Assembly: GCF_036588685.1 (NCBI RefSeq)
Contig: NC_086381.1
Location: 24,180,001-24,244,000 of the forward strand
DNA from: Mytilus trossulus
Lineage: Eukaryota
Direction: 5' to 3'
DNA length: 64,000 nucleotides
Shown here: piece after piece, positions 1 through 64,000 of the stretch
How the letters are laid out: every line of letters starts with the position of its first letter
Numbering within the stretch: position 1 is the first letter of the stretch
Notes under the pieces: generated by a model
Databases searched by the model: none
What the model was told of the DNA's origin: nothing
What the model saw: the letters and a program-made list of their open reading frames with translations, nothing else
Program-made: the position numbers and the translations under genes

Positions 1-394
1 TAATTGAGGACAGAACAGCAAAAGACACAAAACAATTTTCGATCAGAATTACAAATAAAACATCTTAACTAAATACGTGGACGCTGGATGGACAAATACC
101 GAAACACCTCTCATAGAAATGCGAATTCACACAGCAAAACATTCATATCCGGTATTTACAAGACCAGACGACGTAAATGGTAAACAACAATCTAAGACGT
201 GGTAAACATGTCCTTAGTTAGTTTAGACACAGACACTTCGTATAGATAAAAAAAAATCATGATAGTGTCCGTAAAGAGTTTTAATCTTCCCTCCTCATAG
301 CTATGTTAGAGCAGTTTCTGCGTCAGGAGAACACTCCTGTATATGAAGTCGGTATAGTGTGCAATAGAGATATTATTTCAGCTTTATAATTGCG

Positions 395-530
395 AGTTTT
401 CCATTTCTATTTAGAAACATTTCAGCATCAGCGTGTGTATATTGTAAAGTATATATCTCCCAGTTAATATGATAGCCTCCATTTCCTATCATGATTTCCT
501 CTGTATAGGTGCTTACATGGATGCTTTTAA
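395..530 (+). mobile_element. Degenerate retroelement fragment (probably Penelope-like RT C-terminal region)
   Basis: tttccatttctat...tatatctcccagttaatatgata...tatcatgatttcctc resembles the better-preserved fragment at 27160-27400 (FPFL..YISQLIRY..DFL); heavily mutated. Confidence 0.35.
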
Positions 531-587
531 ACACGAGTTGGTGGATAGTTATGAATTATTTGTTTCATGACGACGGATATGATCAAA

Positions 588-980
588 AATATAACAGTTC
601 GTCCTCTCTTCCTCGAATATAACAGTTCGTCCTCTCTTCCTCGAATATAACAGTTCGTCCTCTCTTTCTCGAATATAACAGTTCGTCCTCTCTTCCTCGA
701 ATATAACAGTTCGTCCTCTCTTCCTCGAATATAACAGTTCGTCCTCTCTTTCTCGAATATAACAGTTCGTCCTCTCTTCCTCGAATATAACAGTTCGTCC
801 TCTCTTCCTCGAATATAACAGTTCGTCCTCTCTTTCTCGAATATAACAGTTCGTCCTCTCTTCCTCGAATATAACAGTTCGTCCTCTCTTCCTCGAATTT
901 GACATTCCGATGTTCGTCCTCTCTTCCTCGAATTTGACATTCCGATGTTCGTCCTCTCTTCCTCGAATTTGACATTCCGA
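588..980. repeat. Minisatellite: ~11 x 28-bp unit followed by ~2.5 x 35-bp variant
   Basis: Unit gaatataacagttcgtcctctcttcctc (588-894), then gaatttgacattccgatgttcgtcctctcttcctc starting at 895, 930, 965. It explains the three repetitive minus-strand ORFs at 527-1010. Confidence 0.95.
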
Positions 981-1427
981 TTTTATACTTATCACCTGGT
1001 TTGTATTCACATGTGTAGCATGATTTATTTACTCGTTCTTTTTAATGAGTTCGTGTTGCTGAGTTTTTAGTGTTCTTTGTTGGGTTTAATTCCCTATTGT
1101 TTGGGGTTTTTTTTTTCTTGTTGTTATTTTTAAAGTCAGCATGACAATGTCAGTTTGATTTTGCTATGTGATATTTTTTGGTAACCTTCCATTTGTCTAA
1201 TGATTTCGAGTAACTGTTTCAACTCTGCCAATCTATATGTGCCTTTCTCAAGAAAGGAATCTTGTCAGTGGATGACTGTGTCAAATGTTAATATTCATTT
1301 TAATTTTTGGTGAAAATGGCAGATCGTTGATAGTCTTTTTAAACTCAAATTTTCCGCCATCAAGTTTTAGAGCAATATTTGGAATAAAGAAGATGGATAT
1401 GAATGAATCAATCTTAATCAAATTTAC

Positions 1428-4400
1428 CTAGTTGAGAGAGCGGATAAATAACACGGACTAGGGTGGTCACTTTAGTTTTATCATCCAGGCTTTCTTCGTT
1501 TGCTAACCAACTAAACACTGGTATATCTCTGTAGGAGGCTAGTTCGGCAATAGGTATCATTGCTGGAATATTCAATTTGAAGAGTTAATTCAAATATCTT
1601 TAAAAAAAGTAATTATAGAAAAACATGGCATTTCTCGCAACTCCTCGACTTTTCCTGAACATTAATGCACTTTTGATATTTCATGAGTAAATTGTGAATT
1701 TACAAGATTAAATGGCAATAAATAATAGTAGTAAATAACCAATGTGGTGAATATTTTTCGAATTGAATTAAGAAAAACACCATTCGAATACAAAATATTT
1801 CTAAATTATCTTTGTTGATCTATAATCAACATTTATCATTAATCTATATAGATTCAGAAAGTATTTCTACGCTTATATTAATGCGAACATTGCGAAAGTT
1901 TCACAATAAATAATAAAACTGGCATTTATAATTTTTACTAGTAAGTTTGTCTCATAATTTTTGTATAATGCATTAATAAGGTATCACATATTTCCCAGAG
2001 GACAAGTATTTGCATTAATTCCTCAACTTAAAGTCCCTAAAATATTTCAACTCAAGTTAAAGCATGCGACAGATTATATTATAAGATGTTTTATGTGAAA
2101 GTATTTTCTATTTGTGTCTTGATGGATTTGTTGAAACCAATAACAATGGAAGTGTAATTTTACTTTTATATCGATAACAAATTATTAACTGTTGCTAGTC
2201 AAATTTCATAACTTTCTCCTATGAAAGTTCCTCTTTCCACCATTATTTATTTATTATTCTATTTTGAGTTTTATAGACTGTTGTCTTTTCGTCGTTATTC
2301 GTTTTTGTGCCATGCCATATCGGTTTCTCTTCGATTTTTGAGTTTTGAATATCACTTTTCTATGTAGTCCGTCTCCTTTTTTATCCATCTACTATGTGCC
2401 GTGTTTTTTAGCTAACATTTTACCTTCTGTACATGGTGGTCCTACAATGACGTCAACATGGTGATGTACGAGATAATCAGTCAGGATTCCAATACTCTGT
2501 TTGCTGTTACATCCGGAGTCCAGATAGGTCACACTTAAAAATGCATCAAAACTTATGAATAAGATTATTTCGGGGAAGATGTAAAATAAAACATATTCTT
2601 TTCAGCTACACCTAATTGACAAAAATATGCCATTTGTAGAATTCTTAATGTGTATCACAATATTTGGCTTTTGCGTGAATTGCAATTTGGAGTTTAGTAT
2701 GGCGTTCATTATCACTGAACTAGTATATATATTTGTTTAGGGGTCAGCTGAAGGACGCCTTCAGATGCGGGAATTTCTCGCTGCATTGAAGGCCTGTTGG
2801 TTACCTTCTGCTGTTGTCTGTTATTTGGTCGGGTTGTTGTCTCTTTGACACATTCCCCATTTCCATTCTCAATTTTATGTAGATTTTTCAGTCAGGGATG
2901 ACATGATCTATTTATAAGATTTAATTGGCTTGGAATTAGTTTCAGTAATTGCAGGAAGTCTAATATCGGTGATATGTGTCATTTGTTTTACCTTAGTTGT
3001 TTTTCTTCCTTATGCTCGTTTGGGTAAAGATAATTGGTTCGATGGTGTGCTAACAAACATGTTTAACCCATCCAAATTCTCTGTGTGTATGTCCCAAGTC
3101 AGGAGCCTGCAGTTCGGTGGTTTTTTGTTCGTCTAAGACTCTCATATTTGTTTTTCGTAAATTATTTTGTCATAAATAAGGTTGATTATTTTCTATTTTG
3201 AATTGTTTCACATTTTGTCATAAGAGTTTTCTCATTGCTGAAGGCCGTATACTGACCTTTGATTGATTATATCCATTTCATTGGAGTTGTGGTGGATAAT
3301 TGTCTCATTGGCAATTCGTAATACAGGGCTGTTTCCCATTCTTGATAAAACAACGTTAACAGGTTCTCTTTATTGTCTTTGTTTCATTTTTTTGGGAGAT
3401 GATTAATAAAAATATGTTGGTTTTTTTTAAGTTTAATATTCCTCTCGACTAAAACAGAATGCCTTCTTACGACTGCAGCGTCGGAGTTATTCCAAAGTAT
3501 CATACAGACGCTTCCAGTTAGGCATTAAGGTAGATTGATGGTATACCGCCATCTTGGATTGTACAATCGCAGTACAAAATCGGTCTAGTTATTTGCCTAA
3601 ATCTGCAAATTTAGAAACAAATTTGCAATTCAATAGTTAGACTGCTTTTTCTATTTGAAGAAAACCTGTAAAATAATCGTATTATACAAAATATTTTAAA
3701 AAATATAATTTTTTGGGGTTTTAAAGTCATTTTTTTCAAATGAGCTATTTAAGGGGAGATAACTCTTTTAGTACAAAATTTATACTGGTCTAATAGGGAA
3801 ATTTTTTATTTTCACTTGTAGCAAGAAAACAAGTTCGGTGACACCATGTTTTCTTTTTATTTTCTTAAAACATATTATGAAACCTTTCTTCTTACAATTT
3901 ATTTCAAAATTCTATCTCATAGAATTTTTTTTATGCACATTAACGTGTTTTTTCATGAACAAACTAACCAAATTTTGGCAATTTTCAACGACTCATTGCT
4001 TGAAAAATAGCACGGTGACCCATACTTTTTATTAAATTTTTGAAAAGAGCATAGTAAAGTCTTCATTTTGGCAAATTATAAAAAAATTCTGTCTCAAAAA
4101 ATATATACTGTTGATCTACCTTAAAATAACCAAATGTACGCACCCTCTCCGCAAAGATCAAATTGTCGCACGGGGAGGCAGGTCACTACTTTAAAACAAA
4201 ACTTCGAAACGTCACCTTAGCAAAGGGTAAGGATAAAAAAAAATCCAGTACTCGTTCAAGCTTGTGTGGTTTTTCATAATTGCGGTGACGTAAAAAACAT
4301 TTTTAATGCGACTAAAAAAAGTTCCTTCAGATAAAATAATCATCGTTTTTTGTAATTTGCAGACTTTTACTTTTATAAGTTTAAGAACCAAACACATTGT

Positions 4401-4703
4401 AATAAAGTTCATTGGACATTTTAATTTTAATACAAAAAATATGTCGACTGACTTGTCAATTAATTTTTTCTATGACACAATTACGACATTGAATTACCTT
4501 ATTGAATTATTTGGTAGTATCCCTTGGTCATAGATCTTCTGTAAAGCCAGTGACAATGCTGGCAGTGATGTAGAAGCATTGACTAGAAGACTGGACCCAG
4601 GTATTAGACTATATGGTGCCATCCATACCAATTGTGTGGTGTTTATTATAGGCAGTCCAATACAAATGAATAAAAGACTTAAAAATAATCCGTTAATCAC
4701 CAT
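1428..4703 (-). CDS. Natriuretic peptide receptor / receptor guanylyl cyclase family gene (ANF-receptor ligand-binding ectodomain), first three coding exons; gene presumably continues off the left edge
   Basis: Exons 4703-4498, 2533-2424, 1562-1428, all GT-AG and in phase. Translation: signal-peptide-like MVINGLFLSLLFICIG...PALSLALQKIYDQGILPNNSIS|VTYLDSGCNSKQSIGILTDYLVHHHVDVIVGPPCTE|AMIPIAELASYRDIPVFSWLANEESLDDKTKVTTLVRVIYPLSQL. The DSxC, DVIVGPPC, LASY..IP and TLVR motifs are typical of this ectodomain. Confidence 0.85.
2694..2877. repeat. Dispersed ~185-bp repeat family, copy 1
   Basis: Near-identical to 34452-34634 (ttagtatggcgttcattatcactgaactag...gacacattccccatttccattctcaatttta); partial inverted copy at ~33177-33243. 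Confidence 0.85.
3040..3315 (+). repeat. SINE-like dispersed repeat (gtcccaagtcaggagcc core), degenerate copy
   Basis: Shares gtcccaagtcaggagcctg, gaaggccgta and gtctcattggcaat blocks with 15655-15942 and 43917-44190. Confidence 0.7.
3529..4120. mobile_element. MITE with TTAA target duplication (Kolobok/piggyBac-type ends)
   Basis: ttaa|GGTAGATTGATGGTATA ... TATACTGTTGATCTACC|ttaa; imperfect TIRs, TTAA on both sides, no coding capacity; lies in intron 1 of the receptor gene. Confidence 0.8.
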
Positions 4704-4804
4704 GTTTTGTGCTCTCCTTACATATTTTCAAATTATCAATATATATATAGGTATGTGCTAATATAATTATCACATTTTTCTCTTTAGCACTTCACAATAT
4801 GTAT

Positions 4805-5010
4805 GTTTCAATCACTCAAATGTGAAATCTTATTCGGAAACAATAACACTGGAAAAAAAACACTATGATCCTAAAGTTGCAGCAGATATTTCTCAATTTT
4901 CACAAAGTATATATATTTCAATCAGCCAAATGTAAAATCTTATTCAGAAACAATAACACTGAAAAAAACGTCATGCAAAGACGCAATAGATTTTTTTCTC
5001 AATTTTCACA
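4805..5010. repeat. Local ~110-bp tandem duplication upstream of the receptor ATG
   Basis: tttcaatcactcaaatgtgaaatcttattcggaaacaataacactg...ttctcaattttcaca is repeated as tttcaatcagccaaatgtaaaatcttattcagaaacaataacactg...ttctcaattttcaca. Confidence 0.75.
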
Positions 5011-6448
5011 TTTACTCGATTAAGCAGCAGATAAAATATTAGGATATCCACTGTCATGATTTTTATTAAGTATCATTAACTAACATAAATTTTCCGTAAA
5101 TTTTCATCAGGATAATTATGATCTCTAATCATAAAGAGTATCTCCAATGGACATAAATAATATCCCCGTAATCATAATTGTTAATTTCCAAATCTGACTT
5201 CTTTGTTAATCACCAATCTCAATGATGGATCAGTAATGAAAACATTTTACGTAAATGATTTTCCTGTTCAAATAGACTTATTTAAATGTAAACAATCGTA
5301 CAGGGAACAAACAACCAAAAACACATTCCAACAAATTGTTAAAGTCAACATTGTCATTTGATCTCTATAGCATAAGCACTTAATCTCTTAGTCAATTTTA
5401 AAGTTGTGTTCTTACAGAAATCTAACTAATTACTATATTAACCTAGTAAAATCTAGAGTGGTAATATAACATCAATTCTGAAGATTTCAACAATTTCAAT
5501 ATACCATGGCTGTTTACTGGTATAACATCAAACTAAATATTACATAATATACTCAAACAAGTTTACATGTATTAAAATGGTTGCATAAGTACCATGAAAA
5601 AGGAATGATAAAGGAAAAGTTACTGCGATCCATTGAATCGCAAAGAGAACAATTTGTCTTTTTTCAGATTTGAAGTGAAATCCATAAAATTACAACATTT
5701 TAATTACGCATAGATAATCATGATAATTCGTTATTTGTGCAAAATTTTCTAATTAGATCTTGTATAATTTAATCTGTAATAGGAATATTTTTTTTTATTT
5801 TTTTTGGTATATATATAGTGGCCAGAACAGACTTTTGATGGAAAATTTTGAAGCACAGCATAATTTATATCATGTTTGGTTAATTTGTCTTCAAATGTGA
5901 GATAATATGGTTTCTAAAACGCACTCCTGTATGTGATTTAAAATCAATTAGTATGACGAAATTGGTAAATATTTCATGTGATTCCTTATCTAGTTACAAG
6001 TCTTGGTTTAATCATTTTTAAATATATTTTTTTTTTCTATTTTAAAATAGGGGACAGGTTTTCTTTCCTTTGGTTCCAATACTAAGAACGTAAAGATTTT
6101 GTTTGTCGATATTTTTTCTTCAGTTTTATACTTGAAGAGCATAAAGTAATATATATATATAGGATAAGTTGAGACTACGCCTAGTAAATGTGAAAACAAC
6201 TGAATGACATCTAGAGGTCAAAGTACTGTCAAGTATTGTCAATGTGGGTCGTTACTGTTCATAGTCTCCACTTGACTTTAAGCAAACAACAATCAATCAA
6301 CCTTAATCATTTTATGTAAATTAACACTATCAGTCACATTCACAATTTGTTTCTGAATACACACGACTATTTTGTACAACTTCAGTTGTTAGTTTCATCC
6401 CTTGTATAAAACCTTTTAAGGACTCTAATTAATATTTAGATTTTTTAA

Positions 6449-6944
6449 AGGGGCACTAGCTGTCAAATTCATGTTCACCGATTTGACTCAAATTCTCATA
6501 TTTTATTGATAACAATGTAAAACATTTATCCATATCATAAAAAGTCTAAAATAAACAATACATAGGATTGGACTCCAGAATATGTAACTTCGTTTCGTGT
6601 ATATTCTAGTATAGACGCCATCTTATTAACTTTCGAGTTAACCTCCGGAGACCTCCGATGGTTATATAAGCGATATAAACATAAATATAGATATACAGAG
6701 AAACCAACTCGTGCATTTAGATTTTTCTAGGTCTGTTAAATTTTATATATTATTTACCAGTATACGAATGATATTGTGGATCGAATCAGTCAGTCAAATG
6801 ATTTACCTTTGTTCTACTTTCAATGATGCAAGTGAATAATTCATCATCAATGATTCAAAGCTTATTTTGACAAAATTGAAAGAAAAAAAAATTGAACAAA
6901 AAATCACATTTTAAATTTTTATATATCTCGTAGCTAGTACCCCT
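6449..6944. mobile_element. MITE (Kolobok-like, TTAA at left end)
   Basis: ttaa|AGGGGCACTAGCT ... AGCTAGTACCCCT|tttt; 13-bp TIR with one mismatch; right target site degenerate. Confidence 0.7.
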
Positions 6945-7767
6945 TTTTATCAAAAAAAAGACGACAGCTTTTTCGTCCTTCTTGTCCCCGATTAACATTT
7001 TTTTTTAATTCTGTTTAATATACAACTAAACGCGATTTGATATTTTCAATTATGCTTTGGGACAAATCTAGGGGGAAAAGCGAGTCAACACTTTATCCAT
7101 AAAGTTTAATATACAAAGAATTAAGCTTATTTTTTTCCCATCAAGACAAGAATATTTGATCAATATTCAAATCATAAATTATACGAGGCTGACAATAAGA
7201 ACATTGATAAAGATGGGGACGGGAAGGGGTCACTAGACATTTTCTTTTACAGTCACATTTGAGCAAGGACAAGATTGATAACAGAATAGATGTTGACTTT
7301 GCACATTTGATGTATTTTCGAGTTTTCCATTATTGTAGTGGTATTTTTGTCTCCTTGTAGCGTTGCTCAACGTCCACATTGCGCTTTAGATTAAAACAAG
7401 ACAATATGTTATGAAAATAGATAAGAAAGAGAATCTCGATATGAAATTATTTCATAAGTTATTTATTATGTAAGGAACATTATGATGTAACATTTTATGA
7501 ATGAAAGGCGAACTGATAAACGTCATTCAAGGCTTCCACTAAAGTACACAATAATGTACTATTGGATTTCCGTCAACACATGTGATATCTTATCTATGCT
7601 TCCTATACTTTATTTAATGTTGTTGAAACTTTTGTTGTGTGTTCATTTTTATAACATATAAACACAACAGGTCCTATACTTTATTTGCTGTTAATGCGAC
7701 TTTTGCTGTGTTTACAATTTTATTTACATTTTAACAAAACAAACTATATTTTACTTGAATGAAATAA

Positions 7768-8045
7768 GGGAGCTACCATTTGATTTTTATGGGGGGGAGA
7801 GGGGGGGGGGCTAGGATGAAATTTGAAAAAAATAGGCAGGACAGGAGTTTTTAGTAAAAAGAAAGGCAGGATGAGACACTTGCAAAAAAAAAAGTCAGGA
7901 TGACAATTTATGTAAAAAAAGTCAGGATAAACTATAAAAAAAAAAAGCAGGACCGGATAGAGTGAAAAATAAAAAGGCAGGACAGAGATTACAACTTAAA
8001 AAAATCCCCCCCCCCCCCCCCATAAAAAATCAAATGGTAGCTCCC
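7768..8045. mobile_element. PIF/Harbinger-type MITE with TAA TSD and internal short tandem repeats
   Basis: taa|GGGAGCTACCATTTGATTTTTATGGGGG ... CCCCCATAAAAAATCAAATGGTAGCTCCC|taa; the interior is about six copies of aaaaaa(g/t)(g/t)caggat/gac. Confidence 0.85.
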
Positions 8046-8145
8046 TAACGATCCAGCAATGGAATTGAACTTAAAAGAAGCACTTTATTCTTTTCAGATA
8101 CTGATGATTAACTCTGTTTTTCTAACAGTCAGATTGATATATTTA

Positions 8146-9024
8146 TACTGGTCAACAAAAGAAACGATACAAGACTTTTTTCAAATTAAAGATAAAGTTT
8201 TCCATTCAATGGACCAATATTGAAGGTAGTAATACTTAATCATTATGGAAATATAAATCCGTTAAATTTTTTTTATTTTGTTTTCCTTTCGTGACGTTTT
8301 TTCGCGATTTTTTGTTTTTTACAAAATTTACATAAAACGACAATTTTAAAAAAAGAAGTTCCAAATAATGATGCCAACCTCTTATTTAAAGGTAAAGACA
8401 GTGTTTGCCATCAAGTTGTTTTTAAAAATCATATAGTTTCTTCGTTTATTTGTTAAGCAAAGTTTGTCCCCACGAGAAATCGTTAAAATGTATACATTAT
8501 CAACTGATTTACCATAGACAGTATGTGTAAAGTGATATTCAAAAAGCGGTTACAATCGTAAAACTTATCCGAAAGGTTTCAAATTTACTGTGTGTTGTTT
8601 TCATTTCTAAAGCATTGATTTGAGACGAAAATAAAAAAAAATTTTTTTGCATTTTTTGAGATTTCAAAAAACACTTTTTTCCCAAATTTTTGAAAAAAAC
8701 AACATTTCAACCCATTACTTACAACATGAACATTACTTGATTAGCATATTGAATATTTTTAAACAAATTTGAAATTTTATTTAGAACTTAGAAAATTATG
8801 TGTCGATTTTTTATTCAACTTTCCGCAAAACTAATTGCACCCTACGATCGTTTACACTGAATTTAGATGCTTTCCGACAAGTTTTGATTTTCGTTATCAC
8901 ATGTGAATACATAATTTTGCAAATGAAAGCTTTTTAAAATAGTGTATCTCTTTTTTTTTTATATTTAATACTTTTTGATAAATTTTATTTCAAAGTCGTG
9001 TATCGTTTCTTTTGTTGACTAGTA
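8146..9024. mobile_element. Tc1/mariner-type non-autonomous element (TA target), inserted in the (TA)n tail of the neighbouring SINE
   Basis: ta|TACTGGTCAACAAAAGAAACGATACAAGACTTT ... AAAGTCGTGTATCGTTTCTTTTGTTGACTAGTA|ta; 33-bp TIR with 2 mismatches. Confidence 0.85.
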
Positions 9025-9071
9025 TATATATATATAACTCGTCTAAACATCAACCCAACAATGTCAGATCT
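9025..9071 (-). mobile_element. 3' piece of a tRNA-derived SINE-like element split by the 9072-14547 insertion
   Basis: (ta)n-aactcgtctaaacatcaacccaacaatgtcagatct appears to join ctgtaaatttgc at 14548 with a shared 'ct'; the join relies on my recollection of this repeat family. Confidence 0.55.
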
Positions 9072-9285
9072 AAGAAATAATTCTTTCATGCCATGCTCTT
9101 TGCTCATTTTAACATGGGTAGGCATTATATTTGTTAATATCTTAATACCGAGTGTTAGCGAGGTATTAAATGTTTACAAATATAATGTCTACCCATGTTA
9201 AAATGAGCATAGAGCATGGCATGATAGAATAATTTCGATTCTAATAGGAATATTTTGAACTATGTACTTCGAAGCGGACCTATAG

Positions 9286-10120
9286 TGTAACGTGTAACCA
9301 GGCGTTTATATCCAAAACGTCCGTTCCAGTCAATACTTGGATCCAAGTTGTCCACAAAAAATACGGTAATGCTAAAAACTACAACTATCTAAATTATGCA
9401 CATTGAACTAAAATATACACACTGACTCTTTGTCGAAATAAAGTAACAACAGACAAATATATATACAAATATAATTCAATAAACCAGCCTGTCCTCAAGA
9501 TGGGACGATGTGTCACTTATAGACAGTATAGCTGGTACAGCTTGTCCTCCGAATGGGACAGTCTGTCAATACAAAACAGAGAGGTCTGATACAACTTGTC
9601 CTCCGAGTGGGACAACCTGTCACTATCAGACAGTGCGGTCTGGAACAACTTGTCCTCCGTGTGGGACAACCTGTCACTACCAGACAGTACGGGCTGGTAC
9701 AGCTTGTCCTCCGAGTGGGACAGTCTGCTATGTCGATCCTGTCAACGTGTACGTCCACTCTGTACCCAGTACGAAGTGTCCTCTGAATATCAAGGCTCTT
9801 CTAGCACTTAATATATATCCGACGTACGCTCAGTTGATGGATGACAGCTCATCGACAGCCAACCGACAGCCTCGAGTGTCGTTTCTCATTCTCTTATATA
9901 CCAGTGGTCGATACCACTATTTCCCTGATAGGGGTGTTCTCTATATGTTCCCGATACCGAACACAAGAGTACCTCTCAAACACCCCCCATACCGATGGAC
10001 CCAACCACTGACTCTCCCGCCAAACGTCCAAATCTACACAACGCTTCCTTATACATGAAATAAGCATATCTTCAACAAGATTATCTATGTTTGTTACCTT
10101 AACAACCAATAAACATTACA
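9286..10120 (-). repeat. 3' LTR (835 bp)
   Basis: tgtaacgtgtaacc...aataaacattaca. Differs from the other LTR by 3 substitutions and 2 small indels that I could see. Preceded on the - strand by the purine-rich GAGGCGTGGGTTA (10121-10133, putative PPT). Confidence 0.95.
9488..9730. repeat. Five ~54-bp tandem units inside the LTR, each with a TGTCC...GGACA hairpin (second copy at ~12750-12992)
   Basis: cttgtcctccgagtgggaca recurs with 53-54-bp period (9488, 9541, 9595, 9649, 9703). Confidence 0.9.
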
Positions 10121-10210
10121 TAACCCACGCCTCAATCTACATGCGTCCCGCATGATTAATTTAAAATTACAAAATTTAATTCAACAAAATTTATACAGAT
10201 AATCCGAAAT

Positions 10211-11533
10211 TTACTTATTTACATTATCAGCAATACAAGTTGGTTTCTTACTATCGTGACGACCATTATCCTCTAATCTCCACGAGACACGTTTCCTTTT
10301 CATTGGGCGTTTTCTCCTAGTACACTGATTGCAACCAGCAACATACATCCTAACGTCAGATTGCAAACCAGGCCAATAGAAAGACTGACGTATTTTTTCT
10401 ATAGTTTTATGTATACCTAGGTGACTTGCACACTTTGTCTCATGACAGCATTGTAAAACTTGCTTACGCTCCGACATAGGAATTACCGCTTGTAATTTCA
10501 CAATATTCCGTTCCCCGTCAACGTGGCGTCTAACTACTACGTCATCATGGACCTCTAAACAACCAAACTGACTCCATAATGACCTTATAGAGTATCCTTT
10601 ACCTGATACCTCATTGTACTGTGGCCTTTGACCCTCTGTCAACCACCGCTTAACAAGTTTAAGGTCCGAGTCATTTGACTGTAACTCATTTAAAGTCAAG
10701 TTTTTACCCATGTCTGGCATCTGACTTGTAACTAGGTTTACCTGACTTTGTTCTCTCTTAGAACAGTCACGGTCCGTTTTTGACTGTGTGTCTGATGTTA
10801 ACCGGCAAGATTTTTTACGAACATCAATATTCCTAATTTTGGTACCTTGAACACATAGGGGGACCTTGACGTTATCGATGTGTAATACGTTAGCAGACAC
10901 GTCAATCAAACACTTATTTTTCTTCATAAAGTCTAAACCTAGAATTCCTTCGACTTGTAGGTTAGTTACAACAGCCTCTGAAGTAAGCTTCTCTTGACCA
11001 AAATCAAGTGTAAAATTACCTTTTCCCCGAGGGCTTAAATACTTGTCACTGACGGACTTTATCTGTGACCTAGTTTTACTCAAATGCGGCCTACATAAGT
11101 CAGGAATTGAATCATATACTCTTGTAGAAACTAAAGTAAGTGTAGCTCCAGTATCAACCACAAATTTGACTGGTACACCTTGAATGCTCAGCTCAACAAA
11201 CATTCCTGCATTCTCTGATGCTGTAACAACAACAGCGCCTTTGTCATTATACTTAACCTCAGACTTCAGTGTCTTGACCGTACCGTCCGTATATGTTCCG
11301 TTATTATCTGTTTCCCGAGTACTAAGTATCTGAATATTATTGGGACAATTTCTTGCAAAGTGTCCTATTTCTTCACAACTAAAACAAGGACCACCCATGT
11401 TACCTTTACTTTGTAAGTTATTTATCTTTCTCCGTGGTTGGAACTTTCTTTGGGACTTTAAATCTTTAATCTCTTTTGTTAAGGATTGTATACTATTTTC
11501 AATTGTCTGCATCCACGTCGTCATTTGTTCCAT
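10211..11533 (-). CDS. Gag zinc knuckle + aspartic protease + integrase N-terminal HHCC zinc-binding domain; no RT, RNase H or integrase core
   Basis: CFSCEEIGHFARNC (CCHC); FVVDTGATLTL...GILGLDFM (retropepsin); H..SHLGIHKTIEKIRQSFYWPG..DVRMYVAGCNQC (integrase H2C2), then stop. Same frame as 11591-12340. Confidence 0.9.
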   Translation of the reverse strand: MEQMTTWMQTIENSIQSLTKEIKDLKSQRKFQPRRKINNLQSKGNMGGPCFSCEEIGHFARNCPNNIQILSTRETDNNGTYTDGTVKTLKSEVKYNDKGAVVVTASENAGMFVELSIQGVPVKFVVDTGATLTLVSTRVYDSIPDLCRPHLSKTRSQIKSVSDKYLSPRGKGNFTLDFGQEKLTSEAVVTNLQVEGILGLDFMKKNKCLIDVSANVLHIDNVKVPLCVQGTKIRNIDVRKKSCRLTSDTQSKTDRDCSKREQSQVNLVTSQMPDMGKNLTLNELQSNDSDLKLVKRWLTEGQRPQYNEVSGKGYSIRSLWSQFGCLEVHDDVVVRRHVDGERNIVKLQAVIPMSERKQVLQCCHETKCASHLGIHKTIEKIRQSFYWPGLQSDVRMYVAGCNQCTRRKRPMKRKRVSWRLEDNGRHDSKKPTCIADNVNK

Positions 11534-11590
11534 AGATACAGCCGTATCAGGACTAGTAGGTGCTTCTGTCCGTTCGTCACTAGTAGTCCG

Positions 11591-12340
11591 TCATAAGTGA
11601 CCTATACTTTCTATTGCTCTACTCTCAGCTTTGTTATATGCTTCAAGTTCAACTGCCAACCGTATAGCATCGTTAAGACCTTTTGGACGAGACTGTTTAA
11701 TTCTCAATCTCATTTCAGAGTCTACTAACGCATCTATAAATTGTTCTTTGGCGAGCGTGTCTCTTAATTCTAACGGAGCAGTCGGGTATGCCAGATTAGA
11801 AAGTCTTCGAACTGACTGACCTAACCCCGGCAAAGTGTCACTTGCTTTTTGTCGATATTCCTTGAATTGTACACGATACAGTTCAGTTTGACAAGATGGA
11901 GCAAAGCGTTCCTCCAATGCATATACTAGGTCTGAAAATATTTGTCTCTTTTCCTTTGGTAAATCACCAAGGACTGCTTGAGCCTTTCCAACCAGTGACA
12001 CGGCCAAGTACAAACCTTTCTGGTATTCAGACCACATATTAACAAGTGTACACATCTCAAAGTGTGCTAAGTAATCTATCCAAGGAGTATTGCCATCATA
12101 TTTTGAAGGTTTGATTTTCAAATCATTCGAACCAGAGCAAACAGTATGAGCAGTACTTTGATTTTTCGTTAATTCCTGCTTATGATTGAAATATCTATCT
12201 TTATCTTTAACAACCATTGGACGTACACCCTGCTCTTTAGGTGTAGATGATATAAAACCTTGTCCATGTTGTATTGTGCTTTCACTAAGAGACTGTATTT
12301 GTCTACTTATTTCTGCAATCTGATCGTCAATATTTGACAT
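11591..12340 (-). CDS. Gypsy Gag (capsid region)
   Basis: KPSKYDGNTPWIDYLAHFE...LAVSLVGKAQAVL...LEERF...RQKASDTL...LAYP...AKEQFIDAL; ends at one in-frame TGA 57 nt before the next ORF. Confidence 0.9.
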   Translation of the reverse strand: MSNIDDQIAEISRQIQSLSESTIQHGQGFISSTPKEQGVRPMVVKDKDRYFNHKQELTKNQSTAHTVCSGSNDLKIKPSKYDGNTPWIDYLAHFEMCTLVNMWSEYQKGLYLAVSLVGKAQAVLGDLPKEKRQIFSDLVYALEERFAPSCQTELYRVQFKEYRQKASDTLPGLGQSVRRLSNLAYPTAPLELRDTLAKEQFIDALVDSEMRLRIKQSRPKGLNDAIRLAVELEAYNKAESRAIESIGHL

Positions 12341-12521
12341 ATTTATTACAGTACAGTGTAATCAAAATAATACAATTTTTATTAAATTATACACTCGTGT
12401 TACAACTCAGCCGTGACTAATAACTATGCCTCACGGTTGATCCGCTTTAATCTTTCAAATCAATACTGAAAACACATTAAATGACGACCAATCAATCCAA
12501 AAATTAATTGATAGACAACTT

Positions 12522-12543
12522 GAATCCCAACCGCTAGCCACCA
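12522..12543 (-). promoter_or_regulatory. Primer-binding site, tRNA-Leu-like
   Basis: TGGTGGCTAGCGGTTGGGATTC 4 nt inside the 5' LTR; matches the complement of a tRNA-Leu 3' end (TGGTGGCAGCGGTGGGATTC) with two single-base insertions. Confidence 0.75.
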
Positions 12544-12547
12544 AATA

Positions 12548-14257
12548 TGTAACGTGTAACCAGGCGTTTATATCCAAAACGTCCGTTCCAGTCAATACTT
12601 GGATCCAAGTTGTCCACAAAAAATACGGTAATGCTAAAAACTACAACTATCTAAATTATGCACATTGAACTAAAATATACACACTGACTCTTTGTCGAAA
12701 TAAAGTAACAACAGACAAATATATATACAAATATAATTCAATAAACCAGCCTGTCCTCAAGATGGAACGATGTGTCACTTATAGACAGTATAGCTGGTAC
12801 AGCTTGTCCTCCGAATGGGACAGTCTGTCAATACAAAACAGAGAGGTCTGATACAACTTGTCCTCCGAGTGGGACAACCTGTCACTATCAGACAGTGCGG
12901 TCTGGAACAACTTGTCCTCCGTGTGGGACAACCTGTCACTACCAGACAGTACGGGCTGGTACAGCCTGTCCTCCGAGTGGGACAGTCTGCTATGTCGATC
13001 CTGTCAACGTGTACGTCCACTCTGTACCCAGTACGAAGTGTCCTCTGAATATCAAGGCTCTTCTAGCACTTAAGTATGGCTCCACCTAAGAATCATGCAG
13101 AGGGTGATACAGTGATAGTTGTCAAAATGACTTTTTTGGGCTTCATATGTTCTATTTTGATGAGAAATTAAAAAAAATAACAATAACACATGTGTTGGAC
13201 ATGTGGTTGCTATGGTTACGATGGCACCATAACAACCCTTTAATTTCAGTCCTAAAACCACAAAATTTTCTGTTTTTCATCACAGATTTTTTTATAAACT
13301 GCTAATTAATTTGGCTAAAACAAATATGTGTTATCATAGTTTCACATTTGTTCTAAAAATTAAAGTTGATAAACCGAAGTTGCAACTATGGCAACTCTTG
13401 TTTCCATGGCAACCAATCGTTGCAGTTTTTCATTTTCTCAAAAGGAATGAAAATTATGTTTTTCAAATTCTATTTTCTTCCAAGAGCAGGGTCCTATTGA
13501 TAATCTGTTTGTTTGCATTTGTTCATTTGACCTTTGTCTATAACATATCAAAAATAATCATTTGTAGCCTCCTTTAGATTTTTCAGAAAAAAAAGTTTTT
13601 TTTGTCTCATTTTTTTTTTTTTGCATTTTTTTTTTTTTGCATTTTTTTTTTTACAATATGCTAAATTATTTTCATGTATTTATAGCACAATTCATTTGAT
13701 TGTGTCTTTTTTGCATGTATAACACCTAAATATTGAAACAAAGTAAAGAAACCAGTTACTTATTTATCATTTTCCTCAAATCAAGCTACCAGTTGCCATG
13801 GAAACAGAACACAGCGATTTTGAGAATTACACATTTTTGATAAATGTTTGCTTTAACATGATAAAATTTTTCTCCACGTTATACATTGTAACATCAAATT
13901 ATTCAAAATAATGAAATAAAGTTGAGAAGGAAATTTGGTCGTCATGGAAAATAAAATATATATCCGACGTACGCTCAGTTGATGGATGACAGCTCATCGA
14001 CAGTCAACCGACAGCCTCGTTTCTCATTCTCTTATATACCAGTGGTCGATACCACTATTTCCCTGATAGGGGTGTTCTCTATATGTTCCCGATACCGAAC
14101 ACAAGAGTACCTCTCAAACACCCCCATACCGATGGACCCAACCACTGACTCTCCCGCCAAACGTCCAAATCTACACAACGCTTCCTTATACATGAAATAA
14201 GCATATCTTCAACAAGATTATCTATGTTTGTTACCTTAACAACCAATAAACATTACA
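12548..14257 (-). repeat. 5' LTR, interrupted by an ~880-bp insertion
   Basis: 12548-13073 and 13957-14257 match the other LTR. Confidence 0.95.
13074..13956. mobile_element. Insertion at a TTAA site in the 5' LTR; probable truncated DNA-transposon derivative rich in GTTNCCATGGNAAC motifs
   Basis: Absent from the 3' LTR (ctagcacttaa|tatatatccg). Left junction follows TTAA; the right end lacks a matching TIR and TTAA. Confidence 0.75.
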
Positions 14258-14547
14258 ATAGTAGACTCTCGAAATGTCGCCATTTTGATTTGATGAACAA
14301 AAACTTTATAGAAAAATCAACAGTTTATCAATAAAAAAAGAACAGAAACATTTTCACTTACTTTTAGAATGTTTTTATTTAATTTCCTAGCGAGCAACAC
14401 CAACAAAAATGTCCATTTGGATATCTGGCGTTGCTTTTAAAATTCATCTGACGTTGCAATTTCAATTGTGACGTCAATCACGTGCAGCCCATGTTCTATT
14501 AGAACATGGCTTTGTACCCAAAGCTATAGAAGAACGTCATATTAGAA

Positions 14548-14781
14548 CTGTAAATTTGCTTTCGCAAATTTTTGGTTCTTCCCTCGCCGGGATTCGAACC
14601 CATGCTTCTGTGATATCGTGACACCAAATCGCCTGCACTGCAGCCGTCCCGCTGGACCACAAGACCACCTTGGCTCTACAAAAATAGAGCTTTCGCTGGC
14701 CGTGTGTTACCTTTTCACGTCAGTTTTAATCTAGCGGCGTACTGCAGTACATGATATTTAAGGCATGAAGATGTTATTGTA
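14548..14781 (-). mobile_element. tRNA-derived SINE-like element, 5' part with Pol III A/B boxes
   Basis: On the - strand: A-box-like TGGTCTTGTGG (14667-14657) and B-box GGTTCGAATCC (14600-14590); no proper cloverleaf acceptor stem. Confidence 0.7.
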
Positions 14782-14784
14782 TAT

Positions 14785-14987
14785 TTATCACTATTTTGTG
14801 CATGTTTCCTTTGATCTTTTTTGTGATAATTTTTCAAATCATGCTTCTCACTTGAGATGGAAAAATATCGCTAGAAACTAAGCAGGCACGTGGCGTTGCT
14901 AACGAAATTGACATGAAATTGACCACGTCGTCATAGGTAAAATAGCGATAAACAGATTATCATTGGTCATCTCAACGATAATCTATA
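14785..14987. mobile_element. Small non-autonomous element remnant with inverted repeats
   Basis: tttatcactatttt (14785) / aaaatagcgataaa (14939) inverted pair, then agattatcattg...gataatct, which looks like a collapsed hairpin. Confidence 0.4.
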
Positions 14988-15654
14988 AATATCTTTATTT
15001 CTCAACAGACCTAATTGCATTGGTACAGAGCTTCCTGTTTGTCTATTTTAGTAGCAGTCCATGATATGAAGCAGATTTATAAATATATTTTTTTTATTTT
15101 AACAAGTGTGGACACAAACTAGTGTGGATAGTATGTTTGACTGTGTTTTCTGACAAAAAAATGGTTTTTATATTGACAGCCAACCTGTACCAAACACTAA
15201 AATTAACAGCACCTTTTATTTAATATTGAGTTTTAATGTCGAAATTGTCTTGGAGGATACACTACTTTAAATCAGTGCCGACCGTTCATAGATTTTATTT
15301 AGCTAGACATCGCTTTTCAAATCAAATCTACATTTTGTACATAATGACAAACGTACTATGAGTGCTTCATGTACATGTATATGATATGATTTAATTATAT
15401 ATACTAACCGGCTAACAGTGATTTTTTTGCTATGCTGTATGTATCCAAAGCTTCCTGTCAAACAATCTGAAACTGGGGTTTTGACTTAGGACACTTAATA
15501 CTCTTATTAGTGATTTTTCGACAGTTTATGAACTAAAATGTATATCGGAATGTATGAAATTTTGCATTCTATGCATATGTTTGTTTTTGATTGTTTAAAT
15601 GGTTATTAATCTCTCTGAGAAGTCTTTATAGTTAAAGAAATGTGTAATTAAAAA

Positions 15655-15942
15655 GAAAACATGCCTGTCCCTAGTCAGGAGCATGTTATTCAGTTGCTGT
15701 TATTAAATTTTGATGCTGTGTTATATATTTGTTTTTCGTTCATTTTTTGTACACTCATACGGCCCTTCGTTTCTCGTTTTAAATGTTTTATGTTTGTGAA
15801 TTCGGAGCCTTTCATAGCCGACTATGCGGTATATGGTTTGTTCATTGTTGAAGGTTAAATAGTGACCCATAGCTGTAAAATTCTGACGTTTTGTCTCTTG
15901 TGAAAAATTGTTTCATTGGCAATCATACCACATCTTTTTTTA
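15655..15942 (+). repeat. SINE-like dispersed repeat (gtcccaagtcaggagc core)
   Basis: Collinear with 43917-44190 through to cattggcaatcataccacatctt; further fragments at ~19800-19990 (inverted), 35540-35700, 44480-44625, 55075-55270 (inverted). Confidence 0.75.
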
Positions 15943-16552
15943 TTTATACTGGATATAGTGCGAAAAAAATCATTAAATTCTGTTTAAAAGAATTATCCTT
16001 GTAGTTCGGGATTTTTGTTATTTCAATTTGTATATATTGATTATTGTTAAAAATAACGTCCTTTGACAACAATATAACTCCAATAATTAGTATTTGAAAA
16101 TAAGCATCTTCGTGCATCTTTAAAGGGATAATGGATTTTTCACCAGGAATGGTATTTTGTTTGTGCATTATTACTGCATATTCGTTAAGAAACATGTGAA
16201 ATAATGCAGGAAGGAACATAAATCTTATCAATTTCTTCAAAACTTTCTTTTCAAGTAATTCAGAATGACGCACCTATAAAAAGTTCGTGTCTGTATTTAT
16301 ATTCTCTGATTGTAACATAAGGCACACTGCCTTTTCCTTTATAGTGTAGCAAACTTATGGCTATTTTGCTATCCGAAGCAACGTCATCATTCTGTTTGTT
16401 TGTTTGTTTACCAACTTTGAAGGTTGGGTATGATCTGGTTTACAACCAATAATTCCCCTGCTCATGAACTGTGCCCGCTATATTTACTTCCAAGCTGCCA
16501 ACGTTTCGTTACGAGAAAGAACTTAATACCCTACATGATAAGAAACGTTAGG

Positions 16553-16662
16553 TATATATATAAGAGTCACACGGTCTTATAATTCATGTCGTAATGTGCC
16601 GATCTTTTAATGATCTAGTGATTAAACGCATTAGTCCACGCTAAAAGGAAAATATACATAAG
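16553..16662 (+). promoter_or_regulatory. Possible TATA box and non-coding first exon of the DDC-like gene
   Basis: tatatataag at ~16553 and donor-like aag|gtaggc at 16662; the first coding exon has an acceptor (tttttgtcag|) at 18614, implying an upstream exon. Location is a guess. Confidence 0.3.
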
Positions 16663-18639
16663 GTAGGCTCTTCATATCTAAATAAACAAAAACACAAACA
16701 CAAATTTATACATAATTTTGGATTTTAACAATTACAGTCCAAAATTACAAAACGTGTGTTTCAATGTAGAGAATTACATACGAGTAACGACAAAACTAAA
16801 GGCGTTTTAATTGTGAACTGACAAAACAAAGAAAGCCTTATTTCGACCATCTGTATTCGAAAATCATGTTTAATTATTTGTCATAATTTTATATATTAAC
16901 CTGGGATGATTTCTTTTCCTTTTATATTAATATGTAACAAATCTGAAATTAAAATTAAGCACAAATTTTCAAAAAAAGAATCAATAATAAATTTTTATTT
17001 ATGAGTTACTTGGAGCTATCTGATATATTTTTGTTGTGTGGACATTTAGCATCCATGAATTTCAACAGGTTATACAAGTAGTAACTCTTATTTACTTATG
17101 ATTTGTGATAGAAGAAGACATTACATTTATATCTTATTTGTATACTTATATTTATAAATTAAAAAATAAAGTTATCATTGCATATTATACGAAGTTTGCA
17201 ATATGGCGAATCCCAATGCAGCAAGGAGGTCATATTACCTCATTGAATACAGTAAATAAATATATATCTTTATTTATATGTAAACATAAAATGTTAGTGA
17301 TTGAATAGGTTTCTAGGTCCCAAGTGTCATACCAACGGTTAAATCACATTGTGTGTATTTTTCCCCAGATTGATAAAAACCTGTCACGAACTCATAAAAA
17401 ACGATTTTGTTATTAATGCTTGTTTCATACGCAAAACTCAAAAATAATAAAATTCACACACTAGCTTTTCGTCCGATGATCTAGGTCGATTGGCATCATA
17501 TATCCACAAACAATCTTTATAAACATAAGAATCAATCATTCCAAATAATTTAAGAATATATTCTTATCAAACAAAGAATCTAAAGATATATGTATTATGT
17601 TATCATGGTTATATTAGAAAACAAAACAGTACTAATCTAAACTGTGAAGATAAATGGTTCGTAACACTGAACAAACATTTTGACTGGAAAAACGTGCATA
17701 ACACTTTATTGGTTCCAGTATAGAATAATACACAGGTATTGGGCACAAATAAATCTTCATTTAGAATAAAAATAAGAAAGCAACAGATGTACTTTCTGAA
17801 ATGAAGATCCTGACGATATTGATCAAATATTTTGGACCTGTTATGAAATAGCAGATCTGTGGACAATGGTGGATAAAACTCGGTTACTGGTTTTATAATC
17901 AAATATAAATAATTATTCCGTTTACATTGATATATTTTTATTTGGAAATTTAGGAAAAGCACAAAATGATAAAATAAAATGTTTAATAACATTATTATTA
18001 AAACTGTATGATATAGAACAAAACTGTATGATATTATCAAATAAATTTTGCAGGGCTCAAAATCATCTCAAAGAAAATCTTATATTAGAAAAGAATACAT
18101 TTTCTAAATCAAAGCTTCTTCACATTTCCAACCCCTGCTTGTTTAGTTCTTGTGTTCTGTCTATAACCACATGTACGCTTTTAATATCGGTTTTGTGTTT
18201 ATAAGAGTTTTTAACAATGGAAAACCAACTGTGCTAAATTTATCTAATGTTTATTTCAAAAGAAACATGCTTGTTTTGACCAAAAGACTGCTGCCAAAAA
18301 TCTTCTTTTCTTTTCTTTTTTTTTATGTTTTTGTTTTGTTTTACATTCATTTATCATTCTGTCTTCTGTCTTTTCTTTCCGTCTGAAATAAAATATTCTC
18401 TTTATTAAACAATTTGGAAATAATGGATACATTAAAATTTCATATATATTATATCATTTAGAAAACTAACAATTACTTACTTATTCTATCTAAATATACA
18501 AAAAAATAAAATCACAAAATACTGAACTCTGTGGAAACTAATCTTATGTTTAACGAGACCGGGGGAAAGGTACCGATACTTTCTGTATCTAACTAACAAA
18601 TTTCTTTTTGTCAGGAGTAGCTTACGACAGACAGACACC

Positions 18640-21600
18640 ATGGACGCCAAAGAGTTTAGAAAACGTGGACGAGAAATGGTAGATTACATCGCGGATTACC
18701 TCGAAAATATACGAGAACGTGACGTGGTTCACACCGTTTCTCCTGGATACCTTAAAGATCTCTTACCAGAAGAAGCACCTAAAGATCCAGAAAATTTTGA
18801 TGAAGTTTTCAAAGATATTGAACGAGTGATAATGCCCGGTGTATGTATTTCGTAGAAAGCTGCTCTTCTAACATTTGTTTTATAGCACATACAAGATACA
18901 TCTTTTATAGTTTAAAGAGAGATGTAACCTTTATTTGTTTCTCATCATTACGATGAATGTAGAAAGTGTATTTGTGTTTGTGTTTGTCTATTAATTTGCT
19001 CTATCCTAAATTAATGCGTTAGTTCGTAGACGTGTTGATTATCAAAGTGAGTTTAAGACATTGGTTAGTTACTGTTTCAAATTCCAGTGTTCCTGTTTTG
19101 AATTAACAATTAAATTTAGAAAAAATGATATCTTCTTTTATTTATTTTTCATTGAACAGTACTATAGAAGAAAGTTATTGAAATACATTATAATATAAGC
19201 CACTTACGATACATTCTATAAGAGAAGTCTAAGAAACGGCATACATGCTCATGTACTTGTGTTTCATCCGCTAAATTTATATTGCTGTAGTATGAAAGTT
19301 GGCATTCGATAATTATAATTGACAACTTTTGCAGGTAACGCATTGGCATAGTCCATATTTCCACGGATATTTTGCTCCTGGGAGTTCCTATCCATCCATT
19401 CTTGGTGACATGTTATCCGATGCTATTGGTTGTATTGGATTTTCTTGGGTAAGTTCTATATATCTTTAACATTTGTATGATTCATCTTAAATTTCTGGCA
19501 CATTCTTCTCTTCACTAAAACCAACCATATTTAGTTGCAATTCGTAGAGATAAAAAGATAATCGATGTGATCAAATTTAAAGAATGGACTGGTGCTCGGA
19601 ATATGGGAATAATCGAAGAAAAAACGATCCTATTTCGGAACATGCCACTGGCTTATTTTTAATCAAGACCGAAAACACATTGGCTTAAATGACTATAAAA
19701 ATAAATAGCATACGGTACCGCTTTATTCTATATCAAGATCTGAAAAAAGATGCTCATCTAACACCTATTTTTAAAATCTGACAAGACGGTAGTCATAAGG
19801 TAATCGTAGTATCTATGATGAGTTTATGTAGAACAAATGTGTGGCTCACATCTAACAGCAAGCTATTTAAGGTTTTCAAAATGACTAGTGTACAACAATT
19901 CAAACAGGGAAACCAATGGTCTATTTTTTTATAAAACGAGTGATGAGAAACACCTAAGAACCACACCAACAAACGGCTAACACTGAACAACAAAATATAA
20001 TCAGAAGTCCATCCTTTTTTTTTTTAGTTTATAATTTTTTTTTTCTTGTCTTTTAAAAATAAATGTTGAAAAAAATGTTATTTTGAAAACTATAAACATG
20101 TTTGCCTTTACAGGTGACAAGTCCTGCTTGTACAGAACTGGAAGTCGTCACCACAGACTGGCTCGGCAAAATGATAGGTCTGCCTGAAGAATTTCTACAC
20201 TGTACTGAAGGACCAGGGGGCGGAGTCATACAGGTCAGAACCATATTGAAGTTTTCTTGGCATTTATCTCTGATTGATTTTACCTTTCCTGCCTTAATAT
20301 TAACTTTTCTAGAAAATTATGAACCAATTATTATGAATATTCATATGCAGTTTAAGACACTTTTAATCTATTATTAAAAGAAAAAACATACAAAGGTAAA
20401 CAAAAGATACAATTACAGACACATGTACAAAATAATACAATGATTCTTAAGCAAAACCTATATTCATTTATTTATCAACTTTTCTTTATTTTTCGGGGTT
20501 TAAAGGGTTTGAGAAGTTTTTTACAGTGATCGTTTGTTTGTCAGCACTGAAATTAGCTTTTACTGAAATTGACAACACCAAAAATCAATTATCAAACTTT
20601 GTTTTTTAGTCCACAGCAAGTGAAACAGTCCTTTTATGTCTATTAGCAGCGAGAACCCGTATTGTTAATAAATACAAGAAAGAAAATCCAGAAATGAACG
20701 AAGTTGAGATCATGTCAAAACTTGTTGGTTACTGTTCTACACAGGTAAAATAATAACATTTCAAAATAAGATATAAAATAATAAACGATATTATGCAATG
20801 AATATCTGATACAACTCAAACTATCTATCAATTTGTTCTGAAATGTGAGGTTAAAAGCTAGGACAGCATTGTGATTTTGTACTTTTGCTTCTGTTTTTTT
20901 TTTGCAATCTTTACCAAAACAGTGGAAGAAAGCAACAAAGATACAAAATATTAATGTTCATAATGATAATTTCACATCTCATCAAACGGTGACTTTATAT
21001 ATATATATATATATATATTTTAGGCAAACTCGTCTGTTGAACGGTCTGGGCTGCTTGGAGCTGTACAAATGGTTAAGCTTATTCCTGACAGTAAACACAG
21101 CGTTCGAGGGGAGACGCTAAGACAAGCTATAAAACGGGATAAAGATAAAGGCAACATACCATTTTTTGTGAGTTATGTTACAAAGTTTATGAAATTTAAT
21201 GACAAGACAGAAAGTAAAACAAACGATAAAAAAGCGAATCGGTGTTAACACAAAAATAAAGGAAGAACGCAGTTATTGTTCTTTCAAAATTCACATGCTT
21301 TGATATTGTGACATTAATGCTCTATGTTTTATTCGTGCCTTTTTACAATCAGGGTTACATTTTGTAGCGAAACATTATATTGCGTCATAAATCAAGTGAT
21401 TTTTTTTTTGGGGGGGGGGGTGAAAGAAATGCTTTACGATTATGATTACTGTTGGTTGGAACCATTGTTCAGTTTCCTCTATTGTTAATTTACCCTTCCG
21501 GAGCACCTGAGATCACCCATAGTTTTTGGTGGGGTTCGTGTTGGTTATTCTTTAGTTTTCTATGTTGTGTCATGTGTACTATTGTTTTTCTGTTTGTCTT

Positions 21601-24600
21601 TTTCATTTTTAGCCATGGCGTTGTCAGTTTGTTTTAGATTTGCGAGTTTGACTGTCCCTTTGATATCTTTCGTCCCTCTTTTACATCAACATTATATCAT
21701 ATATTTATAATTTAATTCTTATCACAGATCTGCGTATCTTTGGGAACAACAGGAACATGTGCTTTTGACAACTTAGCAGAAATTGGACCTATCTGTAAGT
21801 AAGAATTTGGCATTTATTTAATTATTAATGGTGGTCCATATACTTTTGCGATATCAAATAAAATAATAAATAAAATACACCAACAAATTATGTGAGGTTT
21901 TTCAAAATTAATGATTAAACTTCCTTAAGTCATGACACAAAACTTACAAAAATGGTGGCACATTAACTATGTACTCTTGCCTAATGCACATTTCATACGG
22001 ATTTAAGGTAAATAATTTCGCTTTTTACTATTTCGGATTGATTGGTTAGACATTCACTTTAAGTTTATATGCATTACAGGCGAAGAGGAAGGTATATGGC
22101 TACATATAGACGCAGCTTATGCAGGCAGTGCCTTTGTTTGTCCAGAGTTCAGACATTACATGAAAGGAATAGAGGTAATATACGCATAGTCAATAACAGT
22201 TATGTTGCATATTATTTGGATTGTTAATACATTGTTCACGTGCATGGTGAAATGTAAGAGTCCATTTCTTCAGTCTTCAGAAGTATTAGAAGACCATCTT
22301 TAAATGAACCGAAAAACGAACTAAATTTTATTTTGAAAGAAAATATCCCGTCTGTTTAAAGATGTACGTCTTACACTCACACAGCTTTACAATTTGTCAA
22401 CGCCAAAGTTAATAAATATTAATGTCTTCTACCTTTCAGTATGCAGAGACTATTAGCATTAATCCACACAAATGGATGTTGATAAACTTCGACCTATCCG
22501 TAATGTGGTAAGTTTTACAGTGAACGAAAGTTTATTATCTATCAACGGCAAACCGATTGAGCCCATGTTGGTATCTAACCCGAAGTGAGTTCAAGGTGGC
22601 ACGGTAGTATTTCCTGGCCATAAGGGATAATGATAGCCATTTTAGAATTTTCACCACTTTCTAACACTGCAAAAAATTCTACATTCACAGTTAACTGAAG
22701 TACTTTTCTTTTACCATTCAGAAATGAATTTGGATATGTACCATGACCGTTTACTTTTTTTGCTATTTTTAAAATCCTAAGGCCACTAGTACTTTTAGGT
22801 CTTTTATGGTGCAGTGAATGCAAAATTTTAAAAAATTCTCAAAAATTCATTTTCATCTGTATATAAAATTATTTCATATTTTTCTACACCTGATTCATCA
22901 CTCAGTTTGGGAAAGTATGTTCATTTGATACTGTATTTTTTGTCCAATCACACTGTTTAGATACATTTACCTAAGTAGGGTACACAAAAGAGCAACCTAA
23001 ATTCTGGAAAGCAAATACTACCGTGCCACCTCAAGCACATACATATTAAATGTAATATGCAAAATAACAAAAGTAATTTCAAGAGGGAAAATCCGTAAAA
23101 CTGATAAAACTATAATAATCTGTGGAAACAACTGGCATATTCCTTCTTATTTCAGATCCTCAATGTCGTCCATCATCAGTGACCCCTTCGCTCCTATTTG
23201 AACCGTATAAATCATTTAAACTTATCGTGATCAGCCGGAACTATACTTATTATATTAAGTTTTTGCGTCAAATGTTTTCCTTATGCCATATCGGTTGGCA
23301 GTAAACTACACTACTACTTTAATGCGCTGTTGTGGTGGACAGTTGCATATACAACAATCGACTGTAATCTGTGGTGGTGATTTAGGATGTACAAATATCG
23401 TATCACTTAGTTTATTTCTAATTAAGATATGAAAAACAAAAACGGTTTTGTTGACATTGCTCGTGACGTCACATACCTATATGTTCTGTTTGGCTTTGCT
23501 TGGGTTTATAAAACGAGTTCTTAAACCATAGAGATAAAACTTTTAAACATCCTCCTTTATATTACTGACAATTGTGCAGAATGTACTACATGTATATCCT
23601 TTATCAACTCTTTCTCCAAAGGATAAAAGACAGCACACTATTAGTAGATGCTTTTAATGTTGATCCAGTTTACCTTAAACACGTGAACCAAGGAAAAGTG
23701 CCAGATTACAGGGTATGTAGAGTTTGGCCAAATTTTCTTATTGATTGGTTTTACAAGTTATCCTCCTTACCGTATTGAAAGTATCTGTGAAATAAGTCAA
23801 ATGTATTTATAAGAACTAAAAAAATTACATTACATAAGAATGTTATTAATGTTAATTAAAGGCAACAGTAGTATACCGCTGTTCAAAACTCTTAAATCTA
23901 TGGACAAAAAACAAAATCAGGGTAACAAACTAAAACTGAGGGAAACGCATTAAATATAAAACATTTAAAAGCCATGAATAGTTATTTCTCTTTCCGAAAG
24001 ACAATTAGCCAGTGAGTACGAGTCTAGCGCAGTAGAATTGATATCGGTAATGGGATTATTATAAACACTATAGATTACTGACAAGTTTGTTTTGTCAATT
24101 ACATTAACTTTCGAAAATCAGTATGAAGACAGAGAAAATCAAACAGAACGTTAAGGCATGCACGGAAACATTTGGTACAGAACAGGAGAAACAACCAACG
24201 GAACATTAAAGACATTCAATGAAATCTTTCGGCACAAGACAGTAGAGACAACCACAAACAAAATATTAAGACGTGTGTCGAAATCTTTCATCACAAAATA
24301 GGAGAGAGAACTAAAAAGAACATAAAGACGTGTTACCGATTCTTCCGGCACAGAACAGGGGAGAAAACCACAAACGAAACATTAAGACATGTGTCAAAAC
24401 CTTTCAAAATATAACAGGAGAGACATCCAACAAAACATTAAAGACATGTGTCAAAACCTTTCAAAATATAACAAGAGAGACAACCAACAAAACATTAAGA
24501 CATGTGTCAAAACCTTTCAAAATATAACAGGAGAGACATCCAACAAAACATTAAAGACATGTGTCAAAACCTTTCAAAATATAACAGGAGAGACAACCAA

Positions 24601-27600
24601 CAAAACATTAAGACATGTTTCAAAACCTTTCAAAATATAACAAGAGAGACATCCAACAAAACATTAAGACATGTGTCAAAACCTTTCAAAATATAACAGG
24701 AGAGACAAACAACAAAACATTAAGACATGTGTCAAAACCTTTCAAAATATAACAAGAGAGACATCCAACAAAACATTAAAGACATGTGTCAAAACCTTTC
24801 AAAATATAACAGGAGAGACAACCAACAAAACATTAAGACATGTGTCAAAACCTTTCAGAATATAACAGGAGAAACAACCAACAAAACATTAAGACATGTC
24901 TCAAAACCTTCCAGAATATAACAGGAGAAACAACCAACAAAACATTAAGACATGTCTCAAAACCTTTCAGAATATAACAGGAGAAACAACCAACAAAACA
25001 TTAAGACATGTCTCAAAACCTTTCAGAATATAACAGGAGAAACAACCAACAAAACATTAAGACATGTCTCAAAACCTTTCAAAATATAACAAGAGAGACA
25101 TCCAACAAAACATTAAGACATGTGTCAAAACCTTTCAAAATATAACAGGAGAGACATCCAACAAAACATTAAAGACATGTGTCAAAACCTTTCAAAATAT
25201 AACAGGAGAGACAACCAACAAAACATTAAGACATGTGTCAAAACCTTTCAGAATATAACAGGAGAGACAACCAACAAAACATTAAGACATGTGTCAAAAC
25301 CTTTCAGAATATAACAGGAGAAACAACCAACAAAACATTAAGACATGTCTCAAAACCTTCCAGAATATAACAGGAGAAACAACCAACAAAACATTAAGAC
25401 ATGTCTCAAAACCTTTCAGAATATAACAGGAGAAACAACCAACAAAACATTAAGACATGTCTCAAAACCTTTCAGAATATAACAGGAGAAACAACCAACA
25501 AAACATTAAGACATGTCTCAAAACCTTTCAGAATATAACAGGAGAAACAACCAACAAAACATTAAGACATGTGTCAAAACCTTTCAGAATATAACAGGAG
25601 AAACAACCAACAAAACATTAAGACATGTGTCAAAACCTTTCAGAATATAAGAGGAGAAACAACCAACAAAACATTAAGACATGTACTGAAATCTTTAGGC
25701 AAAAAACAGGAGAGACAACCAACAGAACATTAATTCAAGACAAGTGCTGAAATTTGTTGATAAAAACTACGGGAACCAAACAACCAGAACATTACAACAT
25801 GTCCCAGTATTGCATTGAAGCTTTAATTTTATCTCCATAGATGGGTATTTGTTTGAATTATTACAAATAGATTCAGTTGTCTTAAAATATGTTTTAACAA
25901 TTTAGAGATTCCATTAAGTGAACATTGCCGCTCAAAAAAGTGACAATGCTCTTTTAATTCTGATGGAGAAGTGTCTTTATAAAACCGATCTATATTTTGT
26001 TTTAGCACTGGCAGATTCCACTAGGACGCCGATTTCGATCTTTGAAATTATGGTTTATGCTTCGTTCATATGGTGTTTCAGGAGTTCAATCTTACATCAG
26101 GAAGGTACGACTGTCGTTATTGTTGTTTAATCGATTGTTAAACTAATTATGATTCACCACACCACAAAAGTACTGTGTTTTGAAAAAGATACTAGTAAAT
26201 CTTAATATTTATACTTTTTTCGAGATTTGTTTCACAAATTTTCTATATTCGTCCAAACTATAAGCCTGATATATGTGATGAGTTTTGTATGCGATATATA
26301 TTCAAAGCATATAAAAGAGCTTAATAATTTAGCAATCAACTTCTCTCAAAAACTAGAAAGAGCAAAAATATCTATTTTTGATTTGTAGAAAGAAACACAT
26401 TGTTAAAAAATACGTGTCACTCTTGTCTTATAAGGCATGTTTTTTTTTAAACTGCATTACTTAATAATTGTGATGATTAGTTTCTGGATTGTTTATTGCC
26501 TTTAAATGACTATTTTTTCAACAAACAGGCCACAGACCACAATTAAATTCTCTATTAGTTCTTTATAACGTTTTGTTTCATCAAAAAAATTGCTCCTAAT
26601 CATTTTGTCAAATTTTTTGTGTGTGTAAAGTACAGTTCTAGTCCAAAAATATATCCAACATTCAGAAAGATTGCTCCTCTGTATTTTACAAATTTAGCCA
26701 ATACACATCCATACCCCTAAGGACAAGTCAAAAGATGTTCCGAAAACTGTAAATATCACCTTTTTGCACCTGGCCTAATCACTCTTTCCATATCAAAATC
26801 AGTGAAAATGAAACATCCAAAAGTTTATTTTAGCTATCTTCTTTCATTTCCATCCGAGAAAAGCTAAGAAATGTATGAGAAAGGGAAAGAAAAAAAATAA
26901 AGAAAAAATGCACTATAATCAAAGGGAACTATATTTCGACAACGAAAAGCGGGATCATTAATTGTGGTCTTGGGCCAACAATTGTCATTCCAATGATAAC
27001 CATTTGTGATCTTGTCGACTTGTTCCCTTAATCGTATTATGCAAACTTTGTATAGGAGCTTATAAGTCAGTATGATAAGAATATAGCTTATCGTCACGTT
27101 CTGCTTCATATATTGCGTCCTCCCACTCAAAGTTTCGTTTCTATGCTGAACGCATTTATCGAACTTGAAATAAAGGATACGCCAGATACAGTAAAAACTG
27201 TCTTATTGGGAATCGGGGAGCAAAACTTTATGCTAAAAAAAAGAAGATGTCAGCTTCATCCATTGTGAACTTTCCATTTCTATATTCTAGCAGCTGCTGT
27301 AAATACATATCTCCCAAATTATACGATATTACAGAGCTGGGATGTTCTATGTATCACGATTTCCTCGATAGATGTTGGTTGTTTACATATAAGCTGTTAC
27401 AGAAATTAATCTACATCGAATTCCTTTTGATTTTGAACGATTTTCTTAATTTTGTAGCATGTTAACTTGGCAAAGCAATTTGAAAAGTTAGCAAGAGAAG
27501 ATGGACGTTTTGAGATAGTTGCAGAAGTTGTTATGGGACTTGTTTGTTTTAAATTAAAAGTAAGTAAGGATTAAATTCACGTGTTATTCCGTTAGCAACT

Positions 27601-28265
27601 TATCAACAACTTATCTAGCTTTGTATAAATTAGAGTTAAATTTGTTGTAATTCAACTACTTTTATCTTCGTAGTTACTCAACTAGTGTTTTAAAGATTTG
27701 AGCATTACTACCATAAAAACAATTTCCCCAGACTTTTAAATGATAAATATTTTTAAACTTTTTCTTGGCAGATTTAAAAAAAAAACATTTAAAAAAAAAA
27801 AACATTATTGATGTTTGAAATGTTTTCTTTAAAGTCAAATTAAGTACATAAACATAATTCATATGGTTAGATAGATAGCTGTTGTTATTTCCACGTATAA
27901 TTGATTAGTCATTATTATCAATGGCTTATATTAATATAAACATTTATTTCGTAATTAAATTTTAGGGTCCAAATGAACTTAATGAAAAACTGATGGAAGA
28001 AATCATTGAAGACAAGCGGATATTCCTCATTCCGGCATTTGACAAAAACGTGTATTTCCTCCGCTTTGCCGTATGTGCAGAACGTACAAATTCTAAAGAT
28101 GTAGACTATTCCTTTAGTGTAATCAGAGATTGTGCTAATAATGTGTTGGCTGTGCATTCAAAGACTCCATTGAAACATACCCCAGTTGTTGTTGATATTG
28201 ACCAACAGCCAAGATATAAAGGAAAGATGATAAGTCATAATCAGGACTTTGACGACGAGATTTAG
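18640..28265 (+). CDS. Aromatic L-amino acid decarboxylase family protein (group II PLP enzyme; DDC-like, with Asn192 as in DHPAA synthase/amd), 511 aa, 12 coding exons
   Basis: Exons 18640-18840, 19335-19448, 20114-20233, 20610-20744, 21024-21167, 21728-21794, 22080-22174, 22440-22507, 23622-23712, 26006-26104, 27458-27559, 27966-28265; all GT-AG, in frame, no stops. Motifs: [37 protein letters not shown] (D271), NPHKW (PLP K303), DPVYLKH (Y332), [16 protein letters not shown]. Confidence 0.95.
21490..21685 (+). repeat. Dispersed repeat (retroelement 3' end / SINE-like) in DDC intron 5
   Basis: tacccttccggagcacctgagatcacc...gccatggcgttgtcagtttgtt...gagtttgactgtccctttgatatctttcgtccctctttta; related tails at ~1045-1190, 2280-2380, 30330-30440, 44800-44870. 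Confidence 0.7.
22595..23030. mobile_element. MITE with perfect 18-bp TIRs and TCAA target duplication (DDC intron 8)
   Basis: tcaa|GGTGGCACGGTAGTATTT ... AAATACTACCGTGCCACC|tcaa. Confidence 0.9.
24146..25800. repeat. 56/57-bp minisatellite in DDC intron 9 (~23 homogeneous copies at 24378-25690 with degenerate flanking units)
   Basis: Unit aacattaagacatgtgtcaaaacctttcaaaatataacaggagagacaaccaacaa; accounts for the repetitive ORFs at 24330-25314. Confidence 0.95.
27160..27400 (+). mobile_element. Degenerate Penelope-like RT fragment (DDC intron 10)
   Basis: Frames give [20 protein letters not shown], YISxxIRYYRA and YHDFLDR, recognisable as the RT/thumb region of Penelope-like elements; frameshifted. 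Confidence 0.55.
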
Positions 28266-30054
28266 ACAATAAAACACAAGGCTTATTCTATTCTGTCTGC
28301 CTTAAAGAAATACATGAATAGAATTAAGGACATTAACATGTGTCAAAACTTAACAAACGTACTCTAGCAATTTGAACATCTTAATATGTAAAACATTTAG
28401 AATACAAACTGTATTAACAGCTAGAATAAAATTGAGAATGGAAATAGAAAGTTTACATGTAGGAGACTCGTTTTTTCCTTAATGAAAATCAGTCTCACAA
28501 TGGGCTTTTTTCAAATTCAGTGTGAGTTGTCCCTCACCGGGAATGCTCAGAGAAGACAGTTTTGAAGCCAAAACAGTAAACGTATTTAGAGCAAAAACAA
28601 AATGTAGAACTATAGAACTCTAAAATCATGCTGAATTCAACTAAATGCCAGGACGAAGTGAATCTTTTTTTAAGTATAATTACAAAATGTACAATTTTAT
28701 TTTTTTTTGCTTTAAACATTCACCAAACGATTTCTTTTGTCATATTATTGTTTATAAATCATGTTGTGTAAGAATCTTAAGACACACTATTTTCGCGAAG
28801 ACATGATAGTTGGGACGTAAAACGATTTACAAGTTCATGGTAATTGTTGCTCTAATTTGACTGGCACTATCTTATCTCTATTCGTGTAGAACGCTGTCAA
28901 AATTGTATCATCTGGATACAAAGTCACGCATCTTAAAATCGGTCATAATCTTAAGTCGTCCTTATTGATATTGTCTTCATTTACTAGTCCTCGTGGAACT
29001 CTGATAAAATCATTTGTCAAAATGTAAGTTATTCATGATATATTATTATATGCAATAAAGAAATTTGATACTAATTTTCTTTTCTTTTTTTTACATTTAT
29101 AAAATGTTGATGCTGCTTTTGTATGTTTCTGAAAATTTCCAAATAAACTGAATAATGTATGTTTAGAAATTAATGTAAGTATTATTGAAATCTTTTAGTC
29201 GATTTACTTGTTAAAATAGCATTAAATATATATATAGGGTTACAAAACAAAAATTTGTCAATTAAAAATGAACTTTTCGTTTCAAATAAAAGAAATATTG
29301 CTGTGCAAAGGGTATTAGTTCCGATGGTAAAATATTTCACAGAATTGCCTAAACAATTTTAAGTTCTTATTTTTGCGAATCCAATGTTGATCTTCACTGC
29401 ATACGTTCTTTCATTATTATAAGTAATAATGGTAATAAGTTTTGGAAATAAGTATTATAGATAAACAGAACGGTCTATAATAATACACATAAAGTGCGTC
29501 CTCATTAAAACACAATATAAAATTCTAAAATATTGCTTCAGTCAAAGATATTCTGTATTTGTAAAAACAGCCCTAGCTATTATCAAGATGAGATCACATG
29601 AATTTCTTCATTCAAGTGAAGTTTTGCAAATGTGTGCATCCCTGCAAAATTTTCTTATTTCATTAAGACTCTAGACTGATCATTGTTATCATTTTTGACC
29701 ATCAAAGAGGTGCAATCTTACTATATTTAGACATCGTGACGGTCACGACAAGACAAATTTATGTAAATAAGTTCTACTCCATAAACGACAGTGTGTGGTC
29801 AAAATGAAAAAAATACAAAATGTTTGTATCAATGTTGTATCAAGGTTTAATATTTTTGGAGAGTTGTTTCATTGGCACTCATACCCCATCTTCCTATATC
29901 TATTTACTTTTTTCGCAGAATACTAAATCCTTGTTTGCTGTTAGCCTCTGAATTTGAATATGATTTAAGATACAATCATTTTTTTTATACTGCCAGTCTG
30001 TGATAGAACAGATGACAGCATCGTGTGATAATGTACAGCTGTGAAAATAAGACA

Positions 30055-30145
30055 AACTTGGGGTCAATAAGATTTATCTGTCCAAATTTCCACGAGTACT
30101 GATCAACTTGGGGTCAGTAAGATTTATCTGACCTTTCCACCAGTA
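30055..30145. repeat. Two-copy ~50-bp tandem duplication
   Basis: aacttggggtca(a/g)taagatttatctg...tttccac(g/c)agtac twice. Confidence 0.8.
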
Positions 30146-30501
30146 CATGTGTGTGTGATTATAGAATTGAATGTCCTGGTTGAACGTTGTCGTCTTATTC
30201 TTTAGGTAGACAATTTTAACTACAAAGATGGCCTTTGCTATCTAGATCTTCTAACGTTTGCTCAGATTTCATCAATAATATCTTCGCTTCTTCTTCCGAC
30301 ATTGCGAAAAATAGCATTGTCTTGCTGTATGTCTTGTGTACTATTATTACTACTATTTGTCTGTTTGTGTTTTTTCTTTTTAAGCCATTATTTTCGATCT
30401 ATGAGTTTGAATGTTCCTCTGGTATCTTTCAATCCCCTTTTATCAATTCATTCTAGAGAACATTTGCACAGACCACAATAAAAACGAGACTGAGGAAGCA
30501 A

Positions 30502-31031
30502 AGATTACCTTAGCCGTATTTTGCACAACTTTTTGTAATTTTGAATCCTTAATGCTCTTCAACTTTGTACTTGTTTGGCTTCATAATATAAATATTTTGA
30601 TATGAGCGTCACTGATTAGTCTTATGTAGACGAAAACGCCTCTGGTGTACTAAATTATAATCCTGGTAACTATTTACACCACTGGGTCGATGCCACTGAT
30701 GATGGACGTTTCGTCCCCGAGGGTATCACCAGCCCAGTAGTCAACACTTCGGTGTAGTCATGAATATCAATAATGTGGTATTTTTTATAAATTTCCTGTT
30801 TACAAATCTTTGAATTTTTCGAAAAACTATGGATTTTCTTATCCCAGGCATAGTTGATCAAAGCCGTATTTGGCACAACTTTTTGGAATTTTGAATCTCC
30901 AATGCTCTTCAACTTTGTACTTGTGTGGCTTTATAATATAAATATTTTGATATGAGAGTCACTGATGAGTCTTATGTAGACGAAACGCGCCTCTGGCGTA
31001 CCAAATTATAATCCTGGTACCTTTGATAACT
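30502..31031 (+). ncRNA. Non-LTR retrozyme locus: ~1.5 tandem copies of a 350-bp monomer, each with a type I hammerhead ribozyme motif
   Basis: Cores at 30612 (CTGATTA gtc ttatgta gac GAAAA) and 30962 (CTGATGA gtc ttatgta gac GAAA cgcgc CTC tggcgt), exactly 350 bp apart; 30512-30668 is repeated at 30862-31019. Confidence 0.85.
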
Positions 31032-32389
31032 TTTTACGTTTAAAGGATTGGTGCGTTTTCAATTAGTTTTTATATTTGGAGAAACTAAGTTATCCTACAT
31101 ATTTATACCCCAAAACAATTGATTGCAACTAAACTGTGGTTCCATCTTTTAAATATGTCCAAATCCCTTTCAAATCATCTCATTTGAGAATGAACATGGG
31201 ATGCACATCGTCAGTACCGACCGTGGGAGGGCTGTAAAGTCGATGTCGTTTAAAACTCCCATCATCACATCTTCAGATGGACAATACATATCATTGCTAA
31301 ACATGTCTCGTTTTGTAGCAAAATCAAAATAAAATATCGACAGATTGGTAGATATAATTCCGCATGTAAGTGCATTAATATTAAGTTCTGTTTGTAAAGC
31401 TTACCTGATTGTATATCTCTGATTGGTAAAATGTACCTTTGAACATGAGATGTGTATTGTAATGTTTTGATACAAAATTTCAGTGGTAAAAAAATAAAAG
31501 TGAAAAAACTATACTTTGTATGAGGAGTTGCGTATTGCAAAATGTTCGAAAAGCGATTTAGAAAAAGAAAATATTTTCGATGAAAATTAAATATTACCAT
31601 GACTCATCATGATCGTATTAAACGTAAACTGTAATGATACCAATGGAACTGAGATGTTTTTGTAATACAAACGAAATATTTCTTCATCAACATACCTCGA
31701 ACCAAACTCGAACAAATACTATGTGTATTTAGTTACAACAGTCGCTGATTGGAAAAATGAAATGAAGCGTTGATTATATGCACTATAGCATTAAAAGGCT
31801 AATATTGTGAGACATTTTGAATAAGTTGTTATTAGGGAATTATAATATGTGTTTTAAAAGGGGTGATACAAAACGGATTAACTCCCATCCCCTTCACTCC
31901 CCGAAAACAACAAAAATAACAATAAATAGACAAGGACTACAGCAACGACAAAGTACATGCTTTGGTCAGGAGGGAAATCAACAAAAAAAGATTAGACGAA
32001 AAAAATATATATAAAGAGATGCACAAATCATTTCTAATAAATGGTTAAAATTGTGAGAAAATCTCAATATGGCTAGGGTGCAGTCGCAGTTACAAAATGG
32101 GGGCCTCAAATAAGGCCAAAAAAATGTTAAAATATAGAAAATTAAAGGTTTGGCAGGTAGTTGAAACTTACATAAATGAAGAGATAAATGAAAACTGAAG
32201 AGATTGATGCCCGATTTATATAATTCCAAGGCCCTCAGTCGGCTCCAAAAGCGAGGAAGCAGTGCATCTATTTTTGGTGGGCAAGTATCCACTTTTTGAT
32301 ATGGAACAAGCTCTGACGTCCCACGGCCCCAGCTTGTCTGGCTAAACAGCCGTCGGACGTCAGAGTAATATCGGACTAAAATAGAACTG

Positions 32390-32860
32390 CTGGTATGGCC
32401 CAGTGAAGTTGTAACGGTTCCCACTTCTAGCATTTTCCGCGCTGTTGTGTAGTATGCAACTGTAAACCTCATTACAAATTTGTTGAAATAGTGCTGAAGA
32501 TTTCCTTCAACATTGACAGGCATGTAGTATTTCTGCGGGGTTAAGTCTACAAGCGTGTGTGGTAAAATAGAACTTCCGTAAGCGTAACCACAGGACAATC
32601 AAATCGCCTTTGGTATCGTTTGCTCCCTAGATAATCTAGATAAAAACTTGTATGTGCAAGGCACTCTGGTACTCCTGGTACTTCACCTTTCCGAGTTGAG
32701 GTCTCAATATAGTTTCGCAAGACAACCCTTACCTTAGCGTTGAGAAGTGACATGGTCCTAAACTGTTTCGGCTCTATAAAATCTTCCCCCTTTGGTTTAA
32801 AACAACCATTTGATTTTAACCATTCATCTGATAACCGATGTCTTCTCCATATCACTTTGA
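32390..32860 (-). pseudogene. Decayed reverse transcriptase of a restriction-like-endonuclease non-LTR element (HERO/R2-like)
   Basis: IWRR..DEW..NGCFKPK..QFRTMSLLN..YIETSTRKGEVPGVPECLAHT then, after frameshifts, AYGSSILPH..MRFT..YTT..LEVG; corresponds to early RT domains. Confidence 0.7.
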
Positions 32861-34451
32861 TAAATCTCCATAATTATTTTCCGAGGTTGTTTGGACAGTT
32901 CGTGTCAACTCTATTTGGATTATTGTTTAGTCCTGGCCTTGAAGTCATAAATCTTTCGAGTTAGGTTTTTGTACTCATACTCCAAAATCAACCAATCAAA
33001 ACGTTCGATTTCATGTTTCGAGCATGATATTTGTGCTAATGGTCCTATGTTAAATCAGATCACCTCTGGCGGCCATCTTGGAAGATGGATCTTTGGGATT
33101 TAAAGTTTTTTAAACCAACAACTAAAAACGTGTTAATACAAGTAATATGTTGTTTCCACTTTCTGAATAACATCAGTAAAATTGAGAAAGGAAATGGGGA
33201 ATGTGTCAAAGAGACAACAACCCGACCATAGAACAGACAACAGCATATATATTAACTTCATTAAATGGATTGTTTGGTCAATATCAACATATCGGCCTTT
33301 TGCAGCCTAGGTTTATCTCTTATTCCCTTTCCCTTTATTCAACTCTTGAATGTGATTTATTCTCGCTTTATTTAATTTTTCTTCACAAAACTATATTAAA
33401 ATAGTCATATCTTCGTTTTCAAATAACAACTTCGGCACTTTTAATATATACTAGGAGTTTATTACAATCCTGTCAACATCAGCTATTCTATTTGAATAAA
33501 TAACTACCACCCTCCCTTTAGGGGCTTTCTGTATGATTTCTGTTTTCCCCTACAAAGTTATGTCAGAATATACAAATGCATTTACTGTTATTTCAAATCA
33601 TTGTACTGCAGGTGTGTGGAAGTATTCCATTTAGCCTCAATCAAACTTTATAATTGAAAAAAAATACAGTTACTCACTAGCAAGAATTAACACACAGCTT
33701 GGAGTCAAAATGCACTTGAAAGGACTTTAAAATGATCAAATAATCTTAAAATGAAGGTTTTAATACTTTCAAGCTGAAAATACAGTCAGATCTAAGCATT
33801 TTTATAACAAGGATTAAAACCCAAACTGCTATCAAATAATTCTCCAATGGTTGTCATATCTGTTTCCCTGACTGCTAAGATTAATGCTAAGACGAATTCT
33901 AAGAAATGGACAAATACATTGTAAGGCAGTTTTTCAAACTGCTATTCGATGGAATGCTTAGATTAGCTGAAAGATTGATAAAAATATGAAGAGGTAAACA
34001 ACAGCTAATAAACAGCTTATGATAGCAGAACAGTTTGACTTGGGAATAAATCAGGTAAAAGCTTTGAAACAATATTAACCATTTTAAAGGTCTTATTTCT
34101 TTTTTACAATAGCTATATTACTAGTCATGACTACTTGTTGCACCATATGGGATCTTACCACAAACTGTAATCTGGAAATGGTTCATAAGCTGATAAAACT
34201 TGTCGCAAGATTATAATATTAGAACATTTATATATTCTAGCCTTATCAACTGATTCTGATTGGGGCTTTTTTTTATTAAGGCCTCATGGAAGATTACATG
34301 TTATTATTAAATGAGTTGCTTTTGTTAAATAAAGATTTGTATACTTATATATTTATTTACACATCTAGTAACTTTATGACTCCTTTCAACACATACTTTT
34401 TTTTTTGTAGTAGAAAGTAATTTTTTTTAACAACATGTTAGTTAATGGAAA

Positions 34452-34634
34452 TTAGTATGGCGTTCATTATCACTGAACTAGTATATATTTGTTTAGGGGC
34501 CAGCTGAAGGACGCCTCCGGGTGCGGGAATTTCTCGCCACATTGAAGACCTGTTGGTGACCTTCTGCTGTTGTATTTTTATTTGGTCGGGTTGTTGTCTC
34601 TTTGACACATTCCCAATTTCCATTCTCAATTTTA
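34452..34634. repeat. Dispersed ~185-bp repeat family, copy 2 (about 100 bp downstream of the ETFRF1 stop)
   Basis: Matches 2694-2877. Confidence 0.85.
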
Positions 34635-34736
34635 TAACTGTTTAGACAATTTTCTTTTTTCAATTCAACAACTGCATTTAAAACATATATTAGTACAAAA
34701 ATAAATAATTTATTTATAAAACAATTTGACAAGTTA

Positions 34737-35851
34737 TCAATTCTTTTTTTCATCCGAATAATATCTCTTTTTTAATGTTCTGTATTTTCTCAGCATATAT
34801 AAAGCTTCAATTTCTTTCTTGACAAACTCTCCTCGAGCTATTAACTGTTCAATCTTTTCTGGGTCTGTCACATCTTTATTACCCAGAAACGCTTTCTTCA
34901 ATCTCTCCCGAAAGTAGTCATAACCTAGTGGATATTCCTTCCCATAATACAGTAACTGAAAAGAAAAATGTATTCTTAAAAAAACAAGCTTTTTGGAAGT
35001 TATATAATGATTCTAAAATGGTATTCTAAGCTTAGCTTACAAAGGTCTAACAACAACCTGTTGACTTTCTGTTCTGTTAATTATCACATCAGCCCATGAA
35101 ATTTTAGTATGTGCATATTTATCCATCAAAACCAAAGAATTCCTTGAGGTCTTAAAAACAGAAAGTTTAATGGAACATTTTTAGATCCCTCGAAGCTTGG
35201 GCACTATCATGAAATTGCTTATAAACATGTCTTATCAAGAGGCTAAATTGATAAATCAAAGTAGCATATATTCCATATTGAAACTGTTTTTGAGATATCT
35301 TTCCAGTACAGAATTTGATTTTCTTACTTTTGTTTTCTAAATCAGATTGCAAAAAATCTTGCACTTTTTTTGGAAATGTTATTTGACCCATGTTAAATAG
35401 TTTGACATGTATCTACTAAATTTAATTTTACATTATACACATTATTCAAGATGCACTCTGTTAACAGTATATTAAGAGATTGTGTAAGGATTTACATGTA
35501 TACTATAAAATGTGTTTCCAATAGATTTTATAGTTTGTTCAGGCCTTTTAAAGCCAACCATAAGATATGGGTTTTTCTTATTGTTGAGGGCCTTATGGTT
35601 GGTTAAAATTGCTTACAAGTTATCCACTTCATTTAAACTTTGGTGGATAGTTGTTTGAACTGGCAATCATACCACACATGCCACATCTACTTATTTATAT
35701 ATTTCAAGTCAGTGTGATTGAGACAATACTAATGAACATGCTGACAAGATGTGCTTTCTAGCACAAATTGAACGCCAACGACGAAGTTAAGTAAATAACT
35801 TACAGTTTTGTATAATTCAATAACTCTTGGCCTCAAATTCTTTCCAGACAT
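34737..35851 (-). CDS. ETFRF1: Electron transfer flavoprotein regulatory factor 1 (LYR motif protein 5), 88 aa
   Basis: Exons 35851-35804 ([16 protein letters not shown]) and 34955-34737 ([72 protein letters not shown]); GT-AG phase-0 intron; missed by the ORF track. Confidence 0.95.
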
Positions 35852-36047
35852 ATTGACAAAACTAAATTTTGCTAAGTCATCTTATCTAAAAAAAAAAAAA
35901 AAAAATCTGTTAGCATTGATAATCAGAACTATCATGACTATGGAAATAGTACAAAAATGTATTTGTATTCAGTTTTGTTTATACCACACCTTATTTGACC
36001 TCCTTTATTGTTCTGTTGCTGAATGAATAAATGGTTGAAAGGATCCC

Positions 36048-36206
36048 ACAGGTACCAACTGTGCAAGGGCTATGTAGCCCTATATTCATTCATAAACAGG
36101 CATCATAATTATCAGGTACAACCGTGCAAGGGCTATGTAGCCTATATTCATTCATAAACAGGCATCATAATAATCAGGTACCAACCGTGCGAGGGCTATG
36201 TAGCCA
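36048..36206. repeat. ~65-bp tandem repeat, 2.5 copies
   Basis: caggtac(c)aac(t/c)gtgcaagggctatgtagcc(c)tatattcattcataaacaggcatcataa. Confidence 0.85.
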
Positions 36207-36574
36207 GTCAAGGTTGTTAAAAATCCCATCATAAAAAAAAGTTTGAGACGAATGCAAAAAAACATCCCGTTGACCGACTTCTTAGCCTGCTACTATTGTT
36301 CCCGACAACAATGATAGTCGTGTCATATACCATTGTGTAGATAAATCAATTTAGATTTACAGCACATTAAGTTTAAGTAGGTTTGACAACCGAGAAATAA
36401 AAAAAAAATAAAAAAATAACGGGAATTCGGGACTGGGTGTCATTTTTCAAAAAATTTAGTTAAGTACCTTGTGTTATCTGTATCTGTATGTATACGTTGA
36501 AGATACCAATTCTGGCTTTTACTCAACGGTATATTCAGGTATATAGGAATTATTTTTTTGAGACAAGTGCCTGT

Positions 36575-37923
36575 GGTATCAGGTCCGTTCGCGCCCAATA
36601 TACTTTCGCACCCTACACGTTCGCACCTCGCATGTTCGCACCCAATGTCCGTTCGCACTCTACACGTTCGCGCCCAATTTTAATACAAATTCCAGTTGAA
36701 TAATTGGAAAATCGTGATTGTTATTTATAATTGCTTTGATGTAAATACTGAATGTATTTATAGCTTGGTATGAGTAAATGATTGAATATTTTAAATGAAA
36801 AACACAAAAGAAAATTGTTTTTAACAGCTTGGTCCCTTTGATCTGAAACAATGAAATAATAAAATATAGCAAAACACTATTATATAAACCAAAACATGAT
36901 AAAATGTATTCAACGCACAAAAACAAACGTAGTCAGAATATCACTTCATTTTGAAACAAGTCAATGAAACAAAGTTATAGGCAATACACTAAACAAAACA
37001 TGATTAAGTGTTATTCAACACAAAATAAAACGTTGACAAAATTCCCACTTTAATTATAAAGGAATATTATTTTTTAACAATACACTCTCAAAAACATGAT
37101 TAAGATTTATTCAACACATAAAAAATGCTGTCTCGCTTTATTTTGAGACAATGAAATCAATTATACTTTTAAAGTCATAAGAATCCTCAAATAAAAAAAA
37201 TTAATTCCTATGATCTTTATAACTCAATGGATAGTTTTCATTATAAAACTTATGTACATATACTTTTTTCTGAAGAAAATTCTTTAATTCATTCATATTT
37301 AGAAGAAGTTTACTTTGTTTGAATAGCTTCCTTCCAGCAAGCAATTCCCCCGACATATTTTCCGTATGCAAGGTGACCTCAGTGTGACCCATCTCGTAAA
37401 AATCCGGTGACCACAATACGCATGGATGTCCTTAAAATAAACTATTATCTGAATTTACATGTTAAACACGTGCTCAATTTCCATGCTTTTTTGTTTATTT
37501 TTCGTCAATTGTTGACAAACAGGTGACAATCGTTAAACTTCGGCTTCAAAACACGAACTTTAATTACCTGCCATATTTTCACAACAACGCTGACCGATTG
37601 AAAAGAAAATTGACAATTATACGAAATTTACACAAAAAAAATGATAAATTCAAGCACAGAAGACTAAGTTTATGACGTTTGTATGCATTGGTTCAAGAAT
37701 GGGAAGAACATTATTTTTCACCGGTCACTCGTTTCTTATGCCTTTAAGAATACCTACTTGCCAAAACTTTATTTCAAGGTTATTAAACACAAAACCAATT
37801 AAAATTGGGCGCGAACATGTAGGGTGCGAACGGACTTTGGGTGCGAACATGTGGGGTGCGAAAGTGAAAGGGGGCGAACATGAGAGGGTGCGAACGTGAA
37901 TGGGCGCGAACGGACCCGGATTC
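36575..37923. mobile_element. Non-autonomous Mutator/foldback-type DNA element with 9-bp TSD
   Basis: TSD AGTGCCTGT at 36566-36574 and 37924-37932. ~110-120-bp TIRs built from gttcgc(a/g)ccc repeats; internal ~100-bp repeats (aaacatgat...tattcaac). Confidence 0.9.
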
Positions 37924-38299
37924 AGTGCCTGTGATATCAATCCTTTAAATCACTCATTGTTGCCCCCTACTGTCACATTACCAGCGGTGATCAGCCAACG
38001 AATTTACCAGAGTTCATGTTTGTGCTGTTTTCAGTGTAGATGATGACAGTGTATAACTTATGTAACGATTAACGACGAAATAATCCAACAAACTTCGTTA
38101 TCGTTCCCTTGCTTGAGACGCATGCCAGTCTGTATCTGTATCTGTATCTGTGTAAGGAATTCCCTCCTTCAAAGGAGCACTTCTTTTCAGAATCGGTTTA
38201 AAAGTTCACAATATATATATTTACAGGACTATATTTACAGGGGTCTTTGGTAAACAAAAAAGTAAAAATCTACGCCCGTGGGGTGAATGCTGGCTACAT

Positions 38300-41200
38300 T
38301 CAATGGCCCTTTCGTTTGTTTGACGGTAGAGCTTTCAAAAGTTCATTTCTTTTGGTATGTAACGCATAGCACAGTTTTCTATTTATATACTCCACTTTGA
38401 AGCAGTTGTCCATGCATTTGCATCTACAGCCACATGCGCATAATAATCTACTTGGGTCTAAAATAAGCTGTTTATTTATTACTAAGCTGGTTAGGTTAAA
38501 GCATTTATCACAGTTTTTAATGCTACGAAGAAAGCAGTCTAATTCATACAAGTATGGTATACGAATATTATTCAGAGGTTTACAATCTAGAATAAAATGT
38601 TCAACAGTTTCTGAATTTTCGTTGCAGAGAAGACAAGTTGGATCTATTGAATTCTGGTTAAATGCAGCCTTATTGCTTTGCAGGTAATAAGTTCCTGTTA
38701 ATAGCTTTAATTTTGGTTGTAGGCGGCTAATATCTTGTGCAGAGGTACCAACACTTGCCAGACATGGATGAATATTGTACCATAGAATATTATTTGCAGA
38801 TAAATTGCGAAGAGAGCTGAATAATGATACTTTTGTCCTGAGTTGTTCATACCAAACGTTGTCCACTGCCTTCTTAACAATTGCTTTCCATCTGTATCTA
38901 CTGACCGGGTTCTGTATAAGTTCATGAGCTGATTGTAGGTTATATTGTGCAAGTAAGCAACGTATTTTAGAGAACCAGTTTTTGGAGTTAAATCCGGATA
39001 TCGAGAGTTGTCTTTCTGCCAGATCTTTTTCAACGGATGATTCCATACCACAAATCTTGTTGTATATGTTTAAGGCTGCTTTGTGTATAATGCCTTGGAG
39101 TGGTATAACTCCTGCTATAGTATAAATTGCTGCATCCGCCGTGTTGTTGGGAAGCGACAAGATCTGTTTAATTGATTTTCGATAGAATACTTCTAGTGGC
39201 TCTAATTGTTTATTGTCTGGAAGAAGAATGTCAATTCCATAGATAAGAACAGGAAGAACATAAACGTTGAAAATGTGAAGACATGTTATTGGATTTAGCC
39301 CATTCTTTCCATGCAGACCAGCCCCCATCAGGCTATACATAGTTCGTCTTGCCTTTGAGATGTTTTCATCAACATGGATGCTGGTAGTTTTTTTTAAATC
39401 AGAGCTGTGTTTTATGCCAATATGCACAGCTGAATCTGGCTCATTCATTTCTATGTTATTAATTTTGAAGCTGAAGCCTGTATCTTTTGAAGGTGGTTCA
39501 TGTTTTAATACAACACTTTTTGTTGGTTGGAGTGAGTATTTCTCTTGCAAGCTGTAATTCTCAACCGTACTTATCATTGTTTGGAGGTCATTAGGAGAAT
39601 TGGCAATGAGAGCAACATCATCTGCGCAAGTTGGGGATCCACAGTATATATTTCCGATGTAGGTGCCAAGGCCACTGTTTTCTAATTGGTCCAATACATC
39701 ATTGATGTAAACTTTGTACAGTTCGGTGCTTAATATGCCGCCTTGTCTTACTCCTTGTTGTACAGGAAATGGTTTTGACATTAGACCGTTCCATTTTATA
39801 GAGGTTGTGGCGTATGTACTCAGTTGGCGGATAAGTAGCCAGAGGGTCCCACCGACTCCTGATAGAAAGAGTTTACGGTGTAAGCTGTTAAGATTGACAA
39901 CATCAAATGCAGATTTGGCGTCTAGCAGAGCTACAAAAACAGGAATCTTTTGGTCCATTGATTCTGCTATGGATTCTAGGAGTATGAGTGCGCTATATAA
40001 AGGCGATACCCCAGGAGTGAAACCTCTTTGTAATCGGTTTTGGAGAATATCGATGATGTCTCTTAGCAGTTTCCTCAGTAGTATTTCAAGGATTTTCCCG
40101 ATAATTGGGAGTACAGTGATTCCTCTATAATTTTTTGCCTCATTTGGTAGTCCTTTGTTTTTGAATATTGGTGTTAAGATTCCATGTTTTATGCAGTCTG
40201 GTATGGTTGCAGAGGAGCAGATGTTGTTGATTATAGATGTTATTGCCTGCAGTAATGTATCTCCACCATATTTGACATGTTCTGCTGTAATACCGTATAT
40301 ATCAGGTGCCTTGTTGGTGTTCAGTTGGTTTATGGCTTTGTCAATTTCTTCAGCTGTGAAAGTTAATGGTACAGCATTTTGTTTGCAGATTTCTTCAATA
40401 ATGTCTATATCAAATTCTTTGTTGGCATGATCCGAGTTCGTGGTATTAGACTCAGGTGTTGCGAGCTTGCTGAAATGCTCGTTCCAACCTTGAAGTATTT
40501 CTTCCCGAGAAGAATAGGTTTTGTCTTCTACAGTCAGGTCTGATATGGAAGATTTTTTGGTTTTCCTTTGTGCATTTACAAGTCTATGGAATATTTTGCT
40601 ATCTCTTTGCTTAGCGTTCATGATCTTCTGTAGCGATTCATCTCGTTGCCGCGCAATTTCTTGTCTCCGTGCTTTGCGCAGTTGCTTTTTAGTTTTTTTC
40701 CTTTCTTGCATAGTTTCGCCAGATGTTGGTTTTCCTTCTAATTTCCATTTATCAAGTGATGATTTATTCATTTTCAGTGATTGTTCAATTTCATCATTCC
40801 AGATATGTCTGTTTCGTTGGGTTGATATTTTAGATGGTGGTACTATATTTTTTTGAGCTGTAACTATGGTTTCCATAAGTCTTGTTATTGCAGTTGAATC
40901 ATTCAAGTAGTCAATGGGATTTTCTTGAAGGCATTTTGTTAAACTATCTTGGTATTGTTGTAAATCTATCTTATCCCATTTGATTTTATTTGACACTACT
41001 GGTTGGTCTTGTTTTTTCTTGCTAATAATCTCGGTTTCAATTTCCGTTAAAAGAGGATAGTGGTCAGAGGTGTTGTTTGACAACATATCCAGTCTAATGG
41101 TGTTGTAAACTTTATCGGCTAGACTGTCGTGTACAAAGATATAGTCAATTGTTGATGTTTCATTGCCATTTGGATGAATGAATGTTAATGGGGTTGCTTT

Positions 41201-41800
41201 AAACAATAGCTTCTTAGAACTTATGAAGTCTTCGAGTTCCTTTAACCGTGCTGATTTAATAGATGTTTTCATCAGATCACAGTTCCAGTCTCCACATAGG
41301 ACAGGTGTACATGTGTCGGAGTATTTGAGAATTATCTCGTGGAGCTGGTCAAGACATTCTTTGAACTGTTCGTTTGCCTGTTTTGACCCTCTACATGGCA
41401 TATAAGCACAGATTAATAGAATTGGCTTTGGTTTTACATTTATCTTTATACATATAATTCTCTCTGAGCCATCATTAATTTTTTCTACAAGATGATCGAG
41501 ATGCTGTTTCCAAAGTATAGCTACTCCACCATATCCTCTAGGTTTTTGAGTTGGAGGTATAGGGTTGTTTTCGTCAACTGACTTGCATGTCCAAGATGTT
41601 TTGTTAAAGAGTTCTCCTATATTGTCCTGTTCAAACTTGAATAGCCAATGTTCCTGAATACATATAAAATCGGTAAAATCTAAAATGTCTTTTATACAAG
41701 ATTGGGAGTTATATACATTTTTACAATTGAAGGAGGATATTCTTAGTAAAGTTGAAGTAGAGGCATCCTGTGCTATGTGATTATCTGGATGTTCTGGCAA
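38300..41800 (-). CDS. LINE ORF2: AP endonuclease + reverse transcriptase + C-terminal CCHC, 1166 aa, intact
   Basis: SFNC..IQEHWL..GGVAILW..GDWN..IDYIF..SDHYP (APE); KAPDIYGI, PIFKNKG..NYRGIT, QRGF, LDAKSAFDVV, GVRQGGILS, TCADD (RT); CLLC..ETVEHFILDC. Confidence 0.97.
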   Translation of the reverse strand: MPEHPDNHIAQDASTSTLLRISSFNCKNVYNSQSCIKDILDFTDFICIQEHWLFKFEQDNIGELFNKTSWTCKSVDENNPIPPTQKPRGYGGVAILWKQHLDHLVEKINDGSERIICIKINVKPKPILLICAYMPCRGSKQANEQFKECLDQLHEIILKYSDTCTPVLCGDWNCDLMKTSIKSARLKELEDFISSKKLLFKATPLTFIHPNGNETSTIDYIFVHDSLADKVYNTIRLDMLSNNTSDHYPLLTEIETEIISKKKQDQPVVSNKIKWDKIDLQQYQDSLTKCLQENPIDYLNDSTAITRLMETIVTAQKNIVPPSKISTQRNRHIWNDEIEQSLKMNKSSLDKWKLEGKPTSGETMQERKKTKKQLRKARRQEIARQRDESLQKIMNAKQRDSKIFHRLVNAQRKTKKSSISDLTVEDKTYSSREEILQGWNEHFSKLATPESNTTNSDHANKEFDIDIIEEICKQNAVPLTFTAEEIDKAINQLNTNKAPDIYGITAEHVKYGGDTLLQAITSIINNICSSATIPDCIKHGILTPIFKNKGLPNEAKNYRGITVLPIIGKILEILLRKLLRDIIDILQNRLQRGFTPGVSPLYSALILLESIAESMDQKIPVFVALLDAKSAFDVVNLNSLHRKLFLSGVGGTLWLLIRQLSTYATTSIKWNGLMSKPFPVQQGVRQGGILSTELYKVYINDVLDQLENSGLGTYIGNIYCGSPTCADDVALIANSPNDLQTMISTVENYSLQEKYSLQPTKSVVLKHEPPSKDTGFSFKINNIEMNEPDSAVHIGIKHSSDLKKTTSIHVDENISKARRTMYSLMGAGLHGKNGLNPITCLHIFNVYVLPVLIYGIDILLPDNKQLEPLEVFYRKSIKQILSLPNNTADAAIYTIAGVIPLQGIIHKAALNIYNKICGMESSVEKDLAERQLSISGFNSKNWFSKIRCLLAQYNLQSAHELIQNPVSRYRWKAIVKKAVDNVWYEQLRTKVSLFSSLRNLSANNILWYNIHPCLASVGTSAQDISRLQPKLKLLTGTYYLQSNKAAFNQNSIDPTCLLCNENSETVEHFILDCKPLNNIRIPYLYELDCFLRSIKNCDKCFNLTSLVINKQLILDPSRLLCACGCRCKCMDNCFKVEYINRKLCYALHTKRNELLKALPSNKRKGH

Positions 41801-42570
41801 AGTTCTAAAAAAGAGTCCGGCTGATTTGTTGGATAATCCTCAGTATTTGAGCTGGGTCCAATAGCTTCCTGTGATATTTGATTTCTTTGAACACATGGAA
41901 CTTCTTTGTCAGGTATAGATTGTTCCTTGTTTAACATACTGCTGACGTCCTCAGGTTCTGTTGTGAGTTCTTGTTGTGACCTTTTGATTTCACTTACTGT
42001 GTTAAGAAGTTCAGATGTATCTGTAGAATTTAACATGGTTGGTGTTGTTGCCATGTTTGAGATTGCATTTTCTGTCGGAGGTGTAGTTGTGACAGATTTG
42101 TGAGGCTGATTGACCAAATTGGTTGCTTGAGGCCCTGTTGTGGAATTAATAACAGTATTCACGGTTTGGTTGTTTTTGTTGTCATGCCTGAAGTGCAGGT
42201 TTGCTCCTGTAAATGTTTGCTGGGCTGGTTGACGGTTATGTTGGTTGTTTACCGTTGTTTGATGATGGAAATAAGATGGAGGCGGAATATTTGAAGGATG
42301 TGGAGGTAATCCATGCGAAGGAAATATTGGTCTTTGCATGTTTGGAAGGTAAGCTGGCGTGTGTTGTGGTTGACCTGGCCAGTTGGTGCTCATTGGTCTG
42401 TACTGCTGGGGATATGTAGGTAATCTAGCCATGTAGGCAGGGCCCTGTGGAATTGGGTACTGCATTTGGAAGTGGCTTGTATGATATGGCTGATAGTGTG
42501 GCCTAGCTGATTGTGATAATGTCAGTTCTAGAGTTCTGAGCCTCTGTTGGATGGACTGCAGTTCCAGTGC
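41773..42570 (-). CDS. LINE ORF1, C-terminal part (coiled-coil end + P/Q/T-rich low-complexity tail), 5'-truncated
   Basis: The frame stays open upstream of the track's Met (ALELQSIQQRLRTLELTLSQ...); overlaps the ORF2 start by 28 nt. Confidence 0.75.
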   Translation of the reverse strand, partial: ALELQSIQQRLRTLELTLSQSARPHYQPYHTSHFQMQYPIPQGPAYMARLPTYPQQYRPMSTNWPGQPQHTPAYLPNMQRPIFPSHGLPPHPSNIPPPSYFHHQTTVNNQHNRQPAQQTFTGANLHFRHDNKNNQTVNTVINSTTGPQATNLVNQPHKSVTTTPPTENAISNMATTPTMLNSTDTSELLNTVSEIKRSQQELTTEPEDVSSMLNKEQSIPDKEVPCVQRNQISQEAIGPSSNTEDYPTNQPDSFLELCQNIQIIT

Positions 42571-43019
42571 ATCATATAATCAGAACGTTTTCCCATTTTT
42601 TTTCATAAATGTAAATTGTTATTTGGGATAAATGGCATTCATTCAGAATATAACTGCAATATAAATAAGCATATTTGTTTACCTTTTGGTTTGTCTGCTG
42701 AAGAATTCTTTTTAGTAAAGTCAGAGACATATATACACATGTGTATATATGTCTCTGGTAAAGTTAAGATAAGCAACGATTTTACCTATTACCAGTTTTT
42801 TCTTCTCAAATTTTATAACTACAACGTACCCATTTGTTGGTACGTTATAGAACGTTTCGGCCTCAGTCTTTTCGGCCATACTTCGTTTATACGTTTTGGT
42901 CATGTTTTTTATTGCTATATAGAGGGGAAGGTATTTTTTTTTCGAATCAGAAATAATAATTAAAAAAACAGTTAATAAACATCAACAAAAATATACCAAC
43001 TAAAGTAATTGGAAAAAAA

Positions 43020-43350
43020 TCAAAATTACCATGGGTAAATAGAGACCTGAAAAGACTCATAAGAAAGAAAAACAAACTCTAATTATAAAAAGAAAAGTCA
43101 TGACTCAAATTTCAAAATAAATACAAGGAGATAAAGACCAAACTCCAAAAAGAGATGAGAATAGCATACTGGGCACACATCGAAAATATGATCTTTGACA
43201 TCTATATAAAAGAACCAGACGAAGGCACCCTCCATACAAACCCCTCTGAAAAAGCCAAAATACTAAACCAATAATTTCTATCTGCTTTCACATCAGAAAC
43301 TAACACAGAAATACCAATGAAAGAAACTAGTACACACCCTAAAATGGAAC
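43020..43350 (+). pseudogene. Decayed CR1/L2-type LINE ORF2 fragment
   Basis: LPW.N, LQKEMRIAYWAHIENMIFD and KAKILNQ*FLSAFTSE read in broken frames. Confidence 0.55.
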
Positions 43351-43730
43351 TAAATAACCTCAGTCGGGAATGAAATAAAAAATGTAAAAATTAAAAGTTC
43401 AATAAAAATTGTAAAGCTTAAAAATAAAGAAAAATTGAAATCAGTAATTTTTAAAAAGCAACCTCAATCAGGCATGCGCCAGAATGTAATCTTCAAAATG
43501 TTGATGATTTTCTGTAACTAAAGAAGTTTTCAGAATTCCATGTTCTAAAAATATGAATTATAATTCGTATTTGAAAATGGTGATTTATTTTATAAAAAAT
43601 TTAACAAGACATGATTGTAATGAAAGTGATAGGAAAATATCTTATACATAAAGTATTCATTATGACAGTTGTCCATTCGTTTGATGCCGGTGTTTGTGCT
43701 TTTGATTTTGCCATTTGATTAGGGACTTTC

Positions 43731-44262
43731 GTACCTGCCAACTTTTCAAAATGCCCATGGGGGTTTTGCGTGCAAAATGGCTGTCACAGTCTAAAAAACC
43801 TTCAAAGGGGCCTTCAAATACGGCAGTATAATTTTGTTTTTTTGCTTCTTCATACTTGTATAAGACTACAGACATTGTAAAATTATATGTTTTGTTTAAA
43901 ATTGTGGACAAAAATTTCCCCAAGTCAGGAGCCTGTAATTCAGTGGTTGTCGTTTGTTTATGTTTACATTTTTGTTTTTCGTAAATTTTTTTACATAAAT
44001 AAGGCCGTTAGTTTTCTCGTTTGAATTGTTTTACATTGTCTTATCGGGGCCTTTTATAGCTGACTATATGCGGTATGGGCTTTATTCATTGTTGAAGGCC
44101 GTACGGTGACCTATAATTGTTAATGTTTGTGTCATTTTGGTCTTTTGTAGATAGGTGTCTCATTGGCAATCATACCACATCTTCTTTGTTATAAAAATGC
44201 TCTTTCAAAATTTCAATTTGGGAGCCTTCATGGGGGAAATCCCCCACAAATAGTGACAGTAT
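43731..44262. mobile_element. hAT-like MITE with 8-bp TSD, containing a SINE-like insert and itself splitting an older repeat
   Basis: TSD GGACTTTC at 43723-43730 and 44263-44270; degenerate TIR gtacctgcca...tgacagtat. Confidence 0.65.
43917..44190 (+). repeat. SINE-like dispersed repeat, best-preserved copy in the window
   Basis: cccaagtcaggagcctgtaattcagtggttgtcg...gaaggccgtacggtgacctata...gtctcattggcaatcataccacatcttctt. Confidence 0.8.
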
Positions 44263-45409
44263 GGACTTTCTGTGTTGAATTTTCCTCGGAGTTCAGTATT
44301 TTTGTCATTTAACATTTTTTTGTCAAATAATTGTTGAGAAAATACCAAACAGAATAACTAAAACGACAAAAACCAACCTGAGTTCAAAATGATATCCACT
44401 TGTTGAATACTATTCTTATCACAAATAATATAAGCTGTTTGAGTAGAGCTGATTTGTGACATGGTTAATACATGTTACTCGTTTCTCGTTTTTTTATATA
44501 TATTAGACCGTTGATTTTTCGGTTTGAACGGGTTTACAATAGTCATTATGGGGCCCTTTATACTTTATAGCTTGCTGTTCGGTGTGAGCAAAGGCTCGGT
44601 GTTGAAGGCCGTACTTTGAACTATAAGGATTTATTTTTTACAAATTGTAATTAAAGAATTTAACTGTTGTTTGTTCTCTTGATTTATTTTGACCATTACA
44701 AGTACATGCGTTTGAAAAATAAAGTTTATTAATTTAAACAGTAGTTTATTATCTTTGCTACAGCCAAGCATTGGACGGGGGGGGGGGGGGGGGGGGGGTC
44801 TTTGCCATGGCATTGTCAGTTTGTTTTCGACTTGAGAGTCTATGTATTCCTTTTGGTCTCTTTCGCCTCTCTGAATTGAATTTTTAATAAATATTTTTTA
44901 ACAAATATGGGTCGGTGTCGAGAGATTTATAGAAATTATAAAGTATAAGCTTGAATATTTAAGAGTTGATATATTTTTAAGTACTAAAATGTCATACGGT
45001 TTCTTGGTTTGTAACGTAAGGAAATTTGAGTAATCTCCCGTTGTCCATATTCTGTCATTTTAAGCATCTACTGATTTTTTTCAATTTAAATGACCATTGC
45101 CATTGACAAGGATTAATAATAAATTAAATGTTATCAAAGCTTTACAATACGTTAATGGACTTTCTTTAGAATTGAGGCGGACTTCACAACAAGGACAAGT
45201 CGAGTGAGACCTAACTGAACTGTTTTCTAGCCGGTGACTGCTCCAAAATTGATAGTATTGAACTCTTTAGAATGTTCTTATATCATAGAATTATGAATTA
45301 TCTGCATCGTGTTTATCTTATATAATTCAGTAAAGTTGATTCAATAATCTTACTGCAATAATCATATCTCTGGCAAAAAACAGAGATACGATTAATCTAA
45401 AATTAAATA

Positions 45410-45580
45410 TAAATGATTGATTGCTTACTGTTTAAAACGTCCAGTGGCAAATTCAGTCAATTACTTATAAATGTCGTGTGCTTAGAGGGCAGCTAGTGTA
45501 AAATTTGACCAGTGTGGGATGAAATCAAAGACCCCTGCACTCGAAGCGAGCGAGCTACAAGGAAACCACCGATGCGGTTT
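45410..45580 (-). mobile_element. Degenerate tRNA-derived SINE
   Basis: - strand head accgcatcggtggt...gctcgcttcgagtgc...ggtcaaa; tail ttgccactggacgtt..aagcaatcaatc. Confidence 0.45.
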
Positions 45581-47183
45581 TGAAGGAAAATGTTGTAATT
45601 AATCAGGACACTGGTTGATAGAAATATGGAAACACTTTTATAGGTACTGAGAAGCATAGTCTTCACCCTGTTGTCCATGTAAATACTAGTATAATGAATT
45701 ATAAAAACAAAAGCAATTCTAAACCATACCGAAAGCACTATAATTGCTAGTAAAACATCTATAAACTGTTTTCATTTATTCAACAGTTTCTATATACTAA
45801 AGTTCTGCTCCGACTTTCAAAAGAAAACATTTTCAATTTATACTGAAATAGAAAATGAAACCTTCCATGTAAATATGAAATTGGCCGATTTCTGTTTTTT
45901 TTTTTTTTTTTTTTTTTGTCTTTGTTTTTTTTTATACATAATCCGTTACCAATCTCTCTAAATATGTATCTCCTATAGATATCACTCAGTATCAAATGTC
46001 TGCCATCATTTCTAAAATTAAAAATATGTAACACCAAAATATCAATGACACCAAGGATCTGTATACTAGTACAATACAAATCAAATAACACCATAACAAA
46101 CAGAAAGAAAGGAGACTATAGAAGACCAACAAAATGTCCATCTTCAAACATTAGGCGGTTCTATTAAAATTCGTGTTCCTCCTGAACTATTAACATACAT
46201 ATATATATATAGACACTCGTAGTTTTCATGTTTAAATCCGGTCATATTTTTGAAACTGAAGGTAAGACAGGCCACAAAAAGTGAAAACACAAACACTAAA
46301 AAAAATATAGAACAAGAAAAAACTAGTGCTCAGAGACATTTGCGTACTCTAATTTAACCCAGGGTGATATCAGGTTACCAGAAGGATGACCACGTCCTCT
46401 TTCAACTATGTTCTATACCAGAAAGAATAGTGTTGTGTTGGAACTAACAAGCAAATATCCGACAGTCGTACGGGTTTAATGAAAAGCAAGGAATCGTTAA
46501 AAAATAAGGGAAGACACACAAGAGAAACATATTAGGTTCTATAATATCGGGTCAACGGGAATAAATATATATTTATATTACTGTGACGAGTTCTTCAATT
46601 TTATTTTCTTGTATACTATACGTCTAAATATGTCACGGAAAACATTACGACAGACATTCTCTGTCGGATAACCTGTTGATATATAGGGGTGGCAATGGCC
46701 ATATTCTTTATCATTACTAAGTTTCAAATGTAGCCCAGCAATGCTAAATTTGAAAATTTGCGTTACGACGTTTTGGTAACATCTCTTGCACTGTGGCCAG
46801 CAATTATACCAATCCACTAGGCTATATAAATATAGATTTCGTCAGTCGAGTAATACCTTTCCTCGTCTGCTCTACTAGGGTGGGAACATAGTATACATGA
46901 TGTATATACCTTACGACAGACGTTCTCCGTAGAATAACATGTGATTATACAGGGCTAACATTATATATACTTCGTCTCAAATTAAGCAGATACTTCGTTC
47001 CAACCATGCGAGGTCTTCATATTTGCCTATGTAAAATTGTGTTCTTTCCTCAGCGGGTCAAATTTGAGACCCCTGCAATTGAAATATTGTGGAAACTCTG
47101 CCTACAACGTGCCCAGCGCCCTACTCCAACTATGCTATTTAAAATACTAGTATAGCGGTTATAATATATACATGTAATACCTA

Positions 47184-47927
47184 TCTATAATACTAAAAAT
47201 TAATTACGAGGTCCAATTTGACAGCCGTCATCACGTAAAAACGACGAATCACAGAATTCAACTTAATATATAACTAATATAGTACAAAGGTATAGATTAA
47301 AAATTACACCACTCCAGGCCCTTTTGTTTTCCACGTAATTAATATTGCCAATAATTAAGAAGTTCCGGGTCGATTCCGATACCGATATCAATAGTATATT
47401 CACCTGTTAACTATTACCTTATCTGTACGTTCCGCATCTGACAGGCGCACCACCAAACGGTGTATTCAGGATTAATATGCTATATACACGGGTCATAATC
47501 ACAGGGTTGACACTACTAAATTTTCAAATTTTACCTTTTGTAGTATTTCAATCAGTAAGACTTTCTAAGATAACAATACGAATACTAAAAATCTGGACTA
47601 AAAATAAGGCGTAAAGGTACGGTTTTCAATTTGTAAGTGGGCATGACGTAAAACAGCGAATCAAAGAATTCAACTTTATTTATAACTAAAATAGGACAAT
47701 GCTGTTGATTAGAAAATACTCCATTTCAGGATCTTTTGTTTTCCAAATAATTAATATTACCAATAATTGATAAGTTCCAGTTCGACGGGTTCAAACAGAA
47801 AGATTTGAAAGCAGAGAAAAACTGTGTAACTTATAATCGGCATGACTTTATCAGATGACAATACTAATACTAAAATGAGGCTTGCGCATAGGAATATACT
47901 TCAATTCAGTCACGGACCCGTGATATC
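47184..47927 (+). mobile_element. Non-autonomous Helitron-like element with an internal duplication
   Basis: A|TCTATAATACTAAAA 5' end. 47214-47370 is repeated at ~47627-47790. GC-rich hairpin tcacggacccgtga near the 3' end; terminal CTAG not seen. Confidence 0.55.
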
Positions 47928-48827
47928 AAATCATCAACAAGTTGTATTTCATTTGCATCTGAGACTACTAGTCTCAGTTTGCATGCAGTTGTATTTTTTT
48001 AATATCGTAGCAACACAATTGGAAGCTTACAATGGTAATATTTAAATGTAAGCCTTAATAGATGTTACTCAACAGGACACACAAACTTTGGAATATTCAT
48101 GGAACCGGAATATTATTAATATAACGGAGCACGAATTAAAGTCTTAGCTTTTTCAATTTCTGTTGAGAAGTCTATATAAAATTATGAATTCTGATTTATA
48201 CTAATAAAAAATAAGTTGAGCACATCTGATTCCCATAGATCTCCCTAGATTGTCGACCAACAACTGTGTTGTCAATCATATCTCGTTATTATTTGGCATG
48301 ATGATCTGCTTGAAGGAATTTATTTATATAGACCCTATATATCAGAGCAAAGTAAGATTTGTTCGTTCGTTATGACAACAGGCTTGAGAATATCCTAGTC
48401 GGCTATATAGCTCTAACTTGAAATTGATTAGATGATTGGAATTTGGATTTTTAACGATGGACTCCAAAATAAATTTGTACATAGAAATCAGTTTAGAACG
48501 TGAACAAAATATTTCTGTATATATGGTAAAGATTGTCATTTAAAACAAATCCAACATCAAGATATCCCTATATCATATATCATATATATTGACGATGACG
48601 ATGCTTGCATGCTTGAGTTTTTTTACTGTTTAGTTGGTACACAGAGATTTTCAATAATTGATAAATATTTTAGTGAAAAATGAGGCGCAAAATAAATTAG
48701 TCAAAATAAGTGTATCAAGGGAAGTTTCAAAATACATCCCGTCCCAATGATTAGAATACAGATACCAATAAATCCTAGAAGATTTCAATCCTGGAATACT
48801 TGTGGTTCTTTAATAAATCGATATCAC

Positions 48828-48965
48828 ATTGGCGGATGCAGGGGGCCGGGTCCGGTGGTTGGAACCCCCCCCCCCCCTTTTTTTTTGGCAGATCAATGCC
48901 TTTGAATGGGGACATATTGTTGGAACCCCCCTTACTCCTCCACAAATAACTTAATTGGTTCTGCC
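48828..48965. mobile_element. Small GC-rich MITE fragment (ggcggatccag family)
   Basis: cattggcggatgcaggggg...aatgcctttgaatggggacata is the inverted counterpart of 50141-50291. Confidence 0.6.
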
Positions 48966-49169
48966 AAAATTGCATTATTTCATGATGTCCTTAAATATTT
49001 CAAGGTAACCCTCAGACCTCCACAATTCAATTTAATATAATTTATTTTCCACTCAACACCAGTTTTACAGTGTAACTTAGAAACTCAAAAAAGGATAGCC
49101 AGAAAAGAAATTTGCGTATGTTTTAATTTTTGCTATATCAAGCAACTACCTTGACTATTCCGATTATCT

Positions 49170-49340
49170 TGGGAGCGGCGGTCTATCCCCCGCCTTCCAA
49201 ATTGGTCAATACACAAATTTGACAGCGGCACTTTGATGTTACTTTTTACCTGCAGTTGAACTTACCTGTTAGTGTGTAAAACGATTTGATTGGTCATTCA
49301 GTGTCATGTGACTTACTGTCATCCGCCATATTGCTCGCCT
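49170..49340. promoter_or_regulatory. Putative (possibly bidirectional) promoter of the NHERF-family gene
   Basis: Local CpG enrichment; ATTGG boxes (49201, 49289); E-box GTCATGTGAC (49303-49312); YY1-like CCGCCATATT (49323-49332); ~85-250 bp upstream of the ATG. Confidence 0.5.
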
Positions 49341-49415
49341 ACCCATTGACACTTTCGCAGGTGGGGATATTTGTAGATTTTTATCAAAAGTTTGTAAAGT
49401 TTCACTTGTTCTAAA

Positions 49416-52400
49416 ATGAGTGATCAGGAAAATAAACCGAGACTTTGTCATTTGTCGAAGTGGCCTGACAATATTTTCCCAGGATATGGTTTTAATTTAC
49501 ATGCGGAAAAGGGAAAAGCAGGGCAGTATATTGGAAAGGTAGACGAAGGGTCCCCTTCAGAAGCGGCAGGATTAAAGGAGAGTGATCGTATTGTTGAAGT
49601 CAATGGAGTTAATATTGGAAACGAAAATCATCAACAAGTTGTCACTCGTATCAAAGCTGGTGGAGAGGAGGTTAAGTTATTAGTTGTCGATGCAGAGACT
49701 GACAGGATTTACAAGGAAAATAAACAGGTTGTTCGCAACGATCTGCCCGAAGTTGTGTATTTAACTTCTATAAGACCACGCCCCGATGAACAAGATAATA
49801 CAGGTGAGCAAGATAGATAATTATTTTTGTTTACTTATTGACATTGTATATATTATTAATGTTTGATTTGCGACAAGTTACAAGAAACATATATAAAGTT
49901 TTAAACTTTGACATATAATTAATGTTTAAAGTTCTTTATATTACCCAAGAATGTTTACATATTTTAGAACCCTACTAAAAGTAATTGCATATTAATTCAG
50001 CAATTATTTCATTATACTAGCTAAATAAAATTACACTAAATGTCTCATAAATTTTAACTGTTTTTATATAAAAGGGATTATTACTCATTTGTTAGGTTCC
50101 CTACATGTACAACATCAGTGTTCTCCGAAGTATAAATACTCAGTGGCGGATCCAGCCATTTGAAAAAGGGGGGGGGGGATCCCAACACAGGAGAAAGGGA
50201 GGTCCACCCATATGTCCCCATTCAAATGCATTGAAAGGCCCCAAAAAAAGGGGGTTCCAACCTCCGGAACCCTCCCCTGGATCCGTCAATGATACTATTT
50301 CAAAAGAGCACCAAAGGACTTGTTATAGCAGTTTCACCAAAGTTTATATAGTACCACATTTAACATGTTTAATATACATCCAATTATCATGTGATTATAT
50401 ATATCTATAGCACCAGTCCTATGATATTACTCAAATTAGTTACATGTATAGTTGTAAGGTAAAAAAACAAATGCCCATCACACTGTATATGTACCCAGAG
50501 ACATACATGTACATGTACATATTACACGTTAGTGCTATAGAACCCTGTGAGAACACAAATACTGTTAAACAAAATTCCAACTTGTGTATTAAATAAAAAT
50601 ACCTACAGTGTATATTGCAGAACATGTACTAATATATTTTATAAGATAAACCATCCAAAGAAATTCTGAAAGGTAATACACATGCATATGTAGTGACAGG
50701 TTTGATGAAGAAAAAAAGGGAATGCTTTTATAACTGAATATATACATTTACATAACTTATAATGTAGGTTTGGCTCATTTTTCATCTTTTTAAATGGCTT
50801 GTAATCAAAATGGTAATTTACTGTGTATTAGTTCTTGTTCTTATATTACAATGTAGGTCTCTGGTGTATACTTGTCTTATTGGCAAAAATATCACAATCT
50901 CCTTATATATATTCATTTTGATTATTGGATACATCTTTGATAAAAACAACATTTTTGTAACAGATGATGTACAAGCAAGTCCAAGAAGTTCTGTTGGGGG
51001 AGAGGAAGATAGAAAGTCTGAAAGGTCAGAGAAGTCTGACCAATCCGAGCCACAGGAACCAGAACCCCAGGAGCCTGAACCAGAGATAGAGCATATCACT
51101 GCTGCCACCAGTGAGATAGAAGTCCAAAGAGAAGAGGAATTAGATTCAGAACATTTACCACGTAACTGCAAAATTACAAAATGGCCAGATTTTCAAGGTT
51201 ATGGCTTCAATTTGCATGCAGAACGTGACCGTGTTGGACAGTTCATTGGCAAAATTGATGATGATTCTCCATCTGAAGAAGCAGGGCTTAGAGAGGGTGA
51301 TAGGATCCTTGAAGTTAATGGAGCAAATATAGAAAATGAAACACATCAGCAGGTGATAGCCAGAATAAAAGCTGGTGGTGACATCACAACGATGTTAGTC
51401 CTGGACAGAGAAGGGGATGACCACTACAAATCTAAAGGGATTACAGTGTCTTCTAACATGTCCATTGTTAAACAGCTGTTTAATCAGCCTAGAGGTAAGC
51501 CTAGTAAACAAATCTCTAAGAGCTGATTTCCATTGCTAGCATTCCTTCAAAGTATATTTGATTTTAATGATGTACAAAATGTAATTTAAAGTCATTTGTT
51601 TAAATGATGAATATCTTAATTTGCATAATATGGCTAAGATAAATGGGATAAATAATAAAATTTACATAAAACTTTTGGTACATGTACATAAATGTAAGTT
51701 AGAAAAATGTAAGTGATACAATTTCAATGAGGTACAGTATACACATTTACTTTGTCAGTTTAAACAATGTACATGTAGGGGTCTAGGGAATGACATATAT
51801 GCACAATCACTCAATCAGTGTATGGTAATCATGTTTTTTTTCTGGCTTTCAAAAGTAAATGCCTTTGCAATGTACCAGATACAATATAAAAATACATATA
51901 AGGGTTGAAATGGGGCACCTGGTACTCCACACGACAAAGGACGTTGAAATATTTATAAAAATAACATTTACTCCATTTGATGCTTAAAAAATTGTTTGAC
52001 ACTGAACGAGCATTCCCACCCTCCCATATGTTCAACTTATGAATTAAAAATGAAAACTGTGTAACATTTAATTGCTGAACACTTTTTGATACATTCTGTA
52101 CAGTATTACAATGTTAAGGAGTGACTTATGCGTTCCAATTTATGATACTTTGGGTTTTAGAAATGCCTCAGTTGATACTCATTCTTTGATCAGACACCTC
52201 GACTATTTTCTTCCTTGTTGAAGAAGTTATGAAGTTTGAAAACAAGCTTACACAAGATTAAAATTTTATCAACATAATAAATAAAATAAACTAAATTTAA
52301 ATGCTGCTTTTATCATTTGTATTTAGTTCATGTTTTGAAAAATAACATTTTTTTACTTGGATGAATGAATTTTAATTATAAATGAACATTTACCTGTTGG

Positions 52401-55400
52401 CTGAAAAGTTATTTACCTTTAACAGGTAACTTTCTGTCAATTCAGCCATAATTATGTCTTTAATCTGTATGTTTGGCAATACAACACCTTTTTTGATGGA
52501 TTTATGTGTGGAGAATTATATAGAGGTGTTTGTAATAAGACTGGAATTTTTAAACCTGTCTTTAAAGAATACACGAACATTTAGATTTATAGGTCACAAG
52601 CATTTACATGTACATGTACAATTGTATATAATATATACAATGGTTAACTTTTACAAATTGCGACTTGGATGGAGAGTGGTCTCATTGGCACTCATACATT
52701 ATCTTCTTATATATCTATGTACACAGAATAAGCATATATAAGGTGCCATGCATAAATGGGTTCATCATCATTTATTGGTATGGTCAATTTATATAAATAT
52801 AAACATGTAAAATTCAGAGCATATATTATATACATGAATGACATGTTGCACAGACTAGGAAATTGAATAGTTGTCATCCTTTGGTCTTTTGAGTTTTCTC
52901 ATTGGCAATAAAGGCAAGACATTTATCTGTGTCAACAAATTATTTATAGGAAAAAGTTATTTAAAGAAAGATGGCTCTTAGTTGCATTTTTAACCTACAT
53001 GTATACTCCAACTTACATTTAACTGTGTGGATCATCGATACATTGTTTGTGACTGGAACTATAATAGTGGCGCATTTGGAAATTGTCAGAAGGGGAGCTT
53101 AGTGGGTAGTGACAGACTCAATAGGGGGCCCACTCAAGACATCCTTCAGTGATTCTCTAAATAATCAATGAAAGTTTTCATACAAATGGAGGGCCCAGGC
53201 CGTCTTTAAAACACTATAAATTTGTCTGTGCAGAAGGATGATGCACAACAATTTGTTGACGAGCGTCATGATGCAATTTTAAGTGCATTTTTAAGGTATA
53301 ATTTGGGTATAACTTATTTTTACGAGAAGTTTGTTTGTACAAGCAATTTATTCATTGACCACTTATTTCACTACTTAATCCTCTTAATATAAGGAACTTT
53401 GAACAGGATATTTATAAGTGGTTGTCAGTTTTAAGTGTTTGTGGTGACTTTTTCACACTTCCCTGCATTAGCTGTACATGTGTTCATTGTGTGTACAAAC
53501 ACATATTATTTATAATAAGAATGTGTCCCCAGTACACAAATGCCCCACTCGCACTATCATTTTCTTAGTGTTTAGTGGACCGTGACATTGGGGTAAAAAC
53601 TCTAATTCAATGGCATTAAAATATGAAGAGATCATATCATAGGGAACATGTGTATATACATTGTACTAAGTTTGAAGTTGATTGCAGTTCAACTTCATCA
53701 AGAACTACCTTTACCAAAAACTCTAACCTGAAGTAGGACAGACAAACGGAGGAACGAACGTACAGACAAACAGATGTACAGACCAGAAAACATAATAACC
53801 CTCTACTATCGATTAAAACATCAATTTAATTGCAAGACCCTGTAGAGAATAGTTGTGTTAACTCTTCAATCTTCAATAAACAAAATATGTTGAGTATGTA
53901 AAATGTACATGTAAAATGTGTGATATTTGCTGCTGAACACAAACCAACAACTGTAAATCATAAACTACAATGTATGTAAATGTAGCTCTTTATAAAAGGA
54001 TGGCATGAGTTTAGATCACATGATTAAGTTCTTTTAGCAATTTACAATGTCTATAAATAGACGATAAAATAATCCTCTGGTTTTGACAAATCCTATTTAA
54101 TTTTCCTAAAATAAAGGTATTACACAATATATATTTTAGACCTCTGATGAATCATGGTAAGGTTCAATAATCAAGTGACAGTAATTTTTTTCAATTTGTC
54201 AATAACAGTAGTCAAAAATGACCATGTTCATGTGCTGGTCTCAATTCAGCAATATCACTTGTGTTGAATGTAGTTAAATGTAAGTATACTGTGTAGGTAA
54301 CAAGTAGATATAGGTTATAGTTTATTTTTAGACTGCATATTGGCCTATTGACTCTAGATGTACTTTTTGGTGTCTTGGGTTGATGTCCAATATATATTTC
54401 TCTTTACAATGCATTGTATACTCACGATTTTATAATGTACTTCTCAATTGTAGGTGTAAGCAATGGTGTACAAGCTGTTGAAGAAATCACAAATGTTAGG
54501 AATCAGGAGGAAGATATATCACCGGATTATTATCCACGTTTGTGTCATATCAAAAAGTGGGCTGATTTTCAGGGATATGGATTTAATTTACACGCTGAAA
54601 GAGACAGGAAAGGCCAGTTTATTGGTCAGATTGATGCTGGTTCACCAGCTGATGCCGGGGGATTAAAAGATGGAGATAGAATTATCGAAGTTAACGGGGA
54701 AAATGTGGAAGATGATTCACATCAACAAGTGATACAAAGGATTAAAGCTGGTGGAGACCAAACAAAAATGTTAGTGTTGGACAGATCAGCTGATGATTAT
54801 TTCAGAGCAAAAGGAATTAATGTTAATGGTAGAATGTCCAATGTTAAAAATATTACTACTCCTGAGAGAAGTAAGTACATGTATACTGGCCTTATCATCA
54901 GGTACAAAAAAAGCATTTAATACTAACTAAGGCCAAAAAATAATGATGTCCCTACATGTATATGATTCCAAAAGAAATCTTTAAAACAGAAATTGCAATT
55001 GAGTGTTGTTAGATTTTTGATGCAAAGCATGAATGCACAATTAACATGATTAATAAGAATTTATAGGTCACATTTAAAGCCTTCAACATTGAGAAAACCC
55101 CATACTAATAGTCTGCTACAGAAGTAAAGTATGTTAAAAATGATTCATGGCCTAAATTTTTTTTAAATCAAATATCGCAGACATGAACCAAAGACAAATA
55201 CTGAATTACAGCCTGACTTGGGACAGGCACATGTATTATGTGGCAGGATGAAATTTGTTGGTGAGTGTTAAACCCTGTCCCCTTCCCTTCTTTGCAGTTC
55301 AGCATATTATATTCATTTCTTACTTTTCAGACATGAAAAATACTTGCAGTAAACATAATAATTGACAAGAGAACCCCCCCCCCCCCCCCTCCAAAAATAA

Positions 55401-58223
55401 AAAGTCAAAAGGTTGAATAAACATGATAAAGAAAGTTCAAGAGCTTTGAGGACCTTCAGAGCACCTATTTTAAAAAAGTTACTAAATGTACCAACCACCA
55501 AGGAGTTTTCAAATCAAAGAACAAAAACACAACTTCTAATTCGGATAATTAGAAAAATCATAACTTAGATTTAGTCTAAGGGTTTCTGTGACATGTGTGT
55601 GCAGAATGAATTACACTTGTTATCTCACTTAGGCTTTTTCAGTGCATCTATAGTCAGAAGACTAACTTTATATACAAAGTTACTGGATAAATATGATAAC
55701 ATAGTGACTAAGTCATGAATTTTTTATTTTTTTCTTATATTTGAATTTTCTTCTGTTTTTTGTAGGCTCACAAGTAAATGGTACATCTTCAAATGTAACT
55801 AATAATGTAAGTATTTTTTATGTTGTCCTGCAGGGTTTACGATACATGTAGGTTTTTCTGTGGTGCCTTTAAGGACTGAGTGATTAGAATTACAAAACTT
55901 GAAGTACAATGTAGTCGCAAGAAACGAAAAAAATACAAATGTGCAACTAAAAACTGTCAAACAAAAAAACAACATAATTTTTCTATTGTATATTACATTA
56001 TGTTTACTGTACATCTTGTACATGTGTTATGTGACTGTAATACATAAGCATCTAGGACCTAAACTGTAAACATACTATTGGACTGTCATCCTAAAATGTA
56101 CATTGTGATAGATTGTAATGCTGTTTTGTTGCAATGTCTTTGATTAAATAAGATTAAGAAAAACGACTCAAAGATGATCAGTGAGATTTTACAAATTCAG
56201 CAAACATGGACATTAACAGACATGACAGAGCACAGTGGTTTTCCAACAAATATAACATCATGGTGCCTATACATTGTACATGCTACTATAAGATCACCCA
56301 AAATAGCACCAGGGTACCTGCACAGTGCTTTATGGCAGTGGAGAAAACACTGAGATCCACTCACAATCTTTATCTAAATACACATTTTCAAAATACATGT
56401 AGTTATAAATTCTTAATGATGAAGGCATGTACTTAAACAGTTTGGCAAAACACTAATTGGTGATAAGATGAACATTTGTAAATTTATATTTTGTAATGAA
56501 CATGTATTAATCTGTGTACATGTACTTTAGCCTTTCATTTGACATTTCTCATTATATCCTATTAAAGGTTAATAAATTCCAACACTTCACTGTCACAAGA
56601 CGGATATTTGTATAAAACATGACTAGGTTATTGGCTAGATTTACCCTGGAGCTTGTGGTAACATAATACATATAAATTATTGTCAGATGCAAGAAAACCT
56701 GAAACATTTAATTTTCTTTCTTTGATGTAAAATTCTGTTATTGAACAATCCTCAAGTTCATCTTCTCTATGAAAGCATTATGTTGAATTACCTATATATA
56801 TACATGTAGATTTTTAAAAATATTTTTTGCTTGTATTCACATGTATTTTGTGATCATGAGCAATGTGCTTGGGATAGTTTTCCTTGAGTCTTAAGAAGAG
56901 ATTTTTGCCTTTCCTGTAGACTTGTTATTTGTCAGCCTGTATATTATACAAATGAACATGTACATATATGTATGGTCAAAAAAAGTCTATTTAATTTCAA
57001 ATTTTCATTGGTATGACCATGATGACAGTTGGTAAAAGATGCAATTTTGAAAGGGCTAATTAAAAATTTATATGGGTTAATTGCTTATTGGTTGCATAAC
57101 TCCCAGTGGCAAATATTTCCTGCATAATAGTACAAGACTAAGTTAGCAATGCATTTAGATCTTATGATCTGCAATGAGTGAAGACAACAAGTTTTTTTTT
57201 ACTACCTTGATTACCCATGAGGGACATTGATATTGTTTGCCTTAAATTAGTGGAGAATAAAGGCTTTTTCCCCTGGAGAAAAATCACAATTCGAAAAAAA
57301 ATGGCTTAAAATGATTCCCAAAGACAACTTTTTTCCCAAACAGTGCAGTCTCAGCAGTAATTGTGCATGAATACACACCGAAAAACACTCATTTGAACAA
57401 TTTTCTTGCCTATAATGACTATATGTGTACATCTGAGGGTCTATTTATGTATCATCACTCACAAAATGGAATCTTATTTTAAAGCAGGGTTTGACTCTTG
57501 AATATGGGTCTGTAAATTAAAGTTTCAGTCAAATTCATGGTTTATTTTAAATTTCCCAATTTGATGAAAACGTCGCATATTTTCCCAACAAAAAAGGGTA
57601 GAGGTAGTTTTGAAAAAAGCCAACAATATCACTACAGGGTCTTGCACGGTCAGTGCAATGAGTGTGGGCAAATAGATCACACTAAATATTTTTTTTGCTC
57701 CACCAACATTAGTAGCTATATATAGAGGGCCATTATGTTTTTCATGTCTGTGGTTCATTCATCCATCTGTCCCACTTCAGGTTAAAGTTTTTTGTCAAGG
57801 TAGTTTTTGATGAAGTCCAATCAACTTGAAACTTGTACACATATTGCCAAATTAGAGTTTTGACAGGCTGTCTCTTTGGCATGTTGACCATTTCCATTGT
57901 CCATTTCCATATTTTATTTTAACACTTATCTCAATAAGATTATAAGTCAGGTTACCTCAAATGTATTCTTATTATTGTTCATGCTTTAACTCTGTTTTAT
58001 CCAGGCTTCACCTGTCTCCAATTCATCATACCAAACAGGCTACGTAGCACCCAAACAGGAACCTGTATCCAGACCACCACCAACATCAAGCAACGGTGGA
58101 GTCGACTTTACAAAATTATCAGCAAAAGAAATGAGAGAATTAGTGGCTTCCAAGAAAAAGAAAGATCCTAGAAAAGAAAACACAGACTTTAGAAGGAAAT
58201 ATGATGAATTTAATAAGCTGTGA
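49416..58223 (+). CDS. NHERF/EBP50-family PDZ scaffold (3 PDZ domains + ERM-binding-type C-terminus), 531 aa
   Basis: Exons 49416-49803, 50964-51494, 54454-54870, 55766-55806, 58005-58223 (GT-AG, phases 1,1,1,0). Each PDZ: PRxCxxxKW..[11 protein letters not shown]..GQ(F/Y)IG..SP...GL..DRI.EVNG.N....HQQV..RIKAGG. C-terminus [34 protein letters not shown]. Confidence 0.93.
50141..50291. mobile_element. 151-bp MITE
   Basis: atact|CAGTGGCGGATCCAG ... CTGGATCCGTCAATG|atact. Confidence 0.8.
53514..53815 (+). mobile_element. DINE/HINE (pearl-like, Helentron-associated) non-autonomous element
   Basis: aataagaatgtgtcccc...atgcccc start, core, degenerate (gaca/acgg) microsatellite, aaaacataataaccctctactatc end; inverted fragment at ~57700-57850. 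Confidence 0.65.
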
Positions 58224-61200
58224 AAAAACAAATTATACAATAATCAAATATATATCCAATTAATATATATGTGAGTTCCAATGCAAGTCAGTGATGGGTT
58301 ACAATCAAGTATTCATTCCTGATAAACATTCCGTTCTGTTCCAGGTGATTTAATAGTCTAGAAGATGATTTATTACAGAGAGAATGTAAATTGTGCTGTA
58401 TGATTGACATTTTATAATCAACCTGACTCTACAAAGTAGAGCTATTGTGACTTCATTCCCATTACCATACTTGTATGTTTCATATACATGTATATTATTC
58501 AAGACCAGGAGCTTGGATGTCTAGAATGATGGGGAATGTAATTGTGGACAAAATGAATTTTCTGAATGTTACAAATGATTTGGCATGAATAATCTGTAAA
58601 TTTACTAAAAATTGTACAATTCATTTCACAATATTTTGGCAACTTTTTTTTATTGTTTAAAATAAAATTCTTAAAACTTAATAGTTTGAAATCAAATGTG
58701 AAATCTTGTAATAATTCTATAATGTTCGACTCAGGAAATAAAATGCCTTCTTTGAATTGTGTTACCAAAGTATTAAATTTTACTCTGTCACATATATTGT
58801 TTAAGGATTAACATATTTCTAATTCATTAAGAGGTTGTGAATAAAGTCAGATATTATACTAATAAACTATTTACATTTATGTAAGTAATTTAATGGCATC
58901 TCCTTGCATTAAACTAATGCATGCTTGATCTTTTCAAGATAGAAAACTAACATCACTTGCTTATTTATAATTTACAATAATTGATTTAGTGCTAAATTGT
59001 TTAAATGTTATATTGTGTTTGCTCAAGAGGATATCTGGCATTGTTTATCAAATCTCACTGTTTTCATTCAATTGATCGATACACTTACTTTTGTTTGAAA
59101 TTTGTTGAATTCAAAAACAATTCTCAGAATGTCAAGATTGAATTTCAGTTGGAATTATACAAAATCAATCCAATAAATTTGCATCATTGTAAAAGTTAAC
59201 ATGGTTAAAGAATAGATTTACTGTTTAGGAATAGTCTCACTAAATTTGACGAAGTTTATAATTTTGGTCAATGATATAAGATTTGAAGATGCTTATTATT
59301 AAGATGATAATTGGAAAAATAAAATATTTTGTGATAATACCATTGTCTCAGTTGTTCATATAAAAAATGATATTTTTATTCTGTTATATTTTTATACATA
59401 TATATGGGATTATTATGGTATAAATGTAATTTCCAGATGCCATTGAAAGAAATATATTGCAAGTAAAGCCTCTCTTTCATCAACTCTGCTTAATGGTTTG
59501 TTTTTATGAAATCATTTCCAAAATAATGCACCTGTTTCTTCTATATCAGTTTGATTTTCAAAACAAGAGCCTTTGTAATGTTTCATTGTTCAAAGGATAC
59601 TTGGGACAGACAAGTGTTCACATTTTCAACCACACCTCAGAAAAACAGATACAAATGATCTTGATTATCAGTATTGTAGAGAAGTCCCTTAAAATTGAAA
59701 ATTTTTGTGATGTGCCCTAAGAACTATACTAACACACAATTTTACTGGGTGACTGATTCCATTTAGAAATGAAGTTCAAAACTTAGCCCTGAAGGTTTTT
59801 AAAATTATTGACGATATGGTATCAATACTTTACTTAGATGTGGAATTATTTTTATCAATACATACCTTAAAAGTATTAAGATATGAAATATTTGTATTAC
59901 AACCCAGATATTATTGCTCTTAAAATTTGTGATAAGAAAAATCAATAGAAACAACTGATTAAAATGTCTACTTTACCTGTTGCTTGGATGAGATAACATT
60001 TCATTTTTGGTTAGAACTCTTAACATTGTAATAATCTTTCTCCTGGCAATAAAGGTATCAATTTAAGGAGCTTCAAAAGCTTATTGCCTCTTAAATATTT
60101 TAATTTAGAAAATGAGATTTCATCAAAATTGAACTTTTCTGATACTGGCTAGAACAGAAAATTAGTTGGATCAGATTATTTTATAGAGTTGAGTTGTAAT
60201 ACATATGTACTGCTGTTAATACTTTTTAAAGGGTAAATAAAAGTTGAAAGTTTTGAACTTTATTTTTCTGTCATTATGCCAACTAACTAAAGTTGAAATA
60301 TCATTTTGAGAAGTACTATATTATATATCTATGACCAAGAGATTTTCAAAGGACCATGAATTATTTGCAATGGCTCGGTTTAAAAATAAACTTGAAATAA
60401 ATGACAAATAAAAAATTAATGGAAGGTTATTTGTCATAAAGAGGATCTTTTGAGATGAGCAGTTGAGCATATGATAACTAACAACTGATTCATACATGAA
60501 TAGTGCTACCATACATGTAAATGTTATATTTATTTAAGAGGTATTAAATTTGTTTTTTTTATATTTAATAATGATTTTGCTTAAGCAGCAATTTTACTAA
60601 GAATGGTTTAGTATTCTTCCAATTATGCAAATTAAATGCAATACAAACATCGAAAATTTAGAAGATGCAAATCCAATTATGGGGGACTTTTGCATACTTT
60701 TTAAATTGTCTGTATTTGGACCATAATTCACTTAATCTGATGTTTCAGCTTACTAATTTAAATATATAATTTATCATTTGAACTGGCATTGGGAGTCCAC
60801 TTAAATCAAATGTCCATCCTGAGAACAAATGTATGTTCTTTCTACATGTGTGTATTTCACTTCCTTGTATGGATATAATGATATCATGTGACCACATTTC
60901 TGTACTTTCATTTTCATGGGTATATGATGTGCCAGTTTATTGCCTTTTAGTATAGAGGTTATTTGTCCAGAGTAAAATGTGATACATTGTATATAGATAT
61001 ATTAACAGTTTATGCTATAGAGTGTATATAATATTAAAGATATAGAGTTTTTTATATACACATGTTATATTGATTCTGCTTTATTCCAAAAAAAAATAGA
61101 CCGTGTGGTTCACATATCTTCACCTTGTGTGTATTGATCAACTAGTGTGTATGTGTATATGTTGGACATGCTTATTAGGTGCAATTCAATTGTTATTATT

Positions 61201-62948
61201 CCCTTTAAATTGAAAATATACAAAGACTCACTGCAATCGTGCCAATAATTGAAATCATTTCATGGTGAACTACAAGCATTTGGGACAGTATTTTGTTTAG
61301 CTGTTACTAGGCATTTGCTTAAAATAGTATCTAAGACATAAACAGTGTTTTTTTCTCAAGTTTATGCTGTTATGAAAAATAAGGTTGTTTTCAGATTTAC
61401 ATATTTATTAGTACCAAAGTTCCTGGATCAAGTTGTTTATTGTTTATATTTTTACACAAATTAATGCTTTTCTATATATTTGTGTTTATATCCCTTTTGT
61501 ATAATGATTGTTATAATCAGAAAATGATGTCAGGATTTTATTTTAAAGATGACTTGGTAAATGTTTTCATATAATATCAAGTGTTGTTCTTACAAGGAGG
61601 AGTTCTACATTTTTTATAAAACTATTTTCTATATTGATTAGTTAATGGAAATGTTTGCCATCTGTTGAACTTTCAATAGATTTAAGAATGATTCACCAAT
61701 AAGAGGAATAACAAGACAATATATTTATATATATCTTATGTATATTGTGTAAGCATTTACAGAAATTTATTTCTGATAATATTATTACAAGAAATGATTT
61801 TGATAATCATGGTAATTAACTATTGATAATGCATATCAAATTCTTTCAAAACAAAGACATTGATCAGCAGTAAAATTAGATAATACAACGGTGCCTTTGA
61901 TTGGAATGTCATTAGTTTTTAGGGAAAAGATGCATGAATACAGGAAATCTTTCAAATGTAAAAATTCTAAAACAAAATGATTCTTCTCCATATGCATCTT
62001 TGATGAAAGTCAATATTCACATATGGCACCGATTAAAATTATCTCTTGAATAATAATAATAACTTTCTGTGATACTATCAATAGTGCATTCCATCTCACA
62101 ATGAGATATGTGATTCCTTATAATTGTTTTATACCTACATTTTATTGAACCAAAGGCAGTAAACAGTTGTTGTCTTTCCACATAGTCTTATTGACAGCAT
62201 TTAAAAACCAGAGACAGAAATTATCATGTTATATTTGATAGGCTGTGAGGTGTATTGTTATTGTTTTGGTTTGCAGTATAAATTACACAAAGAAAAGGTT
62301 CATTATTATGTTGTGATTTCCTTAATTAAAGGAGTTTTCCTTAAAAATTGTAGGCATTCTAAATGCATAGTGCATTTTTTTAAAGTTTGTTTGAAAATCA
62401 TGGTAGTACGTTTTGTTATTTAGCTTTCATATAATCAGCAATAAGAACAGTCACAATCATAACTAATTGTTAAAGAATCAACCTGTAAATACTTTTATAT
62501 TGAATGTTAAAACTGCAAAACTATGGAATTGGTGATTGTAAATGAACAATACTTTATGAAAACATGTATTACTATGCTCTTTGAATAAAAAAAAACAAAT
62601 ACAATATGCTTTGTCTTAATTATGACTTGAATTGAATACAAATGTAATAAACATTATCCTATGTGTATTACTTTACTTGTGGACTCCCTACCAAAAATAA
62701 AAACGCTTTCAAAAGTATCCCCTGCAGTAAATAACATGTTGCATAACATACTAAATTAGAAGCATTATTACTGGTTATCCCATATTTCATTAGATTGCTT
62801 GGAATTGCATTCACAAGTAAGTCACAGACATTAATTGCCTTGCTTTAGAAGATCTTTTACAAGGAAAATCCTAGACATTTATATTTGAGTAGAAGCATTG
62901 GAACAAAGTTGTATTGGATTTGGTCTTCCAACTGATTTCATTTTATTG

Positions 62949-62980
62949 CCACTGATGATTCTTATGTGGACAAAACATCA
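62949..62980 (+). ncRNA. Degenerate hammerhead ribozyme motif
   Basis: cactgatgattcttatgtggacaaaac vs cactgatgagtcttatgtagacgaaac at 30960 (3 mismatches in 27 nt, including the G of GAAA). Confidence 0.45.
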
Positions 62981-64000
62981 AACTTGTGCAACAAATATTA
63001 AGCCTAGAAATGATAATGTTTTCAATTGCTGAAGAAATTTTTCTTTGGAATTAACCAGTAATTTGCAGACCATTTGATGTGAAGTCTGTTTAGGGAATAC
63101 TTTTGTTCAATCTGTATGACAGTGATTATACTGGTTTTCATTGATAGAAGATCACATTTGATCCTAGCGAAAAAAATCACTGACAAGAGAAAGATGACTA
63201 TGCAAAACAAAAGTGTGAATACCTTAAAATTAGATTTTGAGCAATGAAATAAATAGAATCCTCAATGTATTCATAATACTTGTATAGGGAATTCTCTAGA
63301 AATTTTTAATCCCTGATTCGATGGTAAAAACTGTGATGAATAATTATGAAATAGTGGAGCAATTCTGTAGGCACTGTAGTGTCCTGTTTGTAATCTATGT
63401 TGGAAGGATTTAATGTGGTGGTCTCGTGAATGGTTTTAATACTTTTATATTAAATGCATTCGTCATAGCGACACAAAAACTTTACAGAGGAGCCTGCATA
63501 AACTACCCTTTCTTTCATTGTTGGAGAGTACCAGCCTAAATGAAACAACAAGTTCTGGCAGTGAGGTCACAAAATGATACTATCCCACTTGGTATCAGAT
63601 TTCGAGAGTTTAAATACTTCCTTGTATCTGATTTTTTTTAAAAAGAACCCAATTGTTAAGATTGCTTTCAATTGGGTCACTGGTAATTTAAGATCTATGA
63701 AATTTTAATCAATTTATCCTTTTGTTTGCCATTGGTAACTTCACCCCATCCTAGACTTTTTGTCTGTAAATAACGTACCAATTCAATAAAATAACAAAAT
63801 ATACTTGTATACGTTAAACTACTTCATCTGTTCTACGAAATAAACTCAAGATCTAAATAACCAATTGGGATTCTAAAACACTTATTCCACCTCTAAAATT
63901 CTCCATGCATTTTCGATTGGTACCACTGTTGTTGTGGTTGGTATTGGTTTGGTAGGCGGCTTACTTGTGTAGTAATTGTGCCTTAAATTAATTGTAACAA

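Follow-up and report, generated by a model that had tools for sequence, protein, structure and literature searches.

An Asn192 paralog of DOPA decarboxylase conserved in molluscs, a candidate aromatic aldehyde synthase

Aldehyde synthases of insects and plants

Among animals, aldehyde synthase chemistry has so far been described in insects only, and a published study (PMC13651850) treats it as an innovation of insects linked to terrestrial life that offers a selective target for insecticides. The tree of that study is drawn over arthropods and its safety tests were performed on Daphnia and zebrafish; molluscs are unmentioned in its main text. According to a published statement, all studied insect AAS carry Asn and all AAAD carry His. 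Asn192 is the main switch in DHPAAS of B. mori, where N192H lowers the aldehyde share from 95% to 22% (PMC6494836). In Drosophila DHPAAS both Asn192 and Tyr332 are required and V328 gates O2, while the R330P exchange in the insect enzyme reduces kcat about 5.6-fold and leaves specificity unchanged. The Aedes Asn192 enzyme gives a 'very minor' dopamine peak.

Plants have taken the same small-loop route from His to Asn, with the large-loop Tyr kept, as in the Myrtaceae phenylacetaldehyde synthase EgPAAS and the engineered poppy protein PsTyDC H205N (10.1101/404970). With this exchange, Eucalyptus EgPAAS is exclusively an aldehyde synthase and PsTyDC H205N is bifunctional, and two natural plant His-to-Asn proteins had little or no activity in yeast (10.1101/404970). 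These plant proteins differ from the mussel protein described below by belonging to the plant TyDC clade, by using Phe or Tyr as substrate and by their independent origin.

An intact mussel gene with a modified DDC active site

The window analyzed here comprises 64,000 nucleotides of Mytilus trossulus (GCF_036588685.1, contig NC_086381.1, positions 24,180,001 to 24,244,000, forward strand). It contains an intact, spliced 12-exon GT-AG coding gene (18640-28265, + strand) that is single-copy in the mussel genome and encodes 511 amino acids, identical at 511/511 positions to the 'AADC-like' protein XP_063401108.1 of M. trossulus. The first-pass annotation had delimited it to 19335-26104, a span that covers exons 2-10 only. 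All 11 coding introns are backed by spliced contigs of one run, which is RNA by the tool's guess, and these contigs read the Asn192 codon unchanged; in the raw reads of run X24 (RNA; 19% read) the exons lie at a depth below 0.5. Sequencing error, a private variant or a pseudogene is ruled out by the protein match, the spliced contigs and the presence of Asn192 in 16/17 members of the clade described below. The non-coding first exon is based on a 78-letter loose end of a spliced contig before 18613, which matches there and is followed by GT. The features are as follows (window coordinates), each coding exon resting on a spliced contig:

16552..16564, + strand: putative TATA-like box, from sequence, ~30 bases upstream of the inferred transcript start
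16583..16662, + strand: non-coding first exon; 5' end approximate, ends at 16662
18640..18840, + strand: coding exon 1, aa 1-67; exon proper starts at 18615
19335..19448, + strand: coding exon 2, aa 68-105, with W71, G78, Y79, F80, A81, P82, I101 and F103
20114..20233, + strand: coding exon 3, aa 106-145
20610..20744, + strand: coding exon 4, aa 146-190
21024..21167, + strand: coding exon 5, aa 191-238, with Asn192 (His in DDC)
21728..21794, + strand: coding exon 6, aa 239-260, with G247
22080..22174, + strand: coding exon 7, aa 261-292, with D271
22440..22507, + strand: coding exon 8, aa 293-314, with H302, the PLP lysine K303 and L311
23622..23712, + strand: coding exon 9, aa 315-345, catalytic loop with V328, P330 and Y332
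24181..25733, no strand: tandem repeat within intron 9, 27.5 copies of a 56-bp unit, no sign of function
26006..26104, + strand: coding exon 10, aa 346-378, with L351 and G352
27458..27559, + strand: coding exon 11, aa 379-412
27966..28265, + strand: coding exon 12, aa 413-511 and stop; 3' UTR to at least 28500

The protein matches the Pyridoxal_deC domain PF00282 over its full length (520 bits) and has both D271 and K303, which places it among the Group II PLP decarboxylases, AADC subfamily; a search of NCBIfam returned sub-threshold bacterial models only. Foldseek confirmed the fold, with human AADC 8ORA as best match of the AlphaFold monomer, in which pLDDT is below 50 at most active-site loops, so that the model is uninformative on the pocket. 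Residue numbers follow pig and human DDC, gap-free up to residue 338, and mussel G352 equals their G354. The motif HGYFAPGSS is in frame at 19362-19388, with Y79 at 19368-70 and F80 at 19371-73 followed by A81 and P82. N192 is encoded by AAC at 21027-29, where canonical DDC has His, and the codons of L311, Y332 and G352 lie at 22494-96, 23671-73 and 26024-26, respectively. All active-site residues listed in the first-pass annotation are thus present and in frame, and two of its exclusions hold as well. The plant Tyr-to-Phe route does not apply, as the large-loop Y332 is kept in 17/17 clade members. HDC and TDC, for which we compared Ser354, NPSKW or NPNKW and their own clades, are separate loci in separate clades, and the mussel protein has G352 and the motif NPHKW.

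Compared to animal DDC/AADC (EC 4.1.1.28; PDB 3K40, 1JS3, 8ORA), K303, D271, H302, Y332, Y79-F80 and G352 are shared, whereas Asn replaces His192, Thr82 is lost and 24 further columns are clade-diagnostic; by residue 192 the protein is not a canonical DDC. From the DOPA/5-HTP pocket set of DDC (Thr82, His302, Gly354), H302 and G352 are kept and T82 is absent in 16/16 clade proteins; in fly DDC, T82A raises Km 2-8 fold and the enzyme is still active. Its identity with the DDC of the mussel itself is about 59%, and the two genes have the same intron positions where compared.

A bivalve-gastropod clade and the origin of Asn192

The gene belongs to a paralog clade of bivalves and gastropods that spans mussels, oysters, scallops, ark, pearl oyster, clams, zebra mussel, abalone and periwinkle and, among the best 120 matches, is found only in shelled molluscs. 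The canonical comparison set has His192 in 97/97 proteins, by its definition. Canonical His192 DDC, HDC and TDC genes coexist in the mussel genome at loci on C2, C5 and C12; the C2 locus (P0036) is the mollusc DDC ortholog, and the N192 gene falls in a separate clade. One gastropod member, from Batillaria, is back to His192, and in Littorina, where duplicates are present, one copy carries S352. The clade-diagnostic columns at the pocket are G78, A81, S198, G247, T296, S298 and L311. In the open-access literature we found neither a description of this clade nor an assay of any of its enzymes. Scallop CfDDC, the one mollusc enzyme for which we found a published assay (PMC3076384), was considered as a member; in the part of its sequence available to us, the glycine-rich motif and primer-encoded ends match no compared protein, including the scallop Asn192 members, so that it seemingly lies outside the clade and gives no evidence on it.

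With insect aldehyde synthases the mollusc proteins share the Group II PLP fold, Asn192, Tyr332, V328, G352/354, G247 and mostly I331, and in both cases the gene is retained alongside a His192 DDC. The mussel protein differs by its separate branch, by P330 instead of R330 and by R197 instead of K197, and the clade by A81-P/A82 instead of P81-T82, by L311 and by the lack of a cuticle in its bearers. The Val328 gate of the insect enzymes is kept (16/16; it is also found in 69/97 canonical DDCs), whereas from the Arg330-Glu196 pair E196 occurs in 4/16 and Arg330 is absent (P330 in 16/16, versus R in 105/109 insect-type proteins), which counts against an aldehyde synthase.

All trees were 'quick' searches. 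The mollusc clade is supported at 99-100 SH-aLRT and lies apart from insect DHPAAS/AAS in every best tree, and support of 96-98 joins the insect aldehyde synthases to insect DDC. Under LG+C20 a single joint origin of Asn was rejected when column 192 alone was removed (p-AU 0.025), and also when seven columns were removed (p 0.0097), a choice that favours rejection since these columns were picked after they were seen to be shared with insects. Under LG+G4 with all columns the joint origin was not rejected (p-AU 0.15 and 0.078). As the clade stands apart from insect DHPAA synthase in the trees (AU p 0.01-0.15, depending on the model), Asn192 likely arose again in molluscs. By the best trees, insect aldehyde synthases would derive from insect DDC and the mussel gene would not stem from the insect amd duplication. 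For the root of the clade, a sister position to DDCs as a whole, to mollusc DDC or to lophotrochozoan DDC was considered, and none of the three was rejected.

Proposed chemistry, role and competing readings

In this study, we propose, at roughly even odds, that this conserved DDC paralog became an aromatic aldehyde synthase by its His192-to-Asn exchange, so that bivalves and gastropods would have their own such enzyme, apart from those of insects and myrtles, that goes under the wrong name of 'DOPA decarboxylase' and serves as a neural marker. An aromatic amino acid would bind PLP on K303 and lose CO2; without His192, Tyr332 would be unaided in protonating the quinonoid, and O2 would add instead; the products would be arylacetaldehyde, H2O2 and ammonia, along with a little amine. 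L-DOPA would be the likeliest substrate because H302 and G352 are DDC-type, and 5-HTP or others are possible since the catechol-contacting Thr82 is lost clade-wide. By analogy with the assayed enzymes, we consider mainly aldehyde chemistry slightly favoured; the two plant proteins with little or no activity in yeast speak against it. If true, such an enzyme would be a clear example of catalytic convergence, with a second origin among animals, in farmed shellfish. Molluscs would then be needed in off-target tests of aldehyde-synthase inhibitors, and annotations and cell-type labels in which this gene stands for dopamine or serotonin would be corrected.

The expression clue stems from one oyster single-cell table. 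The oyster ortholog XP_034301388.1, which has Asn192 and lies inside the clade, ranks first among the markers of gastrula cluster 15 and is detected in 92.5% of its cells, together with nephrin, OATP4A1, SMCT1, taurine transporter, apolipophorin, A1CF, ACSL5, FMO2 and alkaline phosphatase. From the vertebrate roles of these markers, we take the cluster to be gut- or kidney-type. Its authors call it neural (six3/6, SERT, dachshund); TH, TPH and synaptotagmin are not among its listed markers. A separate oyster trochophore study reports no protonephridial or differentiated gut cluster. The enzyme may work in absorptive cells of gut or kidney type and would there turn aromatic amino acids into aldehydes and then acids without release of neuroactive amines; its role would probably be metabolic or excretory. 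That this role and mainly aldehyde chemistry hold jointly is less likely than not.

A duplicate that is still mainly a decarboxylase, holding one DDC expression domain (visceral or early serotonergic) and tolerating Asn192 in a remodelled pocket, is unlikely. The protein is closest overall to DDC structures, scoring 649 bits against fly DDC and 569 bits against fly DHPAAS, its Y79-F80, P330, Y332, H302 and G352 are all DDC-type, the H192W mutant of fly DDC retains decarboxylation at a lower rate, and the Batillaria reversion and SERT in cluster 15 fit as well. However, every His-to-Asn enzyme with an assay that we found in the literature makes aldehyde, Asn has been kept since the bivalve/gastropod split, which is poorly explained by drift, and TH, TPH and synaptotagmin are missing from the listed markers of cluster 15.

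An aldehyde synthase could also cross-link secreted protein as in insects, in tanning of periostracum, hinge ligament or byssus. Catechol chemistry is abundant in molluscs, and the occurrence of the clade in shelled species only, among the best 120 matches, fits this use, as does the published hardening of insect cuticle by DHPAA. Yet the oyster ortholog marks cluster 15 and none of the four shell-field clusters. In one mussel byssogenesis study the supplement lists no AADC, its single 'decarboxylase' row being cysteine sulfinic acid decarboxylase, and the main text of a second mentions none, both slight hints; we regard tanning as quite improbable.

The first-pass annotation had read Y79-F80 with Asn192 as a hybrid site yielding both dopamine and DHPAA, the precursors of tetrahydropapaveroline (THP). 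The precedent it names is correct: B. mori DHPAAS F79Y-Y80F, with Asn192 kept as in the mussel protein, has about 67% aldehyde activity (82 versus 41 nmol/min/mg for aldehyde and dopamine, ~2/3 to ~1/3) and ranked first by THP titre in vivo, in E. coli (PMC6494836). With PsTyDC H205N, this makes mixed products possible, and the mollusc protein retains a DDC-type P330; the B. mori protein is, however, a lab mutant on an insect scaffold with an R330-type loop, so that its ratio may not transfer. The site itself is not special. Y79-F80 occurs in 84/97 His192 DDCs and in 18/109 insect-type Asn192 proteins, and within the clade 12/17 members have it and 5/17 have Y79-Y80 (Mytilus is YF, Meretrix and Ruditapes are YY); we thus rejected it as a mark of bifunctionality, and it simply represents the ancestral state. 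A mixed dopamine/DHPAA ratio in vitro, taken alone, is doubtful. Since the genome has a His192 DDC, no bifunctional enzyme is needed for dopamine, and DDC with monoamine oxidase could yield THP without the Asn192 gene.

A balanced enzyme whose products condense to THP in the animal and feed benzylisoquinoline alkaloids is very improbable, as is its boldest form, a natural one-enzyme THP source in an animal: the only precedent is an engineered mutant, the natural Asn enzymes that have been assayed produce almost pure aldehyde (B. mori 95%, Aedes, EgPAAS), THP reached ~1 uM in vivo in the B. mori study and its best in-vitro makers had His192 (PMC6494836). In favour of this reading, a review (PMC5478244) from the group that made the isoquinoline claim refers to morphine and isoquinolines in ganglia of Mytilus. 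We found nothing to connect the gene with THP, the foot or the ganglia, ganglionic expression included; the sole expression clue points to gut/kidney-type cells, and a role in morphine-type alkaloids is unsupported. The gene nevertheless offers a cheap, direct test of this decades-old, disputed isoquinoline claim in mussel tissue, and natural controls are at hand in Batillaria His192, the Littorina duplicates and the YF and YY members.

An intact, expressed Asn192 paralog of DDC

The region 19335-26104 falls within a single plus-strand gene (18640-28265, XP_063401108.1), an intact, expressed and long-conserved Asn192 paralog alongside the normal DDC. Aligned with DDC of pig, human and fly, the protein shows every residue named in the first-pass annotation: Y79, F80, A81 (for P), P82 (for T), N192 (for H), L311 (for C), Y332 and G352 (= G354 in pig/human numbering). 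D271, H302 and K303 are retained as well. All 11 coding introns are supported by contigs of run X1, classed as RNA by an automated guess, through eight listed joints, one record with contiguous coordinates and two loose ends matching the next exon. The Asn codon is present in the spliced form, since the contig piece of this run across 21027-21167 shows no variant letter.

Plus strand, ending at 16662: non-coding first exon, from the loose end of a spliced contig
Plus strand, upstream of this exon: TATA-like box, from the sequence
24181-25733, intron 9: 56-bp tandem repeat, 27.5 copies, 91% match

This subfamily has four genes in Mytilus trossulus, as judged by a genome-wide PF00282 search and by tblastn of the loci, and the Asn-bearing exon is single-copy in the genome.

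C9: Asn192 gene
C2: His192 DDC
C5: HDC-type gene
C12: TDC-type gene

Further PF00282 loci on the GAD/CSAD-like side lie at C2:66.83 Mb, C2:75.40-75.45 Mb, C11:41.02 Mb and, as a tandem pair, C10:39.82-39.83 Mb. Retroelement remnants and a gene with PDZ domains lie nearby in the window, with no sign of a pathway cluster among them.

49398-54920, plus, downstream: three exons with one PDZ domain each; by likeness presumably an NHERF/PDZK1-like epithelial scaffold gene
38300-41839 and 41773-42579, minus: LINE-type element with a 1179-aa frame for endonuclease and reverse transcriptase, and a low-complexity frame upstream of it
10211-12361, minus, within 9389-14200: broken LTR-retrotransposon-like piece with zinc knuckle, aspartyl protease and integrase zinc domain

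The LTR-like piece is flanked by a long direct repeat carrying a 54-bp array (9532-9722 and 12794-12984).

The mollusc clade and its active site

Of 7,997 scored candidates, the best 120 contain 16 clusters that group with the query at 60-95% identity, including proteins from mussels, oysters, scallops, ark shell, pearl oyster, venerid clams, zebra mussel, abalone, periwinkle and Batillaria; chiton, cephalopod, heterobranch, annelid and brachiopod members do not appear among these 120, which does not prove their absence. Asn192 occurs in 16 and Tyr332 in all of the 17 clade proteins (query included; P0021 counted by motifs alone, outside the trees), and Thr82 is absent from 16/16. Against 97 His192 DDCs the clade has 25 diagnostic columns, with G78, A81, S198, G247, T296, S298 and L311 as pocket positions. 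A search of the open-access literature found no description of this clade. The clade itself is more solid news than the hybrid-site reading and bears on the claim of insect-specific chemistry in PMC13651850. The Batillaria attramentaria protein P0062 (KAK7479113.1) has His192 and Ala352, yet is nested in the gastropod Asn192 clade; it has likely reverted in nature and would serve well as a control in assays. Three near-identical Littorina saxatilis Asn192 copies (P0026, P0420, P0028) differ at 80-82 and at 352, which is Ser or Gly, a pattern that suggests recent duplication and substrate divergence.

The first-pass annotation, which combined Y79-F80, Asn192, Y332 and G352 into a hybrid site that could yield dopamine and DHPAA, the precursors of tetrahydropapaveroline (THP), was correct on Asn192 and on the engineered precedent: wild-type B. 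mori DHPAAS has an aldehyde share of 95%, against 67% in F79Y-Y80F, 22% in N192H and 6% in the triple mutant (PMC6494836). It overstated the hybrid site and THP. Natural Y79-F80 DHPAAS sequences are on record from ants and moths (PMC6494836), and YF occupies 79-80 in 84/97 His192 DDCs and in 12/17 clade proteins (YY in 5/17); the 109 Asn192 proteins retrieved with a termite query, those named being insects, have YY (65), FY (20), YF (18), YC (3) or FF (3). On these counts the site is no special hybrid; YF is the inherited state, not fixed within the clade. The mollusc proteins differ from the termite-query set in a remodelled 78-83 loop and in DDC-type P330 (16/16, versus R330 in 105/109), a residue that would permit some leakage of amine. 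Their nearest insect parallel is found in four thrips proteins (P0197, P0212, P0216, P0231) with Asn192 and Y79-F80 and with Ala or Pro in place of Arg330.

In Drosophila DHPAAS, less aldehyde is formed by N192L, Y332F and V328L, and the kcat of R330P is 1.00 per minute against 5.58, specificity being unshifted in each (PMC13651850). Among plant enzymes, the H205N mutant of poppy TyDC is bifunctional, EgPAAS of Eucalyptus is a natural enzyme that acts solely as an aldehyde synthase, and a further two natural His-to-Asn proteins have barely any activity (10.1101/404970); the dopamine peak of Aedes DHPAAS is very minor (PMC3026038). Sawfly PonAAS2 uses Trp (PMC10380194), and the substrate is therefore not fixed by Asn192. 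Fly DDC T82A has a higher Km with activity retained, and His302 is proposed as the DOPA-recognising residue (PMC2809104). Scallop CfDDC (560 aa), which has been assayed, yields dopamine at only about 1.65 ng per mg per hour (PMC3076384); by its motifs it corresponds neither to the Asn192 members nor to the His192 DDC of scallop among the proteins compared, and it may be another paralog.

By analogy with these enzymes, we consider it somewhat probable that the mussel enzyme would decarboxylate its substrate, putatively L-DOPA or 5-HTP, and then mainly allow attack by O2, releasing arylacetaldehyde, H2O2 and ammonia. That it remains a decarboxylase would suit P330 and sits poorly with the aldehyde output of assayed Asn192 enzymes; we regard this as unlikely.

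Possible site of action and use

The Pacific oyster clade member XP_034301388.1 (Asn192) is LOC105339411. The gastrula cell cluster that it marks, cluster 15, may represent gut- or kidney-type absorptive cells, judging by the vertebrate roles of the marker set. LOC105339411 is its highest-scoring marker (92.5% of cells; PMC12551290, supplement sheet S2), and others include nephrin, OATP4A1, SMCT1, taurine transporter, apolipophorin, A1CF, ACSL5, FMO2, NCEH1 and alkaline phosphatase. The authors named the cluster Neu5 on six3/6, SERT, dachshund and LOC105339411 as 'DOPA decarboxylase' (PMC12551290). The trochophore in a second oyster atlas has no protonephridial or differentiated gut cluster (PMC10396302), which weighs against the absorptive-cell reading.

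Overall, we tentatively propose that the enzyme serves metabolism or excretion without giving rise to neuroactive amines. Tanning of shell or byssus protein is more doubtful still: cluster 15 lies outside the shell-field clusters (PMC12551290), the supplement of one byssus study contains no AADC, and the main text of another byssus paper does not mention one. A physiological THP source is highly improbable. The Mytilus morphine claim is cited from a review by the claiming group (PMC5478244), and a term search of a 2026 review on bivalve dopamine turned up nothing about aldehyde synthesis or paralogs.

Origin of Asn192

The clade is supported at 99-100 SH-aLRT in all best trees, and the insect Asn192 enzymes group with insect DDC at 96-98, as is also stated for insects in a plant-AAAD preprint. 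Forcing both Asn groups together costs 19-34 log-likelihood units. The joint group is rejected under LG+C20 with column 192 removed (p-AU 0.025) or seven hand-picked columns removed (p-AU 0.0097), and is not rejected under LG+G4 with all columns (p-AU 0.15 and 0.078). In these quick searches on 29-65 hand-chosen rows out of about 440 proteins, an origin of mollusc Asn192 independent of that in insects is favoured, not proven. Asn also aligns at 192 in two distant AADC-family proteins, P0344 (Steinernema hermaphroditum) and P0272 (Trichoplax adhaerens), possibly further independent His-to-Asn cases.

What the first reader, a model, noticed from the sequence alone, without database searches (positions are those of the whole stretch)
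21024..21050. DDC-like enzyme has Asn192 instead of His192: candidate molluscan DOPA-aldehyde (DHPAA) synthase
Seen: exon 5 begins tag|GCA AAC TCG TCT GTT GAA CGG = A-N-S-S-V-E-R. Counting through the spliced exons (67+38+40+45 aa) places this Asn at residue 192 (codon 21027-21029), and D271, K303 and Y332 fall at the same numbers as in mammalian DDC. Known: DDC, HDC and TDC have AHSSVE, where His192 stacks on PLP. Insect 3,4-dihydroxyphenylacetaldehyde synthases (Drosophila amd and relatives) have Asn there, which switches the chemistry to decarboxylation-oxidative deamination (aldehyde + NH3 + H2O2) used in cuticle cross-linking. Inference: this intact 12-exon gene encodes an aldehyde synthase in a bivalve, where catechol chemistry underlies byssus and periostracum hardening. 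I know of no description of such an enzyme in molluscs, and automated annotation would call it plain DDC.
Basis: partly seen in the sequence, partly recalled or inferred. Interest (0 to 1): 0.9.

Follow-up and report, generated by a model that had tools for sequence, protein, structure and literature searches.

The report
Bivalve DDC-like enzyme with Asn192
A mussel gene for a DOPA-decarboxylase-like enzyme has an asparagine where a catalytic histidine normally sits, the change that turns such enzymes into aldehyde makers in insects and some plants. The same change is kept in ark clams and freshwater mussels, so bivalves probably have an undescribed aromatic aldehyde synthase, though no activity has been measured.

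Summary
Window 18640-28265 (+) holds an intact 12-exon, 511-aa group II PLP decarboxylase gene. Exon 5 starts at 21024, and codon AAC (21027-21029) puts Asn opposite His192 of pig and human DDC. D271, K303 and Y332 are in register.

The genome is a Mytilus. It also has His-type DDC-like, HDC and TDC-like genes, so this is a fourth paralogue.

Asn192 is neither an assembly error nor a private allele. Orthologues in Sinanodonta woodiana (514 aa, 72-74% identical), Potamilus streckersoni and Tegillarca granosa, and at least five unnamed lineages, all carry the same Asn plus clade-specific changes (ERSG, YFA[AP]G, YAET). No window-like sequence has His. An intron-free contig shows the ark-clam orthologue is transcribed.

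The clade is well supported (100/100) and separate from beetle DHPAAS in the best tree, but a single origin of Asn is not statistically rejected (AU p 0.21). It lacks the insect extras (F79-Y80, R330), and Thr82 is lost, so the substrate is uncertain.

An aldehyde-synthase or bifunctional activity is the best-supported reading (about 0.55) but is untested. The byssus link is weak, because freshwater mussels and the ark clam keep the gene too. No paper found describes such an enzyme in molluscs.

The parts
18640..18840 (+). Exon 1 (aa 1-67), starting at ATG 18640
   Evidence: The N-terminus [28 protein letters not shown] matches the Sinanodonta orthologue. Pfam PF00282 begins at aa 35.
19335..19448 (+). 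Exon 2 (aa 68-105). It holds W71, Y79-F80 (19368-19373) and the unusual A81-P82 (19374-19379), where DDC has P81-T82.
   Evidence: PF00282 hit.
20114..20233 (+). Exon 3 (aa 106-145)
20610..20744 (+). Exon 4 (aa 146-190), with the phosphate-binding T147-A148-S149
21024..21167 (+). Exon 5 (aa 191-238), the exon of the finding
21027..21029 (+). Codon AAC = Asn192, in place of the small-loop catalytic His192
   Evidence: Conserved in the orthologues.
21728..21794 (+). Exon 6 (aa 239-261, ending in phase 1), with T246
22080..22174 (+). Exon 7 (aa 261-292), with D271 (22109-22111) and A273
22440..22507 (+). Exon 8 (aa 293-315, ending in phase 2), with N300, H302 and the PLP lysine K303 (22470-22472) in NPHKW
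23622..23712 (+). Exon 9 (aa 315-345): the catalytic loop with V328, P330 and Y332 (23671-23673)
26006..26104 (+). Exon 10 (aa 346-378). HWQIPLG carries Gly352 (26024-26026), the equivalent of DDC Gly354.
27458..27559 (+). Exon 11 (aa 379-412)
27966..28265 (+). Exon 12 (aa 413-511 plus the TAG stop), including a tail of about 35 aa beyond the DDC core

Best explanation
The gene encodes a cytosolic, PLP-dependent enzyme built on a DOPA-decarboxylase scaffold. [quoted passage not shown] Shown here: every PLP-binding and catalytic residue is kept (K303, D271, A273, T246, N300, H302, S149, loop Y332) except the small-loop His192, which is Asn in all orthologues. The protein is almost as conserved between bivalve orders as HDC. 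Inferred: in DDC, His192 works with Tyr332 to protonate the carbanion that forms after CO2 loss. With Asn there the intermediate is instead attacked by O2. The enzyme would then carry out decarboxylation and oxidative deamination, releasing an aromatic acetaldehyde, NH3 and H2O2, either exclusively or mixed with some amine. The substrate is probably a phenolic or catecholic amino acid (L-DOPA or L-tyrosine), because Gly occupies the DDC Gly354 position. It is uncertain because Thr82 and Pro81 are replaced. The reactive aldehyde could serve in cross-linking of organic matrices common to bivalves, such as periostracum or shell matrix; that last step is speculation.
For: - The gene is intact and numbers like DDC.
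- Asn lies opposite His192 of solved DDCs.
- The active-site table shows all other PLP and catalytic residues present, with Gly at the Gly354 position.
- Orthologues carry the identical [15 protein letters not shown]: Sinanodonta woodiana (514 aa, full length), Potamilus streckersoni and Tegillarca granosa, plus the unnamed lineages P0012/P0151, P0014/P0152/P0153, P0278, P0279 and P0297.
- Mytilus versus Sinanodonta is 74% identical over 488 aa, against 76-81% for HDC between bivalve orders. This indicates strong purifying selection.
- The bivalve Asn clade has 100/100 support.
- A 1397-bp contig carries exons 1-6 without introns and is 97% identical to the Tegillarca protein, which is transcript evidence.
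- His-type DDC-like, HDC and TDC-like genes exist in the same genome, so amine synthesis is covered elsewhere.
- Literature: Asn192 is the key DHPAAS residue, and N192H cuts aldehyde-synthase share to 22%. The Y79-F80 + Asn192 combination (BmDHPAAS F79Y-Y80F) still gives 67% aldehyde-synthase activity (PMC6494836).
- N192L abolishes activity, and Y332 is required (PMC13651850).
- In plants, PsTyDC H205N becomes bifunctional, and the natural Asn enzyme EgPAAS is an exclusive aldehyde synthase (bioRxiv 10.1101/404970).
Against: - There is no enzymology for any member.
- The clade lacks the other insect DHPAAS features. It has Y79-F80 rather than F79-Y80 or Y79-Y80, and P330 rather than R330 (R330P lowers DmDHPAAS kcat about 5-fold).
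- Thr82 is Pro or Ala and Pro81 is Ala, so DOPA binding may be altered.
- Two natural plant His-to-Asn proteins (MmAAS, LiAAS) showed little or no activity.
Confidence: 0.55

Rival explanations
1. It is an ordinary amine-forming decarboxylase that has changed substrate. Asn192 is tolerated or compensated by the co-evolved pocket changes (A81, A/P82, G83, S198, E295-T296), and the product is a trace amine or another amine rather than an aldehyde.
For: The pocket differs from DDC at several substrate-contacting positions, and positions 82-83 (Ala/Pro, then Gly) resemble the TDC state PAG. The DDC-type Y79-F80, P330 and Y332 are kept. Engineered His-to-Asn enzymes retain part of their decarboxylase activity.
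Against: In every enzyme where this position has been tested, loss of His raises the oxidative deamination share and Asn supports it. The genome already has His-type DDC-like, HDC and TDC-like genes. A strictly conserved Asn across bivalve orders argues that it is functionally selected.
Confidence: 0.28
2. It is a weakly active or non-catalytic family member, for example a PLP-binding or regulatory protein, or an H2O2 generator of low turnover, kept for a reason other than its organic product.
For: Two natural plant Asn variants had little or no activity. Insect DHPAAS is itself slow, with kcat about 6 per min.
Against: All PLP-binding and catalytic residues other than His192 are kept. Conservation is close to that of HDC. 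This pattern is typical of an active enzyme.
Confidence: 0.12
3. AAC is an assembly error, a private allele, or the mark of a decaying pseudogene.
For: A single A/C difference separates AAC from CAC. Reads could not be inspected.
Against: The reading frame and all splice sites are intact. The same Asn occurs in independent assemblies and annotations of three other named bivalve species and in several unnamed lineages, and no window-like sequence has His.
Confidence: 0.02

Closest known systems
Insect 3,4-dihydroxyphenylacetaldehyde synthase (DHPAAS; Drosophila amd, PDB 6JRL; Aedes and Bombyx DHPAAS)
   Same: Same fold and family (PF00282). Asn at position 192. Loop Tyr332 and the Gly of the DDC Gly354 position are kept. 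Length is about 510 aa with no signal peptide. It sits beside a canonical His192 DDC in the same genome.
   Different: It is not in the beetle DHPAAS clade in the best tree, though the AU test does not reject a joint clade (p 0.205). The bivalve orthologue scores higher against Drosophila DDC (677 bits) than against Drosophila DHPAAS (560 bits). It lacks F79-Y80 or Y79-Y80 and R330-I331. It has its own set of changes (A81, A/P82, G83, S146, S198, E295-T296). The product and substrate are unknown.
Canonical DOPA decarboxylase / AADC (pig 1JS3, human 3RBF, Drosophila 3K40)
   Same: These are the best PDB sequence matches. The numbering is identical up to residue 335. NPHKW, Y79-F80, P330, Y332 and Gly354 are in the DDC state. 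The intron positions are the same as in the genome's own DDC-like gene.
   Different: His192 is Asn. P81-T82-A83 is A-P/A-G. The catalytic loop is two residues shorter than in human DDC. The own-genome DDC-like gene is only about 62% identical.
Plant small-loop His-to-Asn aromatic acetaldehyde synthases (Eucalyptus grandis EgPAAS; engineered PsTyDC H205N)
   Same: The same single-residue route to aldehyde synthesis on an otherwise decarboxylase-like scaffold that keeps the loop Tyr.
   Different: These belong to a separate kingdom and clade (PDB plant enzymes score 370-450 bits against 640-680 for animal DDC). The plant substrates are Phe or Tyr. Some natural plant Asn variants are inactive.

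Membership tests
Group II PLP-dependent decarboxylases (Pfam PF00282 Pyridoxal_deC) | Significant match to the PF00282 profile | tested here: met
   Exon-wise hits on C9. Exons 5, 7 and 10 score above the cut-off alone. Orthologue P0334 scores 529 bits over profile positions 1-375.
Group II PLP-dependent decarboxylases (Pfam PF00282 Pyridoxal_deC) | Schiff-base lysine and the Asp that pairs with the pyridine nitrogen | tested here: met
   K303 lies in NPHKW and D271 in HIDAAYAG.
Canonical DDC/AADC | Small-loop catalytic His192 (AHSSVE) | tested here: not met
   Asn192 in the window and in all orthologues.
Canonical DDC/AADC | DDC-type marks NPHKW and Gly354, as against NPSKW/Ser in HDC and NPNKW/Ser in TDC | tested here: met
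Canonical DDC/AADC | Placement among DDC sequences in a tree | tested here: inconclusive
   It is on the DDC side of the well-supported TDC+HDC split (100/97). However, it forms a separate long-stemmed clade whose position relative to the other DDCs is unresolved. Few canonical DDCs could be sampled.
Insect DHPAAS (amd) | Asn192 | tested here: met
Insect DHPAAS (amd) | Phe79-Tyr80 or Tyr79-Tyr80 motif (PMC6494836) | tested here: not met
   It has Tyr79-Phe80, the DDC state. The same paper notes Tyr79-Phe80 in some lepidopteran and ant DHPAAS.
Insect DHPAAS (amd) | Catalytic-loop Tyr332 kept, and Gly at the 353/354 position | tested here: met
Insect DHPAAS (amd) | Descent from the insect amd lineage | tested here: inconclusive
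   In the ML tree the beetle Asn clade (100/99) groups with cricket DDC-like sequences (86/77), apart from the bivalve clade. The AU test of one Asn clade gives p 0.205 and does not reject it. The literature reports DHPAAS absent from non-insect arthropods (PMC13651850).
Insect DHPAAS (amd) | Makes DHPAA, NH3 and H2O2 from L-DOPA | not testable with these tools
   This needs recombinant enzyme assays.

The most novel reading that the evidence does not exclude
Bivalves independently evolved, several hundred million years ago on my rough estimate of the Pteriomorphia-Palaeoheterodonta split, a dedicated aromatic aldehyde synthase. It would make DOPAL or 4-hydroxyphenylacetaldehyde plus H2O2, and the product would cross-link periostracum, shell organic matrix or byssus. 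That would be an aldehyde-based sclerotization chemistry outside insects. It would also mean that DHPAAS-type chemistry, and sensitivity to DHPAAS-targeted insecticides, is not insect-specific.
Probability: 0.2. Interest if true: 0.8.

Novelty: new variant of a known kind. Interest (0 to 1): 0.6.

Why it matters
DHPAAS has just been presented as insect-specific and therefore as a selective insecticide target (PMC13651850). A strictly conserved Asn192 paralogue in marine and freshwater bivalves would question that claim. It would raise a non-target concern for aquatic molluscs. It would be a third independent use, after insects and Myrtaceae, of the same one-residue switch from amine to aldehyde chemistry. 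It would also give a concrete enzyme candidate for free reactive catechol or phenol aldehydes in bivalve hardening chemistry, which has so far been explained by peptidyl-DOPA and tyrosinases. The test is cheap: one recombinant protein, one point mutant and a peroxide assay.

Tried and rejected
There is therefore no read-level check of the AAC codon and no Mytilus RNA evidence.
- The joined spliced protein was never sent to any database, fold or structure tool. Those searches were made exon by exon by reference. The joined translation was built only inside scripts from window.fa, for numbering, local BLAST, alignment and trees.
- A single-exon search of the 5.8-billion-protein set found only P0001.
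- A search with the Haliotis protein P0095 returned only HDC orthologues.
- I tried mixing exon references with full-length backbones into one profile. MAFFT scattered the fragments (A1). Local simulations showed that even the window protein itself would rank below more than 100 HDC or arthropod DDC hits, so I dropped this.
- The protein Atlas gave only the family.
- The AU test could not reject a single Asn clade, so convergence with insects is favoured but not proven.
- Structure prediction was not run. It would only confirm the fold, and the tool gives no active-site geometry.
- Rejected readings: pseudogene or assembly error (intact frame, conserved orthologues); HDC or TDC identity (NPHKW and Gly rather than NPSKW/NPNKW and Ser); a byssus-specific role (unionids and the ark clam keep the gene).
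Full report
**Observation.** The window reads ttttag|GCA AAC TCG TCT GTT GAA CGG from 21024, which translates to [14 protein letters not shown].... From open frames and splice sites I rebuilt the whole gene. It lies on the + strand and has 12 exons:

| Exon | Window coordinates |
|---|---|
| 1 | 18640-18840 |
| 2 | 19335-19448 |
| 3 | 20114-20233 |
| 4 | 20610-20744 |
| 5 | 21024-21167 |
| 6 | 21728-21794 |
| 7 | 22080-22174 |
| 8 | 22440-22507 |
| 9 | 23622-23712 |
| 10 | 26006-26104 |
| 11 | 27458-27559 |
| 12 | 27966-28265 |

Every intron is bounded by GT and AG. The CDS is 1536 nt and encodes 511 aa with no internal stop. Exons 1-4 give 190 aa, so Asn192 is codon 21027-21029.

**A limit on method.** The joined spliced protein was not sent to any database, fold or structure tool. 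Those searches were made exon by exon, by reference. The joined translation was built only inside scripts from window.fa, for numbering, local BLAST, alignments and trees.

**Organism and paralogues.** The window is C9:24180001-24244000 of a 1.3-Gb genome. The genome's HDC gene is 98.6% identical to Mytilus galloprovincialis HDC and about 99% identical to the available exons of M. coruscus HDC. The animal is therefore a Mytilus mussel; the species was not determined.

PF00282 and exon-5 searches of the whole genome, followed by retrieval of the loci, show three other aromatic-type decarboxylase genes:

| Locus | Type | Position-192 motif | Lysine motif | Residue at DDC Gly354 position |
|---|---|---|---|---|
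| C2:60.47 Mb | DDC-like | SHSSVERAG | NPHKW | Gly (HWHIPLG) |
| C5:15.52 Mb | HDC | AHSSVEKAG | NPSKW | Ser |
| C12:26.77-26.81 Mb | TDC-like | AHSCVEKAG | NPNKW | Ser |

All three have His at position 192. The window gene is the only Asn-type copy. It shares its intron positions with the DDC-like and HDC genes.

The question was answered through orthologues instead. A search of 1.84 billion representative proteins with exon 5 gave mostly single-exon fragments. Of the 150 listed, 120 have His and 8 have Asn. The Asn hits fall into two groups:
- An insect DHPAAS-like group with DQSNSS[VI]EKAGLLGSVPMRLLP.
- A window-like group with [AS]NSSV.RSG.

A profile of the window-like fragments (A2) was then searched, and the clusters were looked up. 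This produced named orthologues:
- Potamilus streckersoni KAK3593992.1 (148 aa).
- Sinanodonta woodiana KAL3842807.1 (514 aa, full length).
- Tegillarca granosa KAJ8299366.1 (426 aa, partial).

It also produced a 1397-bp contig (P0277) that carries exons 1-6 without introns and is 97% identical to the Tegillarca protein. That is evidence that the ark-clam orthologue is transcribed.

All of these read [15 protein letters not shown] at the site. Further unnamed Asn lineages are P0012/P0151, P0014/P0152/P0153, P0278, P0279 and P0297. No window-like sequence has His.

The Mytilus protein is 72% (MAFFT) to 74% (BLAST) identical to the Sinanodonta protein over its whole length. HDC between bivalve orders is 76-81% identical. 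The paralogue is therefore under purifying selection nearly as strong as that on a neurotransmitter enzyme. It predates the split of Pteriomorphia (mussels, ark clams) and Palaeoheterodonta (unionids).

**Position in the family.** In ML trees the three bivalve Asn proteins form a clade with 100/100 support and a long stem (0.33). They lie on the DDC side of the well-supported TDC+HDC split (100/97). Their position relative to the other DDC-type sequences is unresolved.

Beetle Asn-type sequences, recovered as halves of fused public gene models, form their own clade (100/99). That clade groups with cricket DDC-like sequences (86/77). Forcing all Asn sequences into one clade costs 9.9 log-likelihood units, but the AU test does not reject it (p 0.205).

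The Sinanodonta orthologue scores 677 bits against Drosophila DDC, 642 against human and pig DDC, 604 against human HDC and 560 against Drosophila DHPAAS. DHPAAS is reported to be absent from non-insect arthropods (PMC13651850), and the accompanying substitutions differ between insects and bivalves. Together these favour an independent origin of Asn192 in bivalves. I put that at about 0.8, but it is not proven with the sampling I could reach.

**Active-site anatomy.**
- Kept: W71, I101, F103, the T/S147-A148-S149 phosphate loop, T246, D271, A273, N300, H302, K303, V328, Y332, the Gly of the DDC Gly354 position, and the LRFA arginine.
- Changed in the whole bivalve clade relative to DDC: H192N, A198S (ERSG), P81A, T82A/P, A83G (YFA[AP]G instead of YFPTA), A78G, G146S, D295E and S296T (YAET).
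- Absent insect DHPAAS marks: the clade has Y79-F80 rather than F79-Y80 or Y79-Y80, and P330 rather than R330-I331.

The protein is thus a DDC scaffold with Asn192 and a remodelled substrate pocket, not a copy of the insect enzyme. It starts MDAKEF, like cytosolic DDC, and has no N-terminal extension relative to DDC, so it is presumably cytosolic. No signal-peptide predictor was run.

- Asn192 against His192 decides DHPAAS against DDC chemistry (PMC12078590).
- In Bombyx DHPAAS, N192H drops the aldehyde-synthase share to 22%. The F79Y-Y80F variant, which has the residue combination found here, keeps 67% (PMC6494836).
- N192L and Y332F abolish DmDHPAAS activity, and R330P lowers kcat about five-fold (PMC13651850).
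- In plants, PsTyDC H205N becomes bifunctional and the natural Asn enzyme EgPAAS is an exclusive aldehyde synthase. Two other natural Asn proteins were nearly inactive (bioRxiv 10.1101/404970).

By inference, the bivalve enzyme decarboxylates its substrate. Lacking the His that helps protonate the carbanion, it lets O2 add instead. This yields an aromatic acetaldehyde, NH3 and H2O2, possibly together with some amine.

The substrate is open. Gly at the 354 position points to DOPA or another phenolic substrate. Loss of Thr82, giving a TDC-like Ala-Gly at 82-83 in most members, points away from a strict catechol preference. I give about 0.55 to substantial aldehyde-synthase activity, 0.28 to an amine-forming decarboxylase with a new substrate, 0.12 to a weakly active or non-catalytic role, and 0.02 to an artefact.

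**Biological role.** If the product is a cross-linker, a structure common to bivalves, such as periostracum or shell organic matrix, is the better guess. This is speculation, because no tissue data were obtainable.

**Novelty.** Full-text searches found no description of a molluscan aldehyde synthase or DHPAAS-like enzyme. Public records name the orthologues 'hypothetical protein' or 'Aromatic-L-amino-acid decarboxylase'. The kind of enzyme, a small-loop His-to-Asn aldehyde synthase, is known from insects and plants. A conserved bivalve lineage with a different set of accompanying residues is a new variant, and its function is still to be shown.

**Earlier scan notes.** A note on the same window (s1-827126) lists the same hybrid residue set (Y79-F80, N192, Y332, G352) and suggests mixed dopamine and DHPAA output. 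I verified the residues. The mixed-output idea agrees with the engineered-variant data but is untested.

**Verdict.** It is of moderate to high interest because it can be tested directly and bears on the claimed insect specificity of DHPAAS.

Noticed in passing
window 24181-25733 (intron 9 of the gene): A tandem array of a 56-bp unit, 27.5 copies, 91% matches. It produces the long run of overlapping open frames seen in all three + frames. It lies wholly inside the intron.
   Followed up: partly
G000 C2:60469000-60488000, C5:15518000-15537900, C12:26770000-26808000: The genome's other aromatic-type decarboxylase genes are a DDC-like, an HDC and a TDC-like gene. All have His192, and the DDC-like and HDC genes share intron positions with the window gene. 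The TDC-like gene has an intron of about 14 kb inside what is exon 3 in the window gene.
   Followed up: partly
public proteins P0170 (Abscondita terminalis), P0200 (Phaedon cochleariae), P0181 (Gryllus bimaculatus), P0164 (Dufourea novaeangliae), P0208 (Timema monikensis): These are insect gene models of 850-1040 aa that fuse two tandem decarboxylase genes into one protein. Some halves carry Asn192 (DHPAAS-like). They are annotation merges, not real fusions.
   Followed up: partly
public protein P0338 (Tegillarca granosa KAJ8299366.1) against contig-derived P0277: The annotated ark-clam orthologue lacks 12 residues at the end of exon 1, the whole catalytic-loop exon (exon 9) and part of exon 11. 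The transcript-like contig P0277 contains the exon-1 piece. The public model is therefore incomplete.
   Followed up: partly
window 1-64000, including 30502-31031: An Rfam scan at gathering thresholds found no RNA family anywhere in the window. Another first-stage note (s1-827528) places a hammerhead retrozyme at 30502-31031; I did not test this at laxer thresholds.
   Followed up: no
window 10211-12340: Another first-stage note (s1-827529) reports a young LTR element here, upstream of the gene. I did not examine it.
   Followed up: no
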